DNA from: Porphyridium purpureum
Taxonomy: Eukaryota
Reading direction: 5' to 3'
Assembly: GCA_008690995.1 (NCBI GenBank)
Contig: VRMN01000003.1
Span: 1,984,001 to 2,048,000 of the forward strand
DNA length: 64,000 nucleotides
This document shows, one piece after another, positions 1-64,000 of this stretch; the stretch's first letter is position 1, and every line of letters begins with the position of its first letter. Below the pieces are notes generated by a model that saw only the letters and a program-made list of their open reading frames with translations, did no database searches and was not told the origin of the DNA. Made by a program: the position numbers and the translations under genes.

Positions 1-1772
1 ACCTGCTCTGGAAGCACAGTCTGGCCAGTCGACTTGACTGTCACGGGCCGTCCCGAGCGTAGCACGGCAAACTGTCGACCCTTCACACCAAGAGCACGCG
101 CCTTTTCCACGTCGATGTCACACACGTCTGCAAAGTCCGCGCCACGGGTGACAGAGTCAGCAGTGGGTCCTTCTGAGACTGATGCCACAGCACCTGACCG
201 GGCCATCGCGTCCGCAAACAACGCACTTCCACCCGCTTGCTTGGCTTGTGCATCCCGCGCTTCTCTGCCAAAACTTTCTCGTTCGCGAATCTCGTGGACG
301 CGGTCGTTTTCCGCAAACACGTACCCGTAGCACATGACGCGGTGCGTGAGTGGCGTGGCTGTAACTTTCACTCCGGAGCGCTCATCGTCAACAAGGTGCC
401 ACAAGCCGTCTTCAGATGCATGAATATCATCACCACGAACTTCTTCTGGATGTGGTGGAGGCACACCGTCGTCGCTCGGATGCCAATCGTCGGGCGAAAC
501 GCCGTCTGGCAAGAGATCTGCACTACCGGGCCGCCATCGCGTGGCTTCTGTTAAATGCGGAAAGTCAGAGTCCCTAGGCACGAGTTCGTGCACGCAGAAG
601 CGAATGCCAACCACGGCTTGAAAGAAAAGTGAGGTGCGTAGAAGCCCGCGCGTGCCGTACGGCCCAAAAATATGAATAATCGGATCTTCTCGCTCCTCGT
701 CTGGGTGCAGCAGAGCTTGTCGCCGCCGCTTCTGAGTGTAGAAACCGGCCTCAACCAACACGCCTGGCAGCCCATACACATGGTCGCCGTGCAGGTGGGT
801 GATAAAGATGTACCGCAACCAGTGGAAACCCTCTGCCCGAAACCATCTCAAGTCCAGCAACCGACGATACGTGTTCTCTCCTGCATCGACAAGAAACACG
901 GTTGGGATTTGGCTCGGGTCCAGAGGCTTGCAACCGATCGCCGCCGCACTAACGTTTCTTGCCTTCGTTGGGACAGCGGAGCTCGTGCCGAGAATAGATA
1001 GGCGCCACGCATTGTTCGCTTCTGGAAGTGGCAGAGGCCTGAATCCATCCCCCTCCCAGGAACGCTGCATCGAGTCGATTTTCTCCCAGTCTGGCTTGAC
1101 GCCCGTCGGCACATACTCGCCCGTATCAAGGTCGAACCGAGCCGTCAGCTTGTCCGGCTGCAGCAATTCTTGCATCTGCTCGGGTAATTCTGCAAACTGC
1201 TCATCCGTGAGCCCAAACTTTGGATCACTAAAAAGCTCACGCCCAATGTCACGCGCCTTGTCCTTGATGTCCTCCCATTTGATGCCCGCAAGATCCGGCA
1301 CGTCTGGGCCGCAGAACTGCACCTCTTCTTCCCACAGCGCGCGATAAAAGTCCTCATCTTCATGGTTAAATCCAAGAACAAGCGGCGATGGCTTGCCCGG
1401 GCGCGCGCGGGCCTTTTCTTCCAGCAGCTGCTGCAGTTTAGACTCTGGTTTTGGCTGCAGATTCAGAATCTCGTTCCGTCGTTTCTCTCTCTTCAGCTGC
1501 TTCTTTGTCATCGACATGTCCTTGACCCTCCGTCCACGTCGCGTACTTTTCTCAGCGCGACTCTTACCGTTGGAATTGCCAGTCATCTCTGCACAACACA
1601 CGCATATCGACGACTTGTTCTCCTTGGTCCTTGCACCCGCCGAGCTTTGACCGCGCGCGACTGCGGAGAAAGATCGGGCACATGCGCTCCACGCATCTTT
1701 ACACGGATAAATTCCAGCCCAGCCCAAGCCAATTAGCAGACGCCGCTCTTGCCGCGCGCGTGCAAACTCCAT
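1..1772 (-). CDS. rnz: tRNase Z (RNase Z, metallo-beta-lactamase fold), organelle-type N-terminal extension; 3' end runs off the window
   Basis: Missing from the ORF track because there is no stop inside the window. My translation of the minus strand gives LGTSSAVPTKARNVS, FLVDAGE, FITHLHGDHVYGLPG (HxHxDH), THRVMCYGYVF and an exosite-like DVEKARALGVKG. In-frame ATGs are at 1772 and 1895, so the start is uncertain. Confidence 0.9.
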   Translation of the reverse strand, partial: MEFARARQERRLLIGLGWAGIYPCKDAWSACARSFSAVARGQSSAGARTKENKSSICVCCAEMTGNSNGKSRAEKSTRRGRRVKDMSMTKKQLKREKRRNEILNLQPKPESKLQQLLEEKARARPGKPSPLVLGFNHEDEDFYRALWEEEVQFCGPDVPDLAGIKWEDIKDKARDIGRELFSDPKFGLTDEQFAELPEQMQELLQPDKLTARFDLDTGEYVPTGVKPDWEKIDSMQRSWEGDGFRPLPLPEANNAWRLSILGTSSAVPTKARNVSAAAIGCKPLDPSQIPTVFLVDAGENTYRRLLDLRWFRAEGFHWLRYIFITHLHGDHVYGLPGVLVEAGFYTQKRRRQALLHPDEEREDPIIHIFGPYGTRGLLRTSLFFQAVVGIRFCVHELVPRDSDFPHLTEATRWRPGSADLLPDGVSPDDWHPSDDGVPPPHPEEVRGDDIHASEDGLWHLVDDERSGVKVTATPLTHRVMCYGYVFAENDRVHEIRERESFGREARDAQAKQAGGSALFADAMARSGAVASVSEGPTADSVTRGADFADVCDIDVEKARALGVKGRQFAVLRSGRPVTVKSTGQTVLPEQ

Positions 1773-3416
1773 CTTCCCGCCTTGTGCGCAGTCACCCAAA
1801 CGCTTTGCGTCTGCTCGGTGCGTCCCAACATCCCGCACATGCGTCCGGCCCAAGCCAACCCCAACCTTCCTCAGCAACTGTACAAAACTGTACATCAGTC
1901 GTAACTGAACCCCACAGACAGCCCAAGTGTACCTAAAGGGTTATTTCTAGGGTCGGCGGGAGAAGCCCTTGAGAATCTGCAAGATGTATGAACGCGAGAA
2001 TGGCGAGATGTGCGTAGCGGGCCAGCGTCAACGTCGTTTGGAGCTGCGCCGCTTGGCAGCCATGCGTTCTCAATGTGCAACGATGCCGCGGCGTATGCCA
2101 TGTTGAGCGGCCTCGGCAGGTCTGACAAGACTGGCGAATTGACCATCACGACATCCTTCCTTTGTGTCGACGACATACTGCATGCCGCATTGCCACACGC
2201 GGCAGCGCTAGCCGCAGTAAAAGTGCTGTGCAGTGTAGATTCAAACTTTTTCTAAAAAAAGCAGCGCGTCGACTTTTTTGCAGGCGCAGTAACATAAGCG
2301 CTGCTGCGTCAATTGAATGTGTGCGTGCTGTCGCAGTTGCACGACCTGTTCATTAAACTGTCCCCAGCCTTCCTTTGTTCCAGGCGTTCTCGTTCACCGG
2401 TACACTCGCCAGCGAAACGACATGTGCATCCCGCGCGCGCGCGCGCGCAAGGAGGCTACACCATCTGGCGCAACTCGTGTATCGCGACACCACGCAAAGC
2501 CGATGCCATCTGTCTCACAGGACGACGCGCTTTGCCAGTAGTCGCCCATCGAGCATAGTCAAACGTGGTGGTTCAATGACACTCTTTGGGTTCGGTGTAC
2601 TTTGTAAGAGCCAGCAGCGCATGCTCGGGAACCCCACCAGGGGTGCGTGTGTGTATGTATATGTGGGAGGTTATTTTGATAGTGAACAGGTGCTGTCTTG
2701 ATAGGAAGGTTGATGTTTCCCTCCGATGGTGGTGGTGCGGCGGTGGTAAATCATCAAGTGGAAAATGAGAATGCGAATGAGAAGGGCTAAAGAGAAGAAA
2801 GTGAAAGGAGAGACTAAGAGAGAAAGGGAAGGAAGGGGGAGAGGGTAAGAGGGAAAGACGGGCGGAGCTAGTCGGCGTGAAGGGGAGGAGGTGGGGGGGG
2901 AAGGAGGGGGAACGATACGTGGGGGGGAATAGAGTGGGCGGGGATAGTGTGATGGTTTGTGTGAAGCGGAGGGGCTGTGTTGTGGCATGTGCGGGAACGG
3001 CGGGTGCGTTTGGAGGAGGGCAAGGCACAATAAACGCGGGCGGCTATCATGTTAAGTGAGTGACGGTGGCGTGGAGTAGGATCAGTTTGAAGTAAGGGGC
3101 GTAAGTGTCGCGGAGAGGGTTGGAGGGATAGGGAGAGAGTGCGGCGTTGTGATAGAGGCGACAGGGAAGGCGAGTGGACGGGTGTCTGCGTTTTCCGTTC
3201 TCAGTCTGCTGCTGTGGGCTCGCACGAGCGGCGCTGGCGCTACGCGAGTTGCATCCTTTTGGAATCGGTTTGTGCTCTACTCGCGACGAATTTGCGAGCA
3301 ACAATCGGTGTCTGTGCAATAGGCCGGTTCGGTTTAGTCTGACCAGTGGAGCTTCCACTCGGTGTGCGTGGAGAAAACACAAGTGCCAGACGTTGTACTA
3401 GCCAGCCAACGCAACC

Positions 3417-4868
3417 ATGAATACGGAAATGTCGGGCGCGCGTATCAACATCGGTGGTCAGGAGGATGACAAGTTCTTCCGGTACAGGATGCCTCCCATC
3501 CAGCCCAAGGTCGAAGGCCGCGGGAACGGTATCAAAACGCGAATTGTCAACTGTTCGACGATCGCCAAGTGCCTCAAGCGGCGCCCGGGTTATTTGTGCA
3601 AGTTTTTCGGCTGTGAACTGGGCGCCCAGACGACGATCAATGAGCCGGAGGATAAGTACATTGTGAATGGCGCGTTTGAGCAGAAAGTGCTGGCTGAGCT
3701 GGTGACCAAGTTCATCGAGTTGTTCGTGCTGTGCTCACAATGCAAGCAGCCAGAGACAGATCTCGTGGTGTCCAAGAAGGGCCTTATCACGCAGGAGTGC
3801 AAGGCGTGCGGGATGTCCTCGATGTGTGACATGACGCACAAGCTTTGCAACTACATCCTGAACAACCCGCCAGATGATAATATGACGAACCCGAAGAAGG
3901 CTAAACGGGGGATGGACAAGAAGGAGCGTCGCCAGAAGAAGGCGGAGCGCGCCACGGGTCTTAACGAAGAGGAAGAGGAGGCTGACACTAAACAGGAAAA
4001 GAAAAGTAAGAAAAAACGTGAGGGTGAGACAGAAGAGGAGGCAGCGGAACGTCGGGCGAGGCGCCGCGAGCGCAAGAAGAAGAAAGAGGCAGGTGAGGCG
4101 GAAAAATCTGAGGACTCGGACGATGTTGAGTGGTCGATGGACACCAGTGAAGCGGCCGTGGCTGCACGTCTCAAGGAGGCCGAGACAGCGGCTGCGCTCC
4201 TTCAAGGTACCAAGGTGTCAGGGTCATCAGCGAAAGCAGATCAGGTGTCGGAAGGAATGGAGCAGCTCTCACTGAATGGAAAGGCTCAGAACGGCGGCTC
4301 TCACAGCGACGATGATGACGTCGACGAAGATGCCGATGTTCAGCGTTTCAAGGAGGCCATCAGTGAAGCTGTAGAGAACGGAAAGGCGCTGAAGGGCAAG
4401 GCCCTTGCCGAAACTGCGCTGGGTATTTCGCGCAGCTCTCTGGATGAAGACGCTGAGCAGGGCGTCGTGGTAGCACATGCAGCGGGATTGATCATGGACA
4501 CCTTCTTGAACACGAGTACGGCTCTAGAGCCCGTCAAATTGGTCAAGAGAATTGTGCCTGCGCTGAAGGGATTGAGCACGATCGACGAACCGCTGGCTCA
4601 GATCGAGATTTGCAATCGCATGGATCGACTGTGTGAAAGTATTGAGGACATGCACGAGAACGAGGAGGACGAGTTTGAAATTCCTGAGGAGAAGGTTGTT
4701 GCACAGCTGCTGAAGGCCTTCTTCGACAACGAAGTGGTGGGCTCGTCAGCGATGTCGGAGTGGTACGAGCGCGAGAGCTATAGCTCCGCGTCGTCTCGTG
4801 CCCGAGAAGTAGCCAAGCCCGTCATCGAGTACATGCTCGCAGAAGAGGAAGGGGAGGATGACGACTAG
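3417..4868 (+). CDS. EIF5: Translation initiation factor eIF5
   Basis: N-terminal DKFFRYRMP..KVEGRGNGIKT, KFFGCELGAQT, Zn-ribbon CSQC/CKACG, acidic W2-like C-terminus. Confidence 0.96.
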   Translation: MNTEMSGARINIGGQEDDKFFRYRMPPIQPKVEGRGNGIKTRIVNCSTIAKCLKRRPGYLCKFFGCELGAQTTINEPEDKYIVNGAFEQKVLAELVTKFIELFVLCSQCKQPETDLVVSKKGLITQECKACGMSSMCDMTHKLCNYILNNPPDDNMTNPKKAKRGMDKKERRQKKAERATGLNEEEEEADTKQEKKSKKKREGETEEEAAERRARRRERKKKKEAGEAEKSEDSDDVEWSMDTSEAAVAARLKEAETAAALLQGTKVSGSSAKADQVSEGMEQLSLNGKAQNGGSHSDDDDVDEDADVQRFKEAISEAVENGKALKGKALAETALGISRSSLDEDAEQGVVVAHAAGLIMDTFLNTSTALEPVKLVKRIVPALKGLSTIDEPLAQIEICNRMDRLCESIEDMHENEEDEFEIPEEKVVAQLLKAFFDNEVVGSSAMSEWYERESYSSASSRAREVAKPVIEYMLAEEEGEDDD

Positions 4869-5241
4869 GATAAGCTTGTCTTCAGTGCGTTTTCGTGAAT
4901 CTCCGTGTGTGTCTAGTACGCGCTCACAACTACAAGGTGTATTACATTCGCGCTGTTGCTGGTGCCGCTTGCTTTCAAGTTTTTCTTCTTCTTTATGTGC
5001 TTTGTTCGGCCGTTGATCTGAGCCTTGTGCAAGTTGACAGACTTGCATTCTTTTCTGTGAAAGTAAATGGAACTATTGGTTAGATCTACCGTCATCCTGC
5101 CGATACATGTCGAATACCAAGGGTGCGTGCGACGTAGCAGCATTCGCAAAGTGGCTGGGCTCTGCTCCACGCAAAGTACGACAGAACGCTGAATGCATAA
5201 AATTGTGTTTTACTGCGGTTGCGCAACAAGGTACGACACGC

Positions 5242-5679
5242 CTAAATCAACCCCATTCGCGACGCCGAGTCGAGCGCATCGTAATCCTGCGTGAGGCGCA
5301 CGTACGCCTTCTTCAGGCCGTCTGGTCGGATGAGCGTGTTAACCTTTGCCGCTTGAATGCCGTACATCTTCTTCACCGCCTCCTTGATCTTTGGTTTGCT
5401 TGCGCGCAGGTCCACAATGAACACGAGCGTGTTGTTGTCTTCAATCTTCTTCATGGCCGACTCGGTCGTGAGCGGGTACTTGATCACACCAAAGCTGTCG
5501 AGCCTGACCTTGCTGGGCCTGCTCTTACGCACGTACTTTGGTGTCCTCGGCAGCGCCAGCGTTCTTGGCCGATGAAACTTGACCGACGTTCGGATCTTCT
5601 TCCCCGCGCGCATCTTGAGCACGCCGCTGCTCAGCTTCTTGGAGGCGCTCTTCGCCTTCTTTACTTCGTCTGCCGCCAT
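5242..5679 (-). CDS. RPL23A: 60S ribosomal protein L23a (uL23)
   Basis: [55 protein letters not shown]. First ATG (MAADEVKK) at 5679. Confidence 0.97.
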
Positions 5680-5914
5680 CTTGCCGACTTTTCTTGTTCC
5701 AAAATACCGTCCCACACGTCGTCCAACCGCTTCCCTGTCCCTCCCCAACACAAAAACTTTCTGTTTCTCCCACCCCGCCACTACTCTGGCCACGTTTGTT
5801 CCCAGCCGTCGGGGCTTCAAGTCTCTCCAAGTGTTATCGCTAGTACTCGGCCCCGTTCCATATGTAAATAACCCCACCGTTCTCATTTTTGTGTGTCGCC
5901 GCCGTCGGGAATTC

Positions 5915-6031
5915 TAGGGTTTCGTCTTCCTATTTTTGAGGCCGCTTGGCTTTGAACCAAGCGGGCAAAGCGCGAATCAGAAAAGTGGCAACCCTGGATA
6001 TAACCAGACCGCTCGGTTATGTTTAGGGTTT
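5915..6031 (-). promoter_or_regulatory. Two telo-box-like motifs (AAACCCTA on the minus strand) upstream of RPL23A
   Basis: TAGGGTTT at 5915-5922 and TTTAGGGTTT at 6022-6031, about 240-350 bp upstream of the RPL23A ATG. Confidence 0.35.
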
Positions 6032-6089
6032 GATGTGTACTGTGGATCGGCCAAGTTGTCAGCAGGTCAAGGAGGGAGGGAAGACGGGT

Positions 6090-7196
6090 TCACGGGTTGG
6101 CGGTGGTGGTGGCAGTGGTGTGCTGGTCGTTGGGTTCACGTGCTTTGATGCTCGAGCGCCATGTTTCTGGGTCCAGCGCAGAACGCGCTTGGCCGAGAAT
6201 GCCTCGTCCGGCGCGCACGAGCTTCTTGATTTGCACTTGGAGCTCGGGCGGCGTCGCCTCCTCCACCTCGTTCGTGAGGCGGTCCATGGTGCTCAGCGCC
6301 CGACTCGCGTCGCCGCGGATCACCTCCGTCTCCTTTTCAATCACTTTGAGCGCGTACGATCCGGCAGACGTGCGGAATTCTTTCGGCAGTGCCCCGGACC
6401 GTTTCAACATTTCCCGCACCGCCAGCGACTGGACCCATTTGGACACAGCGGGCAGGGACGTAAAGTCGTCGCGTCGGTAGTTGATGTCAGTGAGAACAAT
6501 GTCCGGGTGCAGGACAGGGTCCTCCAGGCATGTTGTGCGTAGCGCTAGCGTCATCCCGCCCTCGAGCTTGACACTGTTCAGCTGCCACGTCGCACCTTTT
6601 TGGCGCTCACCCCCGGCTTCAGCATCGGAACGTGATTTCTTGCTCGCATGCTTCCGAGATGCGCCGCCCGTCGTGGCCAGCGCAGGGCGCGCACGACCGC
6701 GATTCGCAATGTCGAACCAGTTTGAACTAGTCAGCGAGTAGTTCCGGAATTCTACAGTTGCCTTGGGCTGCCCAATCACCACGTCCAACTGTAGCTGCAC
6801 CCCCTTAGCACTCTTTTTGTCCAGCGGCTTGCTCCGCATTATCAACACGCTGAGCAGCGCAACAGCCAACGCATTCTGGCTCGCACCTGCATTATCTTTC
6901 ATGCAAAAGTCGTGGAAAGAAACTTGCCACGCTTGCTCGGGTTTCGCCTCGGTCCGAGTGGAGGGAGCTGCGGTGCTCGTGCCGCCGCGGCGCTCATCTA
7001 CGCTCGTGTCGCTTCCCTCCGTCACGGTCACAGGGACGCGCCGCACGCCAATCGAGCGCACACGGACAGGTGTGCGGGTGACGTGGCTCAGCGCTATCGA
7101 GACAAGCGGTGCGCGAAATACCCACAGCGTGACAACGCCTCCGAGCGCCACCGGTAGCGCGAAGCGCGCAAAGGTACCCGCCAACGCTGCTACCAT
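6090..7196 (-). CDS. Hypothetical protein with N-terminal membrane anchor, possibly AsmA-like
   Basis: Long open frame. The first ATG (MVAALAG) is followed by a hydrophobic segment (LPVALGGVVTLWVF), then beta-rich and helical regions. No family motif recognised with certainty. Confidence 0.65.
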   Translation of the reverse strand: MVAALAGTFARFALPVALGGVVTLWVFRAPLVSIALSHVTRTPVRVRSIGVRRVPVTVTEGSDTSVDERRGGTSTAAPSTRTEAKPEQAWQVSFHDFCMKDNAGASQNALAVALLSVLIMRSKPLDKKSAKGVQLQLDVVIGQPKATVEFRNYSLTSSNWFDIANRGRARPALATTGGASRKHASKKSRSDAEAGGERQKGATWQLNSVKLEGGMTLALRTTCLEDPVLHPDIVLTDINYRRDDFTSLPAVSKWVQSLAVREMLKRSGALPKEFRTSAGSYALKVIEKETEVIRGDASRALSTMDRLTNEVEEATPPELQVQIKKLVRAGRGILGQARSALDPETWRSSIKAREPNDQHTTATTTANP

Positions 7197-8508
7197 GGCA
7201 ATGGTCAAGATACAGACGAGTCTCTCGTTCACGTTCGAATGTCGGATTGGCCAAGCCGACACCAAAGCCCAACAACTTCGCCCGGTGGTGTGCCAGGAAG
7301 CACCAAGGACTCAAAAAGACCGGACTGGGCATAGAGCAGTCGCGCTCATCAGAACGCGCGGTTGCTCGATACGCAAGGTGTCGCATGATCAAGCGCACGC
7401 GGTGCTTCGATGCGCTGCGACTGGTGACCACGAGCGCACGGAACACCCAGACCCGAGTCATCTGCAACGCAATGCTTCTCGAGATTTGGCGTCGTCACCA
7501 AGTTGGGCGCAGCGTGTAGCTAGTTGGATTACCTACGGCTTTCCTTTGATTTCACTGGCGTGCTCAGTAGCTGCGCTCCAGTTTCCATCCGTGTTCCTGG
7601 GCCTCATTGCTCCCAAGGCGATTACGGTGAGTCTCTGCGTGCTCATGCTTTCGACTGGGCTGACATTATCGCCTCGGCAGCTGCTGGACGCATTCAAGCG
7701 CCCGCTGCCCCTCGCGCTGGCGTTTATTGGCTGCTACGGATTAATGCCGCTGCTAGCTATGGCTCTGTCCAACACGCTTCTAGGTGGAGCAGCCGGGGAA
7801 ATGCGCGCTGGTTTGCTCCTGCTGGGTATTATCTCGGGCGGACAGGCGTCCAATTTGTGCACCTACATTGCACGGGGTGATACAGCGCTGAGCGTGGCCA
7901 TGACATCGCTCACCACACTGACGTCTGTCGTCATGCTTCCGCTGCTCTCGAAGGCCCTCATGGGCACTGTCGTCGCCGTCTCCGCCGCAGGAATCGCGCA
8001 GTCTTGCTTGCAGATTGTACTGGCACCCATATTCATCGGCACGCTGCTCAATCAGCTATTCTCCGCAACCGTTCAGCGCGTTGAACCAGCGCTCCCTGTC
8101 GTGGGCATCGTCGCCACCTCGATCATCGTACTGCGAGCCGTTGCATCGTCGCAGTCCCTGATCGCTTCCAGCATGAGCTCGGTTTTGCTGCCCGTCCTGC
8201 TTCTCCATTTCTGCGGTGGTCTGGCTGGGTATGGAGTTGCAAAACTCTTCAAGCAAAACGAGGCAACGAGCCGCACACTTGCCATTGAGACGGCTTTCAA
8301 GAGCCCGGCACTCAGCTTTGTTCTCGCCAAGGCGCATTTTTCGGAAGTGGTCGCTGTTGCCTCGGCTGTATCCATTTTTGTCCTTGCGCCCTTGGTCGCC
8401 TCTTTTGCGAGCGTTTTGCGTTACATGTCTGTGGCGGAACGAGCTAAAGGCGCAGCACAAAAAGATCCAGAGTTTCCGACTTACGACGTAGGAGATTATT
8501 CAATTTAG
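7195..8508 (+). CDS. Bile acid:sodium symporter (BASS/SBF family) plastid-type metabolite transporter
   Basis: Multi-TM protein with MLSTGLTL, YGLMPLLA, SGGQASNLCTYIARGDTALSVAMT, SRTLAIET. The start is uncertain; in-frame ATGs are at 6901, 7195 and 7201, and the next lies inside the TM core. Confidence 0.88.
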   Translation: MAMVKIQTSLSFTFECRIGQADTKAQQLRPVVCQEAPRTQKDRTGHRAVALIRTRGCSIRKVSHDQAHAVLRCAATGDHERTEHPDPSHLQRNASRDLASSPSWAQRVASWITYGFPLISLACSVAALQFPSVFLGLIAPKAITVSLCVLMLSTGLTLSPRQLLDAFKRPLPLALAFIGCYGLMPLLAMALSNTLLGGAAGEMRAGLLLLGIISGGQASNLCTYIARGDTALSVAMTSLTTLTSVVMLPLLSKALMGTVVAVSAAGIAQSCLQIVLAPIFIGTLLNQLFSATVQRVEPALPVVGIVATSIIVLRAVASSQSLIASSMSSVLLPVLLLHFCGGLAGYGVAKLFKQNEATSRTLAIETAFKSPALSFVLAKAHFSEVVAVASAVSIFVLAPLVASFASVLRYMSVAERAKGAAQKDPEFPTYDVGDYSI

Positions 8509-8688
8509 AAATCCGAAAGGCAAAGAGAAACTAAGGTAGGAACGAGCTCCGCCCTCATGCAGCTCATTTGAGCATCGACCCGCTTATCTTAATGGCTTCG
8601 ACACCTCACGCGTTGCTCATGCTGGGGATTACCATGAAGGGCTTCCAGCGCTCTTGTCTATTCAGTCTGTCATATTCATTTGCTCTCT

Positions 8689-10074
8689 TCAAAGCGAAAG
8701 TCTGGAACCATCCAACGGATCGCAAAACCGAGATATGTCTCCCCACCGGTGTATTTGGACCCTTCGAGCCATATCCATCTGCTTTTCGCCGCGATCCTTG
8801 ACCTGTGACGCATGGCGCACATCCTGGATGGCAATCGGCGGGTGTGCAACGCGAACCATGAATCCATGTTGCCAGAGATACGGATACATCGTGTCGAACT
8901 GAATGTTGGCCCCGGGCCCCTCGATCCACTTCATCACAGTCTGGAAGATAGACGTGTGGTAAAGCATGGCGAAAGAACCGTACGTTCTCGCATGCGCATT
9001 GATGCACTGTGGCAGGTTTGGAGTTTCTCCGAAGGGCGTCGACCGCACGGCCTCTCGGTTCAAGATTTCAATCTCAGCATCTGACAAAAACCAGCCAGAT
9101 ATGGACCAACCCTTCTGGGGGTACGTGCCGTTCACCCAGACCGCAGAGCCCAGCATGAGAATGCCTGCCGGATTTGAATTGGCCAACACCATGGTGCTGC
9201 ACCGCTGCTCGCTGAGTAGTCTCGTGAGCTTCTCCTTGAAGTCGCACTCAAACACCACATCGTCGTCGACCACCAGGATATTGCCTGATGCTATGCGGCC
9301 GGGCTCAGACAGCTCCGAGAAAAGCTTGTACATTGTCGCCTGGTACCCGCGCTCGCCCGGGCTCAAATAGCCTGGCCTACCCTCCACAAACCTTTGCTTC
9401 GTCTTCGGATCCACGTAGACGCTCTTGCCCTTCTCATCTGTCGAGTAATGCATACCAAATACCGCTGCGCCATCCACGGCCATCATTCGACGAAGCTCGA
9501 TTCCGTGCTGCTTAAGGAAGCTGCGACGAACCTCGTAGCGCTCTGCCGCACCATCCCGATCAAGGCTCAGCACGTATGCCTCCAGAGGCCAGCCTTGCAT
9601 TGGGTCGTCGGCCACATTCTGCCGAGGCGCACACTCTGGCTTCATCTTCATGCTCTTCTCAAAAAACAGGGGCGGGTTGATGTCACAGTCTGCCTCTGGA
9701 GGGGGCGTGGCGGCCACTTCTACTTGAGACAACCTGTCCGTGCGCACAGGCTTCAGATCGGCAGCCTTCGGTTGACTCGGTGCGACCGTCGCACGCGGCG
9801 CGGCAGAAGGCACCTGTTCGGGAAGCGAGTGCCTCTGTAATTCACCTGCGACACCAACACCTATGTCAGTCTGTCCCGCCAGCGCCGATTGCGACGAAGT
9901 GTCCGGGCCATGTAGCGGATGCAAACCCCCTGTTTGCTCGCCGGAGCATGCGCGCCACTGGCCATACAAGCTGGTCATCGGGAACATTGCGAGTCCGGAC
10001 AGACACGCTGCGAATATAATCACCAAGAGCACCTGCATGCGTCGATTCATCATGGGCGACGACACCATTTCCAT
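8689..10074 (-). CDS. Type II membrane glycosyltransferase, GT25-like
   Basis: N-terminal TM (VLLVIIFAACLSGLAMF) and Pro/Ala stem, then YVLSLDR..ER, AVDG, LSPGERGY, ILVVDDDVVF (DxD), YGSFAMLY. Likely start MEMVSS at 10074. Confidence 0.7.
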   Translation of the reverse strand: MEMVSSPMMNRRMQVLLVIIFAACLSGLAMFPMTSLYGQWRACSGEQTGGLHPLHGPDTSSQSALAGQTDIGVGVAGELQRHSLPEQVPSAAPRATVAPSQPKAADLKPVRTDRLSQVEVAATPPPEADCDINPPLFFEKSMKMKPECAPRQNVADDPMQGWPLEAYVLSLDRDGAAERYEVRRSFLKQHGIELRRMMAVDGAAVFGMHYSTDEKGKSVYVDPKTKQRFVEGRPGYLSPGERGYQATMYKLFSELSEPGRIASGNILVVDDDVVFECDFKEKLTRLLSEQRCSTMVLANSNPAGILMLGSAVWVNGTYPQKGWSISGWFLSDAEIEILNREAVRSTPFGETPNLPQCINAHARTYGSFAMLYHTSIFQTVMKWIEGPGANIQFDTMYPYLWQHGFMVRVAHPPIAIQDVRHASQVKDRGEKQMDMARRVQIHRWGDISRFCDPLDGSRLSL

Positions 10075-11301
10075 TGCTGCCGGGCGCGCTCCCCACCTGC
10101 GCGCTGCTGTCGAATACCGCGTGTGGCGAGGAAAGAGGAGCGCCGCGTCGTCGTCACCAGCCGTGGTTATTGGTACCGATTTCATACACCTAAGTATATA
10201 AATAGCACGTGGATTTCGCCGAACGGGAACTCCCTCTTTGAACACCGAGCGCCACACACGCGTAGTGAGCGCGGTTTCCGGTTAATCCATGGACTGTGAA
10301 TTCACGATTAACCGATAACTAGTGCGGGTCCGAGAACGGGTGACTGATGAGCTGCCAGCTGTTAGTCGCTGGGTGAGGCCGTGGCCAAAGTGAGCACGTG
10401 AATGTCCGTCTGTTGGGACACGGATGGCGCGTCAAGCTCGATGCACAGAGCATGGCCAGTGTGGTCGTGAACAGAGCGAGCGCGCGTGACGAAGTGCTCT
10501 TCGTCTGGCATTGCTCTGAACAGCGAATTGTTTAGTGGCGCTTCTCATCGTCGCTGAGCGGTTTCCGAACGGGGGTGCGCAACAAGAAATATACGCATCC
10601 CGGTTCGGGTGTCAGGAGTAGACTTGTTAGTGTGCGCCGCATATGCTAAGGGGTTTTCTCTCCTCACCTTATCATGATTTCATGATTGCAAATAGACTCG
10701 CAAGCCCGACTTCTTGAGAACGCAAATGTTCTACCGACGTTCTCGCAAACAATGGCATGATGCCTCGAAGCTGAATAATTACACAACATGGTATATTCGA
10801 AAAGGAGCAGATAACGCAGCGAAGACGCTCCTCCACTTGAAACCCGATGCATATCCTCACGCCGCCAGCAACTTTGTCGTGAGCTCAGTCTCATGACCGC
10901 ACCCTCCAACACCTGTCCGCCAATGCCGAGGAATGAAGCAGGCACGTTGTGGCGTCTGTGCCCATCATGCGGCAGCCTGCACAGTCGAACTCGTCTTCAT
11001 TGCGCGGCGCGCGCGTTCTTGTGATGTTGAAACTTTGAGGTCTACGGCACAAACAGTTCAGGACAAGGCTTCGCTCCGCAATGGCTGCGTTAAAACCATC
11101 AACGCATTCTTTGCATGCCGTGGCGAACGACGTGTGCCTTCAAGGCGTCGAAATATCGTCAGCCCCGTTACATCAAGCGCCTTGCATGCCATTCATTCCT
11201 CAGAAGTATGCCGTACGTGTTCCATGTGCCAAGTGAGCTCGAGTGGAAAGTGCGCAGGAGAGTACGAGAGAGCGAGACGTAGGAGCCAGAGACGAAGCAA
11301 A

Positions 11302-12666
11302 ATGGAGGCCTGGATTGTTGGTGTCAGGACGGGCGGAGTGCTCGGACTGACGCGCGGGTCGCACGCAAGCGTCCCAAGATGTGATGAAAGAAGGCGAGAT
11401 GTAAGTGCTGTGCAGCGTGCCGGGAGAGCACGAGCGGGCGTGGCTTGCCGCTGTGGAAGTGTAGGCAAAGAGATGAGTGAGCCGGCGTCGCCAGGCGCGG
11501 GATTGATGGACGTGAGTTTCGAGAAGAGCGGCGCCGGTGATGCCCTGGATCTGGGAATCCTCGGATTCGATCACGTTGAGTTTTGGGTGGGCAACGCGAT
11601 GCAGAGCGCGACATACTTTGTCGCCCGGTTTGGTTTTGAGCCATACGCCGAGACGGGCTTGCAGACTGGAAGCCGAAAGGTCATGACGCGCGTCTTGCGT
11701 CGCAATAACGTGCTGATCAGTTTTTCGAGCGCACTCGAGCCTCATGACGAGCTCTTTCGAGAGCAGCTGGCCCGAAGTGGCGATGGCGTGAAAAGCGTAG
11801 CATTTAGCGTGCGCGACTGCGCCCATGCGTTCGATGCGGCCGTTCAACGAGGCGCCAAGCCCGTGCAGCCCGTGCGCACATTGAAGGATGAAAATGGAGT
11901 GGTCAAGGTGGCAATCATCGAGGCCGGGTACGGTGGGACCTGGCACACATTCGTGGAGCGCCACGCGTTTACAGGGAGCTTCATGCCGGGCTTCCGTGCC
12001 ATGAATCCACACGAGGAACCCCTAGTCAAGTATGGAGCACCCCCTCCCGAGTTCGAGGTTATTGACCATTGCGTGTGCAATGTCTTTGAAGGCGACATGG
12101 AAGAGGCCGCCGAATGGTACATCCGAACGCTGGGCTTCCAGCGCTTTTGGTCTGTGGATGACAAGCAAATTCTAACCGAATACTCTGCAATGCGCTCTGT
12201 CGTTGTCACAGACCCGACAGAGAAAGTCAAGCTACCGCTGAACGAAAGCGCCAAGGGCAAGCGCAAGAGCCAGATTGAGGAATTTTTAGACTACTTTGGT
12301 GGTCCCGGGATCCAGCACATTGCTATCCGAACGGGTGATATCGTGAATGCGGTTGCGGCGTTGCGCAAGCGAGGAGTTGATTTCATCTCCGTGCCGGACA
12401 CCTATTATGAGGATCTGAGAGCGCGGCTGGAACAGTACGGCGTCTCTTTGCGTGAAAACTTGGACGATATACAAGAGCAAGGTCTGCTGGTCGATTTCGA
12501 TGAGCGCGGTTACTTGCTGCAGATTTTTACGCGGCCGCTGCAACCGAGACCCACTCTATTTCTGGAAATTTTACAGCGCAGGAGTCATGAAGGCTTCGGC
12601 GTGAACAATTTTAAGACTTTGTTCGAGGCCATCGAGCGCGATCAGGCGCTTCGTGGCAACTTGTAG
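11302..12666 (+). CDS. HPPD: 4-hydroxyphenylpyruvate dioxygenase with transit-peptide-like N-terminus
   Basis: GFDHVEFWVGNA, IDHCVCN, GPGIQHIA, GYLLQIFT, FLEILQR..GFGVNNFKTLFEAIERDQ. Start taken at MEAWIVG. Confidence 0.96.
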   Translation: MEAWIVGVRTGGVLGLTRGSHASVPRCDERRRDVSAVQRAGRARAGVACRCGSVGKEMSEPASPGAGLMDVSFEKSGAGDALDLGILGFDHVEFWVGNAMQSATYFVARFGFEPYAETGLQTGSRKVMTRVLRRNNVLISFSSALEPHDELFREQLARSGDGVKSVAFSVRDCAHAFDAAVQRGAKPVQPVRTLKDENGVVKVAIIEAGYGGTWHTFVERHAFTGSFMPGFRAMNPHEEPLVKYGAPPPEFEVIDHCVCNVFEGDMEEAAEWYIRTLGFQRFWSVDDKQILTEYSAMRSVVVTDPTEKVKLPLNESAKGKRKSQIEEFLDYFGGPGIQHIAIRTGDIVNAVAALRKRGVDFISVPDTYYEDLRARLEQYGVSLRENLDDIQEQGLLVDFDERGYLLQIFTRPLQPRPTLFLEILQRRSHEGFGVNNFKTLFEAIERDQALRGNL

Positions 12667-12860
12667 TTCACTTAAACACTATGGAAATCGCAGCCGCGCG
12701 GTAATACGCGCAAAGTCCCGACTGTGCAAAACTACCTACTGGCCTTGTCCGTTTTGAGCTGTTCTGATCCTGAAAGGATCCGCGCGCCGCGCGCCCTCTT
12801 GCGGTGAGCAGCTCTCTAGTTGGGGAAAGTCCAAAACTGCGTTGACCGCGACGCAAGGTT

Positions 12861-13094
12861 TCACTTTGAAGCCATTGTGGAAGACACGGTATTCATGCCG
12901 TCCACAAGCCGGTCCACGCAGTTTTCCAAGCACGTCTTCTCGCGCTCGGACAACTTTGTTGACGGCGACGTGACACACTGCTTGAAGCATTTCCTCACAG
13001 CCAGTTGCATCATCTCCTCCATGAATCGCGCTTGCAGTTGAGACGCGACAGCATGTTCGACTTGCTGCATGGACGGCAATTCACCACTGTCCAT
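12861..13094 (-). CDS. TIM13: Mitochondrial small Tim chaperone (Tim13/Tim8 family)
   Basis: Twin CX3C motif (KCFKQCV ... EKTCLENCVDR) in a 77-aa ORF starting MDSGEL. Confidence 0.88.
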   Translation of the reverse strand: MDSGELPSMQQVEHAVASQLQARFMEEMMQLAVRKCFKQCVTSPSTKLSEREKTCLENCVDRLVDGMNTVSSTMASK

Positions 13095-13420
13095 CGTACT
13101 GCCTTTCTCCTTGTGTGCCCTTGCCCGCGCCCGTCCCCGACCGCCCACCTCTCTCCTTGCGCTTTTCTCGCCCCTCACACGCCTATAAGCCACGCGAACG
13201 ATTCCGTCCGTCCGTGAGTCGTCCTCGCGAGTGAACTGGCCGGAATATTTTTTATATTTTTTTTTATTCAGAATGTGGGGATGCATATCGACATGCTTCT
13301 TACGCGCTCGCGTGTAAACGCATCGTCCATATTGCTCAATACCACGACGCACGAACACTGCTGGTCTCCATCGAAAGAGCACTGTCTGCTCACGGGCGCT
13401 ATAAGTCGTTACAATTAGCG

Positions 13421-14476
13421 TTACTCTGGTTCGTCCCCAAACCGCGTCATCCTTTCTCTCTCGAACATCTCGTGCAGTGCGCCCTTTGACGCCAAGAGTT
13501 TCAGCATCTCCAGCATAAATGGCACGTAGTTGTGTTTTCTTCTCGCATTTTCGGTGGCGTAATTGGCGTGCCGTGCTCTCTCACGAGCAAGCTGATGTTC
13601 AATTTCGACTAGCCGGGCAGTTGCTGCCTGGCGGTCTTCATCGCTAGTCGAGTCCGCTTGCGCGACTTGACGATTCAGCGCGTCGCGCTCCTCGAGCAGT
13701 TTCTTTTCGCGGTCCGCCACCACCGCCATCAAGTTGAAACGGATCTCGTTCGCACTGTAGTCATAAATTCGACGTTGGATGGCCGGCACCGCGACTCGCC
13801 ACCACTTCTGCTGACTAGATGTGCTCGCTGGTGACTCGTGGTCAGTTACATACGAGCCAAGAAGGATAGGCCCTTCTTGCAGGCCGTCTAGCTCGTAGAC
13901 GGCGCCGCGATGCGGGACATAGCTCACAAAATGGTAGATGTCTTCCTCTGCGTCAGCGCTCTTCTCCTGTTTTTCCGCGTCGAGCTGCTGGTTGGGCCCA
14001 AACTCGTTGTGCACGGCGCGGATCTTCTCCGAATTCGAGATGGCAAGCCCTTTCAGCTGCGGGTCAAACCCAGCTGTGAACTGCTTCAACCGCGTGAGCT
14101 CCTCCCCTATCGAGACGTCAGTTCCGTGAGCGGTGTCGAGATTCAGAAGGATCGACAACAGCGCCTGTGTGGCACAGGCGTTGTTGATGACCTGATTTGC
14201 GAAAAACAAGTCTGGCACCATGTCAAACGAGATCAACTGACGAGGTTGTTGCTGCTGCTCCTGCTTCCCGTCCCGATCTGCCGCAACGGGCACCATGCGC
14301 GGCACCCACTTGAATAGAAAAATTAGGCCGAACACCGCGTCGCCTAGTGCGCCAAAGTCATCGTCGTCAAGCCCATACAGCTCGTCCACTTCGACCCCGC
14401 TCACACCCATGTTCTGAATCATCTCCGTGAACACGCCCGGGTCGCTCTCAATCGTACACCATCCTTCCAAAGACAT
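13421..14476 (-). CDS. UCHL5: Ubiquitin C-terminal hydrolase UCH37/UCHL5
   Basis: WCTIESDPGVFT, FFANQVINNACATQA (catalytic Cys), YHFVSYVP..YELDGL, C-terminal ENARRKHNYVPF. Confidence 0.95.
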   Translation of the reverse strand: MSLEGWCTIESDPGVFTEMIQNMGVSGVEVDELYGLDDDDFGALGDAVFGLIFLFKWVPRMVPVAADRDGKQEQQQQPRQLISFDMVPDLFFANQVINNACATQALLSILLNLDTAHGTDVSIGEELTRLKQFTAGFDPQLKGLAISNSEKIRAVHNEFGPNQQLDAEKQEKSADAEEDIYHFVSYVPHRGAVYELDGLQEGPILLGSYVTDHESPASTSSQQKWWRVAVPAIQRRIYDYSANEIRFNLMAVVADREKKLLEERDALNRQVAQADSTSDEDRQAATARLVEIEHQLARERARHANYATENARRKHNYVPFMLEMLKLLASKGALHEMFERERMTRFGDEPE

Positions 14477-14678
14477 GGCGGGCTGTACGCTGTCGTTGTG
14501 TTCGTCTCTCTGTCTTCCGCCCTTCTTTATTTTACTCTCGGACGAATCGCTCGGCGAGTTCCTCGGACGAGTTTCCGCTTTGTCAACTCGTTCGATTTGC
14601 GAGGCGAGAAGTTTGGTGCAAGGCTCATGTACTGTGAAACGTGCTTTTGTTCTTTATGTAACTCGAATGGGTTGCGTG

Positions 14679-15695
14679 CTACCAGAATCTCGATAGAAAA
14701 GAGAATATCCTGGAACTTTCTTGGGCAACCTCGTCCTTCAACGCAACCTCGTCCTTCAACGCCACCTCGTCGCTACCTTGCAACGAGCCATGACTATTCC
14801 TCGCATGGATGGCATTCGAATGTGGTTTCCCAGACGCGCCGTGCTCCGATTCCGACGCGCTGTCACTTGAACATGAATCCGATGTGATTCGACCGCTCTT
14901 GCATGAGGTGGAGCCGCGGCTCCCTGTTCTTTTTCTTCTTCTGCCTGCTTTGCCTTGGGTGCCATCGCTGTCGCTCGGGATGCCATCGGCGGACCGATCT
15001 CGGGTCTGGACACGAAAAAGCATGCTCGCTTCGGACGGCATGGTGGGCCCGCGTTCCTTCTCTGGTCCCATTGTGGTGTTTGCAGTGCCGCTGCTGCTTT
15101 CAGGGCAAACCTCCTTCTTCTCTCCTTCTGGACGAGGAGCATCCGGTTGCGTATCTTCCCGAGCTGCGCGTGCAGCTTCTACGGATGCAAGACGCATTCT
15201 GAGCGAGCGATGAGCCTGCCTAAGCTCATTAACACGGTCGCACGGGCATGTCAAGAACTCTTCCTCCACTTTGCCCACCTGAGCACTGAGCTTATCCACC
15301 AACGCTTGGACGTGCGCGTCGCTTGCACTGAGCACATACAACTGCAACTCGATCGTTTTCGTGAGCGTCAACTCTGTGCAGTCCATCGCAAACGCCGGTG
15401 ACTCAGCGTCCAGTCCACGCGCCGCCGCGGCCGCGGCAGCCGAGCCCAGACGCCCGTGAGCGGCTGGCTGAGCCGCGACGCCAGGCGCTCCGTCCTGCTG
15501 ACCACCTTGGCCAGCGCATTCTACCTTTCCAGTGATGTCCGGCACCGCATTTTCTCCCGCACGCAATCCAGTCGGCCGGTACGGTTTCCGCGGCGCCACT
15601 ACTGCCATCCTCACGGCCTGTGGCTTCTCCATCTCCGCATTCAACTCACCACCACCACCGATTTCACTCACTACTCGCCCCACCACTCGCGCCAT
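14679..15695 (-). CDS. Hypothetical low-complexity/coiled-coil protein
   Basis: Long open frame (405 aa from the upstream ATG at 15896; alternative start MARVVG at 15695) with a helical centre and Ser-rich tail. No recognised domain. Confidence 0.55.
   Translation of the reverse strand: MARVVGRVVSEIGGGGELNAEMEKPQAVRMAVVAPRKPYRPTGLRAGENAVPDITGKVECAGQGGQQDGAPGVAAQPAAHGRLGSAAAAAAARGLDAESPAFAMDCTELTLTKTIELQLYVLSASDAHVQALVDKLSAQVGKVEEEFLTCPCDRVNELRQAHRSLRMRLASVEAARAAREDTQPDAPRPEGEKKEVCPESSSGTANTTMGPEKERGPTMPSEASMLFRVQTRDRSADGIPSDSDGTQGKAGRRRKRTGSRGSTSCKSGRITSDSCSSDSASESEHGASGKPHSNAIHARNSHGSLQGSDEVALKDEVALKDEVAQESSRIFSFLSRFW
14725..14771. repeat. 18-bp tandem repeat (GCAACCTCGTCCTTCAAC x2.6), encoding DEVALK repeats on the minus strand
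   Basis: Two exact copies at 14725-14760 plus a partial third copy. Confidence 0.85.
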
Positions 15696-16919
15696 CTCTA
15701 GCGGAAAAAAGGGAACCCCCAGAAAAAAGCCACTGTACACACTGTACATACTGGGCATGCAGTGTACCTCATAAATGAGAACTGTACCGCAAAAATGTTG
15801 CGCGGTGCGTTGAATGGCCGGCTCGGCATCGGGTGTGAAGGTTTGCGGCTGCTGTGTGCCTGTGTGTGAATCTGTTGACTTGGGTTTCGTCGTCATCAGC
15901 GTGTCGCACGCACGCGTGACTCGTTAGTGGCTCGCTTGTGGGCGCCGACAAGATGTACGCTGTCGTTGACGGTAAATGTGATTCACGTGTGCTGAAGAGA
16001 AGGCTGCAAGTCGCGCCGCGACGCCATGCGATGACTCGCATTCATGCTTGTTCTGAGTCTATCTCTGACGGAGGGAAAATGACAAGGTGGTGCGTGGGCT
16101 GTCTTTCAACCCGCACGGAGCAAAGTGGAAGAAAGAAAGACGAACAGGGCCCAGGGAGCACGGTGCCCGAAGCCTGTGAGCGCAAGCTCCAGCGCCAGTC
16201 ATTGCAATCCCAGGATCTAGTGCGGACATTCATTTCGCGATCAACGAAGACATCTCGCTCATTCCGCACTCGACGTCGCTGCGTCGCGAAAAAAATGAGA
16301 GCCATCAGCAGCTCTTCGAGTGTGGGTCAGGTTTGCCAAACGCATGGGCAACACGCAAACTGGCAAGGCGCCATTCAGTCATCTGTCAGAGCTTGGCGCT
16401 TGTACATACGAGAGCGCGTCGGCAGAGTTGCTAACATCCTCCCTTCCAACTTTCCTGCGCAGTGAACAGCCAAACATCGTTGCGTACCTCGCCAGTACCC
16501 GAGATCCGCGTGAACGCCGACGGCAACCGCACTCTTTGAGGTGCCGACGCATACAGAGTAGTAGCCGCGATTTCTTCGGACCGGGCTGGATACCGCGACC
16601 CGCGCTGGCTTCTTTGCAGCCGCCTCAACATCTACACCAACACCAGGGCGCTCTGGCAAAGCGTGCGCGTGACCATTTGTGTACAGGTGTGCACTGTACA
16701 CGCGCGCACGAACCGATGAAAATATTAAAATAATCCTTGAAAGTTAAAAATGAAAAGGCGCGTGCTGGCAAGTGGCGCGGGAGGCGAGTGAGAATAGCGA
16801 AGGAGAGGCAGGCAGAGAGAGACACAGAGAGAAGAAGAGAGACGGGATCGGCGCCTGCGAGGGAGAAGTAGGGGCGGAGGCGGGATCGAGCAGGATCAGG
16901 ATACCGTTTGCTGTTAGCA

Positions 16920-17681
16920 ATGAGCGGAATCGGGACAGGGTATGACCTGTCGACGACAACGTTTTCGCCGGACGGACGGGTGTTTCAGGTGGAGTACTCG
17001 AGCAAGGCGGTAGAGAATAGCGGGACGCTGGTCGGTGTGCGATGCAAGGATGGGGTCGTCATGGCGATTGAGAAGATCGTGACGTCAAAGATGATGGTCA
17101 AGGGCTCGTGCCGTAGATGTCACATCGTGGATCTCCACGCGGGGTTGTCGGTGGCCGGCATGGGCGCAGATGGGCGCGTCATTGTGGATCGAGCAAGGCA
17201 GGAGGCAGCACAGTACCGCTCGATCTATGGTATTGAGATTCCAGGTCGGGTACTCGCTGAGCGCATTGCTTCATTCGTGCATATGTACTCGCTGTATTGG
17301 TTTGTCCGACCGTTCGGGTGCGCAGTCATGTTCGGATCGTACTCGGAAGAGGAAGGCCCGCAGCTGTACGTCATAGAACCGTCTGGCATTGTGTATCGCT
17401 ACTTTGCCTACGCGCTCGGGAAAGGCAAGCAAATTGCAAAGACCGAACTGGAAAAGATCAAGTTTGACGAAATTACGTGTCGCGAGGCCATCAAGGAACT
17501 CACGAACATTATTGTCGGCAAATGCCGCGATGAGTCTAGAGACAAGGCATTTGAGCTCGAAATGCTATGGATCTGTGACGAAAGCCTAAGAAAGTGCCAG
17601 TTGGTGCCCAGCGCACTGGTTGATGAAGCGCTTGAGCTAGCCAAAGCAGCCGCAGAGTCGGACGACGAGGATATGGAATAA
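16920..17681 (+). CDS. PSMA3: 20S proteasome alpha-7 subunit
   Basis: MSGIGTGYDLSTTTFSPDGRVFQVEY, YWFVRPFGC, acidic C-terminal tail. Confidence 0.96.
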   Translation: MSGIGTGYDLSTTTFSPDGRVFQVEYSSKAVENSGTLVGVRCKDGVVMAIEKIVTSKMMVKGSCRRCHIVDLHAGLSVAGMGADGRVIVDRARQEAAQYRSIYGIEIPGRVLAERIASFVHMYSLYWFVRPFGCAVMFGSYSEEEGPQLYVIEPSGIVYRYFAYALGKGKQIAKTELEKIKFDEITCREAIKELTNIIVGKCRDESRDKAFELEMLWICDESLRKCQLVPSALVDEALELAKAAAESDDEDME

Positions 17682-17864
17682 TTCTCTGCGTCCTGTTTTT
17701 TCGTGTTTGTCTTTCCTGTTCAGTGCATTTCGATAAACCACCTTTACATTTACCACGAGATCACGCGAGATGTGTCCAGTTGCGAGACTGTGCCCACGCT
17801 GTAGGGAGTTGGAAGTAAGGGACACTGTTCAGGAAGCTCAAGTCACAAAGCGGGGACCCAAGGC

Positions 17865-18719
17865 ATGGCGTTTTGCAGCGCTCTAGTTCCAAGCGGCGCG
17901 CAGCGCCGCGTCAAGATGGCCGCAACAAGCCCGTCGACGGGACGGGGCATTCCGTCGCGACGCGACTTTCTGGGGCTGGCAGCTTGGTCTGCAGCGGCCC
18001 TTGCCATGCCAAAGAAGGCGAGTGCTGCGGAGTCTGCAGTTGAGGCACCACCCGTCTTGCCCCTCCCGCCTTTGCCTTACAGCTACACTGCGCTGGAGCC
18101 TGTGATTGACGAGGAAACCATGAAGCTTCACCACGACAAGCATTTTGCGACCTACACCAAAACACTGAATGCTGCGCTGGCTCAGCTCGCAGTGACTCAG
18201 CGCGACTTGCTGCCAAAGGATCTTTCCACGACCAACGCGGTGACGGTAGCCGCATTGGTCAGCTCACTGAAGCAGATCAAGGACGAAAAAGTGCGGTCGA
18301 CCATTCGCAATCATGGCGGCGGGTACCTTAATCATCTTCTCTACTTCAGCACGCTGAGGCCCATGCGTGAGAAGAACGCCCCGAAGGCCGGTTCCAAGAT
18401 CGAGGCCGCGCTGATCAGCTCGTTTGGATCCGTGGAGGCATTCAAGCAGGAGCTGATCGACAAGTCCATGTCCCAGTTTGGAAGCGGTTGGGGTTGGCTC
18501 TACTACGACGGCTCCGCTCAGAAACTCAAGGTGAGCAACACGCCAAACCAAGACACGCCTGTAATGGAATCCGTGAACAATATTTGTCTGTTTGGAATCG
18601 ACGTGTGGGAGCACGCCTACTATCTTCGCCGAAAGAACGATCGCGGCGCGTATGTAAAGGCGATCTTCGACCTCGTCGACTGGGACACCGTTGAGGCGAT
18701 GTACACTGCACATGTGTGA
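17865..18719 (+). CDS. SOD: Fe/Mn superoxide dismutase (Mn-type residues) with bipartite plastid + Tat signal
   Basis: LPYSYTALEP, TMKLHHDKH, NHGGGYLNH, FGSGWGWL, NQD, DVWEHAYY. N-terminus is MAF...SRRDFL-hydrophobic-ASA. Confidence 0.95.
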   Translation: MAFCSALVPSGAQRRVKMAATSPSTGRGIPSRRDFLGLAAWSAAALAMPKKASAAESAVEAPPVLPLPPLPYSYTALEPVIDEETMKLHHDKHFATYTKTLNAALAQLAVTQRDLLPKDLSTTNAVTVAALVSSLKQIKDEKVRSTIRNHGGGYLNHLLYFSTLRPMREKNAPKAGSKIEAALISSFGSVEAFKQELIDKSMSQFGSGWGWLYYDGSAQKLKVSNTPNQDTPVMESVNNICLFGIDVWEHAYYLRRKNDRGAYVKAIFDLVDWDTVEAMYTAHV

Positions 18720-19962
18720 GTTTGGGACTTGAAAAGCTGGCCGAGACCGTGTATGTTGGAAAGAAGAACCCTTGATGGAGCAGTGCGCTAGTGCGTCACC
18801 GATCGTTTGCTCGGGAGTGGGTGGAGCGTTCCAGGGAGAGGAAAAAAAGGTGAGAATGTCGCGAAAGAGGCGGTCGCATGACTCTTCAGCCGTTGGTTCG
18901 AAGAAGCTTCACCACACCCGAAACCAACCATATGCACGCAGGAACACATGGTGGCGACATGCCACAGAGAAACGCATGATGAGAGACCTGCATGCGCATG
19001 TCGTTTATCTTGAGAAGCACCGCACCAGTGTTCCGGGCCGCCAGTAAATTTCTTCTTCCCTCTTTCGTTCTTTTTCCTTTGTGACCTACAGTACGTTGAT
19101 GAGAGCCTGCTGGCTATGGAAAGGTCTTTTTTTTTTTTTGTTTGTTTTTTTTTCTGCTGAGGCTATGTGACCAGGTCGGCGTTGGCTTTTGCCGCCATGT
19201 ATCTTTTCGCTTTCTGTGTCATGCCCTCGTGGCACGGAACAGGCGAAGCTAGAGCAACACTGGATTCCGAGTCATGCGGCAAGGGGTCTTGAGCGAGGCA
19301 GACATACACGTGTGCATGAAGCGAAGAACACACATCAAAAACGTTTCCTGCAGTCCCATTTGCATTTTGGTGCAATGGGGTCGCAAATGCGCGCAGGCGA
19401 AACCATCTTCCAGATTTTACCCTAGACGTAGGGTATCGATGCGAATCTGATTAGATAAGGGTGTTTTGATAGAAAGACGGTACAGTTCGGTGCGATGCGC
19501 AGCTGACGGGGCGCGAACGGCGCGCCGCAAGCGCCCCTTCGAATTTAACGGAGCAAGGTTGAAACCGTGTGTCGACAAGGCGCAAAGCGGAATGGGCGAC
19601 TGGCGCTGCGTGCCGTCTGTGTTGCGTGATTCGCAGTGCGGGCGGTTGCCGCAAAGGTATAAGAGGGCGGAGGACTGGATCCAGAGCGGTCGCAATATGG
19701 GGCCGTGGTTTGGAAATCATGGCTTCGTGTGGGTCTGGCACGCAGACAGGAGTCTCGGTTGCCCATGCGAGACACAGCAGCAGCTTGAGAACGAGTGGCA
19801 CCTGCGACGGCGTGCTTTCCGAGAATTCCACAACTCGGAGAGAGACAAGAAACAGGTAAGGGCGTGGCTAAACTTTCCAATCCATCCATACCAGGTCGAA
19901 CGGATTCGTGTCCTGACTTGAAAGGAAGACAAGCAAGTGGGCGTCGAAAACTCGGAATTGAA

Positions 19963-19995
19963 TCACGATCACGATCACGATCGCGATCGCGACCG
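19963..19995. repeat. Degenerate hexamer repeat (TCACGA/TCGCGA)n upstream of the RWP-RK gene
   Basis: tcacgatcacgatcacgatcgcgatcgcgaccg read directly. Confidence 0.7.
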
Positions 19996-20060
19996 TCCTC
20001 GTCTGCCGTCATTTGGTCCGAGGCCCCCTCTGACAAGTCGAACAAAGGTAAGCACGCGCC

Positions 20061-22088
20061 ATGAATGGCACCCAGCTTGCGGCCGTCCATGTTGGGAACA
20101 CAAGCGTCCGTGCTCGGCCGCTGGAACCCAGGGACCATGAGCGGCACGTGCAGCAGCGGACGCTGCCGCGGCTAAGCGGTCTACGGCGCGGCGTTTGCCT
20201 CGAAGAAGACCCGGACGGGGGCATCGATGATTTGCTGGATATAGGACTCTTGGGCCAGCACGATGTTGGCACGGCGATATTGCACGACTTTTCGATCGAG
20301 CCAAACGTGAACTCATCGCAGTCATTTTTGCAGGATTTATGCCCTTCAAACCATCGGATGGCCGAGAGCTCCGCGTCTTCGTCTCAAAAGAACGTGCGAC
20401 GCGACCCGTGGTCATCACAGAGCTTTGAAATGGCGATCGACTCGTTGAGCGACGCCATGCAAAGCTCACTGAAGATGTGCGACGGCGTGTGGACCAGAAC
20501 CAACATTTGGTGTGACCCTCCGCTTGAACCTACCGCCGCGGCTCCTGTACCGCTCCAGATCCAGAGATCATCAATGCCCGGTGCGACCGCAACAGCAGGG
20601 GCCAACATCGAGTCGGCGTCTCCGAATGTGATGACGCTCAAGCTGATGGTACAATCACCGTGCGCTGATATTGCGTCAGGCTTACGCTTGATGCTTTGGA
20701 CTTCTGTTGGCATTCTCTGGGCGTCTCCCGGGCTCGGTAATGCATGCTTGGAGGTCAAAGTGGATGTTTCACGACTGGATGGTCCGATCGAGGTCTTTGC
20801 ACTTTGTGGGAGCGCCATGCTGGAGCATTTGAACACCGCCATTCTAGTGGCAGTGACAGCTCAGGGCGAGATTCTTCGCTATCAGCACACTCGTCCATCA
20901 CCGACCCTCCAGGAAGACGCGTACTCCTTGCTCCGTACCGATGCCAAATTTTTCGAGACGCCTTCAGTTGTGCCGGCCCTGTGTAATCCTGTGGATGCTT
21001 CTCCTGTCGCTGCGGTTCCAGAACCAGCGGCACTTCCTCCTGTATCTTCGGCCCAGGAAGCAAAGGTCTCATTCAAGCGAGCGCGTGCGCCGCGTGCGCC
21101 GCGTCCCCCGCCAGCCCCGCACCGAACCGCAAGTGCACCGGATCGTATCGCGGATCCCTCGACTTTAAAGAACGCAGAGCTGCATTCGGGCAGTAGCTCA
21201 CCTTTGGGCCCGCCACATAGTCTGCCAGTGCCGGTGTTGGCTTTAGACAAGCGCACGGACTTTCGCAGCAAGAGGCGCGGCGAATGGCGGACCGTTGCCG
21301 AAGTCAACGACTTCTGTGCGGCAGAGGGTGACTTGACGGGCATGCTGTGGCTGGACCACGAACACGACAACCACCACGACGCTTCTCAATTCAAGCAGGA
21401 GAGACTCCCCTCTCTCGGCCACGGCTGGTCCAGTCCCGCACGACCCAGGGCCAGCCCGTCCGGCGAGTGCTCAGAGACAACGACCTCGTCGCTTGCTACA
21501 AGTGTGCGAACTGGCGGCTTGTTTGGGACACCAAAGGACCAGGCCGGATGCGGCGGCCTTCACAAAAGCAGCAAGAGCAGGCTGCAGTCGCCTTACGAGT
21601 TCGGGGAGTCCGAGTCGTTTTTCAGCGCACCAGACTTGCGTTCGGCACCTTCACGAGAAGCGCTGGTAGGCAGCGCTATTTTGTCCGAGCCATCAACAAG
21701 CGTCGCGTCGGGATGCACGTACGTCACAGACGCATGGCTCGAACGCAAGGGCAGAATGACGCTTGCGCTGCTGCGCTACCGCCTGCAGGCAACGCACAAG
21801 TCCAAGTACATCAAGGTGATTACCAAGGATGACCTTCGCGGACTGCTGATGTTCTCGCGCGAGCTGATCGCCGAGGAGCTGAACATCTCCGTCACGCTTG
21901 TCAAGAAATTCTTCCGAGCCTGCGACATTGACACGTGGCCCTACCGCAGGGTGTACGTTATCCGCAGGCGGCTGCGCGAGTGCGAGCAGCAGCTTGCGGG
22001 GCCAGACGGAGCGCGCATGGCGCTTGAGATGGCACTTCTGACCGAAGAGTACAATCAAATTGAACGAGAAACTTTGCCATCTCAATAA
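20061..22088 (+). CDS. RWP-RK domain transcription factor (C-terminal domain)
   Basis: C-terminal ITKDDLRGLLMFSRELIAEELNISVTLVKKFFRACDIDTWPYRRV followed by a short coiled coil. Long disordered Ser/Pro-rich body. Start uncertain. Confidence 0.82.
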   Translation: MNGTQLAAVHVGNTSVRARPLEPRDHERHVQQRTLPRLSGLRRGVCLEEDPDGGIDDLLDIGLLGQHDVGTAILHDFSIEPNVNSSQSFLQDLCPSNHRMAESSASSSQKNVRRDPWSSQSFEMAIDSLSDAMQSSLKMCDGVWTRTNIWCDPPLEPTAAAPVPLQIQRSSMPGATATAGANIESASPNVMTLKLMVQSPCADIASGLRLMLWTSVGILWASPGLGNACLEVKVDVSRLDGPIEVFALCGSAMLEHLNTAILVAVTAQGEILRYQHTRPSPTLQEDAYSLLRTDAKFFETPSVVPALCNPVDASPVAAVPEPAALPPVSSAQEAKVSFKRARAPRAPRPPPAPHRTASAPDRIADPSTLKNAELHSGSSSPLGPPHSLPVPVLALDKRTDFRSKRRGEWRTVAEVNDFCAAEGDLTGMLWLDHEHDNHHDASQFKQERLPSLGHGWSSPARPRASPSGECSETTTSSLATSVRTGGLFGTPKDQAGCGGLHKSSKSRLQSPYEFGESESFFSAPDLRSAPSREALVGSAILSEPSTSVASGCTYVTDAWLERKGRMTLALLRYRLQATHKSKYIKVITKDDLRGLLMFSRELIAEELNISVTLVKKFFRACDIDTWPYRRVYVIRRRLRECEQQLAGPDGARMALEMALLTEEYNQIERETLPSQ

Positions 22089-22313
22089 AGGAAAGGGAGG
22101 TGCTTTGCACTCTTTGATGATGTCCTGGGACTCGAAAGACTCTGATTTACGCTTCTACTACCTCATTCGCATTGTTCTACTTTTACGTATTTTCACGAGG
22201 ACTCACTATTCACTTTCGAACAAGGCTGCAGTTCAAGATTCTTTCACTTTCGCAACCCGCGGACTTACCCGTCTTTCCTTTCACTACTCGGACTCCCGAG
22301 CTGCACGACGACA

Positions 22314-25300
22314 TTAAACATAGTTCTCCAAGGATTTCTTCAGTTCTGCAAGCTTCAACTTGAGCTTTTCCGGTACGCCACCCAACTGCTCGTAGAACGC
22401 CTCGTAGCGCGGAATGTCCACGAGCCAGTTGTCGCGATCGACAGAGAGAAGCGCCTTCAGATCCTCTGGGCTAATCGACAGCCCACTCACGTCGAGCGCA
22501 TCAACGGGCGGCAAGTTGCCAATGGGTGTGGCCACCGCTGACGCTGTTCCTTCGATGCGCTCTACGATCCACTTCAGCAAACGGACATTCTCACCGAAAC
22601 CTGGCCACATAAAGCGGCCACTCGCGTCCTTACGGAAAAAGTTCACGTAAAAGATGCGCGGCGCGTGTTCGCCCAATTTGGCTCCCATCGACAGCCAGTG
22701 CTCAAAGTACTGCGTAACAGAGTAGCCAAAGAAGGGCAACATTGCCATGGGGTCAATACGGAGCGAACCCACCTTGCCCTCAGCAGCGGCAGTCTGTTCC
22801 GATGAGCACACACTGCCTGCAAAAACGCCGTGCACCCAATCGCTTAGCTCGTTGACCAGCGGAATGGTCGTCTCGCGGCGGCCGCCAAAAATAATGGCCG
22901 AGATGGGCACACCTTCGGGATTCTCCCAATCGGGGTCAATCACCGGACAGTTCCCTGCGGGAGCCGTGTAACGCGCGTTCGGGTGCGCAGCCTTACGACC
23001 ACAACCAGGCGTCCATTTCTGATACGTCCAATCTTCCAATTCGGCTGGCGGCTCCGTGCTCATACCCTCCCACCATACGTCGCCGTCCGGCGTCAGTCCA
23101 ACATTCGTGTAGATAGAGTCCGACTTGAGTGCTTCCATAACTGAGTGATTCGTCAGGTCGCTTGTACCAGGCGCAACACCAAAGAAGCCAGACTCGGGAT
23201 TGATTGCACGTAGGCGGCCATCCTTACCAATATGCATCCAAGCCAGGTCGTCCCCAACCGTGGAAACCGACCAGCCTGGGATCGTCGGAACCATGAGCGC
23301 AAAGTTTGTCTTTCCGCATGCACTCGGGAATGCAGCGGCGACGTAGTACTTTTTGCCCGCCGGGTTCGTGATACCGAGAATCAGACAGTGCTCCGCCAGC
23401 CAGCCTTCGCGTCTCCCCAACACGCTCGCCATACGCAGGCCGTAGCATTTTTTGGGCAACAGCGCGTTGCCGCCGTATCCAGAGCGCAAACTGATGACCT
23501 GCGGATTCTCGCCGTCCGGGAAGTGGCAAATGTACTTGGGGTCATCGCATGGCCATTTGGAATCCACATCATTCGGCTTCAAAGATTTGCAAACCGAGTG
23601 GAAGCATGGCAGCCAGAACTTACCCTGCATAGCGCGCAGCACGTTGAAACCGATGCGCGTCATAATCTTGAGATTTACCACCACGTACGGCGAATCCGTG
23701 ATCTCAACGCCAAAGCGTGCGTACGGCGAGTCAATTGGTCCGCACACAAATGGAATCACATACATCGTTCGCCCGCGCATGCATCCTTGCATAATTTCGT
23801 TTAGCTCCTTCTTCATGCCCTCTGGTTCGCGCCAGTTGTTTGTCGGACCGGCATCCTCCTGCTTTTCTGAGCAAATAAATGTGCGCGACTCTACGCGAGC
23901 CACATCTTTTGGATCTGAGCGCGCCAAGAACGAATTCGGTCGTTTCTTCGGGTTCAGTCGCACAAACGTGCCGGCCTCAACCAGGACATCACACATGAGC
24001 TGGTATTCTTCTTCCGATCCATCACACCAGTGCACGTGCTCTGGCTCGCACAGCGCCTTCATTTCCTTGACCCAGCCGATCAACTTGGCGTCGGTGCACG
24101 GTACCTGCTCAACGGCGGCAAAGTGCAGCCGCTGCTCGAGGCTTGTCAGCTCACGATGGATCTCCTCCGGCCAATGGGCTTCCAGCTTGGCGTGGAACTT
24201 TCGCACCTGCGGCAACTCGTCAAGCCATTGCTGCGCATCCACTTTGAGCAACTGCTCTAGCGCACCAGGTGCTAGCTCTAACCCACTGAGATCCAGGGCA
24301 CCGGGCGCCGGCAGAATACCGATCGGGGTCGATACGCCGCCCGTGCGCTGGTTCTCCACGCGCTGCACCACCCACTTCAGCACGCGGGCATTATCGCCAA
24401 AGCCTGGCCATAAGAATCTCCCGTTCTGTGGATCTTTCTGGAACCAGTTCACGTAGAAAATGCGCGGCATCTTCTTTTCATTGATGTCGGCCAGGCGCTT
24501 GCCCATCGCCAGCCAGTTGTCACGCATATAGTCGCCCATATTGTACCCACAGAAGGGCAGCATGGCATACGGGTCAAAACGAAGCTCACCCAGTTTGCCC
24601 TCCGCAGCGGCGGTCTGTTCTGACGCACACATGGCGCCCATGAATACACCATGCTGCCAGCTGAAGCTCTCAGTGACCAGCGGAATGGTGCTGCCGCGAC
24701 GTCCGCCGAACAGCACGGCCGAAACGGGCACGCCTTCAGGATTTTCCCAGTCCGGGTCGAGCACGGGGCAATTGATTGCTGGCACCGTGTATCGTGCGTT
24801 CGGATGGGCGGCAAGTCGCCCACAATCTGGTGTCCATTTCTGCCCTTGCCAATCTTCCAGTTCGGCTGGTGGCTCGGGTGTCATGCCCTCCCACCACACA
24901 TCACCGTCGGGCGTAAGTGCGCAATTGGTGAAAATCACGTTTTCGCCGAGGGCGGCCATAGCGCTGGGATTGGTAAAGCTGCTTGTTCCAGGCGCAACCC
25001 CGAAGAATCCACTCTCAGGATTCATCGCGCGCAGCGACCCGTCGGGTGCTGGGTGCATCCACGCAATGTCATCGCCGAGCGTGGTCACTTTCATGCCAGG
25101 AACGGTAGGCACGAGCATCGCCAAATTCGTCTTGCCACATTGGCTCGGCAACGCAGCAGTGATGTAACTCTTCTTTGAACCACTCATCTCCAGACCCAGA
25201 ATAAGCATGTGCTCGGCCATCCAGCCCTCGCGGCGGCCCATCTCGCTGGCAATGCGAAGCGCGAGGCATTTCTTACCGAGAAGCGCATTCCCACCTCCGC

Positions 25301-27824
25301 CACTACCAAAGCTCATAATTTCCGGACCGTCGGCTTCGTGCGGGAAATGGGAGATGTATTTGGTCTCGTTGCACGGCCACGCAACGTCCAGCTCAGCGGG
25401 CGCAAGAGGACGACCAACAGAATGCAAGCACTTGACAAACGATCCGTCCTTGCCTAGCATACGAAGCACGCGGAAGCCTACACGCGTCATGATGTGCATG
25501 TTGGCCACGACATACGGACTGTCAGTGATCTGCACGCCGACGCGCGAGTACGGCGAGTCAAGTGGGCCCATGGAAAAGGGAATAACAAACAGCGTGCGAC
25601 CTTGCATGGCGCCGTCAAATAGACCCTCCAAGATCTTGCGCATCTCAGCCGGGTCAAACCAGTTATTTGTCGGGCCAGCTTCCTCCAATGTCGTCGTGCA
25701 CACAAATGTGCGGCTTTCAACACGGGCGACATCGTTCGGGTGCGAACGCGCAAGGTACGAGTTGGGGCGCTTCTTTGGGTCAAGTCGCACGAATGTGCCT
25801 GTTTCAACGCAAATGTCGCACATGAGCTGATACTCTTCGCGCGATCCATCGCACCAAAAGACGTGCTCCGGTTTGCACAGAGACGTCATGCGGCGGACCC
25901 AGTCCGAGAGGCGCTTGTTGGTGGTCGGTGCATTGTCCCGCAGTGCGAAATGCAGTCGCAGCTCGAGCTCTACAAGCTCGTGGCGCAGAGCGGGTGGGAG
26001 AAATTCACCCAACTTGTCCTGGTGCGCTCGGATTTGCGGCAGCTCATCAAGCCATTGCTGCGGATTCACTAACAGCAGCTCTTGCATCTCTTGCTTGGTC
26101 ACCTTGAGCCCGTGCAGGTCTACTGCGCCCTCGGCTGGCACCACGCCGACGGGGGTGTGGCGTCCACGCGCCGAGCCGTCAAGGCGGCCGAGCATCCACT
26201 TGAGCACACGCGAGTTCTCGCCAAAGCCGGGCCACAAGAAGCGGCCAGAACCACCTGCATCTTTGCGGAACCAGTTGACGTAGAAAATCTGCGGTGCCTG
26301 ACCGCCTAGTCGCTCGCCCATATCGAGCCAGTGCTTTTCGTACTCACCGCAGTTGTACCCGATGAATGGCAACATCGCGAACGGGTCAATGCGGAGCGTG
26401 CCGGCCTTCCCTTCAGCGGCCGCGGTCTGCTCGGACGAGCACATGGAACCCATGAAGACGCCATGCTGCCAGCTGAACGCCTCCGTGACCAACGGCACCG
26501 TGGTGGCACGGCGGCCACCAAAGACAATGGCCGAGATCGGAACGCCCTTGGGGTCCTGCCAGCGCGGGTCCATCACGGGGCAATTGGCGGCCGGTGCCGT
26601 GTAGCGCGCGTTCGGATGCGCAGCTGGGCGCCCACAGTCGGGCGTCCATTTCTGGAACGTCCAATCCTCAAGCTCAGCTGGTGGTTCTGGCGTCATGCCA
26701 TCCCACCACACATCACCGTCGGGCGTCAAAGCAACGTTGGTAAAAATGCAGTGCTCGGTGAGCGCCGCCATCGCGCTCGGATTTGTAAAGCTGCTCGTAC
26801 CGGGCGCTACGCCAAAGAATCCGTTCTCCGGATTAATGGCGTACAGGCGATTGTCGTCCTTGTCCTGGCGCATCCAGGCAATATCGTCACCGACCGTCGT
26901 CACCTTGAGACCCGGAATCGTCGGCACGAGCATGGCCAGGTTGGTTTTGCCGCACGCGCTCGGGAATGCAGCCGCGATGTAATGAGTCTGATTCGTGGAG
27001 GTCTGCGTGAGGCCCAGAATCAAGCAGTGCTCCGCCATCCACCCTTCTTCCAGTCCCATTGTACTTGCGATGCGTAGTGCAAAGCACTTTTTCGACAACA
27101 GTGCGTTCCCTCCGTACGCGCTGCCGTACGACATAATCGAAGGATCCTCAGGAAAGTGGCAAATATACTTGTTCTTGTTGCATGGCCAGCGCACGTCCTT
27201 CTCGCCTGGCGCGAGCGGTTTGCCGACGGAATGCACACACGGCACAAAGTCCCGCTTCTTGCCGATGCGCTGCAGCACGGCGGTGCCGACGCGCGTCATG
27301 ATGTGCATGTTGACCACCACAAATGCGCTATCCGTCAGCTGTATGCCGCAGCGCGACAGCGGCGAGTCAATGGGACCCATGCAGAATGGAATGACATACA
27401 TGGTTCTGCCACGCATGCAACCTTTGTACAGTTCGTGCAGGGTCTGCTTCATCTCGTCCGGCTCGGCCCAGTTGTTTGTCGGTCCTGCGTCCTCCTCGTA
27501 CGTTGTGCAAATAAACGTGCGGCTTTCGACGCGCGCGACGTCACTGGGGTCGGAGCGGGCCAAGTAGCAGTCCTTGCGCTTTTTTTCGTTCAACTTGATC
27601 ATTGTGCCAGCCTCGACGAGCTCCGCGGTCAAGCGGCTCCACTCGTGCGCCGACCCATCGCAGATCACGACGCTCTGCGGCTCGCACAAGGTGGCGTACT
27701 TGACAATGAACTTTTGCAGATGCTTGTTGTCGAGCCAATACACTGGCGCGAGATCTGGCGGCCCCTTACCGGCGGCGACCACGGCAGTGGCGGCGGCCAC
27801 CTCCTCCTTTGCGGCCGTGTCCAT
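22314..27824 (-). CDS. PCK: Triple-domain GTP-dependent phosphoenolpyruvate carboxykinase (three tandem PEPCK units, 1836 aa)
   Basis: DVARVESRTF, GGNALLxKKC, AEH, PSxCGKTN, GDDxAW, HPNARY, SEQTAAAEGK and WPGFG(E/D)N each occur three times in one uninterrupted frame. First ATG (MDTAAKEE) at 27824. Confidence 0.95.
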   Translation of the reverse strand: MDTAAKEEVAAATAVVAAGKGPPDLAPVYWLDNKHLQKFIVKYATLCEPQSVVICDGSAHEWSRLTAELVEAGTMIKLNEKKRKDCYLARSDPSDVARVESRTFICTTYEEDAGPTNNWAEPDEMKQTLHELYKGCMRGRTMYVIPFCMGPIDSPLSRCGIQLTDSAFVVVNMHIMTRVGTAVLQRIGKKRDFVPCVHSVGKPLAPGEKDVRWPCNKNKYICHFPEDPSIMSYGSAYGGNALLSKKCFALRIASTMGLEEGWMAEHCLILGLTQTSTNQTHYIAAAFPSACGKTNLAMLVPTIPGLKVTTVGDDIAWMRQDKDDNRLYAINPENGFFGVAPGTSSFTNPSAMAALTEHCIFTNVALTPDGDVWWDGMTPEPPAELEDWTFQKWTPDCGRPAAHPNARYTAPAANCPVMDPRWQDPKGVPISAIVFGGRRATTVPLVTEAFSWQHGVFMGSMCSSEQTAAAEGKAGTLRIDPFAMLPFIGYNCGEYEKHWLDMGERLGGQAPQIFYVNWFRKDAGGSGRFLWPGFGENSRVLKWMLGRLDGSARGRHTPVGVVPAEGAVDLHGLKVTKQEMQELLLVNPQQWLDELPQIRAHQDKLGEFLPPALRHELVELELRLHFALRDNAPTTNKRLSDWVRRMTSLCKPEHVFWCDGSREEYQLMCDICVETGTFVRLDPKKRPNSYLARSHPNDVARVESRTFVCTTTLEEAGPTNNWFDPAEMRKILEGLFDGAMQGRTLFVIPFSMGPLDSPYSRVGVQITDSPYVVANMHIMTRVGFRVLRMLGKDGSFVKCLHSVGRPLAPAELDVAWPCNETKYISHFPHEADGPEIMSFGSGGGGNALLGKKCLALRIASEMGRREGWMAEHMLILGLEMSGSKKSYITAALPSQCGKTNLAMLVPTVPGMKVTTLGDDIAWMHPAPDGSLRAMNPESGFFGVAPGTSSFTNPSAMAALGENVIFTNCALTPDGDVWWEGMTPEPPAELEDWQGQKWTPDCGRLAAHPNARYTVPAINCPVLDPDWENPEGVPVSAVLFGGRRGSTIPLVTESFSWQHGVFMGAMCASEQTAAAEGKLGELRFDPYAMLPFCGYNMGDYMRDNWLAMGKRLADINEKKMPRIFYVNWFQKDPQNGRFLWPGFGDNARVLKWVVQRVENQRTGGVSTPIGILPAPGALDLSGLELAPGALEQLLKVDAQQWLDELPQVRKFHAKLEAHWPEEIHRELTSLEQRLHFAAVEQVPCTDAKLIGWVKEMKALCEPEHVHWCDGSEEEYQLMCDVLVEAGTFVRLNPKKRPNSFLARSDPKDVARVESRTFICSEKQEDAGPTNNWREPEGMKKELNEIMQGCMRGRTMYVIPFVCGPIDSPYARFGVEITDSPYVVVNLKIMTRIGFNVLRAMQGKFWLPCFHSVCKSLKPNDVDSKWPCDDPKYICHFPDGENPQVISLRSGYGGNALLPKKCYGLRMASVLGRREGWLAEHCLILGITNPAGKKYYVAAAFPSACGKTNFALMVPTIPGWSVSTVGDDLAWMHIGKDGRLRAINPESGFFGVAPGTSDLTNHSVMEALKSDSIYTNVGLTPDGDVWWEGMSTEPPAELEDWTYQKWTPGCGRKAAHPNARYTAPAGNCPVIDPDWENPEGVPISAIIFGGRRETTIPLVNELSDWVHGVFAGSVCSSEQTAAAEGKVGSLRIDPMAMLPFFGYSVTQYFEHWLSMGAKLGEHAPRIFYVNFFRKDASGRFMWPGFGENVRLLKWIVERIEGTASAVATPIGNLPPVDALDVSGLSISPEDLKALLSVDRDNWLVDIPRYEAFYEQLGGVPEKLKLKLAELKKSLENYV

Positions 27825-28609
27825 TGAATCTCTCTCTGCCTGTGCTCCCTGCGCTCCTCTACACTTGGCAGTCCCCAGATCCCCTCTCAATCCCCGTTTG
27901 CTGTGCTTGCGCTCTCCTTGTTCTCTCTCTGTGTGCCTCTCTCTATGCTCCTTGCTCTCCTTGCGCCGCGGCTGCGTGGTTGGCGTGGTAGGCGTGGTAG
28001 GCGAGCAAGCGGCAGTGGGATCAGCGCTTAAGTAGCTGCGCGTGCGCGAGGCTGCGGTACCGCAGACGGTGTGTGTTTATGACACGCGTGCATGTCCGCC
28101 CTCACATGCAAGGACCGCTCTTCTGCGCAACGCGTGTGCCGCATGGTTGCATGCATGCGCCTGCCCTTCAAACGAAGCGGGCAACTGCTAGCTCGTGCCA
28201 CCAAGATGCGCACGCGGTGTGCGTGGAATGCAACCACGCGCGCGCCGCTACTAAAACAGCGCCGGAACATACGGACACAATATCCACACACGCACGCGGC
28301 GCTGACACGTCGACGCACAGGCAGCGCCCGCGCCCGAAAATCTCGGAACAAGATTACATCGTGCTGTACACCCGGAAACGTCATCGTGCGGCGGGGTACA
28401 GCGACAGCGGTGCGGCGGCATGGCGCACGCGGTGCAGAGCTCGAGCGCATCAAAGTTCTCTTTAACCTAGCACGGACTGGACGGGGGACTATTCTGGACA
28501 GACGCGTCGTGTCGCAGGCTCGCGCCGCGCCGTGCACGCTGGTTGGCAGGTGGGGGTTCGGGCACTTGTGTGAGAGCGGGAGCGAGAGGATCGGTGGCGC
28601 GCGGACGGT

Positions 28610-29482
28610 TTAATATCCGTAGCTCGACGCGCGCTTGGCCGCGGCCATCGCCGGGTACGTGTTCGCGTAGCCCTCCTCAAAGTGTGTGGACGAGAACAGG
28701 TCGCGGCCGTACTTGCTCTGCGCGTAGCGCTCGGCAGCAAACTGCGACGCAGACTTCTGCGCCGAGCGGAACGCGACCGCGAGCGCGGCGACGCGCGCCT
28801 GCTCGGCCTGGCCCTTCGCGTTGCCCTCCACGCACGAGCTCTTGTACACGCCGCTCGCGGTGGTTCCGCGCATCTTGTTCACCTTGTCCACCGACGCCGC
28901 CAGGAACTCCTCCTCAATGCTTTCCGGCACCGCGTAGCGTTGGCATGCGCGAGTGACTTCCGTGCTTGCCATCAGTGCGGCGGCGGCGAGCTTCGGGTAC
29001 TTGATGTACTGCTTCTCCTGGTGGTCGTTCTGAGCCAGGATCAGCGCAAGGCGGCGGTTCTCGTACATGGCGCCGGTCTTCTCGGCCGCCGAGCGCTGGT
29101 TCATGCGGAATGCCGCAGACAGGGCCATGGCGCGCTTCTCGTGGGCCATTCCCTTGGCCGATCCCTCCATGCACTGGATGCCGTACACGCCGTACGGAAT
29201 CGCCGCCGCCTTGCCCTCCATGGTCACCGACTTGGCAAAAAACATGTCTGCCTTGTCCAGGGCCTTGTTGACGTTTTTCTTGGTGACCTTGGCGGAAAAT
29301 CCGCTCACCTTGGGTACGCGCTGGAAGCGGCGCATGTTGACAGACGACACGGCGCCCGTCACCATGTGCACCTGGCTGTTGCTGCTGCTGCTGCGACGCG
29401 CCGTCTTGTCGCATACCGCTGTCGCCCCAAACTTGGCCACGGCCGCCTTGCCCATAAACCCACTTACAAACGCCGTCTCCAT
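28610..29482 (-). CDS. Phycoerythrin gamma-type chromophorylated phycobilisome linker, plastid-targeted
   Basis: Transit peptide METAFVSGF...; two internal repeats GVYGIQCMEGSAKG..R.MAL..AFR..QRS and GVYKSSCVEGNAKG..R.AAL..AFR..QKS typical of gamma subunits. Confidence 0.9.
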   Translation of the reverse strand: METAFVSGFMGKAAVAKFGATAVCDKTARRSSSSNSQVHMVTGAVSSVNMRRFQRVPKVSGFSAKVTKKNVNKALDKADMFFAKSVTMEGKAAAIPYGVYGIQCMEGSAKGMAHEKRAMALSAAFRMNQRSAAEKTGAMYENRRLALILAQNDHQEKQYIKYPKLAAAALMASTEVTRACQRYAVPESIEEEFLAASVDKVNKMRGTTASGVYKSSCVEGNAKGQAEQARVAALAVAFRSAQKSASQFAAERYAQSKYGRDLFSSTHFEEGYANTYPAMAAAKRASSYGY

Positions 29483-30028
29483 CTTATCCCAATCCAAATC
29501 GATCGTACCTCCACTTTGCTCCCTCACACACACAACACCAAGCTCGTCGTCCGTTGCTATTGTTGACTCGACAGCTCTTCTATCGTCTCTCTCCCTTGCT
29601 CGTCTTATCGAAGCCTTTGTTCCTTCTCCTCCTTAAACTGTGGTATTCGAAGTGCCTTTTCCTATCAAACTAAGCCGCGACAATAAGACCGCAACCCAAA
29701 AACATCCTCCCTCCTCCCTGCTTATGCTGAACAACCGCACTTGACAGGGAAATCAAGAAAAAACCGCCATCCGCGTCAAATCATCAAACTAGCGCGATCC
29801 AGTATGACCTCGCGCACTCCGCTCGACGAGATCTCTCGCACTGTACCTACGCGCGCACGCCAGGGTACAGTGAGTACAGGACGTCAGTATTAATTAATAT
29901 TGTGTTAAACTGTGATGTTTAATGTGTTTGGTGGAGCTCGAGTGGGAGGCAAAATGGTCGTGGAGGTTGGGTGGTGTAAAAGTGGTTGATGGGGCAGTGG
30001 GGAAACGGAGGCAGCGACAGCGACAGCG

Positions 30029-32008
30029 ATGGGGATAGAAGCAGATGTTGCGCACGCTGGAGCTGCGGCGGCAGCGCCGAAGAAGGCATGGGATACGCGA
30101 GTGATGTTTCGGGAGCTCATGATGCATGATGTCGAGCTGCGTGAGTATGTGTTGAACCACGTGTTTGGCGAGGAGCTGTTCAAGCTCGCGCCGCAGTACG
30201 GAATGACCGTACGGCAAGAGCGAGATCTGACCATGGCGCGATGGGCGCGTATGCGTGAGCTGAAAGTGTACGATAATGTGCTTGCCGTCGGAGTGGATGA
30301 CCCGAGCGGCAGGCGAGCCGCCGTCCAAAAGTACGATTGTCTGTCCGAGTGCGTCGGCCTTCTTGACCACTCTTTGGAGATCAAGACGGGTGTGCACTAC
30401 GGGCTGTTTGGTTCAACCATTGCACGGCTTGGCAGCAAGCACCAGCGCGAGCTCTACTTGCCCAAAGTGCAGACGTGCGAGATGCTCGGCTGCTTTGCGC
30501 TCACAGAGCTCGGCCATGGCTCCAATGCGCGCGGCATCGAGACTACCGCCACGTACGCACCAGAGACGGACTCCATTGTGCTCCACACGCCAACTGAGAC
30601 CGCACAAAAGTACTGGATTGGCGGCGCAGCAGAGGACGCGTGCTGGACAACGGCAATGGCACAATTGTATGTGAACGGCGAGTGCCATGGCGTGCATGCA
30701 TTTATTGTGCGGCTGCGGAACGACACGGACAAGCAGCTATGCCCAGGCGTCTGGATCGAAGATTGTGGCCACAAATGCGGGCTCAACGGCGTGGATAACG
30801 GGCGCATCTGGTTTGACAACGTGCACATCCCGCGCTCGCAAATGTTGAGTGGCGTGGCAAGCATTGATGATTCAGGCAAGTACCAATCTGCGATCAAGAA
30901 CCCAGATCAGCGCTTTGCTGTGCAGCTGGGTGCGCTGAGCGGCGGCCGAATCTCGATTGCAGTCAACTCCACACGGAACGCAGCGCTGGCGTTGACCACG
31001 GCAATCCGATATGCGCATTCGCGGCGGGCGTTTGGGCCCGACGGAGCCGCCGAGGTTGCGCTAATGCACTATAGGAGCCACCAGCAGCGCCTCTTGCCAT
31101 ACCTGGCACGCACGTACGCCATGTCCTTTGCCGTCAACGAACTTAAACGTATGTGGTGGGACAACTGCCAGCTGCTCGGTACCCCGGTGAGCAAAGACGT
31201 GCACTTTGTGTCTAGCCTATTCAAGGCTCTGATGACATGGAACATGCGCGACTCTATGCAGGAATGCCGCGAGTCATGTGGTGGCCAGGGATACGCAAGT
31301 ATAAACCGCATTGGGCCGGTGAAGAACGATCGTGATGTGATGATGACGTTTGAAGGTGACAACTCGGTGCTTTTACAGCGCGCGGGTAAAATGGTGATGG
31401 ACGACTATGCACGTACGGTGAAAAGTCGAAAGCGGTCTGGCTGCTTCAAGTGGCTGTCCGAGGAGTTCGACACTAAAGTGAATAGTCCGGCTCGGCGCAC
31501 GGGCTCCGAAGATCTCTCGCAAGATGAGCAGGATTTAGAGCGGCTACTTGAAACAGCGTTGCACAGACGCCTGTATGCGTTGCTCGAAAGCCTCGCCCAA
31601 GAGGTTCCAAAGCTTCAACGCGAGCTCGCGGGCGACGCGTTTGAGGTCGCCAACATGATCTCCAGCGACGCCTCGGAGCTCGGCTACGCGTTTGCGGAGC
31701 TGCTGATTTGGCAGTGGTTTCGTCGAGACGTGGCACGCATTTCAAACGCGTATCCGGACATGGCGCGCGTGCTGCAGATGCTGTCGTCGCTTTACGCGCT
31801 AGACACGGTCGATAGATCACCGTCCTTCCTCCGCCTGTCCTGCATCTCACAAGCCGAGGCCAGCGTTGTTCGACACGCTAAACGTCGCCGATGTGCAGAG
31901 CTCGCACCGCACAGCATGGACCTCGTCAACTCGTTTGGAATACCAGACCATTTGCTCGGGCCTATAGCTGGCGACTGGGAGCTCCAAAACCGACGGAGCA
32001 AGCTGTGA
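30029..32008 (+). CDS. ACX: Peroxisomal acyl-CoA oxidase
   Basis: GCFALTELGHGSN, AQKYWIG, KCGLNGVDNG, CRESCGGQGY, TFEGDNSVLLQ. C-terminal PTS1 SKL. Confidence 0.96.
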   Translation: MGIEADVAHAGAAAAAPKKAWDTRVMFRELMMHDVELREYVLNHVFGEELFKLAPQYGMTVRQERDLTMARWARMRELKVYDNVLAVGVDDPSGRRAAVQKYDCLSECVGLLDHSLEIKTGVHYGLFGSTIARLGSKHQRELYLPKVQTCEMLGCFALTELGHGSNARGIETTATYAPETDSIVLHTPTETAQKYWIGGAAEDACWTTAMAQLYVNGECHGVHAFIVRLRNDTDKQLCPGVWIEDCGHKCGLNGVDNGRIWFDNVHIPRSQMLSGVASIDDSGKYQSAIKNPDQRFAVQLGALSGGRISIAVNSTRNAALALTTAIRYAHSRRAFGPDGAAEVALMHYRSHQQRLLPYLARTYAMSFAVNELKRMWWDNCQLLGTPVSKDVHFVSSLFKALMTWNMRDSMQECRESCGGQGYASINRIGPVKNDRDVMMTFEGDNSVLLQRAGKMVMDDYARTVKSRKRSGCFKWLSEEFDTKVNSPARRTGSEDLSQDEQDLERLLETALHRRLYALLESLAQEVPKLQRELAGDAFEVANMISSDASELGYAFAELLIWQWFRRDVARISNAYPDMARVLQMLSSLYALDTVDRSPSFLRLSCISQAEASVVRHAKRRRCAELAPHSMDLVNSFGIPDHLLGPIAGDWELQNRRSKL

Positions 32009-32407
32009 GACCAATTTCAGCCACCAATATGATCGTGCTCATGACACGGAGAGACCATGTTCCTAACACACTTGATGCGCTCCAGCACCAGACGTGGAAT
32101 TCAGCCTGAAGCGATTAGTCTGTGGCGCTTCATAGTCTGATGCTGACAAGTTAAAAAGGGCCTTTCCGTGGCCCGCCAGTCTCAAAGTAGGACCAGAGGC
32201 AAAGAGCGCTCTGCTCATGCTGCAGTAGGTTCCGCAATTTACGCTTATTGCGAAAGCCGTCATTGTCTGTGAAGCTAAACTTCAACGCAATCAAAAGTTC
32301 AAAATCTAGCAAATGATGTCACCTTGCTGTAGCTGTAGACTTTCCGCGCTTCCGAAAGTCAATGCTCGTAAGAGAGTTGGTCCTGATACTGCAGACCAAG
32401 AATCTCT

Positions 32408-33570
32408 AGGTCATATCAACGTCGAGAAAAATGTCGTTTGCTCCTTTCCTATCGCGAACCATCACTTCTCCGACTTTGCACTGCCAAAATCTACTTGAGA
32501 TGGCTTGAGCAAGTTCAATTCTTCCCGATAAAGTCAACATCAACGACGGTAATCTTGCAGTCATACTGGCGACATCGGAAAACAAATCGCTGATAGAACC
32601 ATTTGCCAGCGTATGTTAGCATTTCCCGGTTCGCCTTTGACCTGACCTTTCCGTCGGCTTTTCGAATCATCTGGCGGACTTGCCGCTCAGATTCCGATCG
32701 GATCACGAGCATGCGTAAGATGGCTTGCCAGCTACCTTTGCTTTTCGCCCATGAGATTCAAAGCCTGTCCCATAGCCGGCAAATAGCTCGCCTCAGGTTT
32801 GGCCTTTAACATTTGCTCAATTGTCTTGTTGAAGACTAACAATCATGTCCCGAACACAAGCGCAATACCCAATGCATATCTGCAACGCCAACTTGAAGCG
32901 CAGAACCTTGGCCAACATCAAATTACGTCTGCAAGATTCTTGTGCCAGGAGCGAAAGAACAAACCGCCGTCAATTAGGCACACTCGTGGATTCGGATTTA
33001 GTTTCCAATTCAGCCTCTCCTTCCTTCATATTGCCGTGATCTGCAAGCAGAGTTTGCTGGTCTTGGTATTCGCCAGCGAAACCAGGCACACCGCCAGAAG
33101 AGCTATCAGAAGAAGAGCACGCACGTCGTCAATCTCTTGCGGAATACTTAGAGGCTAACGAAAGTCCATGCTCGCCATAAGCAACAACAGACTGAAATAC
33201 CACCATACCTTTTTCCAGGTGTATTCGAAAGTCCAGAGTGATTGCGCAAGGTTCTTTCGGTCATTTTCACGAGTATCCGTGGGTGCTATGAGAAACTGCG
33301 GGCTCTTCTCTTCACCAGCTGCGTCATCTCCATCGATGTTCTGATCACAAAGACATTTCGTGCAGCAATCTGTCATCCGGTTTCAGAGTTCGCTTTCGCC
33401 TCATCTTCGCAATGCTCTGCCGAACCAGTCACGGTGCGATTGCACGCCATTTTACGTCCGTCGCTCGGTTCCCACGCTTTTTTTTTGAAGCAGATAATCG
33501 ACTTCCTCATTTTCTTGAGGACGCTTGATCTTGAATGTCATCCATGGAGTACCGACGTCTTTTGTCATTG
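32408..33570 (-). pseudogene. tnpB: TnpB/Fanzor2-like RNA-guided nuclease relic
   Basis: Fragments in order: TFKIK...GTERRT*N; VCSFAPGTRILQT*FD..G.ALQVGVADMHWVLRLC (RuvC-I like); LRRAICRLWDRL; VRQMIRKADGKVRSKANREMLTY...FYQRFVFRCRQYDCKITVVDV; WQCKVGEVMVRDRKGANDIFL (RuvC-III like). Confidence 0.8.
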
Positions 33571-33599
33571 TCTGCTTGCCGCCTCTGTCCGTGGAATCT

Positions 33600-34195
33600 T
33601 CACCCGTCTGCTTCGAGTAAATTTGACACCGCGGAGCTGCTCGCATTCCCATCGTCTTGTTCACCTAGTAAAACAAACCGCAAGCGAATCTTCTGCGAGT
33701 TCCTAAGTACCATCGTCTGCGGCGTCTTCGTAGCGCGAAACCACGTCGAGTGCCGTGCTCAGTTTTCGGCACCTACAGTCAAGTGAAATAATCTACAATC
33801 AAGCAAGTCTGTCACGGTAGGTGACCGCAAATGCTTTGACGTACCCTTCTTCGACTACGTTCAAACGGAACAATAGACCTTTGCACTTGAGGTTCAGACC
33901 TGAGCCGATGCCGCGCATAAACTTCTTGTGCGTCGGACAACGATGTTTTAGGCATGCTGATCTACCTGTCGAGGTCACCTACCTCACGTCGCCTTTCGGA
34001 TTGAACACGCGCGCGAATGATGTCGAGCCGGCGCTGCATGTTCTCTGCTTCTTCAATTGCTAAGGGTTCGAACTGGACACAACTGTCGTTGGTATATGAA
34101 CAATGGACTTCCGCGGATTCGGAAAGTGGATGCATAGCTCAGCCTGCCCGCTTTCGCCCACCTGAGCAATGCGGCTCTTGACACCCCATGCGTCT
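33600..34195 (-). pseudogene. tnpA: IS607-type serine recombinase (TnpA) relic with N-terminal HTH
   Basis: HGVSRAALLRWAKAGRL (34138-34190), DIIRARVQS..GDLDR*I (33960-34024), GIGSGLNLKCKGL (~33875-33912), VTYRDRLA (~33802-33825), ELAEDSLAV (33676-33702), GMRAA. Confidence 0.82.
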
Positions 34196-34449
34196 TGGAA
34201 GCCGTACGTGGTGGAATACGGACGCCACCGACAATCGTTGTTGCGTAGTTTGCGAAGGAAAACCAACGTCAGCGCTTTCTTCAACTGGTTGAGCGCGATC
34301 CAGAGCGAGCAACTAGGTTTCTTGTCCGGTGTACTTTTCCCCGGACGCTCCAAGATTTAGCTGAGTTGGAGGGGAAGCGAGAGAGAGAGAGAGAGAGAGG
34401 TGAAGTCTGGATCTGTGACCGCAAATGGGGCACGGTGCGCTGTGTCACG

Positions 34450-37400
34450 ATGGCAGAGGATGGGCCGCACGATCGAGGAGAAAGAGCGATGCCGCAGCGG
34501 GACAACACCAGTGTGGAAAACAGCCGTGTCAGCTCCATCCTTTACAATAGCGAGGCATCAGCCGCACTCGCGCGGCCGTCGCCGGTGTCGCTGTCGCCGA
34601 ACTCTGTGGATTCGGCCGAGCGAGAGGGTGGTGAGTGTGCGGAACTCGTGGAGAGCTTGAGTGCACTTGAAAGCAGTGGGTTTGACAGTTCACAAAAGCC
34701 GCTGACGGCGCTGCCGAGCACGGTCGTCGACGAACAGTTTGTGACGTCGATCGGGCTCGTGTCGAAGGAGGATGGACTGGATGCGTTAGGGAGCGACGAG
34801 GCCGACGCGGACGCAGGACCAGAGCTCCTTCTGAGCAAGCGACTTGCATTCAGTCTCGAGGACGCGGCAAATGCGGGATCCCAGGAAGCCGCAGAAGCTC
34901 TGGCCGAGCTGGCGGCCTCTTCACATCATCCCGAGTCGGGTACATTCAGTATTGCGTCCCAATTGTCATCAGCTGCGGCGGCATATTGGGCGCAGAATCA
35001 GCAGATTCAAGAGGAGCATCAGAAACAGCAGCATGAGCAGGAACATCGGCAGCAACAACAACAGGAGGACAGAAACCGTGGCGGAAAGGAGCAGTCGGTA
35101 CCTCCACAGGGCCAGCCAATCTCTTCACGCAAATCGCCTGCCTTAAATGCGGCGCCCGTGGCGCGGCCAAGCCCCAGGAGTGAGGCGACGAGGACGTTGC
35201 CATCACCTCAGCTGCAAGCTTTGGTGCGGAGGGCGAGCGAGCTTACTCGAGACAGCGGCTCTGTGGCCAACTCAGTGGCCAAGCACCACCGTGAATTCTC
35301 GGATATAGAGGAAATTCTGTTCGAGAACCTCTCGAGCGAGGCGATCCAGTCACGGTCTCTAGAGGAAGTGCTGGCGGACGCTGATTCGCTAGAACAGGTG
35401 CTGCTGTCACACCTTCACGACGTGCTAGCCAACTTGAACGCGGTGCGAGGTAAGAAAAGATTGCTGCGAAACCGGCGCGTATCGGCAAACTCGAAAGCAT
35501 TTGGGAATGAAAAAGACAAGAATCGCCGTAACGGACCTCTCGGCAATGACGCCTTCGAGTGGTCTTCTGCACAGGAGCAGCAAAATCCGAAACGTATTAT
35601 TTCAATATCAGCGTGCCTGCCGTCCATTGAAGAGCGGAAGAACCCGTTGTTCTCGCTACACATGCCCGCGGCGGGATTTCCTCCCAATGCAATGGGTCTT
35701 GTAGAGGAAGCAACGGACTTGAACTTTGTATGGGTAGGGCGTTATCTTTGCGACGATCCGGACCAGTACCCACCGGGACGGAATTGGCGCCGTGTGATGA
35801 GCGATCACAAGGACACGCACACACATGCGCACCCTTTACATTCATCCCATTTGTACACGGCGCACGGCTCCGCAGGCGGCGACTACGGCTCTTCAACAGT
35901 TTCTACGAGCTCGGCAATACTCAGCGGGTCAATAGCCGTACGTATTCCGGAAGAGCTTATCGAGAGCTTTTCAAACTTTTGCAACAATACCCTGTGGCGG
36001 CTGCTGCACTATGACTACGACTCGCTGGGTGACGAGAAGGAGGAGGTCGAGTGGGAGGCGTACAAAGCCGTTAATATGCGCTTCGCCGAAGTCGTGGCAG
36101 AGTTTTATGAGGAGGGCGACCTAATCTGGGTGCATGATTACCATTTGCTGCTTTTGCCCGCGATGCTCAGGAAGCGTCTTTGGAAAGCAAAGATTGGCGC
36201 GTTCTTGTATGTGCCTTTCCCTTCGCAAGAAATCTTTAGAATTTTGCCACAGCGCGTCGAAGTCTTGCGGGGCATCCTGGGCGCAGATCTGGTTGGATTT
36301 TACACGTACGCCTACTCGAAGCAGTTTGTTGCGTCGTGTTTCAGGTTGCTGGGGCTGGAAGGGACACCCAAGGGCATTGAGACAGACGAGCCAGGCAATC
36401 GCACGTGCGAGCTGGGTATCTATCCGGGTGGGAGCAATGTAAACGCTCTGCGACGGCTTCGACAGAGTCCGATTGTGCATGCACGCGTCGACGAGTTCCA
36501 GCGCTCTTTCGCTGGTATGCAGATTATCGTGGGCATTGACTACATGGATGATCTATTTGCCGGCTTGTTACACAAGCTGCTAGCGTTTGGTGAGTTCCTA
36601 CGTGAAAACCCGAGCTTTTTGGGTAACGTAGTGCTGGTGCAGGTCGGGCTCGAACTCGATGACGTCTCTAACGAATCGCATGGCCCGTTTTTGAATTCAC
36701 TGGGCATTGCGCACTCGTCAGTCCAACACCTTTCGACTCTTGTGAATGAGCACGTTGGCCGCATCAACGCCAAGTACGGAACTTTGACCTACTCGCCCGT
36801 GCACTTTGTCCGCTCGCGACCAAATACAGTGGAGCTTGTGAGCCTAATGGCTGCGGGACACGTGTGTATCATGTCGTGTGTGAGAGATGGTATGCGGCTA
36901 CTACCGCACGACTGGACAGTGTGCCAGCACGGTGGGAACATGGGTCCACTCATTCTGTCAAACTTCTCGGGCTCGTCGCAATCCTTTGCGCTGGCTGTGC
37001 ACGTGAACCCTTGGGACACGACGGCCGTCGCCACTGCGTACCTTGACTGCTTGAAAATGAGCCCAGAGGAAAAGCGCATGCGCGACGACGCGGCATACCG
37101 CTTTGTCTCAACACACACTGCACAGTTGTGGGGAACAAACTTTCTCGAGGATCTTGCATCAGTGCAAGTGAATCAGCGCTGGACGGGCCCGCTACCGGCA
37201 ATGCAAGTGCCAAGCATGCGCGACGCGTTTGCCAGCTCTCAAAAGTACCGCATGCTGATGTTTCGACTAGAGGGTGCACTCATGTCGCACCAGAACGTCG
37301 TGCAGCTCGCAGCACCGTCATCGTCTGTGCTGCAGCTGCTCAGCACGCTTCTTGACGACACAAGAAACCTGGTCTTTGTGCTCACCTGGCGTGACCGTCG

Positions 37401-38877
37401 TATCGCATCTAGATGGTTTCGACGACTGCTCCTATACCCGAACTTTGGTCTGATATCTGAGGACGGTTGCTTTGTTCGCTGGCCAGCGGCCAGCGCGGTG
37501 CCTGACGGTCAGCCAGAGCATGTGGCCGAGGACATGATTAGTACACAAATTGCAGATGAGGACACGATTGAACGCATGCTGGAGGACGCGCTTCGGGCTG
37601 AGCAGCGCGTGCCGGAAAGAAACCAGCAGGACTGGAACGAGATCGGCGATGGCGCCCAAACGATGACAAGGAGGGGCAGTGACACTCTTGTAGGAGGCGC
37701 GAATGGGTCGGAGAATGCGAGCAGCATTCGCTCGGCGGATGTCTTTGCCGGGGACGTAGAGAATGTGGAAAACTCGAGGAGACTTTTGGGCAAATGGGAA
37801 TCGTTTGTCCAAGGCATTGCGCTGCAGGAGCGTGTACCGATCACAGACTTGACCATAGTCGAGGGCTCATCGCCGGCTCAATGGGGTACTCACGCGAGCA
37901 TGTACAGCCACGTTCCGTCCCCGCAATTTACCATCAACACACGGAGCCCGCATGACTCGCGACCGAGAAGTCCGAATTCGCTCTCTGGATCTGAGGTGAC
38001 TTACGCTGATGGCGGTGTCGACGATGCATTGCCTGCGGCTTCTGCGCGCTTTGCAGCAGCGTCAGACGCACTTGAGAATGCAGCAGATTTAGGGACCGCA
38101 AATCGCGCCTCCGTCCCGGTACCCTTGCCAATGCCCGTGCCAGTGCCTGTACCTGAGCGCTCGCGCAGTCGCAATGTTCATGGCGGGGGAAGCAGCACTG
38201 ATTTAAGCCGTGCAAACAGTGCCAGTGGGCCTCGTAGCTTTTTAAGTGCAAGTGGTATGTCAGTTTCAGACCGTTCGCCTTTCCGTCGCTTTCTGGTCGA
38301 CTCGGAGCATGCACCGGACGTTTTGGAAGAGTTGGTGGTGTCTGATACACTTGAGTGGAAGGAGTCTGTGATTTCCGTGATGAAGCACTTTTCGGAGCGC
38401 ACGCCGGGCGCGTTTCTCGAGGAAGGCGAAGCGATTGTGACTTGGCACTACCATGACGCAGACGCTGACTTTGGCAAGTGGCAGTCGCGCGATTTACATC
38501 GCCACCTTGAAGCATTCATGCTGCGCAGCGTCATCTCAAGCGACCAGGTCGCCAAGTGGATCCGCGTGTGCCCTGTTGGCGCAGACCGCGTGTCATCTGT
38601 TGAGCGCGTTTGCCAGGTGATGTGCCACCTGTGTGACTACTTTCTGTACGTCGGCTGCGACGGGACGGATAATCATGTGTTCGAGACGATCCGCAGGAAC
38701 AACGGTGAGCTCCTACAGAAAGCGTCGTTTGTCGGTGAAGTGGAGACTGTCTTTGTGGGCTCGCGAGGGCTAAACTCATCCGCGCGGTATTGTGTTGACT
38801 CACCGGCGGCATTTCTCGATGCTTTGCGCGTCATCGTGGGCATTGCGCCTCCCAATCTTCCCAGTGGTCGATCGTGA
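34450..38877 (+). CDS. Trehalose-6-phosphate synthase/phosphatase-like fusion (GT20 + HAD), apparently degenerate active sites
   Basis: FCNNTLWRLLHY, WEAYKAVN.RFA, DLIWVHDYHL, PFPSQEIFR, LGADLVGF, VNPWD, FSERTPGAFLEEGE..WHY. Start MAEDG at 34450. Confidence 0.92.
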   Translation: MAEDGPHDRGERAMPQRDNTSVENSRVSSILYNSEASAALARPSPVSLSPNSVDSAEREGGECAELVESLSALESSGFDSSQKPLTALPSTVVDEQFVTSIGLVSKEDGLDALGSDEADADAGPELLLSKRLAFSLEDAANAGSQEAAEALAELAASSHHPESGTFSIASQLSSAAAAYWAQNQQIQEEHQKQQHEQEHRQQQQQEDRNRGGKEQSVPPQGQPISSRKSPALNAAPVARPSPRSEATRTLPSPQLQALVRRASELTRDSGSVANSVAKHHREFSDIEEILFENLSSEAIQSRSLEEVLADADSLEQVLLSHLHDVLANLNAVRGKKRLLRNRRVSANSKAFGNEKDKNRRNGPLGNDAFEWSSAQEQQNPKRIISISACLPSIEERKNPLFSLHMPAAGFPPNAMGLVEEATDLNFVWVGRYLCDDPDQYPPGRNWRRVMSDHKDTHTHAHPLHSSHLYTAHGSAGGDYGSSTVSTSSAILSGSIAVRIPEELIESFSNFCNNTLWRLLHYDYDSLGDEKEEVEWEAYKAVNMRFAEVVAEFYEEGDLIWVHDYHLLLLPAMLRKRLWKAKIGAFLYVPFPSQEIFRILPQRVEVLRGILGADLVGFYTYAYSKQFVASCFRLLGLEGTPKGIETDEPGNRTCELGIYPGGSNVNALRRLRQSPIVHARVDEFQRSFAGMQIIVGIDYMDDLFAGLLHKLLAFGEFLRENPSFLGNVVLVQVGLELDDVSNESHGPFLNSLGIAHSSVQHLSTLVNEHVGRINAKYGTLTYSPVHFVRSRPNTVELVSLMAAGHVCIMSCVRDGMRLLPHDWTVCQHGGNMGPLILSNFSGSSQSFALAVHVNPWDTTAVATAYLDCLKMSPEEKRMRDDAAYRFVSTHTAQLWGTNFLEDLASVQVNQRWTGPLPAMQVPSMRDAFASSQKYRMLMFRLEGALMSHQNVVQLAAPSSSVLQLLSTLLDDTRNLVFVLTWRDRRIASRWFRRLLLYPNFGLISEDGCFVRWPAASAVPDGQPEHVAEDMISTQIADEDTIERMLEDALRAEQRVPERNQQDWNEIGDGAQTMTRRGSDTLVGGANGSENASSIRSADVFAGDVENVENSRRLLGKWESFVQGIALQERVPITDLTIVEGSSPAQWGTHASMYSHVPSPQFTINTRSPHDSRPRSPNSLSGSEVTYADGGVDDALPAASARFAAASDALENAADLGTANRASVPVPLPMPVPVPVPERSRSRNVHGGGSSTDLSRANSASGPRSFLSASGMSVSDRSPFRRFLVDSEHAPDVLEELVVSDTLEWKESVISVMKHFSERTPGAFLEEGEAIVTWHYHDADADFGKWQSRDLHRHLEAFMLRSVISSDQVAKWIRVCPVGADRVSSVERVCQVMCHLCDYFLYVGCDGTDNHVFETIRRNNGELLQKASFVGEVETVFVGSRGLNSSARYCVDSPAAFLDALRVIVGIAPPNLPSGRS

Positions 38878-39239
38878 ACGTTCTCACGGAGTGCAAGCAT
38901 GCTTGAGCGCTTGCGCTTCCACGAATTGCACTCTTGTAAATGTTTACCGTGCTTATGCGACGACTTCTGTGCGTGCATGCGCGCCGCCACTTGTGTTGGG
39001 AGTCGCAATTCAAATAAAGAGCGAGGCTTCAGCCCGCCTTGGTTTTATCAGCCGTTCATAGTGTGTAGTCCGATGCTAAGACGCCAAGCCAGATGCAGCC
39101 GTGATTGTAGTGTGAGGGGGTGTCGGAATGTACTCCAATGACCGAGAAAGGGGAATCGCGCTGGTAGCCCAGCACCGTGCACGCGAAGAGACCCTTCTCC
39201 AATACCCAGAACACACTCACGGAAAGAAGCAAACGACAT

Positions 39240-39824
39240 TTACACGTTCGGGCGCGGCTTCGTCTTGTAGCCTCGCGAAGAGCGCCTTCCGCGTGCCATT
39301 TCCTGCTTGCGGTTCTTGGTACTTGAGCGAACATACGGCTTGACGTGACCCTTGGCGTGGCCCCTGAAGTGCTTGTACACTTCTCTGCAGTGCTTCTTGC
39401 CGCGCAACAGCAGCGTGTTCTGGCCGAGCGGCGCACGCAATGCGAGCTGGTCGAAAGTGATGCATTCACCCCCGGCCTTTTGGATCCTGTCCCTGGCCGA
39501 GTCTGAGAACTTGAGCGCGCACACGGTCATCTTTGGCACGTCCAGGAGCCGCTCGTCATCAAGCACCTTGCCGACGATCACCGCGACCTTGCCCTCGCCG
39601 GCGGCGGCGTGCTGCGCCAACTTTGACAGCGAAATCGGCATCGCGTTTGTTCTGCTCATAAACATGCGGCGCAGCACAACTTTGTTGAACTTTGCGTCTG
39701 TACGGCGCGCGAGGAAGCGGTACAACTTGACCAGCAGCAGCAGGTACGGATCCTCGCTCTTTGGTGCCTGCCGGCGGGACTTTTTCGCAAAGGTGTTTCC
39801 ACCCTTTTCCAGATCGATACCCAT
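39240..39824 (-). CDS. RPL18: 60S ribosomal protein L18 (eL18)
   Basis: MGIDL..., [46 protein letters not shown]. Confidence 0.97.
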
Positions 39825-40507
39825 GTCTGCACCGAACCGCGCGGGGCGTTATCCCTTACTCCCTTTCTTTCTCTCTCCCCTATCCAACCTCCCGCAACAG
39901 CCTCCTCCTCTTCCCTTCGCACACCATCTTGTTCTACTCCCCGACTAAACATGGCGCTCCCGCTTTCTCAGTTGCACACGACGGCCGCGGACGATAGAGG
40001 TACAGCAAACCCGCACACCCGAACTCCTGCAAAACACGCTCGTTTATAAAAGGTACAGTGATGGTGATAGCGCGTATGTGTGTTTGTGTGTTTTTGCGTA
40101 GGAGTGCTTGGGCGTAAAATGAAAGGATGGAGCAAGAAACCCTGGAGCTAACCGATGGGGACAAGTCAGAATGAGGGTTTTCGACGCTGCTGTGCGCTCA
40201 CGCGCGGAAGTACAGTTGGCCGAATGGTAAGGGAGGTACAGGCAGTGAACGAGCTGCTGTGCGGGCTGCGCTCCGGGAGATTCCCAGCAACAGCAAAGAC
40301 GGTTTCATAGGAGCGCAGCGTTTGCGTAGTAAAGAAGGGCGCGTTAGTAGAGAGCGATGTGGATGAGTGAAGGTGCGCAGTGAGAGGTGTAGGGGGGAGG
40401 GAGAGAGAGAAGGGACGGCACGAAGAGAAAGGGGCAAGGCTGTGAACGTGCGTGGCTCATGTGCGGTAGGTATCGGTGCGTGTAGGAGAGAGGAACATAC
40501 AGGGGAT

Positions 40508-41980
40508 ATGGCGTTTGTCAATGGGTTTAGCGGCGGCGCGGCGGCCGTGCCGCGGCGAGGCGTGGCGAGAGTGTGCGCGCAAAGGGTGGTCATGAAGGTG
40601 GTGGATCGCCTGGATAGCCAGCCCAGCGCGGCGTTCGAGCAGACGAAGCAGGTGTATACCTTCTCGCGGTACATTCTGGGCCCGCACCGCGCCGTGGTCG
40701 CGCCGGTCGCCATGGATCCGTCCGAGAAGGAGGTCGTGCTGCGCGCGGTGTACAGGCAGGTGTTTGGCAACGCATACATCATGGAGGAGGAACGCGCGGA
40801 GCTGCGGGTGATGGAGTCCCAGTTCCTGCTGGGAGAGCTCTCGGTGAAGGAGCTCGTGCGCGCGTTGGCCAAGAGCTCCACCTACAAGGTGCGCTTCTTC
40901 GAGGGCGCTGTCCAGTACAGGTTCATTGAGCTGTGCTTTAAGCATTTGCTGGGTCGCGCCCCAGATAACCACGAGGAAATCGCGGTGCACATGCGCAAGT
41001 ACCAGCAGGAAGGATATGACGCGGAGATCGACAGCTACCTCGACGCCGGCGAGTACGACAACGTGTTTGGTGATGACACGGTGCCGTTCCTGCGCTTCCG
41101 TGGCGTGTACACGCCGTGCGACTCGTTCAACCGCCAGTGCGCTCTGCAGGGTGGATGGGCTAACTCGGACAAGGCAATGGGTGGTGCGGCGCTGTCTGGC
41201 TACAACGGGTCGGACGGTCGCCAGATGAGCACGATGATTGGAAACTACATTTCCGGCAAGCCCATTCCGTATGAGAAAGTTGCCGCGGATACGCCGCTCA
41301 AGTCGACCGCGCCCAACTGGTACGCGCGCCCGAACCCGGCGCTCGCACCGCAGCCGGCTTATGTGTCTGCCAAGGAAATCGCCGAGCTGAGGAGCCGCGT
41401 CAGCAAACTGGAAGCAGCGTGGTCCGTGGCAGTCAAGCAATCAGCAGCGGCCAAGGACACTGTGGAGACGTGGCGTGCTGCAGCGAAGGAGATGGCCGCC
41501 ATGCGGGGCATCTCGCCCATGGGCGAAGCTTACTTTGGCGGAATTGCGCAGAAGGTTGACAATGGAGCGCTTGCGCAGCTTGGCAACAAGGCGTCTTCGT
41601 ACAAGAAGTACTTGTACGCGATTGAGACGGACGAGGTGAGTCGGCTTGAGGTGGATCTGGAGGAAGCCAAGGGTCAGCTGCGCGTCCTGGAGGCGGCGAT
41701 GGCGAAGAGCACACCCATGACCCGCACGGCTGAATTCAAGACCTTGACGAAGAATGTGGCGGCCGTGACTGCGGCCGAGAAGGCCGATCCGCTGTCAAAG
41801 CGCCCGCGTATCTCCGCGTCCCGGCCAAAGCCCACCCCAGCGGCGGCCAAAATGGCAGCGGCGGAGAAGAAGAAGGGCCCATTCGGCTTGTCGGTGCCAA
41901 GCTTGCCAAATCTGCCAAACCTGCCGAAGCTGCCGAGCCTTAGTCTGCCCAAGGTGAGCCTGCCGTTTGGCAAGAAGTAA
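40508..41980 (+). CDS. Phycobilisome rod linker polypeptide (PBS_linker_poly domain), plastid-targeted
   Basis: Transit peptide MAFVNGF...; linker domain LRAVYRQVFGNAYIMEEER..ESQF..SVKELVRALAKS.TY..RFF..RFIELCFKHLLGRAP..EY...FGDDTVPF.R; coiled-coil and Leu/Pro-rich tail. Confidence 0.93.
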   Translation: MAFVNGFSGGAAAVPRRGVARVCAQRVVMKVVDRLDSQPSAAFEQTKQVYTFSRYILGPHRAVVAPVAMDPSEKEVVLRAVYRQVFGNAYIMEEERAELRVMESQFLLGELSVKELVRALAKSSTYKVRFFEGAVQYRFIELCFKHLLGRAPDNHEEIAVHMRKYQQEGYDAEIDSYLDAGEYDNVFGDDTVPFLRFRGVYTPCDSFNRQCALQGGWANSDKAMGGAALSGYNGSDGRQMSTMIGNYISGKPIPYEKVAADTPLKSTAPNWYARPNPALAPQPAYVSAKEIAELRSRVSKLEAAWSVAVKQSAAAKDTVETWRAAAKEMAAMRGISPMGEAYFGGIAQKVDNGALAQLGNKASSYKKYLYAIETDEVSRLEVDLEEAKGQLRVLEAAMAKSTPMTRTAEFKTLTKNVAAVTAAEKADPLSKRPRISASRPKPTPAAAKMAAAEKKKGPFGLSVPSLPNLPNLPKLPSLSLPKVSLPFGKK

Positions 41981-42641
41981 GAAAGCGCGTAAACGTACAC
42001 CTGTGGATTTGTTGGCATCCTGACGTGGATTGAAGAGTTAGCCCAACAGTAATAAAAACCAATGCGAATCTAAATCTGCGTCGGTGTGCAAGCCCGCGTG
42101 AGTTGGTAGCTGCGACTTGCGCCTCGCGCGTCAGGCGGACACGCTCGGCCGCCTTCCTGTCCCGGGCGCCTTGTCCACGACGTGCTCTTCGCGGCACCGC
42201 AGCCACGCACGCCACCCTGCTGCCTCGCAGCGCCCGCGCGCGACTCGGCCGCGTGTGATGCGGACCGCGCTTGCTCCGTCGCGACCGCGGCGTGCACGCT
42301 GTGCCCCCCACCGAACCCTCGTTCAGTTTGTGAGAGTGCACAGGGGCGTGGCGCACGCGCGCGGATGGGTACGCATGCTTTCCGACACAAGACGCTGTGC
42401 TCACATACGAAAGGAGTCGATTTTGATAGAAGAGTCGACGCGGTGGAGCCGGTTCGTGACTTGAGCCGTGCGGTCACGCAGGGGGTAAGAGAGAGACAGA
42501 GAGAGAGAGATAGCCGAGAGGGAAAGGGAATCAGCGGACTGGCGGTCGGGTGACAGAGACAGGGACACACAGAGAGAGACAGAGAGAGAGGTGGAAGGGG
42601 TGGTGGTGAGGGGGAGGGTGTGAGGCTGGGTCTCGGTAGGA

Positions 42642-43787
42642 ATGGACGGGATGTCGAATGGACAGCCGGCCGGAGGCGGGCTGGAGAAGGAGCGCGTGGC
42701 GGTGGCGGTGCAGCAGCAGCAGCAGCAGCAGGCGCAGGCGCAGATGCAGGCGCAGCAGGGCAGACATGCGCATGTCACGCGCACGTATATGGGCGCGGTG
42801 ATCATGTCGTACGCGTCGGCGTCCCTGGGCGGCGTGTTTGTGAACAAGGCATGTCTCTCCGGCTTCAATTTCCAGTTCCCCATCACCATTGTGTTCCTCC
42901 AGCTGCTCGTGTCGGTCGCCGTCATGTCGCTGCTCCGCCTGTTCAGACTCATCGAGATCCCAAAGCGAACCACAAAGCAAATCGCGTTTCTGCTCTATCC
43001 GGCCGTTTTCTTCGTCGCAAACGTGTCCGTCGGCCTCACCGCGCTGGGGCTCGTCAATATCCCCATGTTTTCTGCGTTTCGCAGACTCACCGTCCTGAAC
43101 GTGATGGTCATGGAATGGTACGTACTGAAAAAGCAATCCTCCATGGCGATCAAGTACTGCGTGCTCTTCATGGTCTTTGGATCGATCGTTGCGGCGTACG
43201 GCGACATCACGTTCGACCCGCTCGGCTACTTTCTGGTCTTCTTGAATAACTTGCTTACAGCGGGCAACCTGGTCTCCATCAAGAAGGCAACGCAGGTTGT
43301 TCAGCTAGACGCCATGGCCATGTTTTATTACGTTTCGCTGGTCTCACTGCCCATCGTGCTCGCGCTTGGCCTTGCGACGGGCGAGCTGGCGCGAGCCTAC
43401 CTGGACTTTTCAAGCCGGCCAGAGCTCCATGGCCCTGGCTTTGCGTTCGCACTGGTGCTGAGCGCATCTTCCGCGTTTGCAATCAACTATACGACCAACT
43501 TATGCACGCAGGTGACATCGGCGCTCATCACGTGCATTACAGGGCAAACGAAGAACGTGCTGCAGACCTTAATCGGGATATTTAGCTGGGGTTACGAAGC
43601 GTCACCTTTGAACTTGTTGGGCCTGTTCTTGGCACTCGTGGCCAGCTGCTTCTTCGCGACGGTTAAATACAGGGAGGGTCGCGAGAAGGAAAAGGACCCG
43701 TCAAGCCTTCCCGCGGGTGAGAAGTCGTCCGCGCTGGAAGAACTAGACGAACGCATACCGACAGCAGAGGAGGTAAGGCAACAATAG
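42642..43787 (+). CDS. Nucleotide-sugar transporter (SLC35D/TPT-like)
   Basis: About 10 TM segments, VFVNKACLS.FNF.FP, NIPMFSAFRR, LCTQVTSALITCITGQTKN. N-terminal polyQ (CAG run ~42711-42731). Confidence 0.9.
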   Translation: MDGMSNGQPAGGGLEKERVAVAVQQQQQQQAQAQMQAQQGRHAHVTRTYMGAVIMSYASASLGGVFVNKACLSGFNFQFPITIVFLQLLVSVAVMSLLRLFRLIEIPKRTTKQIAFLLYPAVFFVANVSVGLTALGLVNIPMFSAFRRLTVLNVMVMEWYVLKKQSSMAIKYCVLFMVFGSIVAAYGDITFDPLGYFLVFLNNLLTAGNLVSIKKATQVVQLDAMAMFYYVSLVSLPIVLALGLATGELARAYLDFSSRPELHGPGFAFALVLSASSAFAINYTTNLCTQVTSALITCITGQTKNVLQTLIGIFSWGYEASPLNLLGLFLALVASCFFATVKYREGREKEKDPSSLPAGEKSSALEELDERIPTAEEVRQQ

Positions 43788-43959
43788 TCCTTTGTGTTTT
43801 GCTCCTTCTGTGTCCTATTGTTTTTCTCTGCTTCACATTTCCTCGCGATGTGCACGGTAATCGCTCACCTCCAATTCACTCCATATTCGTGTAAATAAAT
43901 GCAGCGCACGGTCGTTCCTTTTCTGTACAGGTTCGCAGCACCTGGCTGCAACTACGGGG

Positions 43960-45564
43960 CTACCTACCTACCTGGGAGCCGTTTTCGCCTTCACGCTTCT
44001 GCCTTTGATTTTGCCTGTACAATTCCACTGTGCGCGTGACTTTCTCCCGCGTGCGAAAACTCCGACTGATGAGAGGTCTTACGTCGTCCGAGTCGATCAA
44101 ATGCGACAGGAAATCGAGCAAGATAAGCAGCTCGCGATCGCTGTCATCGTCAAACCACGTGGAGATGGGAATCAGATTATCAATGTGCACGAGCGGGCTG
44201 GCCTGCGGCGAATTATCGACCAGCACGAGATGCCGTAAGTCGCGCCCAAGCACGGTCAAGTCCTTGATGTAATTGCTGTTGATTTGCAGACAGCTATCTC
44301 GGAAGCAGCGGTGATGAATCCACTTTTTCTGCGGATCAATAATGTCGAGCAGGCGGTCCGCATACGCCTCATGGGACGCTGTGAAGATCACCACCTCAAA
44401 GAAACCGCTTACCTCTGCGAGAAAATGATCCAGAAACGGCCGCTTCTTCGCATAGACTGTATGCGTGGCACCGCCAAAGTCCACATCGAAAGTGACGTCC
44501 CATTTGCGCACAGCGTCTGTGGAGCAGTGCACCAGCGTTTCGTCGAGATCCAGCACAAGGGTTACACGCGGTGCGCCCGCCATTTTCGGGCTCAGGCTCG
44601 GCGCGCGCTTGGGGAAAAGCGACAGCGGCGGTAGCGAGGCAATGAATAAATAAATCTCGTAATCTTCCAAGAGTTCTTGTGAGGCTGAGGCTACCAGTTC
44701 TGCGGCAGCGTCCACATGAGTTTGTGGTATCACTGGTTCTGGAGCAAATACCGCATCGCGCGCATCAGATTCAGAAGCAGTTGTAGTGCCGAGGGCCGGC
44801 TCCTCTGGCTTTGTTTCGCTTGCATCCACCGCCACTGCGAGTGGTACGCTCTCAAGCACAAGGTCGGAAAGAAGCACAACTTGTCCGCTTGCCGCGTCGG
44901 GCTCTCCAGCACTGTATGTTATGTCGTCGTCTTCTCTGCCCCGCTTTTTTTGCCGTGATGGATGATGTTCCTTCTCGTTTCCGAACGATTCTTCCTGCTC
45001 CATTTCGACTAACTCGACTCCTGAAACGCCCGCCGCATGTTCAGGTAAGAGGGGCGGCTTGCGTGCGGTTGCTGAAAATAATGCGGTGATTGGCATCAAC
45101 AAGTATTTGAGCGAGCGTCCAATCGCAAGCGTTGAATTCTCCAGCGATCTTGCCAGCGAGGTAGGCGCGGAGGCGGCGCTCTTGTCCTGCGTCTGCGGCG
45201 CGACGACATCGACGCATGGCCCGTCTTTCCTGTCCGGTGCCGCTTCTCGCCGCGCAGTGTCACTGTGCTTTTGTTCAACCGCCGCGGCGTCGCTGTTTCC
45301 ACCAACAACAGCCCTTCGCTTGCGCGCTCGTCCTGCCACACGGTCATCTCCCAGCTCCAGACCTTCTGAGTCCCGCGAAGCAGAAACCCCTCCAGTTGCA
45401 CGTTCAGCCGCCATGTAGTGCACAGACCGGCGCGTGTGCCGAGCGGGCACCGACTTTGCGTGCGACAGTGTTTCCGTTGCATATCTTCCACGAAGTCGTC
45501 GCACACGGAGCATTGCCGGTACCAGCGCGGAGCCCCGTCGTGGTCGAGAAGAGGACGGTTCCAT
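43960..45564 (-). CDS. CTD small phosphatase-like protein (NIF/FCP1 HAD domain, CTDSPL2/SCP4-like)
   Basis: TLVLDLDETLVH (DxDxT), KRPFLDHFL, FEVVIFTAS..YAD.LLD, NYIKDL..LGRDL, VDNSP, WFDD..D.ELL. Start taken at MEPSSS (uncertain). Confidence 0.92.
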   Translation of the reverse strand: MEPSSSRPRRGSALVPAMLRVRRLRGRYATETLSHAKSVPARHTRRSVHYMAAERATGGVSASRDSEGLELGDDRVAGRARKRRAVVGGNSDAAAVEQKHSDTARREAAPDRKDGPCVDVVAPQTQDKSAASAPTSLARSLENSTLAIGRSLKYLLMPITALFSATARKPPLLPEHAAGVSGVELVEMEQEESFGNEKEHHPSRQKKRGREDDDITYSAGEPDAASGQVVLLSDLVLESVPLAVAVDASETKPEEPALGTTTASESDARDAVFAPEPVIPQTHVDAAAELVASASQELLEDYEIYLFIASLPPLSLFPKRAPSLSPKMAGAPRVTLVLDLDETLVHCSTDAVRKWDVTFDVDFGGATHTVYAKKRPFLDHFLAEVSGFFEVVIFTASHEAYADRLLDIIDPQKKWIHHRCFRDSCLQINSNYIKDLTVLGRDLRHLVLVDNSPQASPLVHIDNLIPISTWFDDDSDRELLILLDFLSHLIDSDDVRPLISRSFRTREKVTRTVELYRQNQRQKREGENGSQVGR

Positions 45565-45915
45565 CTCTCTGAGACACAAACTGAAACACAAACACAACCA
45601 CAACCAACACGCTGTTGCCCCCATCCATCTCCCCAATACCTCCTCCCATATCGCGGCACTCACCGTTCCCCGTCAAACTTTTGAAACGGTACGTACACTT
45701 CACTGTACTCCAAAATCTCCGAGGAACCGTACCCCCTCCAAATCAGAAGTACAGTTGGAGGATATAGCTACGTTAATTTCTAATGTTAAAAAATGCGATG
45801 TGAAAGTGAGCTGGTGCGGGACCCAAGTGCGAGTCTCGGTGAAGACCTTAAAAGGTACAAAGCAGAGCGAACAACAGGCGGAGAAAGGGCTCACGGGGGA
45901 AGGGGGAAGTATGCT

Positions 45916-46864
45916 ATGAGCGGTCGGAAGCGGGCGTACTCTGCAAAGGAACCGGGGTCAGCGATACAGCGAGCGACCGCGAGCAGTAAGCGCGCGGCAA
46001 AGTATCACCATAGCAGTATGGGGAAGAAGGAGGGCGCGTGTGGCCCGGATCCGCACGAAAGCGCAGCGTGCATTGACGCGCTGTTCAAGCGCTACCAGGA
46101 GAGCAGCCGAGGAGGTACGTGGTATTGCACTGCAGTGCTGGTGGACTTTGGTTTCGGTATGGGCGGTGTCTCCCAGGATGGAGTGCGGAGACGCTGCACA
46201 GGCGGCATGACAGTGACTGACCTTCTTCACGTTTTGGCCTACGCCGCTGTTTTTTTTCTCTTTCTGTGTCTTTTCTTGCGAATTGCGGGGGCCCATGGGT
46301 GACACGTGTCTGTTCCTCTTGCTCTGTTGCGGGTAAACAGACAAGATAGGGCCCGAGGGTATCCAGAATCTGTGCGACGATTTGGGCATCGACCCAGAGG
46401 AACTGAGCATCTTGGTGTTTGCATGGAGCTTGCGCTGCAAGGTGCCGCTCGAGTTCTCGCGGCAGGAGTGGTGCGATGGACTCAAGCGGTTGAAAGTGGA
46501 CTCGCTCGAGTCGCTCAAGGCCAAAATCAAGGAACTTCCCGAAGTGCTGGAGAATCCAGAGTCGTTCCGTGACTTTTACCAATTCGCGTACAATTTCAAC
46601 AAGCCGCCGGACCAAAAGAGCTTACCGGCTCCCACCGCGCTCGCGCTGTGGACGCTCATCCTCAAAGACCGCTTCAAGTTTCTCGACCTGTGGCTGGAAT
46701 TCCTGAACGACAGGACCCATTCCATCCCGCTCGACACTTATATGCTCCTGCTCGACTTTGTATACAGCATTAATGACGACATGAGCAACTACGACGAGAA
46801 CGGCGCCTGGCCGGTCCTCATTGACGAATTTGTCGAGTGGGCCCAGCCGCGACTCGCTCGGTGA
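45916..46864 (+). CDS. DCN1: DCN1-like (defective in cullin neddylation) protein, two exons 45916-46114 and 46341-46864
   Basis: Splicing GT(46115)..AG(46340) joins [34 protein letters not shown] in frame. The PONY domain has [11 protein letters not shown] and [21 protein letters not shown]. Confidence 0.9.
46115..46340 (+). other. Spliceosomal GT-AG intron (226 bp)
   Basis: 5' GTACGT, 3' AAACAG, phase 1. Its removal restores the DCN1 frame. Candidate branch point TGACTGAC at ~46214-46221 followed by a pyrimidine tract. Confidence 0.85.
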
Positions 46865-47002
46865 GCCATCTGCAAAAAACGATTCTTACGCACGACGTTG
46901 TCTTCATGTTCAATAAATAGGAACCTTCCACCCACTATACTCACATTCGCGGAGCCACGGAGCTGAATGAAAACTTTTTGAAGGTTTGTTCGTCTTCATA
47001 GC

Positions 47003-48421
47003 ATGGCACAGGGTGCGTTCGTGGGGACACCGACACTGTCGGCACGGCTTGGGCATCCATTCAGTCGGCTCCAGATCGCGGCGCGGCAAGGGAGGTCCGG
47101 TCGCTCGACGCTGGCTGCGCGTCGGTGCAGGGGAACAATTATGTCTGCCGCGGATCAGAGCGTCGCTCACACTGTTGGGTGGACGGCTGTGGCAAAGAAA
47201 ATTGATCCCTTCTGGATGGCGCCCGAGTATGAAACGGGGCCATACCGCTCCTCTCGGCCGTGGGAAATCGAGACGCAACGCCTGTTCGGGCACAAGGAAC
47301 CAGCGCTAACTTTTTACCGCGACACGTTTTTCTGGTGTCCGTACTGCGAAAAAGTGCAGCTGCAGCTGGAGCTCAAGCAGATTCCGTACAAAATCGTCAA
47401 GATCAACATGAATTGCTACGGGAGCAAACCTGCAGAGTTTCTGCGCAAAGTGCGCAACGGGTTGCTCCCTGCAGTCGAGATGAACGGCGAGGTATTTGTC
47501 GAGTCAACCGACATCATGTACCTAATTGAAAACAGATTTGCGTCCCACCATCCGCTTTTGCCACCGAAAACAGACCGTCAACGAAGCGGGGACGTGGACC
47601 GAATGATGAAACTCGAACGCAATCTTGCAGGGAGTTGGCTGAATCTGCTGCGAGGCGGTGGGATGCTGAGTGCACTGGGGCGCCGCGCCATTCAACAGGA
47701 TCTAGACGAAGTCAATGAGACGCTTGGCCTCTACTCTGATGGACCCTTTTTCCTCGGTGGAAACGAGCCGTCCTTGGTTGATGTGCAGTATTGCAGTTTC
47801 CTGGAAAGGATCGCTGCGTCAGTGCCCTATTTCCAGGGTCTCGAGGTGGTCGGTACGGGCCGCTGGCGCCATATTGAAGCATGGTTTGAAGGTATGGACA
47901 GCGTCCCAGCGTACCGTCACTTGAAAGGCGACGCGTACACGCACGTGCGCGCACTTCCACCGCAAATTGGGAGATGCCCCATCGTGGAGAGTGCCAAGCC
48001 TTTTGTTGATCGCGTCGAGAGCGCTCCCTTGAAACAAGTACTGCTTTTCACTGACGAAAATCGGGCAGACAGGCACGAAGCTGCGGCAGCCATTTGCCGC
48101 AACTATGCTGCAGTCACTCGAGATGCCATGAAAGGCGCGCAGATCTCTGCAGACGATGTGGCTTTTGAAAGGCTCTTTGACGCCGCTTTGCAGTGTGCAG
48201 CTGTCGCGCTGGTTGACGGCCCCGAGGCGGCTCGTGCGACATACCAGCAAAGCGCACCGGCGTTTGCAGCTTCTGGACGCCTGGACAATCTTGCGGCTGC
48301 TCTTGCGTATGAGGCTCGCCGTGTGTGCACTCCCCGAGACATGAGTGTTGCCGCGGCTCCTTTGTTTCAGGGCGCGCTCAACTTTGTCCGTGCCGAACTT
48401 GGCGCGGCGCGTGCATCCTAA
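47003..48421 (+). CDS. Glutathione S-transferase-family protein (Cys-type, WCPYC), plastid transit peptide
   Basis: FYRD..FWCPYCEKV.L.LE.K.IPY..VKINMNCYG.KP..F, GLLPAVE, ESTDI, GPFFLG..PSLVD, GDAYTH..ALPPQIG. N-terminus MAQGAFVG... Confidence 0.87.
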   Translation: MAQGAFVGTPTLSARLGHPFSRLQIAARQGRSGRSTLAARRCRGTIMSAADQSVAHTVGWTAVAKKIDPFWMAPEYETGPYRSSRPWEIETQRLFGHKEPALTFYRDTFFWCPYCEKVQLQLELKQIPYKIVKINMNCYGSKPAEFLRKVRNGLLPAVEMNGEVFVESTDIMYLIENRFASHHPLLPPKTDRQRSGDVDRMMKLERNLAGSWLNLLRGGGMLSALGRRAIQQDLDEVNETLGLYSDGPFFLGGNEPSLVDVQYCSFLERIAASVPYFQGLEVVGTGRWRHIEAWFEGMDSVPAYRHLKGDAYTHVRALPPQIGRCPIVESAKPFVDRVESAPLKQVLLFTDENRADRHEAAAAICRNYAAVTRDAMKGAQISADDVAFERLFDAALQCAAVALVDGPEAARATYQQSAPAFAASGRLDNLAAALAYEARRVCTPRDMSVAAAPLFQGALNFVRAELGAARAS

Positions 48422-49625
48422 ATGTTTCGCCTCGCGGAAGACCGAACCGAGATTTCAAAAGGTTTTGTTTCTTGCCAAGCCATTCCTTGTTTGTCGGAGC
48501 ACGTAGAGGTCAAGCATGCTGCTGAACTCCATGGACAGCTGACACCTAAACACACTGAACAAGCCGCCTGGCGGGGACGGGCTGACGTGCGTGAGACTGT
48601 GTTTTAAAGTTACAAAATGGGGTACAATCGAACCGTTCACACATTGTGCTACGAGGAGCCCGCTCTCCAAGCAGGCGTGTTGGTGATGGTATCTGTGAGG
48701 TCGTGGACAGTGCTCGACTGCTCAAGGAGACAGGGAACCACGCAGAAAGCCGGAAGCTACGCTGTTGCGTCGGCACAGACGATCTCCTTGTCAGTAAAAA
48801 CAGTAGAGCGAGAAACAACGCCAGTGAGTCTATACTCACGATGCGCGACCGCCGACGGTGTTGAATGACGCAGGTCACCGCCACCTTTGGCAACACATGC
48901 GGCATGCATGTCGCGACCCAGACACCGCTCTGCTCTTCTGCTCTTCCACAACCCACCACTTGCCCTGCTGCTTCAACCCGTCTAACCACGCCCCGCCCGA
49001 GGTACAGTCCGGCACGAACCGCCACTGAACACACACGCGGTACACACCGTACCTTATTAGAAACACCGCGCGCGGTAAACCGAACCGATAAGGAAACCGG
49101 TTGGGAGGCAGCGTGTACGTGGCTCGCCGACGCTCCCAGATACACGAAGGCGGGACGAGGACCGCCAGAACCGCGCGCGTGGCCGGTAGAACATTAGCCA
49201 ACCCGGCTTGTGCTGTGTTTGGGAATGAGAAAGGGTAACTAAATGTTTTGGTGGGGGTACAGTTGCTTCCTAGCCACGGAACTCTTTCATGGCGTGGGGT
49301 GTTCAGTTGGCGATTAGGAATAACAAAATGAAGAAGAAGAGGGGAGAAAATACGAGGAGGGAATGCTGGGAGTGTTGGTGAAAGGGGAAGACGGGTGAAG
49401 GGTTGGATCGAGGGAGGGGTGTGTGAGGAACGGAGGCGTGTCGGGAAAGGGAAGGGGGGGGGAAGAGGGGGGTAGATTCGTGGGATAGATGAGTGGGAGT
49501 GCGTGTGTGTAGTGCATGCATGGTTGTGCGCGTTAGGTGAGGGGAGGGTAGTATTGTGCAAAAGGGGTAGAGGCGGTGGGGAGGGCGGCGGGGACACGCC
49601 GGGGTGTGTGGGTGACGCGTGCAAG

Positions 49626-52600
49626 ATGGCCGAGACACAGCAGCCGTTGAGGCTGCAGGAGGTGGCGAATCTGGCGGCGATCGGGGTGCCGCAGCACGCG
49701 CTGACGTTCAGCACGCTGTCGATCGAGTCGGACCGGTACATTGTCGCGCGCAATGTGCCCGAGGCGCAGCTCATTGTGGTCGACATGACAAAGCCCTCGC
49801 AGCCGATCCGCCGCAGCGTGGCCGCAGATTCCGCGCACATGAATCCAAAGACAAGCGTGATGGCCCTCAAGACGGGATCGACGCTGCAGCTCTTTGACAT
49901 GGACGCGCAGAAGCAGGTCAAGCAGGTGCAGGTGATGGAAAAGGTCGTCTACATGACGTGGATTTCCGAGATCACGTTAGGTGTTATCACAGACTCCGCC
50001 GTGTACCACTGGGCAGCAAACGACGCGTCGGAGCCAGTCAAGATGTTTGATCGGCACGAGAACCTCAAAGGCACGCAGATCATTTCGTACAAGGCCGACG
50101 CCAGCGAGCAGTGGCTCTGCGTGACGGGCATCGGCAGCGGCAAGGATGGCAATGTGAAAGGCGCAATGCAACTATTCTCAGTGGACAAGCGCATGTCGCA
50201 GGCATTGGAGGGCCACGCGTGTGCGTTCAAGACGCTGCACATGGAAGGTCACCCGTCTATTTTATTTGCGTTTGCGAGCAAGTCCAAGACCTCTGGCCAG
50301 AGCAAGTTGCATGTGATCGAAGTGGGTCATGAGAACAAACCCGAGGGTGCGCCCAAGTTTGGGCGCAAGTCGTCGCCCATATTCTTTCCACCAGAAATGG
50401 GAGACCAGGACTTTCCCGTCAATTTGCTCTCGCATCCCAAGGGCAGCCTGCTGTACATGTTCACCAAAGCGGGCTACTTGCATATCTTTGATCTTGAGTC
50501 TGGTTCTGCCATTTACATGAACCGTATCTCGGAGACCACCATGTTTGCGCAGTGCACGGTGCCAGACGCGCACGCCGTGATGGCTGTCAATCGAGGAGGC
50601 GCCGTGCTGCGTGCATCATTGCTCGACGACCGCGTCATCCCGTACGTGACGTCCAAGCTGAAGGATGTCGAGCTGGCGATTCGGCTAGCATCACGGAACG
50701 GATTCCCGGGAGCCGAAAGCGTCTTTGTAGAACAGTTTAACGAGCTGTACGCGTCGGGTCAATTCAGTGATGCGGCGGTGGTGGCAGCCGAATCACCCGC
50801 GGGCTTTTTACGCACGCCAGATACCATTGAGCGTTTTCGCGCCTGCCCGCCGCCAGAGCCCGGCATGCCCAGCGCGCTTCTGATGTATTTTCAGACACTG
50901 CTGACGCGTGGCGCGCTGAATGAAATCGAGTCGGTAGAGATCGCGTACATGGTAGTTCAACAGGGGAAGGCTCACCTGCTTGAGAAATGGATCCGTGAGG
51001 ATAAACTGACCCCGACAGAGCAGCTTGGTGAGCTGGTAAAGCAGGGCAACCCGATCATGGGTCTGGCTGTATTTATCAAGGCTCAAGCACATCATAAGGT
51101 GATCCAGAGCATGATAGAAACCGGGCAGACGTCCAAGGTGGTGGCATACGCTCAGAAGGTCGGGCTTTCTTTGGACGCGCAGGAGATTGTGCAGCTTGCG
51201 AACAACATTTCACCCTCCGCAGCGCTTGAACTTGCGAATGCCATGTCGCGCGCGGTCATCCCAGCATCGCGCTCTGCAGTGGCCGAGAAAATCGCAGCAG
51301 AGGCGCAGCAAATGTTTGACATGTTCATGAGTCGCGGTATGCTGTCTGAGGCCACTGCGTACTGCCTTGACAATCTCAAAGACGACGCGCCCGAGTTTGG
51401 CGAGCTTACCACAAAAGTACTAGAAGCAAACTTGATGAACGCACCACAGGTTGCAGACATGATTTTGAGCCAGGACCTATGGCACCACTACCACAAGCAA
51501 AAGATTGCCATGCTGTGCGAGCGCCAGGGTCTATTCCAGCATGCGCTGGAAAACTACACCGACCTGGAAGACATCAAGCGCGTGATTTCAAACACGCATG
51601 TTCTGAATCCAGCTTGGCTGCTCAACTTTTTTGGCACAATGCAGCCGGAACACGGTGTCGAGTGTCTTGATGAGCTCACGAAAACCAACCCCAAGGCCAA
51701 CCTGCAATTGTGCATTATGATTGCAGCAAAGTACACCGAGCAGTTCGGAGCAAAGCGGCTTATGGAAATTTTCGGCGCCATGAAGGCAAACGAAGCGCTG
51801 TACTTGTATCTCGGCGCGATTATCAACTTCTCGGACGACCCGGAAGTGCACTTCAAGTACATTGAAATTTCATGTAGCCCAGGTGTGGCTCAGTTTTCGG
51901 AAGCGGAGCGCGTGACGCGAGAGTCTAACTACTATGATCCAGAGCGAGTCAAGACATTCCTCATGACCACAAAGCCGAAAGATCCGCGTCCGCTGATCAA
52001 TGTGTGCGACCGCTTCGGCTACATCCCGGAAATGGTCAAGTTCATGGTGAAGAATGGGCAAATCAAGTTTGTGGAGGGCTTCGTGCAGCGTATCAACCCG
52101 TCGCGCTGTCCGATTGTCGTGGGTGCGCTGTTGGACCTGGACCGAAGCGAGGAATCGATCCAAAAGCTGATCATGTCGGTGAAGAATCACATTCCGGTGA
52201 CGGCGCTGGTCACCGAATGCGAGAAGCGCGGCAAAATCAAAATGCTTTTGCCGCTACTCGAGTCACTCGTGGCAGACGGCTCGACAGAGGTTGAAGTGCA
52301 CACGGGTATCGCGAAATGCTACATTGAAACCAACAACACGCCTGAGCACTTTTTGAACACGAACATGTACTATGACTCGCGCGCAGTGGGAGCATTCTGC
52401 GAAAAGCGCTACCCAGCATTCGCAGTGCTATCGTACGCGCGCGGTAAGTGCGACGAGGAGCTTTTGGAAGTGACGAACACGCACGCGCTCTTCAAGGAGC
52501 AAGCCAAATATCTCGTTGACCGAGCTTCGCCGGAGCTCTACGCGCTTGTGCTTACACCGGGCAACGTGCACATGCGCCAGGTTGTGGACCAAATGATCCA

Positions 52601-54998
52601 GTACGCGCTGCCGCAGGTGACCGAGCCCGAGAAAATTGGTGCCACGGTCAAGGCTTTCATGACTGCCGACTTGCCGGATCTGTTGATCGAAATGCTAGAG
52701 CGACTGGTACTGCAATCGTCCAACTCGGTATTCACGCGTAACACGAATCTGCAGAATCTGCTTATCCTGACCACCATTCGCGCAGACAAGGAGCGTGCCA
52801 TGGAGTATATCCGGCGGCTCGAGAACTATGACGCTGGCGACATTGCGGAACTGTGCTTGCAGGCCGGCATGTTTGAGGAAGCTTTCACCATCTACGTTCG
52901 CTTTGAGAAATACGTGGAGGCCATCAAGGTTTTGCTGGACGATAAGCAGATCCACGACTTTGTGCGCGCCGAAGAATTTGCTCTGCAGCGTGGCGACGAG
53001 CATTTAGAGGTTTGGTCAGCGCTGGCCTCGGCGCAGTTGCGCGCTGGCAAGATCAGCGCAGGTGTGAAGTCGTTAATGAAGGCCAAGGATGGATCGGCAG
53101 CGCAGGTTGAGCTGGTGGTCACGTCTGCGAGGGAGCACGCCAGCCACGCCGACTATGACGTTGTGATCAAGTATTTGAAGACGGTGCGAAACAAGTCGAA
53201 AGATATTCGCATGGTGGACACTGAAATTGCGTACGGTCTGTGCAGGCAGAACAAGCTCGGCGATTTGGAGGAGATGATTGGTTTGCCGAACGCGGCCGAC
53301 TTTGAGGAGGTTGCGGAGCGATGCATGGACGAGGAACTATACACGGCGGCGAAGATCGTTTTGTCGCATGTCAAGGACTTTGGGCGGCTGGCAGTGGTTC
53401 TCGTGCGGCTGGGTGAGTTTCAGGCGGCCGTGGAAGCCGCGAAGAAGGCAGATCGCGTCCATGCGTGGAAAATGGTTTGCTTTGCGTGTGTCGACGCAGG
53501 CGAATTTCGCCTGGCGCAACAGTGTGGTCTGAAAGTGGTTGTTGAAGCAGGTGAGTTGCCGGAGGTGATCACGTATTACGAGGAGCGCGGCCACTTTGAG
53601 CGCCTGATGGATATGTTGGATGCTGGGCTCTCCCTCGAGCGTGCGCACCAGGGCATGTTCACGGAAAATGGCGTCTTGTACACAAAGTACCGCAGCCACA
53701 CCGAACCCAACTCCACGCGCGTCATGGATTATATGAAGATGTGGTGGCGTAAGGCCAACGTTCCGCGACTGATCCGCGCATGCGAGACTGCGTGGCTCTG
53801 GGCTGAGGCCGTGTACTTGTACATGGCGTACGAGGAGTTTGACAACGCGGCCAAGGTGATGATGGAGCACGGCCCCAGTGCCTGGAACGCCAACACGTTT
53901 ACGGATGCGATTTCGAGGGCTGGCTCATTGGACGTGATGTACAAAGCGGTTCGCTTTTACATTTTGGAGCACGCCGAACTTGTGAACGACTTGCTGTACG
54001 TTCTCGCACCGAAAGCCGAAGCGACTAGGCTGATGGGCATTTTGCGTGGCTCTTACAAGGATGTGTACGGCGAGCTGGGTATTTTGCCGCTTTGCAAACC
54101 CTTCCTCAACAAGGTGCAGGAGCAAGATGTACCAGAGATCAACACTGCCATGAATGATATTCTGATAGCGGAGGGTGACGTGGACGCGTTGCGTGACAGC
54201 GTGGGTACGTTTGAAAACTTTGAGCAAATTGCACTGGCTCGCAAGCTCGAGTCGAATGAGCTCATCGCGTTTCGTCGTGTTGGTGTTGAGCTGTTCCGCA
54301 AGAACGCCAAGTTTGAGCAGGCCATCGAGGTTTCAAAGCGCGATCGCCTGTGGAAGGACATGATCGAAAGTGTTTCTGCATCGGACGACCCCGAAATCAT
54401 GGAAGATGCGATCAAGTTCTTCGTGGAGCAAGGTCTGCGCGAATGCTTCACCGCGCTGCTGTTCGCGTGCTTCGAGACGTGCCCGCCGGACCTCGCGCTT
54501 GAGTATGCCTGGATGTACGATTTGATTGACTTTGCGATGCCCTTCTTGATTCAGACTATGCGCGAGATTGGGCAGCGCCTCATGGGCCTGGAAGAGGAGT
54601 CCAAGGAGCAGCGTCAGATCGAGCAGGACAAGATTCAAGAGGAAGAGGACGAGATCAATGATGATCCGTCTGTGCTGCTGTTTGGCGTGGGCCACCACGG
54701 CAAGGGCGACCAGCCACTGCAGATAGGCTACACGCCGGGCGTCGCCGCGCCGTCCGGACCCATGGCTGCTGGAGCTGTGCCACAGATTGGGTGGGTGCCG
54801 CAACCGCAGGCAACCTACAATATGGCAGCTTACCAGACACAGGCCGCGTACCAGACACGGGCGGCGCAAGCGCAGCAAGCAGCCTACATGACTCAGGCAT
54901 ATAGGACACGACAGGCGCAAGCTGCATCGCAGGCGTATGCCACCCGAATGGCTCAAGCATATGCCACGAACGCGCAGTATCAGACTCAAAAACGGTGA
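49626..54998 (+). CDS. CHC: Clathrin heavy chain
   Basis: N-terminal propeller (LSIESDRYI, ADSAHMNP, FDRHENL, GAMQLFS), leg repeats (FQHALENYTD, DPRPLINVCDRF, NLQNLLILT, LERAHQGMFTE) and trimerisation region (DFAMPFLIQ). ATG at 49626. Confidence 0.97.
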   Translation: MAETQQPLRLQEVANLAAIGVPQHALTFSTLSIESDRYIVARNVPEAQLIVVDMTKPSQPIRRSVAADSAHMNPKTSVMALKTGSTLQLFDMDAQKQVKQVQVMEKVVYMTWISEITLGVITDSAVYHWAANDASEPVKMFDRHENLKGTQIISYKADASEQWLCVTGIGSGKDGNVKGAMQLFSVDKRMSQALEGHACAFKTLHMEGHPSILFAFASKSKTSGQSKLHVIEVGHENKPEGAPKFGRKSSPIFFPPEMGDQDFPVNLLSHPKGSLLYMFTKAGYLHIFDLESGSAIYMNRISETTMFAQCTVPDAHAVMAVNRGGAVLRASLLDDRVIPYVTSKLKDVELAIRLASRNGFPGAESVFVEQFNELYASGQFSDAAVVAAESPAGFLRTPDTIERFRACPPPEPGMPSALLMYFQTLLTRGALNEIESVEIAYMVVQQGKAHLLEKWIREDKLTPTEQLGELVKQGNPIMGLAVFIKAQAHHKVIQSMIETGQTSKVVAYAQKVGLSLDAQEIVQLANNISPSAALELANAMSRAVIPASRSAVAEKIAAEAQQMFDMFMSRGMLSEATAYCLDNLKDDAPEFGELTTKVLEANLMNAPQVADMILSQDLWHHYHKQKIAMLCERQGLFQHALENYTDLEDIKRVISNTHVLNPAWLLNFFGTMQPEHGVECLDELTKTNPKANLQLCIMIAAKYTEQFGAKRLMEIFGAMKANEALYLYLGAIINFSDDPEVHFKYIEISCSPGVAQFSEAERVTRESNYYDPERVKTFLMTTKPKDPRPLINVCDRFGYIPEMVKFMVKNGQIKFVEGFVQRINPSRCPIVVGALLDLDRSEESIQKLIMSVKNHIPVTALVTECEKRGKIKMLLPLLESLVADGSTEVEVHTGIAKCYIETNNTPEHFLNTNMYYDSRAVGAFCEKRYPAFAVLSYARGKCDEELLEVTNTHALFKEQAKYLVDRASPELYALVLTPGNVHMRQVVDQMIQYALPQVTEPEKIGATVKAFMTADLPDLLIEMLERLVLQSSNSVFTRNTNLQNLLILTTIRADKERAMEYIRRLENYDAGDIAELCLQAGMFEEAFTIYVRFEKYVEAIKVLLDDKQIHDFVRAEEFALQRGDEHLEVWSALASAQLRAGKISAGVKSLMKAKDGSAAQVELVVTSAREHASHADYDVVIKYLKTVRNKSKDIRMVDTEIAYGLCRQNKLGDLEEMIGLPNAADFEEVAERCMDEELYTAAKIVLSHVKDFGRLAVVLVRLGEFQAAVEAAKKADRVHAWKMVCFACVDAGEFRLAQQCGLKVVVEAGELPEVITYYEERGHFERLMDMLDAGLSLERAHQGMFTENGVLYTKYRSHTEPNSTRVMDYMKMWWRKANVPRLIRACETAWLWAEAVYLYMAYEEFDNAAKVMMEHGPSAWNANTFTDAISRAGSLDVMYKAVRFYILEHAELVNDLLYVLAPKAEATRLMGILRGSYKDVYGELGILPLCKPFLNKVQEQDVPEINTAMNDILIAEGDVDALRDSVGTFENFEQIALARKLESNELIAFRRVGVELFRKNAKFEQAIEVSKRDRLWKDMIESVSASDDPEIMEDAIKFFVEQGLRECFTALLFACFETCPPDLALEYAWMYDLIDFAMPFLIQTMREIGQRLMGLEEESKEQRQIEQDKIQEEEDEINDDPSVLLFGVGHHGKGDQPLQIGYTPGVAAPSGPMAAGAVPQIGWVPQPQATYNMAAYQTQAAYQTRAAQAQQAAYMTQAYRTRQAQAASQAYATRMAQAYATNAQYQTQKR

Positions 54999-55831
54999 TG
55001 GTAGTGGTTGAGAAGGCCAATGGGAGTAGATTTGCTCACGATCTAGCGTAAGTCTTTGTATCAAACGAAACACTTTGTCCTTTTGAAGAAATGAAAAGAA
55101 AAGAAGACCGAATCTTTGCTGTTGTCGAGGGCCGAAAATCCGTCCCGGTTCGCTTGAGTCGCGACGGAGCGTGCACATTCTTTTCCCGTCTGTCCAAGGA
55201 CACAGGAGAGATCGAATTGCAAACATGTTCGACGCATCCATTTACCATTTCGTGCGGGAAATTTAGGGAAGTGTCCTTTGTTTGACGAGTTGGGCAGCCA
55301 TACCCCCAAATTCACAGGAGGAAAAAGAAAAAAAAAATAATAAGAAGCATTTGAAGAAACAGGTGCTTTTCTGCCTCTTGATGTTGTCGAAGGCTGCACC
55401 TGCAGGTTCGCTTCCCCGTAACGAAACGAAGCTCCTTGCGCAGGAGATCGCGCCGCTGGTCAGAGTCTCCAGATACGGTGCGTGTGCCTGCAGTCACCGA
55501 ATGCGGAACATCCTTCCCGCTCGTAGCTTCCTCTTGGTCGACGTCTTACGCCAGCAGCTCCAGATTGTGTTCAAACCGAATCAAGTCGTCTCTGAGCGTG
55601 CCCTTAAGCTAGCATTGAAAAGAGGAGCTTCCTGACAGCGTCTTGAAGTTGTGGAACTGAATAAGTCGTCCTATTAATGCTGCGCTTCTAGAGTTCTCCT
55701 CCCCAACAACACACACATGAGCGGAACTTTGCGCCAGAATGCGGTTTTCTCAGCTCTAGAAGGAACTGACCTCACGTTCTGATCCCACTTAAACAGGCTT
55801 TACACTTAGAATACAATCAGTCCAGTTTCTT

Positions 55832-58800
55832 TCAGCGAGAGCTGATGTCTACGTTCGCACCGGAAATTCGCACACCATGATATCCGCGAGCACGCAGCGC
55901 ATTCATGGCTCGCTCTTCAGTCTCAATGTGCCGAAAGTCTTTGAGCTGAACATCCTCCTTGAGCCACGCGGACTCGACACGACCACTTGATGTTCTCTTC
56001 ATGCTTGCGGCCACCGCTTGACTACGGCGAGCTTCTTCTTCCGACATGATGTCACGAATTGAAATGGGAGTCATCGGATTCGAAATATGTGCCGTTGGCC
56101 CCCGACTGGAATTATTTCCCCCCAAACTCGCGCCCCATCCAGTCCACTTTTCCGATTCCAATGAGCTGCTCACACTAGAAATACCCGAGCACAGGCTTAA
56201 CGGGCTCATGTTGTGAGTTTGCACGTGAGCATGCGCTGACGCCACGGCCATTGACTTTAGCTGGCGCCGCGCGTGCATCTCTTCCTCCTGAATCTGTGCA
56301 AAACTCTTCATCGAGGCTGGCGACGACAACGCGCGGCCTTCCGGACTCGACCACGGCGCAAGCGATGGAGACTTTGGCTGCTCTTTGACAGTCTCACTGG
56401 ATTTTGGCTGAGAAGGCAGGCCAAGTCCTCGAGTAAACAAAGTGGTCCCTTTCCTTGGCCTCCGCACAGGACTCTGAAACACGTTTGGAAGGACAGGGCC
56501 ACGATCATCGACAGGATGATACTCCACCATGTTTGTATGACGAGTAATACTCGACGTGTCGTTCATCACCAAGGTCTCCCAGTTGGGAATGTCTGCGTCA
56601 GCCACTTTCTCAGCTGAATCTGGAAGGCTCTCGGAATGCGCGGCTTTTGCTGTATGATTTGACGTAGCCTTTAGACTTTGCTTCTTGGATTGAGCCCCCT
56701 GCCCACGAACCAACGTCCCTGAAGTCTCATGAGCCAGCATGGCACCATCTACGAACCGTTGTCGCTCTTCATTTTGAGAGCTTAAATAACTTGCAAGATG
56801 GGTCCGGCGACTTGCTCGTCCGTTCCCAGCCGCTGGAGATTGCCACATCCAACCGCCGCGCACAGATCGGGCGACGAGAGCATCTTGAAGGGCAGCCAGG
56901 AGTGTGTCGTGCATGCGGAGAAAGTCTCGAGAATGCATGGTAAGAATGATATCGATATGCTCGGCGATGTATACGAGAAGCGCCGAACGCATCATCGATC
57001 CTGGGTCAAACCCTACCATGCCAAGCATCGCGCAGGCACGGCCTGGGTTTTGTCCGATATTTGCCAGGGCACTTTTCTCACATAAGAACCGCAGCGACGG
57101 GAAAGGCTTCGGTACCGACTTGCCGTTGAAACTCGAATTTGGGTCCGGTTGCGGCTGATCATCCAGTGCCGACTGTTCGGCCACAAGCAAGCCAACGATG
57201 TGCTTGGTGCCTGTTTGGACTTCCACACAGCCGCGCATGTTTGCCACAACAACTCCGCCCCTCGCGGGCCCGCCCGCGGCAACTATTTCAGAGTAATGCT
57301 CGAACACGACTGCATCGCCGTAGTCCATTGTTGTTACCACAATGCGCGCTCCACACACATGCACACTTCGGCATTTCAGATGCGGGATGAGCCGCCACGC
57401 CAGAGAATTCGATCGATGGTTTCCATGTGTTTCATTTTCCTCCGTCCATATGAAAAGTTCACAAAGACTCGTTCGGAGAATACAAAAGTCTTCGCCGGCC
57501 GCGCCGTCAACCACTTGAATGGGCTCCGCGTGATGGACAAAGAAACCGGATTGCTTTTGCGTTTTCATAGACGAGCCTGGTGGGCCGATGCTTTGTGAGG
57601 CTCGTGCGTGGCTCCAGCGGTTCAAATGCGCCCGCTTCGGATCCATGTTATACCCAAACAAATAAGCCTCGCCCTTTTCCGTGATCGCAATGGTCTTCTT
57701 GGTCGATGTGAACACGCGGACCACGAACTTGTCTTGAAAAAAAGGAATTTTGCGGGGAGTCGCCACACTGGTGATCACCGCTTCGTGAAAGCACAAGCGA
57801 GCGCCTTGATTAGAGCCCCAACCGTACAAGTTTCCCGCTTGGTCAACAGCAAACGTGACGTGCTCGTTCATCGCAACGTGCACAACAGCGCTGTCCGCAA
57901 AGCCCGAGACTTTCCGGTGTGAAAACATCTTCCCGGCATCTGCCTTGGCAGCGCCTTTGGGTTTGGTAGGTTGGCTGGTAGCTGCTTCCGCTGTAGGACT
58001 TATGTATAAATCACCCGAAGTTGATATTAGTGCTGAGCGTGACGCACTCGTGTGCACTGAAGAAATACGGATGCTGCGGAACGCACATAATAATCTGGGC
58101 TCAGCAACCACGTCGACGCCCTCCACAAACAATCTGCCGTTTTTCGTCACGCCCATGCCATATACAAGCCCCATTTCGGTGAGCAGCAATGTATGCCGTG
58201 TGCCTGTTGCGATGCCAACAAGTCTGTCACCGCTTTCTTCTCGGGCGACGACGCGCAAGGGCTTGCCGAACATCCGGAAATCCCCCGAACCGAGCTGGAA
58301 ATCTTCGTTGCGGCCGTACCCATACACCCGCACTGAAGAGCACGTACCTAGATCAGCATGAAAGCTTGGACTTTTTGTACCGCCAAGCAGTCGGTGCGGC
58401 CGGAGAACTTCTCTTCGTAAATCCACATCCCGACACAAATCGACAGCTTGCTGCCGCGTTTGTGACGCTGGCTCACGGCATGACACTCCGAGCTGCATAA
58501 GCTCTTTTACCGCAATCATATTCTTCGCATACATGGCGTGATGCAACGGTGTCCAGCCTTCGGAGCCTCGGTCAGGTAACTTCACTGACACGTTGTGAGC
58601 CACGTGCAACCGAAGCAGGGCGCGAAACACGTGTGCTCGTGCGCTTGCGGCGGCGACATGCAACAGCGCCATACCTGTCGCTGTCTCATGCTTCTGCAGC
58701 ACCTCCACCATGTGCGTGCTTGTCGAGGCACGAACGAACGTCAACAGCTTGTCCAGATGCTGCTCTGCACAACCTTCTTCCGACGCCCGCATCGCGTTCA

Positions 58801-58900
58801 TCAACGCCGCCCACAGAAGTTGAACATCGTGTCCGGGCTGACTTCCATGTTCAGTCGTACATCCGGGCGCAGGCGCTCCGCCCTTTTTTCGCCGCCCCAT
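55832..58900 (-). CDS. Ankyrin + RCC1-repeat protein (IBTK-like architecture)
   Basis: Ankyrin (GMALLHVAA; GWTPLHHAMY), RCC1 repeats (VYGYGRNEDFQLG; GLVYGMG..GRL; GNLYGWGSN), C-terminal SFAQIQEEE / SIRDIMSEEE / DFRHIETEE motifs. First ATG (MGRRKK) at 58900. Confidence 0.8.
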   Translation of the reverse strand: MGRRKKGGAPAPGCTTEHGSQPGHDVQLLWAALMNAMRASEEGCAEQHLDKLLTFVRASTSTHMVEVLQKHETATGMALLHVAAASARAHVFRALLRLHVAHNVSVKLPDRGSEGWTPLHHAMYAKNMIAVKELMQLGVSCREPASQTRQQAVDLCRDVDLRREVLRPHRLLGGTKSPSFHADLGTCSSVRVYGYGRNEDFQLGSGDFRMFGKPLRVVAREESGDRLVGIATGTRHTLLLTEMGLVYGMGVTKNGRLFVEGVDVVAEPRLLCAFRSIRISSVHTSASRSALISTSGDLYISPTAEAATSQPTKPKGAAKADAGKMFSHRKVSGFADSAVVHVAMNEHVTFAVDQAGNLYGWGSNQGARLCFHEAVITSVATPRKIPFFQDKFVVRVFTSTKKTIAITEKGEAYLFGYNMDPKRAHLNRWSHARASQSIGPPGSSMKTQKQSGFFVHHAEPIQVVDGAAGEDFCILRTSLCELFIWTEENETHGNHRSNSLAWRLIPHLKCRSVHVCGARIVVTTMDYGDAVVFEHYSEIVAAGGPARGGVVVANMRGCVEVQTGTKHIVGLLVAEQSALDDQPQPDPNSSFNGKSVPKPFPSLRFLCEKSALANIGQNPGRACAMLGMVGFDPGSMMRSALLVYIAEHIDIILTMHSRDFLRMHDTLLAALQDALVARSVRGGWMWQSPAAGNGRASRRTHLASYLSSQNEERQRFVDGAMLAHETSGTLVRGQGAQSKKQSLKATSNHTAKAAHSESLPDSAEKVADADIPNWETLVMNDTSSITRHTNMVEYHPVDDRGPVLPNVFQSPVRRPRKGTTLFTRGLGLPSQPKSSETVKEQPKSPSLAPWSSPEGRALSSPASMKSFAQIQEEEMHARRQLKSMAVASAHAHVQTHNMSPLSLCSGISSVSSSLESEKWTGWGASLGGNNSSRGPTAHISNPMTPISIRDIMSEEEARRSQAVAASMKRTSSGRVESAWLKEDVQLKDFRHIETEERAMNALRARGYHGVRISGANVDISSR

Positions 58901-61900
58901 TACTCCCGCTCTGCCCGTACAAACCTGCTCCAATCTCGCCCTTCTTCCACTGTCCGAAGCTCGGAATCAAGACAGATCAGTTCAACTGAAAGTGGCGATC
59001 GAACACTCATGCCGAGTTCCGAACGAGCGTACTTTCACGTGCGGGCTTTTCTGGGTCATCCGATAGGTGAAGGCGCAGCTTGGTGCCACACTCGACTCGC
59101 GCTTAGTGTCGGAGCTGCGACGCGCAACGCGAAGAAGCCGCGTCGCAGAAACAACTGGGAGCGGCACCAAGTTCGGAGCCGAATCGAAAGTTTGGGTGTC
59201 GATTGTGGCACACGCAAGTTGAGCATTTCTGGACTCAAATTCGTGAGAAGACAGAGCCGTAGAGCCACACCCAGATACATGAGCGGCAATTCGACTAGCA
59301 GAAGTAGAAGATCGAGTGGTAATGTGATGAAGGCGATTCACAGGCGGTGCGTATGAGCGCGCGCCGCGCCCGTTCATCTACGCATTCGTGAGACTGGCCG
59401 GAGCAAATCACGTATCGTACATCAAAGTACGTGTACTTCTAGCAAGAGCAAACGATCTTGTAGATCCTGTGGGCCATCCATACTGTACGAGTTTAGAGAA
59501 ACGGATTGAACGTCGGCTTGGCCAGTAGCAAGCTTACGGGTGGCATTGTAGCCAGCAGCTGTTTCTGCGTGGCAGTTCGGGCAAATTCGATGTCGCTGGC
59601 CGTGGCGTTTCGACCGACGCGTCTCCTTGCTCAAGTCAGTCTCGTAGACCTCGGCCTGGCCATCACATCCGTTTACGATTCCATGAAAGTTTCTCGTCCG
59701 GGAGGTGTCGCCCACTCAGCATCCTTCCTGAGCAAACGCCTGGAAAACAAAGCACTGGGTGCTGGGGTTAAACATGTAGTGTGGTATTTCCGAGTATCAT
59801 GTGATGTGGGTGGCCTGGTGCTACAGCTTTGGCAGTATCACTCTGCGAGGTCCTTCCCAAGCCGTTATTGTGGCCGTTCCGGTCGCGTCGAGCATTTCTA
59901 GACTGACTCCAAACGCGTTCTCTTCGTTTGATAGTGCATCATAGGTGGTTTGGTGGTGCTGAGAGAGGGCGATTGACACTCGAAAAGGTGAATGGTTCGG
60001 CATCTGCGACTGAAGGGACTTGGCCACCCGGTACCAGTGAGCTTTGGGCATTGCGGCGCAGCACTGATCGAGGTGAAGATCAGCTTCAAGTGTGCTTGCT
60101 CTGCATGCGCTTCCGCCATCGTTCAGCTGCAACTATGCTACTGAAAATGTCGATAGACAAAGGACTCCGCAACGCAATCTGTTTGGGAGATCTGAAACGT
60201 GTACGCCACCAATCGATGAAGCCATTCCTGCAGCAACAGCAGCAGCTCCCTTCGTCTTAAAAGCTCGCGCCCTTTCCTCTCTGTTACATGCTCCGTATCC
60301 TTCTCGGGTCCAACTCTATGTCCTGCCTTGTTCTTTTGTCTTTGCCTTTCGCCACCGCAAAAAGAAACTACGCGCGGTGCCTTTGATATACCGGCTTTCC
60401 TTGCGAGGACTTTGCGAGAGAGAGATGCTCACAGAGGATTCAAGCGCCTTGTCGAAGAACTGCAGACGACGTGCGGCAAATTCACTTTCTGTCTTTCTTC
60501 CTGTTCCACCAAAGTCCGCGATGACCCACCGACCTGATTCCGCTACGCCCCAACTAATACCAATGCGGTCATTATATTGGGCATGCAAATATGCAGCCCA
60601 AATACCGCAGCTCTCATGACCCCACACGTCGAACTGCGCATGGTCTGCCATCGCTGCGAACGCGCGGCACACCCGGATCGGAGCTACCGACGCCACCGGT
60701 GTTTCCCAAACCCTAATCGCACGCTCAACAATCTCAGTTTCACGTTTATAGTAAAACGCGGGTGTTTTTATTGTGGGTGTACAGTGACAAACCACGCGGT
60801 CAGCCACATTGCCAGCTGACCGCTCCCGCGCGCTGAGTGGCGCCGGTTGAATTTCTTAAATTGGGTTCGTGATGTTTCGTAGGTAAATGGAATGGGTTTC
60901 TCCAAGATCTCAGTCTCTCAAAGGGTATCATGGTAACATGGAAGCAGCTGCTCGAGTGCGTTGGTGCGTATGGCATTGCCGTGGTGGCTGATTGCGTCTG
61001 CGCTTTGCACAAAATGCAAGGAATGGGGTGTAGAGGACACGTATTTGGTCGGCCATAGGAGCGCAATACACGCGAGACCGTGTTCGCAGCCAAATGGCTG
61101 CGAGCGCCACAGCAATGTGTGTAAAATGGTGGGACAGACCTTCGGTAGTCGGATGAGAAAGTTTCTTAAATCACCACGGTGTGAATTATAGCATTTTTTT
61201 TGGTCCGACCGAGCAGATCGGCACTTTACGACCGTACATTCAAAGCTTCTGCTTCAGACGGGAGACGTTCAAGACAGGAAGCTTGAGCAGGCAATGGCCG
61301 CCTCTTACATGGTGTGTATGCCTGTCGGTGCATTCACGGCCATAGCTGAAAAGAAAAAGAAGTCAGCACCGAACGTGAACGTGGACGGCAAGATGCTGCT
61401 GAACGACGGGGCGATAAGGGTTGGCTTTGAATATCACTGTGTTACTGGCTGGAACTTCAAGACCGTGAGGCGCTGCGCGTGTCGCTCAGAGCATTGTCCA
61501 GTGAGCACACGATGCGACTGTCTCTCGCCGCTGCGATTTTCGCAAAATGCCCCATGACATTTCGACTCTTGAACTTTTCACCGCGCTTGCAACTGAGCCG
61601 CGAAGTTTAGGACAGACAAAAGCTATTATCGTGCGCAACTGAGGCAGTACCATGTCGTACGGCAGCCCAATTATGGAGGTGCATGGTGACGCTGAGGAAG
61701 TCGACATTGAGGACGAGCTCAAGGTAGCCTCTCAATTTGTTCCGTTGGCAGCTCCTCAGCCGACGGAGACCAATCAAATTTGGCAGGATATTCCTGATGG
61801 AGCCACTAGGCTCCATATAAATGAAATGTGCCGAGGTTCAGAGTGTTCCACAGGAAGGCTCCAAGCAGCGTTACATCCAGCTGGCGCGAAAACTGCAAGA

Positions 61901-62686
61901 AAACGCAATGTCCAAGAGCAAGTAACTTGGCAGAGATGGTCACTATCATGCCATGTGACGTCACAAAGCGCAACCGCGAGTCTGGGTGCCTAAAGAAGAA
62001 TGTCCGGCAAGCATTGGGCACGACATTCGGGCGTGCATTTGTGCACAAGGTCCCACATGCGATTGGGCACACCTTCACAAGCTTAGCGGGGGTGACAGTA
62101 CGGATGACCCCGTCATGGTCCGAGCTGAACGTGTGCCATTCGCTCTGTCGAGCACTCCGAACAGGCGACAGTGATCTCGTCACGCACATTTGCGAGTGCT
62201 GCATCGTAGCTGCTTGCTACAACAATGCCCATGATCCTCGTTTCTATCGGCACTCGAATAAGATTCTTTGATTGTGCGCAATCACATGCGCACTTGCCTC
62301 CATGGCACGCTCTACGACGTCTGGAGCACGACCGCCGTTTGTGCAAGCGACCGCGGATGCAAGACCCACTTGCGTCTTCAGCTCGAGCATGCGCGACACG
62401 CCACCTCATCGGCTCCTTCACTTTTGGCGCGAAACGCATGGCCAATGAAACGATAATTACTAATAAAATGAGATTGTTCTAATAGAAGAAAGGAACTTGG
62501 CGCCTTCGAGCGCGCGCGCGCGGGTTGGGAGAAGCCAACTTGGTTGAGGGAGAGCGTTTGAGGGGCGCTGGCATGGTTAAGAGAGCGTCCGTTTGCCGGG
62601 CTTGCACGCGACATTGCTTTGGCGTTTCTTGGTTGGGAATCGCAGCGAACTAAGTGGGTTTTCGAAGGTTTAGTAAGGGCGGTGGT

Positions 62687-64000
62687 ATGGCGGGCGCTGC
62701 GATGGAAATGACGCGCACGCGCCTGTGCGAACTCTTGTTCGGTCACTCTGGTGGCTCCGACGATCAGACCGCGCAAGAAACACTGCTCGATAAGATTGTG
62801 CAGCTGTGTTCGAAGCACGCATTGTCGGCTGACGAGATGTTTGCGCGATGGGAGGCGCTCGCGCTGGAAAAGAATATTGAGGTTAGTACGCCGACCATGG
62901 CGCACCTTGCCCAGATCGAGGACAAGCTCAACAAGTCCAAAGCCATGGCATCCGCCTCATCGTCGGCCAAGAAATCAGAAGCAATCTTGGCTCCTGCGAG
63001 CATGATCACTCCGGTTTCGACGGCGAAAGGACGAGGCGGTGGTTTGAGAAAAGGCGTTGCGGTAAAGAAGTCTCCAGCCGCCGGTCGGAAAGGCAGTGCG
63101 CAGACCAAAACCTCCGCAGCGTCCAAAGGGCAAGAAAGCGTGGGCGCTTCGTCTGTCCCGCTGTCCATGCTCAGTACGGACATGTTCTTCGACCTGGACA
63201 TGTACGCAATGCGCGATGACGTGCAGTTGGCACCCAAGAATCTCGCGCGCGCGTTTGATGACGCTGCAGCGATGGAAGATGTTGGTGACGCAAAGAGTGT
63301 GACGCTCGATGCAAACGGATCGAACCCTGCGCAATCGCAGGATCGAGTGGGATTTCGCGGACAGGGCGCTCTGGAAGTGGAGCCGATCTTGGCTGACGAG
63401 GACTGGGACATTTCGAGCGAGTGCGCTGAGGAGCTGCTGCGAACGACAGACTCGGAAGACAAGCTGGTGTCATTCTGCAGTTCGGGATTCTGTACTGATT
63501 TTCAGCGCGTGCATCGCGTCGAGCAATTGCACGTGCACTGTATGAACGCGACGCTCGGTGAATCGTCATCCTTATTTGAAGACACACACTTTCGATACAT
63601 GAACGACCCGCGCTCCATGATGACAACCTTGCTGCGCAGTCGCATCAAGGAGGTTTCCGAGCGCATCTGCACCACAAATCGATGCTTTGAGCCGACTCTG
63701 GAAGCATTTGATACGCCTACACAGCAGCTGCGGACGATTTGTGGCCGCGTACGCTGGGAGCTGGAGCAAGGCAGTGAAGACGACGACATCGACCCAAACG
63801 GTCTTGATGAAAAGGGTAGAGATGGGAAGGAAGACGTGGAGGATGATCAAGCGGCTTCTGCCGCTGCGACCGCAGTCAAGGTTCCGGCAACTAGCACCTC
63901 GCAGTCTTGCGCACAGGTCAAACAGCTCCGCGCCAACGGCAATGCTGTCCTGCTCGAATCCATTGAAGGGCACTGCGTCAAGCTCGACCTAAGCATGGTG
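62687..64000 (+). CDS. POLA2: DNA polymerase alpha subunit B; 3' end runs off the window
   Basis: Missing from the ORF track because there is no stop. The open frame from ATG 62687 gives LDKIVQLCSKHALSADEMFARWEA (N-terminal domain), FRYM, ICGRV, AVLLESIEGHCVKLDLS. Confidence 0.8.
   Translation, partial: MAGAAMEMTRTRLCELLFGHSGGSDDQTAQETLLDKIVQLCSKHALSADEMFARWEALALEKNIEVSTPTMAHLAQIEDKLNKSKAMASASSSAKKSEAILAPASMITPVSTAKGRGGGLRKGVAVKKSPAAGRKGSAQTKTSAASKGQESVGASSVPLSMLSTDMFFDLDMYAMRDDVQLAPKNLARAFDDAAAMEDVGDAKSVTLDANGSNPAQSQDRVGFRGQGALEVEPILADEDWDISSECAEELLRTTDSEDKLVSFCSSGFCTDFQRVHRVEQLHVHCMNATLGESSSLFEDTHFRYMNDPRSMMTTLLRSRIKEVSERICTTNRCFEPTLEAFDTPTQQLRTICGRVRWELEQGSEDDDIDPNGLDEKGRDGKEDVEDDQAASAAATAVKVPATSTSQSCAQVKQLRANGNAVLLESIEGHCVKLDLSMV

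Follow-up and report, generated by a model that had tools for sequence, protein, structure and literature searches.

A GTP-PEPCK of three units in one polypeptide from Porphyridium purpureum and its multi-unit relatives

In the red alga Porphyridium purpureum, three whole GTP-PEPCK units are joined in a single open reading frame. It lies in a stretch of 64,000 nucleotides that was analysed as a whole (the window). Chains of two to eight such units exist in other organisms as well, and in the amoebozoan-type chains both end units are decayed in a selective manner. Multi-unit PEPCK is a real architecture of a known enzyme that apparently has not been described before, and the family is more notable than the single gene. 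The interpretation we prefer, with a probability of about 0.55, is that of an uncleaved cytosolic chain which carries out the ordinary GTP-PEPCK reaction with specialised units; at the extreme, an end unit would be a GTP/GDP-binding pseudo-enzyme that tunes its neighbour.

Translation of the window gave a frame without internal stops (Table 1), and no N letter occurs anywhere in the 64,000 nucleotides. Pfam recognised PEPCK_N and PEPCK_GTP three times each, above the curated cut-off and with 953 and 1568 bits, respectively. The original prediction of one uninterrupted ORF with three complete PEPCK units was thus borne out. Each catalytic motif that it had named for every unit was found three times, at a spacing of about 605 residues, and the linkers it had quoted for both unit joins match the sequence. 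The units also lie at about the places it had given, but its borders were one base off the codon frame.

Table 1. Positions of the PEPCK gene, its parts and neighbouring features in the window.
Feature	Position	Strand	Remarks
Three-unit GTP-PEPCK ORF	22314..27824	-	1836 aa, about 200 kDa, intron-less; ATG at 27824, TAA at 22314
Unit 1	25947..27824	-	residues 1-626, short Ala-rich leader; 10/10 core residues
Unit 2	24117..25946	-	residues 627-1236; 9/10 core residues
Unit 3	22317..24116	-	residues 1237-1836; 10/10 core residues
Junction 1	25923..25958	-	last helix of unit 1 enters unit 2 via about 8 residues
Junction 2	24096..24131	-	unit 2 into unit 3; lowest model confidence, pLDDT <50 at three residues
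Gly codon at the Tyr235 equivalent of unit 2	25296..25298	-	PEP-contacting residue lost; no other letter in run contigs
Transcript-shaped X7 contig	22203..27985	-	extends beyond the ORF by about 160 nt on the 5' side and 110 nt on the 3' side; strand and true ends not shown by contigs
RWP-RK protein gene	20061..22088	+	convergent with the PEPCK gene
290-aa ORF	28610..29482	-	no Pfam match
Trehalose-phosphate synthase/phosphatase	34450..38877	+	1475 aa
Phycobilisome linker	40508..41980		Pfam-positive

The three units of the window agree with each other in 388/600, 361/596 and 364/599 residues (65, 61 and 61%) and in 62-65% of the DNA. Four-fold sites are identical in 73/205, 69/196 and 80/194 cases (35-41%), i. 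e. synonymous sites are saturated, and the longest DNA run identical between units is 26 nt. Because of this low four-fold agreement and the short shared run, the duplication of the units must be old and does not reflect a duplicated contig. The chain is probably cytosolic, as had been proposed: its N-terminus is short and acidic and no transit peptide was evident on inspection of the sequence, whereas the SOD encoded in the window has a transit-peptide-like start.

The gene content of the window is intron-poor and includes eIF5, proteasome and clathrin genes and a nuclear phycobilisome linker. Taken with the closest relatives of the chain, which belong to the Porphyridiales, this content marks the source as a red alga. 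The stop of the RWP-RK protein gene is separated from that of the PEPCK gene by 225 bases. The 290-aa ORF has a transit-peptide-like start and repeated helical units, and we assume that it is similar to the gamma or linker proteins of red algal phycobilisomes. The trehalose-phosphate synthase/phosphatase is extended N-terminally by about 490 aa, in which Pfam has no match.

For the comparison of active sites, residues were counted in 26 apparently complete multi-unit proteins and 118 single PEPCKs. Human numbering was set through motif anchors, with no direct alignment; their spacing matches the residue lists in the available portion of PMC4631375. The Mn ligands K244, H264 and D311, the P-loop residues S286, C288, K290 and T291 and the guanine pocket residues F517, W527, P528, F530 and N533 are kept in all three units of the window; in unit 3 the intact pocket is accompanied by W516F. 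The PEP/OAA residues R87, Y235, G237, N403 and R405 are all present in units 1 and 3. In unit 2, Y235 is replaced by Gly; this position is Tyr in 117 of the 118 single PEPCKs. An older study (Dharmarajan 2008) reportedly bears on Tyr235 of PEPCK. Contact of this residue with PEP is reported in the portion of PMC4631375 that was available. We discarded the column labelled E469 as a criterion, Glu being present in just 4/118 singles.

Further changes surround these residues. Unit 2 has F284L and A287Q at the P-loop. Unit 1 has G234A and G242S adjoining the PEP loop and unit 3 has G232R and G242P around it, all at positions invariant in 118/118 singles. At 179 invariant columns, units 1, 2 and 3 deviate 10, 8 and 15 times, compared with a median of 4 for inner units and about 50 for the end units of amoebozoan-type chains (caps, i. 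e. the first or last unit). Since these changes are unit-specific and hit positions that are near-invariant in singles (Tyr235Gly, the loop glycines), the three units probably are not kinetically equal. PEP handling is probably impaired in unit 2; units 1 and 3 probably are active but retuned, and the three may not all be fully active. The expectation that all units are intact and canonical therefore holds for the metal and P-loop residues but not for Tyr235 of unit 2 and the invariant glycines of units 1 and 3. Units 1 and 3 do not correspond to amoebozoan-type caps either: both have K244 and a complete set of core residues.

The homolog search yielded 267 matches, of which 120 were listed and the first 59 profiled for unit number. 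Among these 59, 33 further clusters, the window's own excluded, contain two to eight abutting PEPCK units. Thus the triple is no one-off. Cavostelium, Phalansterium, Soliformovum, Arcella, Pyxidicula, Thecamoeba, Echinamoeba and Vermamoeba, which we take to be amoebozoans, are sources of such proteins; the others are Cladochytrium and Nowakowskiella, presumably chytrids, and the algae P. aerugineum and Timspurckia. The amoebozoan-type chains have 3, 4 or 8 units. A Paradermamoeba protein of 670 aa ends C-terminally in the start of a second PEPCK unit. Every named source is eukaryotic, and about half of the matches are metagenome proteins without a named source, so a prokaryotic multi-unit PEPCK among them is possible. 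A search of 50%-identity representatives, used for outgroups only, returned no long multi-unit chain among the best 150. No PEPCK chain was among the six matches of a search in proteins of 3214-5000 aa; nonetheless, a 4821-aa protein (P0162) exists inside a cluster.

P0162 has eight units and clusters with a Eutreptiella fragment. Its first and last units are decayed; the six inner units are intact and 82-100% alike. As the units nest among amoebozoan ones and two of them are 100% identical, its host and unit count are uncertain; the eight units may reflect a recent expansion or an assembly effect. Similarly, the units of a four-unit protein filed as Schistocerca gregaria (P0004) nest among amoebozoan units; judged by this placement, it probably comes from an amoeba contaminating that assembly. 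The searches also brought up PEPCKs joined to other enzymes. Many of the proteins P0040-P0121 are single GTP-PEPCKs, about 1030-1070 aa long, fused to GAPDH (PF02800/PF00044; some named as Actinomycetota) or to an aminotransferase (PF00155). In six proteins of 3300-4200 aa (P0445, P0238, P0446, P0447, P0311, P0448) PEPCK is joined to other central-carbon enzymes, by our assignment of the Pfam domains TIM, PFK, aldolase, PPDK, malate synthase, isocitrate lyase and glutamate dehydrogenase. These six could be genuine polyproteins of metabolism or result from read-through in gene calling.

In 15 amoebozoan-type chains, all ten core residues are present in each of the 32 inner units, in none of the 15 first units and in none of the 15 last units. 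K244 is kept in 0/30 caps and their lid is eroded. The loss is selective: the caps retain 270/300 GTP-pocket residues (90%), compared with 73% at background invariant columns and 122/300 PEP/Mn residues (41%). In 2000 draws of random 10-column sets the GTP figure was reached in 1% and the PEP figure in none, in a permutation that ignores the kinship of the caps; because the caps are kin, all 30 count as few events. The dead caps have been kept at full length across amoebozoan lineages. From these sequence patterns, the amoebal end units are likely to act as nucleotide-sensing regulators.

The same selectivity appears in unit 1 of P. aerugineum, which has 5/10 core residues and retains 9/10 of the GTP pocket versus 2/10 of the PEP/Mn residues. 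Since it is nested among red algal units, this is an independent case of decay. Unit 1 of Timspurckia is part-way decayed, with 7/10 core residues, 10/10 of the GTP pocket and 7/10 of the PEP/Mn residues. The three red algal orthologues thus form a natural series in which unit 1 goes from active to dead, and the birth of a pseudo-enzyme becomes directly testable. The first units of five two-unit proteins speak against a universal rule: GTP residues (42/50) and PEP residues (40/50) are kept about equally, although K243 and D311 are absent in 5/5. Both chytrid triples likewise have 10/10 core residues in every unit, so a division of labour is not required for the multi-unit architecture.

The history of the units was followed with IQ-TREE (41 rows, LG+G4, only two caps included); 13 redundant or partial proteins and four of the eight units of P0162 were omitted from a FastTree run. 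Units in the same position group together across the window, P. aerugineum, Timspurckia and one further protein, with support of 100/100, 100/97 and 100/99, and a tree in which the three units of the window are each other's closest relatives was rejected (p-AU 9e-14). Therefore the PEPCK triple is older than the divergence of these Porphyridiales. All tandem units fall into one eukaryotic clade (34 rows, 100/98). This clade also holds the single-unit proteins of Bangiopsis, Creolimax and one further source, so that repeated fusions or secondary fissions must have occurred. Chytrid unit 1 joins red algal unit 1 with support of 90/93, and the four residues that precede the junction are common to both groups. 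These are hints, drawn from sequence, that the red algal and chytrid triples share one origin. A single origin could not be taken as established: the joint clade of 18 rows is weak (88/74), and separate origins, tested as a clade restricted to the 12 red algal-type units, are not rejected (p-AU 0.125).

The interpretation we prefer runs as follows. Ancient head-to-tail duplication within one eukaryotic PEPCK clade would have produced the chain, which likely stays intact in the cytosol and, in this alga, probably converts oxaloacetate and GTP to PEP for gluconeogenesis and cataplerosis. The units are likely to be specialised and not redundant. Through tethering, a terminal unit could have lost its PEP/Mn site and lid but retained the GTP/GDP pocket, and such a unit could then report the nucleotide status to the adjoining one. 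With all its metal and P-loop residues retained, the protein of the window would represent an early or incomplete stage of this process.

The strongest competitor, which we consider rather unlikely yet far from negligible, is that the chain stays whole and its units work independently like beads on a string. The benefit would then be a higher number of active sites from each round of translation, or else a particle of larger size; the dead ends would be structural leftovers. In AlphaFold2 models of residues 30-1229 and 637-1836 every unit adopts the full PEPCK fold (mean pLDDT 87), and Foldseek aligned the latter model to M. tuberculosis PEPCK 4r43 with an rmsd of 1.3 A over one unit (TM 0.96 to the target). 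The pTM of the two-unit pieces was only 0.56 and 0.58 (alignments of just 23 and 20 rows). Hence a fixed packing of the units against each other is not predicted, and the junction has low confidence, which fits independent units. The models thus give no support to a rigid inter-unit interface; with 20-23 alignment rows they are weak evidence. Few columns separate tandem units from singles (12 weak ones, with no clear interface patch), and the intactness of every chytrid unit is in line with independent units as well. The spacing of the units can be read in both ways. Counted from W527 to the conserved Gly with which the following unit all but begins, it is 126-134 residues in all 64 junctions of the 26 apparently complete multi-unit proteins (129 and 130 in the window), and none of the junctions has grown a long linker. 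Direct fusion of the natural termini of single enzymes would yield about the same short junction. What independent units do not explain is that decay is tied to position, sparing every inner unit and no cap, that it is selective for the PEP/Mn site, and that dead caps persist at full length while no linker has expanded.

Alternatively, the chain could be a polyprotein from which proteolysis at the junctions releases ordinary monomers, as in the light-harvesting polyproteins of euglenids and dinoflagellates. In the model the junction is exposed and has low confidence, and the four unit-ending residues (RLHF or RLHY/RLYF) are conserved where red algal and chytrid units meet. However, these residues are part of the last helix of the fold, and the 49 aligned junctions contain no cleavage motif common to all groups. 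Moreover, dead monomers set free by cleavage would not be restricted to the ends of chains. We regard processing as improbable.

Of the two roles that had been suggested, regulation between units is the better one. The other, a C4-like device of the alga that concentrates CO2 by boosting its local release or fixation, can draw on the PEPCK-type C4-like pathway that the available text of PMC7491142 proposes for the red alga Pyropia, and on the high depth of the X7 contig in one run, contig depth being a poor measure of expression. Yet non-photosynthetic amoebae and chytrids share the architecture, and because heterotrophs have the same design a role in CO2 concentration is unlikely. As no transit peptide is evident, the CO2 would be released away from Rubisco; the Pyropia PEPCKs are predicted to be mitochondrial (same portion of PMC7491142).

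The physical continuity of the gene was examined in sequencing runs. At least half of the sampled words were contained in 20 of 24 listed runs, from seven studies; 10 of them may be source DNA. Contigs across the PEPCK gene were examined in four RNA or guessed-RNA runs (X7, X11, X13, X20). In three of these (X7, X11, X13) a single contig covers both junctions without differences, gaps or joints. The X7 contig has a depth of 2922, with 7 and 0 in the outermost flank bins. The X11 contig (22106-27903) has a depth of 26, and the pieces outside it are only 151 bases long. The X13 contig (21800-27829) continues into the neighbouring gene, so that this run may include DNA. X20 also spans both junctions, yet it is interrupted at 24009/24017, roughly 100 nt into unit 3. 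There is a loose end of 27 letters at this point, and the depth is 421 on the unit 3 side versus 252; the other three runs read through. Both junctions, at which stops or separate transcripts would have told against the original prediction, are thus crossed without difference. Complete three-unit ORFs were also obtained from the transcriptomes of P. aerugineum and Timspurckia. Given these and the transcript-shaped limits of the contig, a single transcript for the triple is very likely, although contigs alone are no proof. That an artefact of assembly or gene calling fused three adjacent genes, for which only the break and loose end within unit 3 in one of four runs could speak, is highly improbable in view of the absence of stops and N letters, the saturated synonymous divergence, the identity of contigs from separate studies over both junctions and the same order of three units in other species; the triple is covalent and no collapsed or duplicated assembly, as originally argued.

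If the preferred reading of an uncleaved chain with specialised units is extended to the whole family, one arrives at a more tentative picture. Multi-unit PEPCKs could form a eukaryote-wide class of covalent, length-defined chains with a catalytic middle and GTP/GDP-binding pseudo-enzyme ends that allosterically gate the PEP-oxaloacetate node. The Porphyridiales would then show the birth of such a pseudo-enzyme, from an intact state in the window through partial decay in Timspurckia to a dead unit in P. aerugineum; the red algal/chytrid triple may record a transfer from eukaryote to eukaryote. Chains of 2-8 units with position-specific pseudo-enzyme ends would point to an overlooked mode of control, from red algae to free-living amoebae. 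In addition, annotations that list one PEPCK gene in these organisms conceal up to eight copies of the active site.

GTP-PEPCK is a textbook single-unit enzyme, and we are not aware of any well-established allosteric regulatory subunit. For the PEPCK of Euglena, an old study reportedly gave a native mass of several hundred kDa. Multi-unit forms proved common in the databases, but a description of them was not found in the open-access literature; one in subscription papers is possible. They are not mentioned in the available portions of PMC12547629, PMC4631375, PMC5613351, PMC10991915, PMC7491142, PMC7729029 and PMC6630311. In the accessible part of PMC6630311, the Euglena GTP-PEPCK is described as cytosolic and present on acetate or ethanol. 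A rise of 'PPCK' under nitrogen starvation in P. purpureum (PMC10991915) was rejected as evidence on PEPCK, the only match in the supplement available to us being PEP carboxylase kinase.

Compared with GTP-PEPCK (EC 4.1.1.32), the chain of the window has the same fold, domain pair, Mn ligands, P-loop, lid and guanine pocket, and it matches M. tuberculosis PEPCK with an E value of 9e-227. The reference enzymes (M. tuberculosis 4wiu/4r43, Polaromonas 9e32, C. glutamicum 2zci, rat and human cytosolic PEPCK) have a single unit, and all 23 of 23 matching solved PEPCK sequences are single-unit proteins of 605-626 aa, whereas the window's chain has three linker-less units in 1836 aa and unit 2 lacks their Tyr235. 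A single unit of about 600 aa is typical of characterised GTP-PEPCKs but is not in the EC definition. With the multi-unit PEPCKs of amoebozoans, chytrids and Porphyridiales the chain shares whole units arranged head to tail, the spacing of 126-134 residues and one clade. It differs in being nearly intact with unit-specific changes at the PEP loop, whereas amoebozoan-type chains are decayed at both ends and the chytrid triples are fully intact.

Whole enzymes duplicated in tandem are known from the mammalian 100-kDa hexokinases I-III and eukaryotic phosphofructokinase, in which one half has become regulatory and ligand sites are kept. These have two copies and unrelated folds and their regulation has been shown, while the PEPCK chains have 2-8 copies, decay at both ends in amoebae and an inferred regulation. 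Phosphagen kinases also occur as contiguous multi-domain proteins. A paper on the contiguous three-domain creatine kinase was not found in the open-access literature, and no end-cap pattern is known to us for multi-domain phosphagen kinases. The creatine kinase of sea urchin sperm flagella, a three-domain enzyme, likewise has three catalytic units per polypeptide; its fold is unrelated and it is tied to energy transport in the flagellum.

Follow-up and report, generated by a model that had tools for sequence, protein, structure and literature searches.

The stretch of DNA analysed here (hereafter the window) comprises 64,000 nt of Porphyridium purpureum (VRMN01000003.1:1984001-2048000) and is gene-dense. 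One of its genes, at 28613-29482, encodes linker LR8 of PDB entry 6KGX with 290 of 290 residues identical, 6KGX being the Porphyridium purpureum phycobilisome (PMC9694638), and the remaining genes with Pfam matches resemble ordinary host genes, none of them viral. Two such genes, both on the plus strand and both identified by Pfam, encode an acyl-CoA oxidase (ACX, 30029..32008) and a trehalose-phosphate synthase/phosphatase (TPS, 34450..38877). The gap between them has a GC content of 0.49, compared with 0.56 for the window, and holds no ATG-started ORF reaching 150 residues, as anticipated by the original prediction, which had described fragmentary ORFs only. Within this gap, on the minus strand, lies about 2 kb of a decayed IS607/Fanzor2-type element whose detectable homology extends over 32275..34218, as delimited by a DNA profile, a 3' alignment and its GC content (0.49). 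ACX flanks its right-end side and TPS, which is divergent from it, its left-end side, with an (AG)n run at 34367-34407 between the element and TPS.

Elsewhere in the window, a minus-strand ORF of 1,836 residues (22314-27824) consists of three GTP-type PEP carboxykinase units in tandem, every one of which has both the N- and the C-terminal Pfam domain, and its internal repeats appear as contig joints. A 3.8-kb stretch at 58901-62763 (GC 0.53) has no long ATG-started ORF past 59356 and gave no match to the IS607 profiles. The plus strand also carries a hydroxyphenylpyruvate-dioxygenase/glyoxalase-fold gene (10933-12666) and an RWP-RK transcription factor gene (20061-22088).

The HTH and serine-recombinase motifs from which the element had been predicted all recur when the minus strand is translated, in the order given and distributed over three frames. 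The frameshift-aware profile search set beforehand as a check yielded a score of 225 for TnpA and 144 for the RuvC and zinc-finger part of the nuclease, the two parts following each other collinearly, compared with at most 34 in the controls, which were 25 shuffles (maxima of 34 for TnpA and 31 for RuvC), the plus strand, and 24 other stretches of the window (maxima of 32 and 34, respectively). A DNA profile built from four intact relatives matches at 34218-33397 (E 7e-67) and 32964-32424 (E 2e-30), and these matches are separated by 433 bases compared with 419 model positions; as both parts are matched at the expected spacing, little seems to have been deleted. For comparison we fetched 79 and 21 viral, 80 metagenomic and 59 prokaryotic loci, and among 2,859 ORFs from 241 loci, 209 match the ACX-TPS gap and none matches elsewhere in the window (E <1e-4). 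The feature is a real relic of the known IS607/Fanzor2 family, collinear and apparently near full length, with both genes on the minus strand.

Its right end lies at about 32267-32275, the 3' alignment with four intact elements stopping at 32275. The left end and target site were looked for and not found, the end lying upstream of 34218; the upstream regions of the relatives do not align. Among the 25 inverted and 20 direct repeats listed, none joins the two ends of the relic, the left one being undefined. A promoter scan with a bacterial model was empty, and searches of PDB and plasmids with a 74-residue piece of the nuclease gave nothing significant. A first viral scan with the same piece returned two loci, which were rejected as chance matches in unrelated genes.

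The TnpA pseudogene occupies 33635..34217 (minus strand) and shows the order typical of IS607, an N-terminal HTH (about 34217-34140) followed by a serine-recombinase domain; intact relatives carry HTH_17 and Resolvase. In frameshift-aware alignment 74 of 195 residues are identical to the TnpA of the intact element at locus L083, with five stops and three frameshifts. NCBIfam model NF033518 (IS607 transposase) matches one of the six frames (E 7.3e-7) at 28.9 bits, compared with a curated cut-off of 110, and the top three PDB matches of the TnpA piece, with E values of 7e-6 to 3e-4, are all serine recombinases of the IS607 type. Nine plasmid records carrying the annotation IS607 transposase are matched by the same piece, as are 47 proteins out of 1.84 billion, of which one (P0014, a repeat protein) was spurious and was discarded. 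At the recombinase nucleophile the codon at 34003-34001 reads Q, just as predicted, and since the active-site serine is needed for IS607 transposition (PMC6188088), we file the element as a relic of the family and not as a working member.

The nuclease gene lies on the same strand as TnpA, as in IS607 elements. Its RuvC and zinc-finger part (32424..32964, minus strand) was recovered by both frameshift-aware and DNA profiles, with 70 of 179 residues identical and again five stops and three frameshifts. RuvC-I reads APG (32952) where the closest relatives have DPG, and the position of the RuvC-II glutamate (32538), which is E in 24 of 24 intact relatives, reads V; the RD of RuvC-III (32453) is retained, so that two of the three RuvC residues are gone. 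A frameshift and a gap disrupt the zinc finger, and the RD following it is retained. The opening strand and helix of the TnpB core (33452..33562, minus strand) are matched by the DNA profile and weakly at the protein level, and the middle of the nuclease (REC/WED, about 33400-32970) gives no significant alignment; in this test 7 of 100 shuffles reach an equal score.

Beyond the nuclease, alignment to intact relatives and folding point to the remnant of a right-end guide-RNA scaffold at 32275..32400 (minus strand). Predicted scaffolds of about 110-130 bases, with z about -5, were found in relatives (L083:2236-2375, L086:2118-2245, L162:5305-5428), and the elements of L083, L085 and L162 look intact. 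The region of the relic has a z-score of 0.05, versus -4.9 to -5.7 in three intact relatives, and 103 of 200 shuffles fold as well as it does, versus 0 of 200 for each of the three. Its last stems resemble those of the relatives, and the closing helix is lost. Five intact relatives terminate in GAGTAGGCG, rather than GG, and in the three that were folded this end pairs with an upstream GCCTAC as the closing helix (GCCTAC/GTAGGC). The relic aligns up to the bases preceding GAGTAGGCG and then diverges; the terminal 9-mer of the relatives is no more frequent in the window than chance predicts and is absent from the end of the relic. At 32266-32284 (minus strand), an inverted copy of 5 bases of the preceding sequence stands where the terminal bases would be expected, forming a small hairpin that may be due to chance. 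Rfam gave one match on the relic, below the family threshold. With the nucleophile, two RuvC residues and the guide-RNA fold all lost, both genes and the RNA are dead, which bears out the earlier statement that this copy is inactive; that the element is a dead relic of the IS607/Fanzor2 family we consider extremely likely.

Eight of the 24 listed sequencing runs were mapped, one of which, X8, is marked as a possible source of the window. The relic is present in all eight, and their contigs contain no empty site (no joint across the relic). The gaps without contig cover in RNA-type runs, at 29560-30000 and about 39890-40420, carry no evidential weight. The original prediction had further supposed that the family was once active in this lineage and that intact copies may exist elsewhere in the genome. 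Neither expectation has found support so far: a single copy was seen, the DNA profile finding no second one in the window and the contigs of the eight runs showing none at 80% or 85% likeness. The relic could be the one survivor of a family that once multiplied in the alga, with diverged or intact copies elsewhere, as it is a near-full-length element with no viral genes at its flanks, as after TnpA-driven insertion, and copies less than 80-85% alike would escape read mapping. In addition to the missing second copy, however, the best 120 of 708 nuclease homologues include no red-algal name and no megabase contig like that of the window genes, most having no name at all, and we regard past multiplication as rather unlikely.

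The closest relatives of the relic were sought both with and without profiles. In a profile-free tblastn, 185 of 271 RuvC queries match and the best 30 score 70-101 bits; the top ranks are occupied by environmental proteins and by loci L083-L086. In FastTree phylogenies of both genes the relic groups with L083, L085 and an element from a giant-virus bin (L162/L003) with a support of 99, on long branches (1.16 and 1.27) that in the TnpA tree join another long branch, and with a read-through of the relic that came from the profiles of the same clade; FastTree was the sole method. This close clade accounts for 13 of 132 TnpA rows and 63 of 195 RuvC rows (one short row was left out of the RuvC tree), and the placement is, within the limits of a FastTree long branch, in a DPG clade with IS607 partners. 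The profile of the relatives finds its best PDB match in the mimivirus Fanzor2 9B0L (E 8e-75), which is also nearest to the model of the L083 nuclease in a fold search (E 3e-21, about 21% identity).

L162 is the sole close relative with a known setting, most of the others lying on short metagenome contigs. It adjoins two ankyrin genes, and its bin includes an NCLDV capsid gene together with four nuclease matches; this is the only giant-virus bin in which the close clade was found over three productive scans. The suggestion that a giant virus delivered the element is plausible, since the bin of the nearest relative of known setting also contains an NCLDV capsid gene, and it stops short of proof; entry by this route seems to us slightly the better bet. 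The same relic could also have been acquired directly from a prokaryote, for example from a plasmid in the algal nucleus, and not via a virus. P. purpureum maintains bacterial plasmids as nuclear episomes (PMC6110788), DPG-type IS607 elements that share the nested frame described below are found in bacterial genomes, and two close nucleases bear prokaryotic labels (an archaeal MAG and a Paceibacterota MAG). The best of 41 RuvC queries from GTDB loci, however, reaches 38 bits compared with the 70-101 of the environmental and viral clade, in a GTDB scan that was based on a single peptide pattern and could have overlooked bacterial elements nearer to the relic, and the three GTDB rows readable at their starts have an ATG-started TnpA and a deeper nuclease start, unlike the clade of the relic. 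Direct acquisition from a prokaryote appears unlikely on these grounds.

Many DPG-type IS607 copies per genome occur in Poribacteria (L186-L233), with up to seven loci per chromosome record; these elements would form a bacterial pro-Fanzor family outside Cyanobacteria usable for mapping ends. Two Fanzor2-type proteins, P0163 and P0195, come from a transcriptome labelled Pharyngomonas kirbyi, and P0163 is 38% identical to L083.

A dead element may also be put to new use, here as a non-coding transcript or regulatory spacer, divergent from the TPS promoter or forming a long 3' tail of ACX. The 2 kb have persisted in a gene-dense window, and the contigs of X8, X12, X13, X15 and X20, from five studies, cover the relic and stop at 34267-34295, where the DNA run X14 continues; a single contig (30001-34294) takes in both ACX and the relic, and the (AG)n run begins 75 bases beyond the stops near 34290. 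These stops, just upstream of TnpA, are a weak hint of a possible transcript boundary, RNA being on record for X13 only among the five and the contigs giving neither strand nor ends. Against reuse, the contig of X20 carries 23 differences and one gap in 2,931 bases over the relic, compared with 18/3,440, 2/960 and 14/5,483 over three host genes, and this greater density in the relic fits neutral drift; the guide-RNA fold is gone, and the Rfam match is below threshold. Reuse is thus improbable, and a relic without present function very probable. Contamination, misassembly or chance motifs would accord with the null results of Pfam in six of six read-through frames (stops as X) and of a word-index homologue search with the decayed nuclease in its correct frame, but are ruled out by profile scores far above the controls, by the presence of the relic in all the runs, and by the X14 DNA contig, which runs through both flanks and the relic (29500-35134) and carries differences of its own.

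The explanation that we hold to be well supported is that of a single broken copy of an IS607/Fanzor2 transposon, which probably entered horizontally, most likely by means of a giant virus, and has probably decayed without function. IS607 TnpA proteins act by serine recombination over a 2-base core, with no duplication (PMC6188088), and IS607 nucleases loaded with the right-end RNA cut empty sites, which restores the element (PMC13565253). By analogy, excision and insertion of the living element would have been the work of TnpA, through serine recombination that duplicates no target bases, and the nuclease, loaded with the right-end RNA, would have cut empty sites so that the element was restored. 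Judging from the relatives, one transcript may have given both proteins from nested frames, with a weak non-AUG codon as the putative start of TnpA (CTG in all four close relatives in which the region is intact) and the first AUG within the HTH, in the +1 frame, as the putative start of the nuclease. The site at which the element landed is some 200 bases upstream of TPS, from which it points away, and there it decayed.

The nesting of the two frames departs from the original prediction, in which a TnpB-like gene immediately followed TnpA: the two genes do share a strand, but a tandem layout does not hold, as the intact relatives nest the TnpB frame over TnpA, the nuclease ORF spanning almost all of TnpA in the +1 frame. 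Nested elements of this kind include L083:428-2350, L085:84-2198, L162:3448-5370 and most DPG-type loci among L003-L241.

We compared the openness of the frames over up to 110 codons from the TnpA serine with synonymous shuffles, using 90 rows (241 loci, of which 174 have both genes, 154 of these a serine motif, 93 remaining without near-duplicates and 90 with enough clean codons). Owing to the shared ancestry of these rows, the counts do not represent independent events. The +1 frame stays open through the recombinase core in 61 of 67 DPG rows versus 0.18 expected, with 9 stops observed versus 381 expected, and the +2 frame is open in one of the 67 (474 stops observed, 532 expected). One of the six closed DPG rows, L176, is actually of DLG type. 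The +1 frame is open in 2 of 13 rows of canonical types and in 7 of 10 unclassified ones. Third-position differences in three pairs are 0.39-0.47 in the overlap versus 0.60-0.71 in RuvC. Two Fanzor2 elements (L242:3893-5560 and L250:3953 onward) have 7 and 13 stops in the TnpA frame; their nuclease ORFs retain the nested +1 piece (E 4e-9 and 1e-9) despite these stops. Among nuclease-selected loci the nested piece was found in 16 of 31 DPG ORFs, many of the 16 overlapping the loci from which the profile was built, and in 0 of 32 others. Nesting also occurs in bacterial genomes and therefore predates eukaryotes.

In the relic itself, a remnant of the nested +1 frame, corresponding to the N-terminal extension of Fanzor2 with its HSTWF motif, is matched by profile A3 at 33672..33932 (minus strand, E 8.5e-10), a match that DNA homology already entails and that does not independently prove coding. 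The +1 frame has an ATG at 34187..34189 (minus strand), where the His and Gly of the HTH meet. It has the position of the first nuclease-frame ATG in L083, L085 and L162, and to judge from these relatives is likely to be the old Fanzor2 start. Shortly ahead of the HTH, all four of L083, L085, L162 and L086 carry a CTG but lack an in-frame ATG, their nuclease ATG being located where Tyr and Gly of the HTH adjoin; L085 additionally has an upstream TTG-started frame. In several other viral loci, the TnpA and nuclease ATG codons are merely 4-13 bases apart. The combination of a non-AUG TnpA start with a nested nuclease ATG close behind it suggests leaky scanning, as far as sequence features can indicate it.

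The long alignment of the relatives to 9B0L begins at residue 75, and in it the nested NSW motif stands opposite Asn82-Ser83, residues that contact the guide RNA (PMC11832414). The nested piece alone, when compared with PDB, does not match 9B0L, so that homology of the two N-terminal extensions rests on the long alignment and is unproven; in the model of the L083 nuclease most of the N-terminal extension is at low confidence.

ORFs of IS607 elements often overlap (PMC6188088, PMC3673617, PMC9956272), and we found no account of near-complete nesting or overprinting in the accessible text of the Fanzor and IS607 literature, including the Yoon preprint, PMC10691335 and PMC10432273. We put forward only tentatively, and as somewhat short of an even chance, the combined proposal that the relic is the first IS607-type Fanzor2 seen in a red alga, that throughout the pro-Fanzor/Fanzor2 IS607 clade the N-terminal extension of the nuclease arose by overprinting TnpA, and that nested CUG and AUG starts give both proteins from one capped mRNA.

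Comparable elements are known from other hosts. IS607 copies in eukaryotes, many of them broken, have been described in amoebozoans, fungi and stramenopiles (PMC3673617), and Fanzor2 with a recombinase is known from Acanthamoeba and giant viruses (PMC3627910). Like the relic, the IS607EU elements (ACa-1 and ACa-2 of Acanthamoeba and the Ectocarpus copy; PMC3627910, PMC3673617, PMC13565253) combine an HTH TnpA and a Fanzor2 on one strand in a eukaryotic nucleus, and breakage by stops and frameshifts is frequent in the 80 sequences of PMC3673617. By comparison of descriptions, the relic differs in being dead in both genes and in its host, red algae not being among the four phyla given in the accessible text of PMC3673617. 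The relatives share with the mimivirus Fanzor2 (ApmFz2, 9B0L; PMC11832414, PMC10530073) the DPG of RuvC-I, a shifted RuvC-II glutamate and an N-terminal extension, and differ from it in the low identity and unmatched nested piece noted above. Bacterial pro-Fanzor IS607 TnpBs (PMC10711439 and preprint) are alike in DPG, shifted glutamate, serine-recombinase partner and nested +1 frame, but the environmental and viral clade is much closer to the relic than they are. In red algae, CMe-1 of Cyanidioschyzon merolae (PMC3627910) is likewise a TnpB-family nuclease in a nuclear genome; it has about 150 copies, and as described there no Fanzor2 mark and no transposase, whereas the relic is of Fanzor2 type, has a recombinase and was seen once.

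Fanzors of Rhodophyta are mentioned without species in the accessible text of PMC10530073, and unclassified Fanzor elements are given for Bangiophyceae (10.1101/2025.02.11.637652). Among open-access papers, outside Repbase and ISfinder, we found no report of an IS607-type Fanzor2 in red algae, though a table giving accessions alone could conceal one, and no paper combining Porphyridium and IS607. Table S5 of PMC10711439 includes two rows from Porphyridium; these resemble TFIIH p44-type and PEX2-type zinc-finger proteins and are apparently pattern false positives. No convincing Porphyridium Fanzor was found in the supplements of PMC10432273 and PMC10711439. Red algae are thus probably a new host group for IS607-type Fanzor2.

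What the relic adds is mainly this host record, a prokaryote-type IS607/Fanzor2 element having reached the nucleus of a red alga, likely via a giant virus. Pfam is blind to it, and protein-based Fanzor censuses will therefore miss such fossils. The larger gain lies in its relatives, as the intact recombinase-nuclease pairs with compact predicted guide RNAs in L083, L085 and L162 are candidates for assays. Nuclease lengths range from 353 to 900 among the best 120 homologues, and gene callers often cut the proteins short, which matters for cloning them as editing tools. The nested frame bears on the origin of the Fanzor2 N-terminal domain and on the true starts of Fanzor2 genes and, if the overprinting reading is true, nested starts on one mRNA would ease the move of such elements from bacteria into viruses and eukaryotes.
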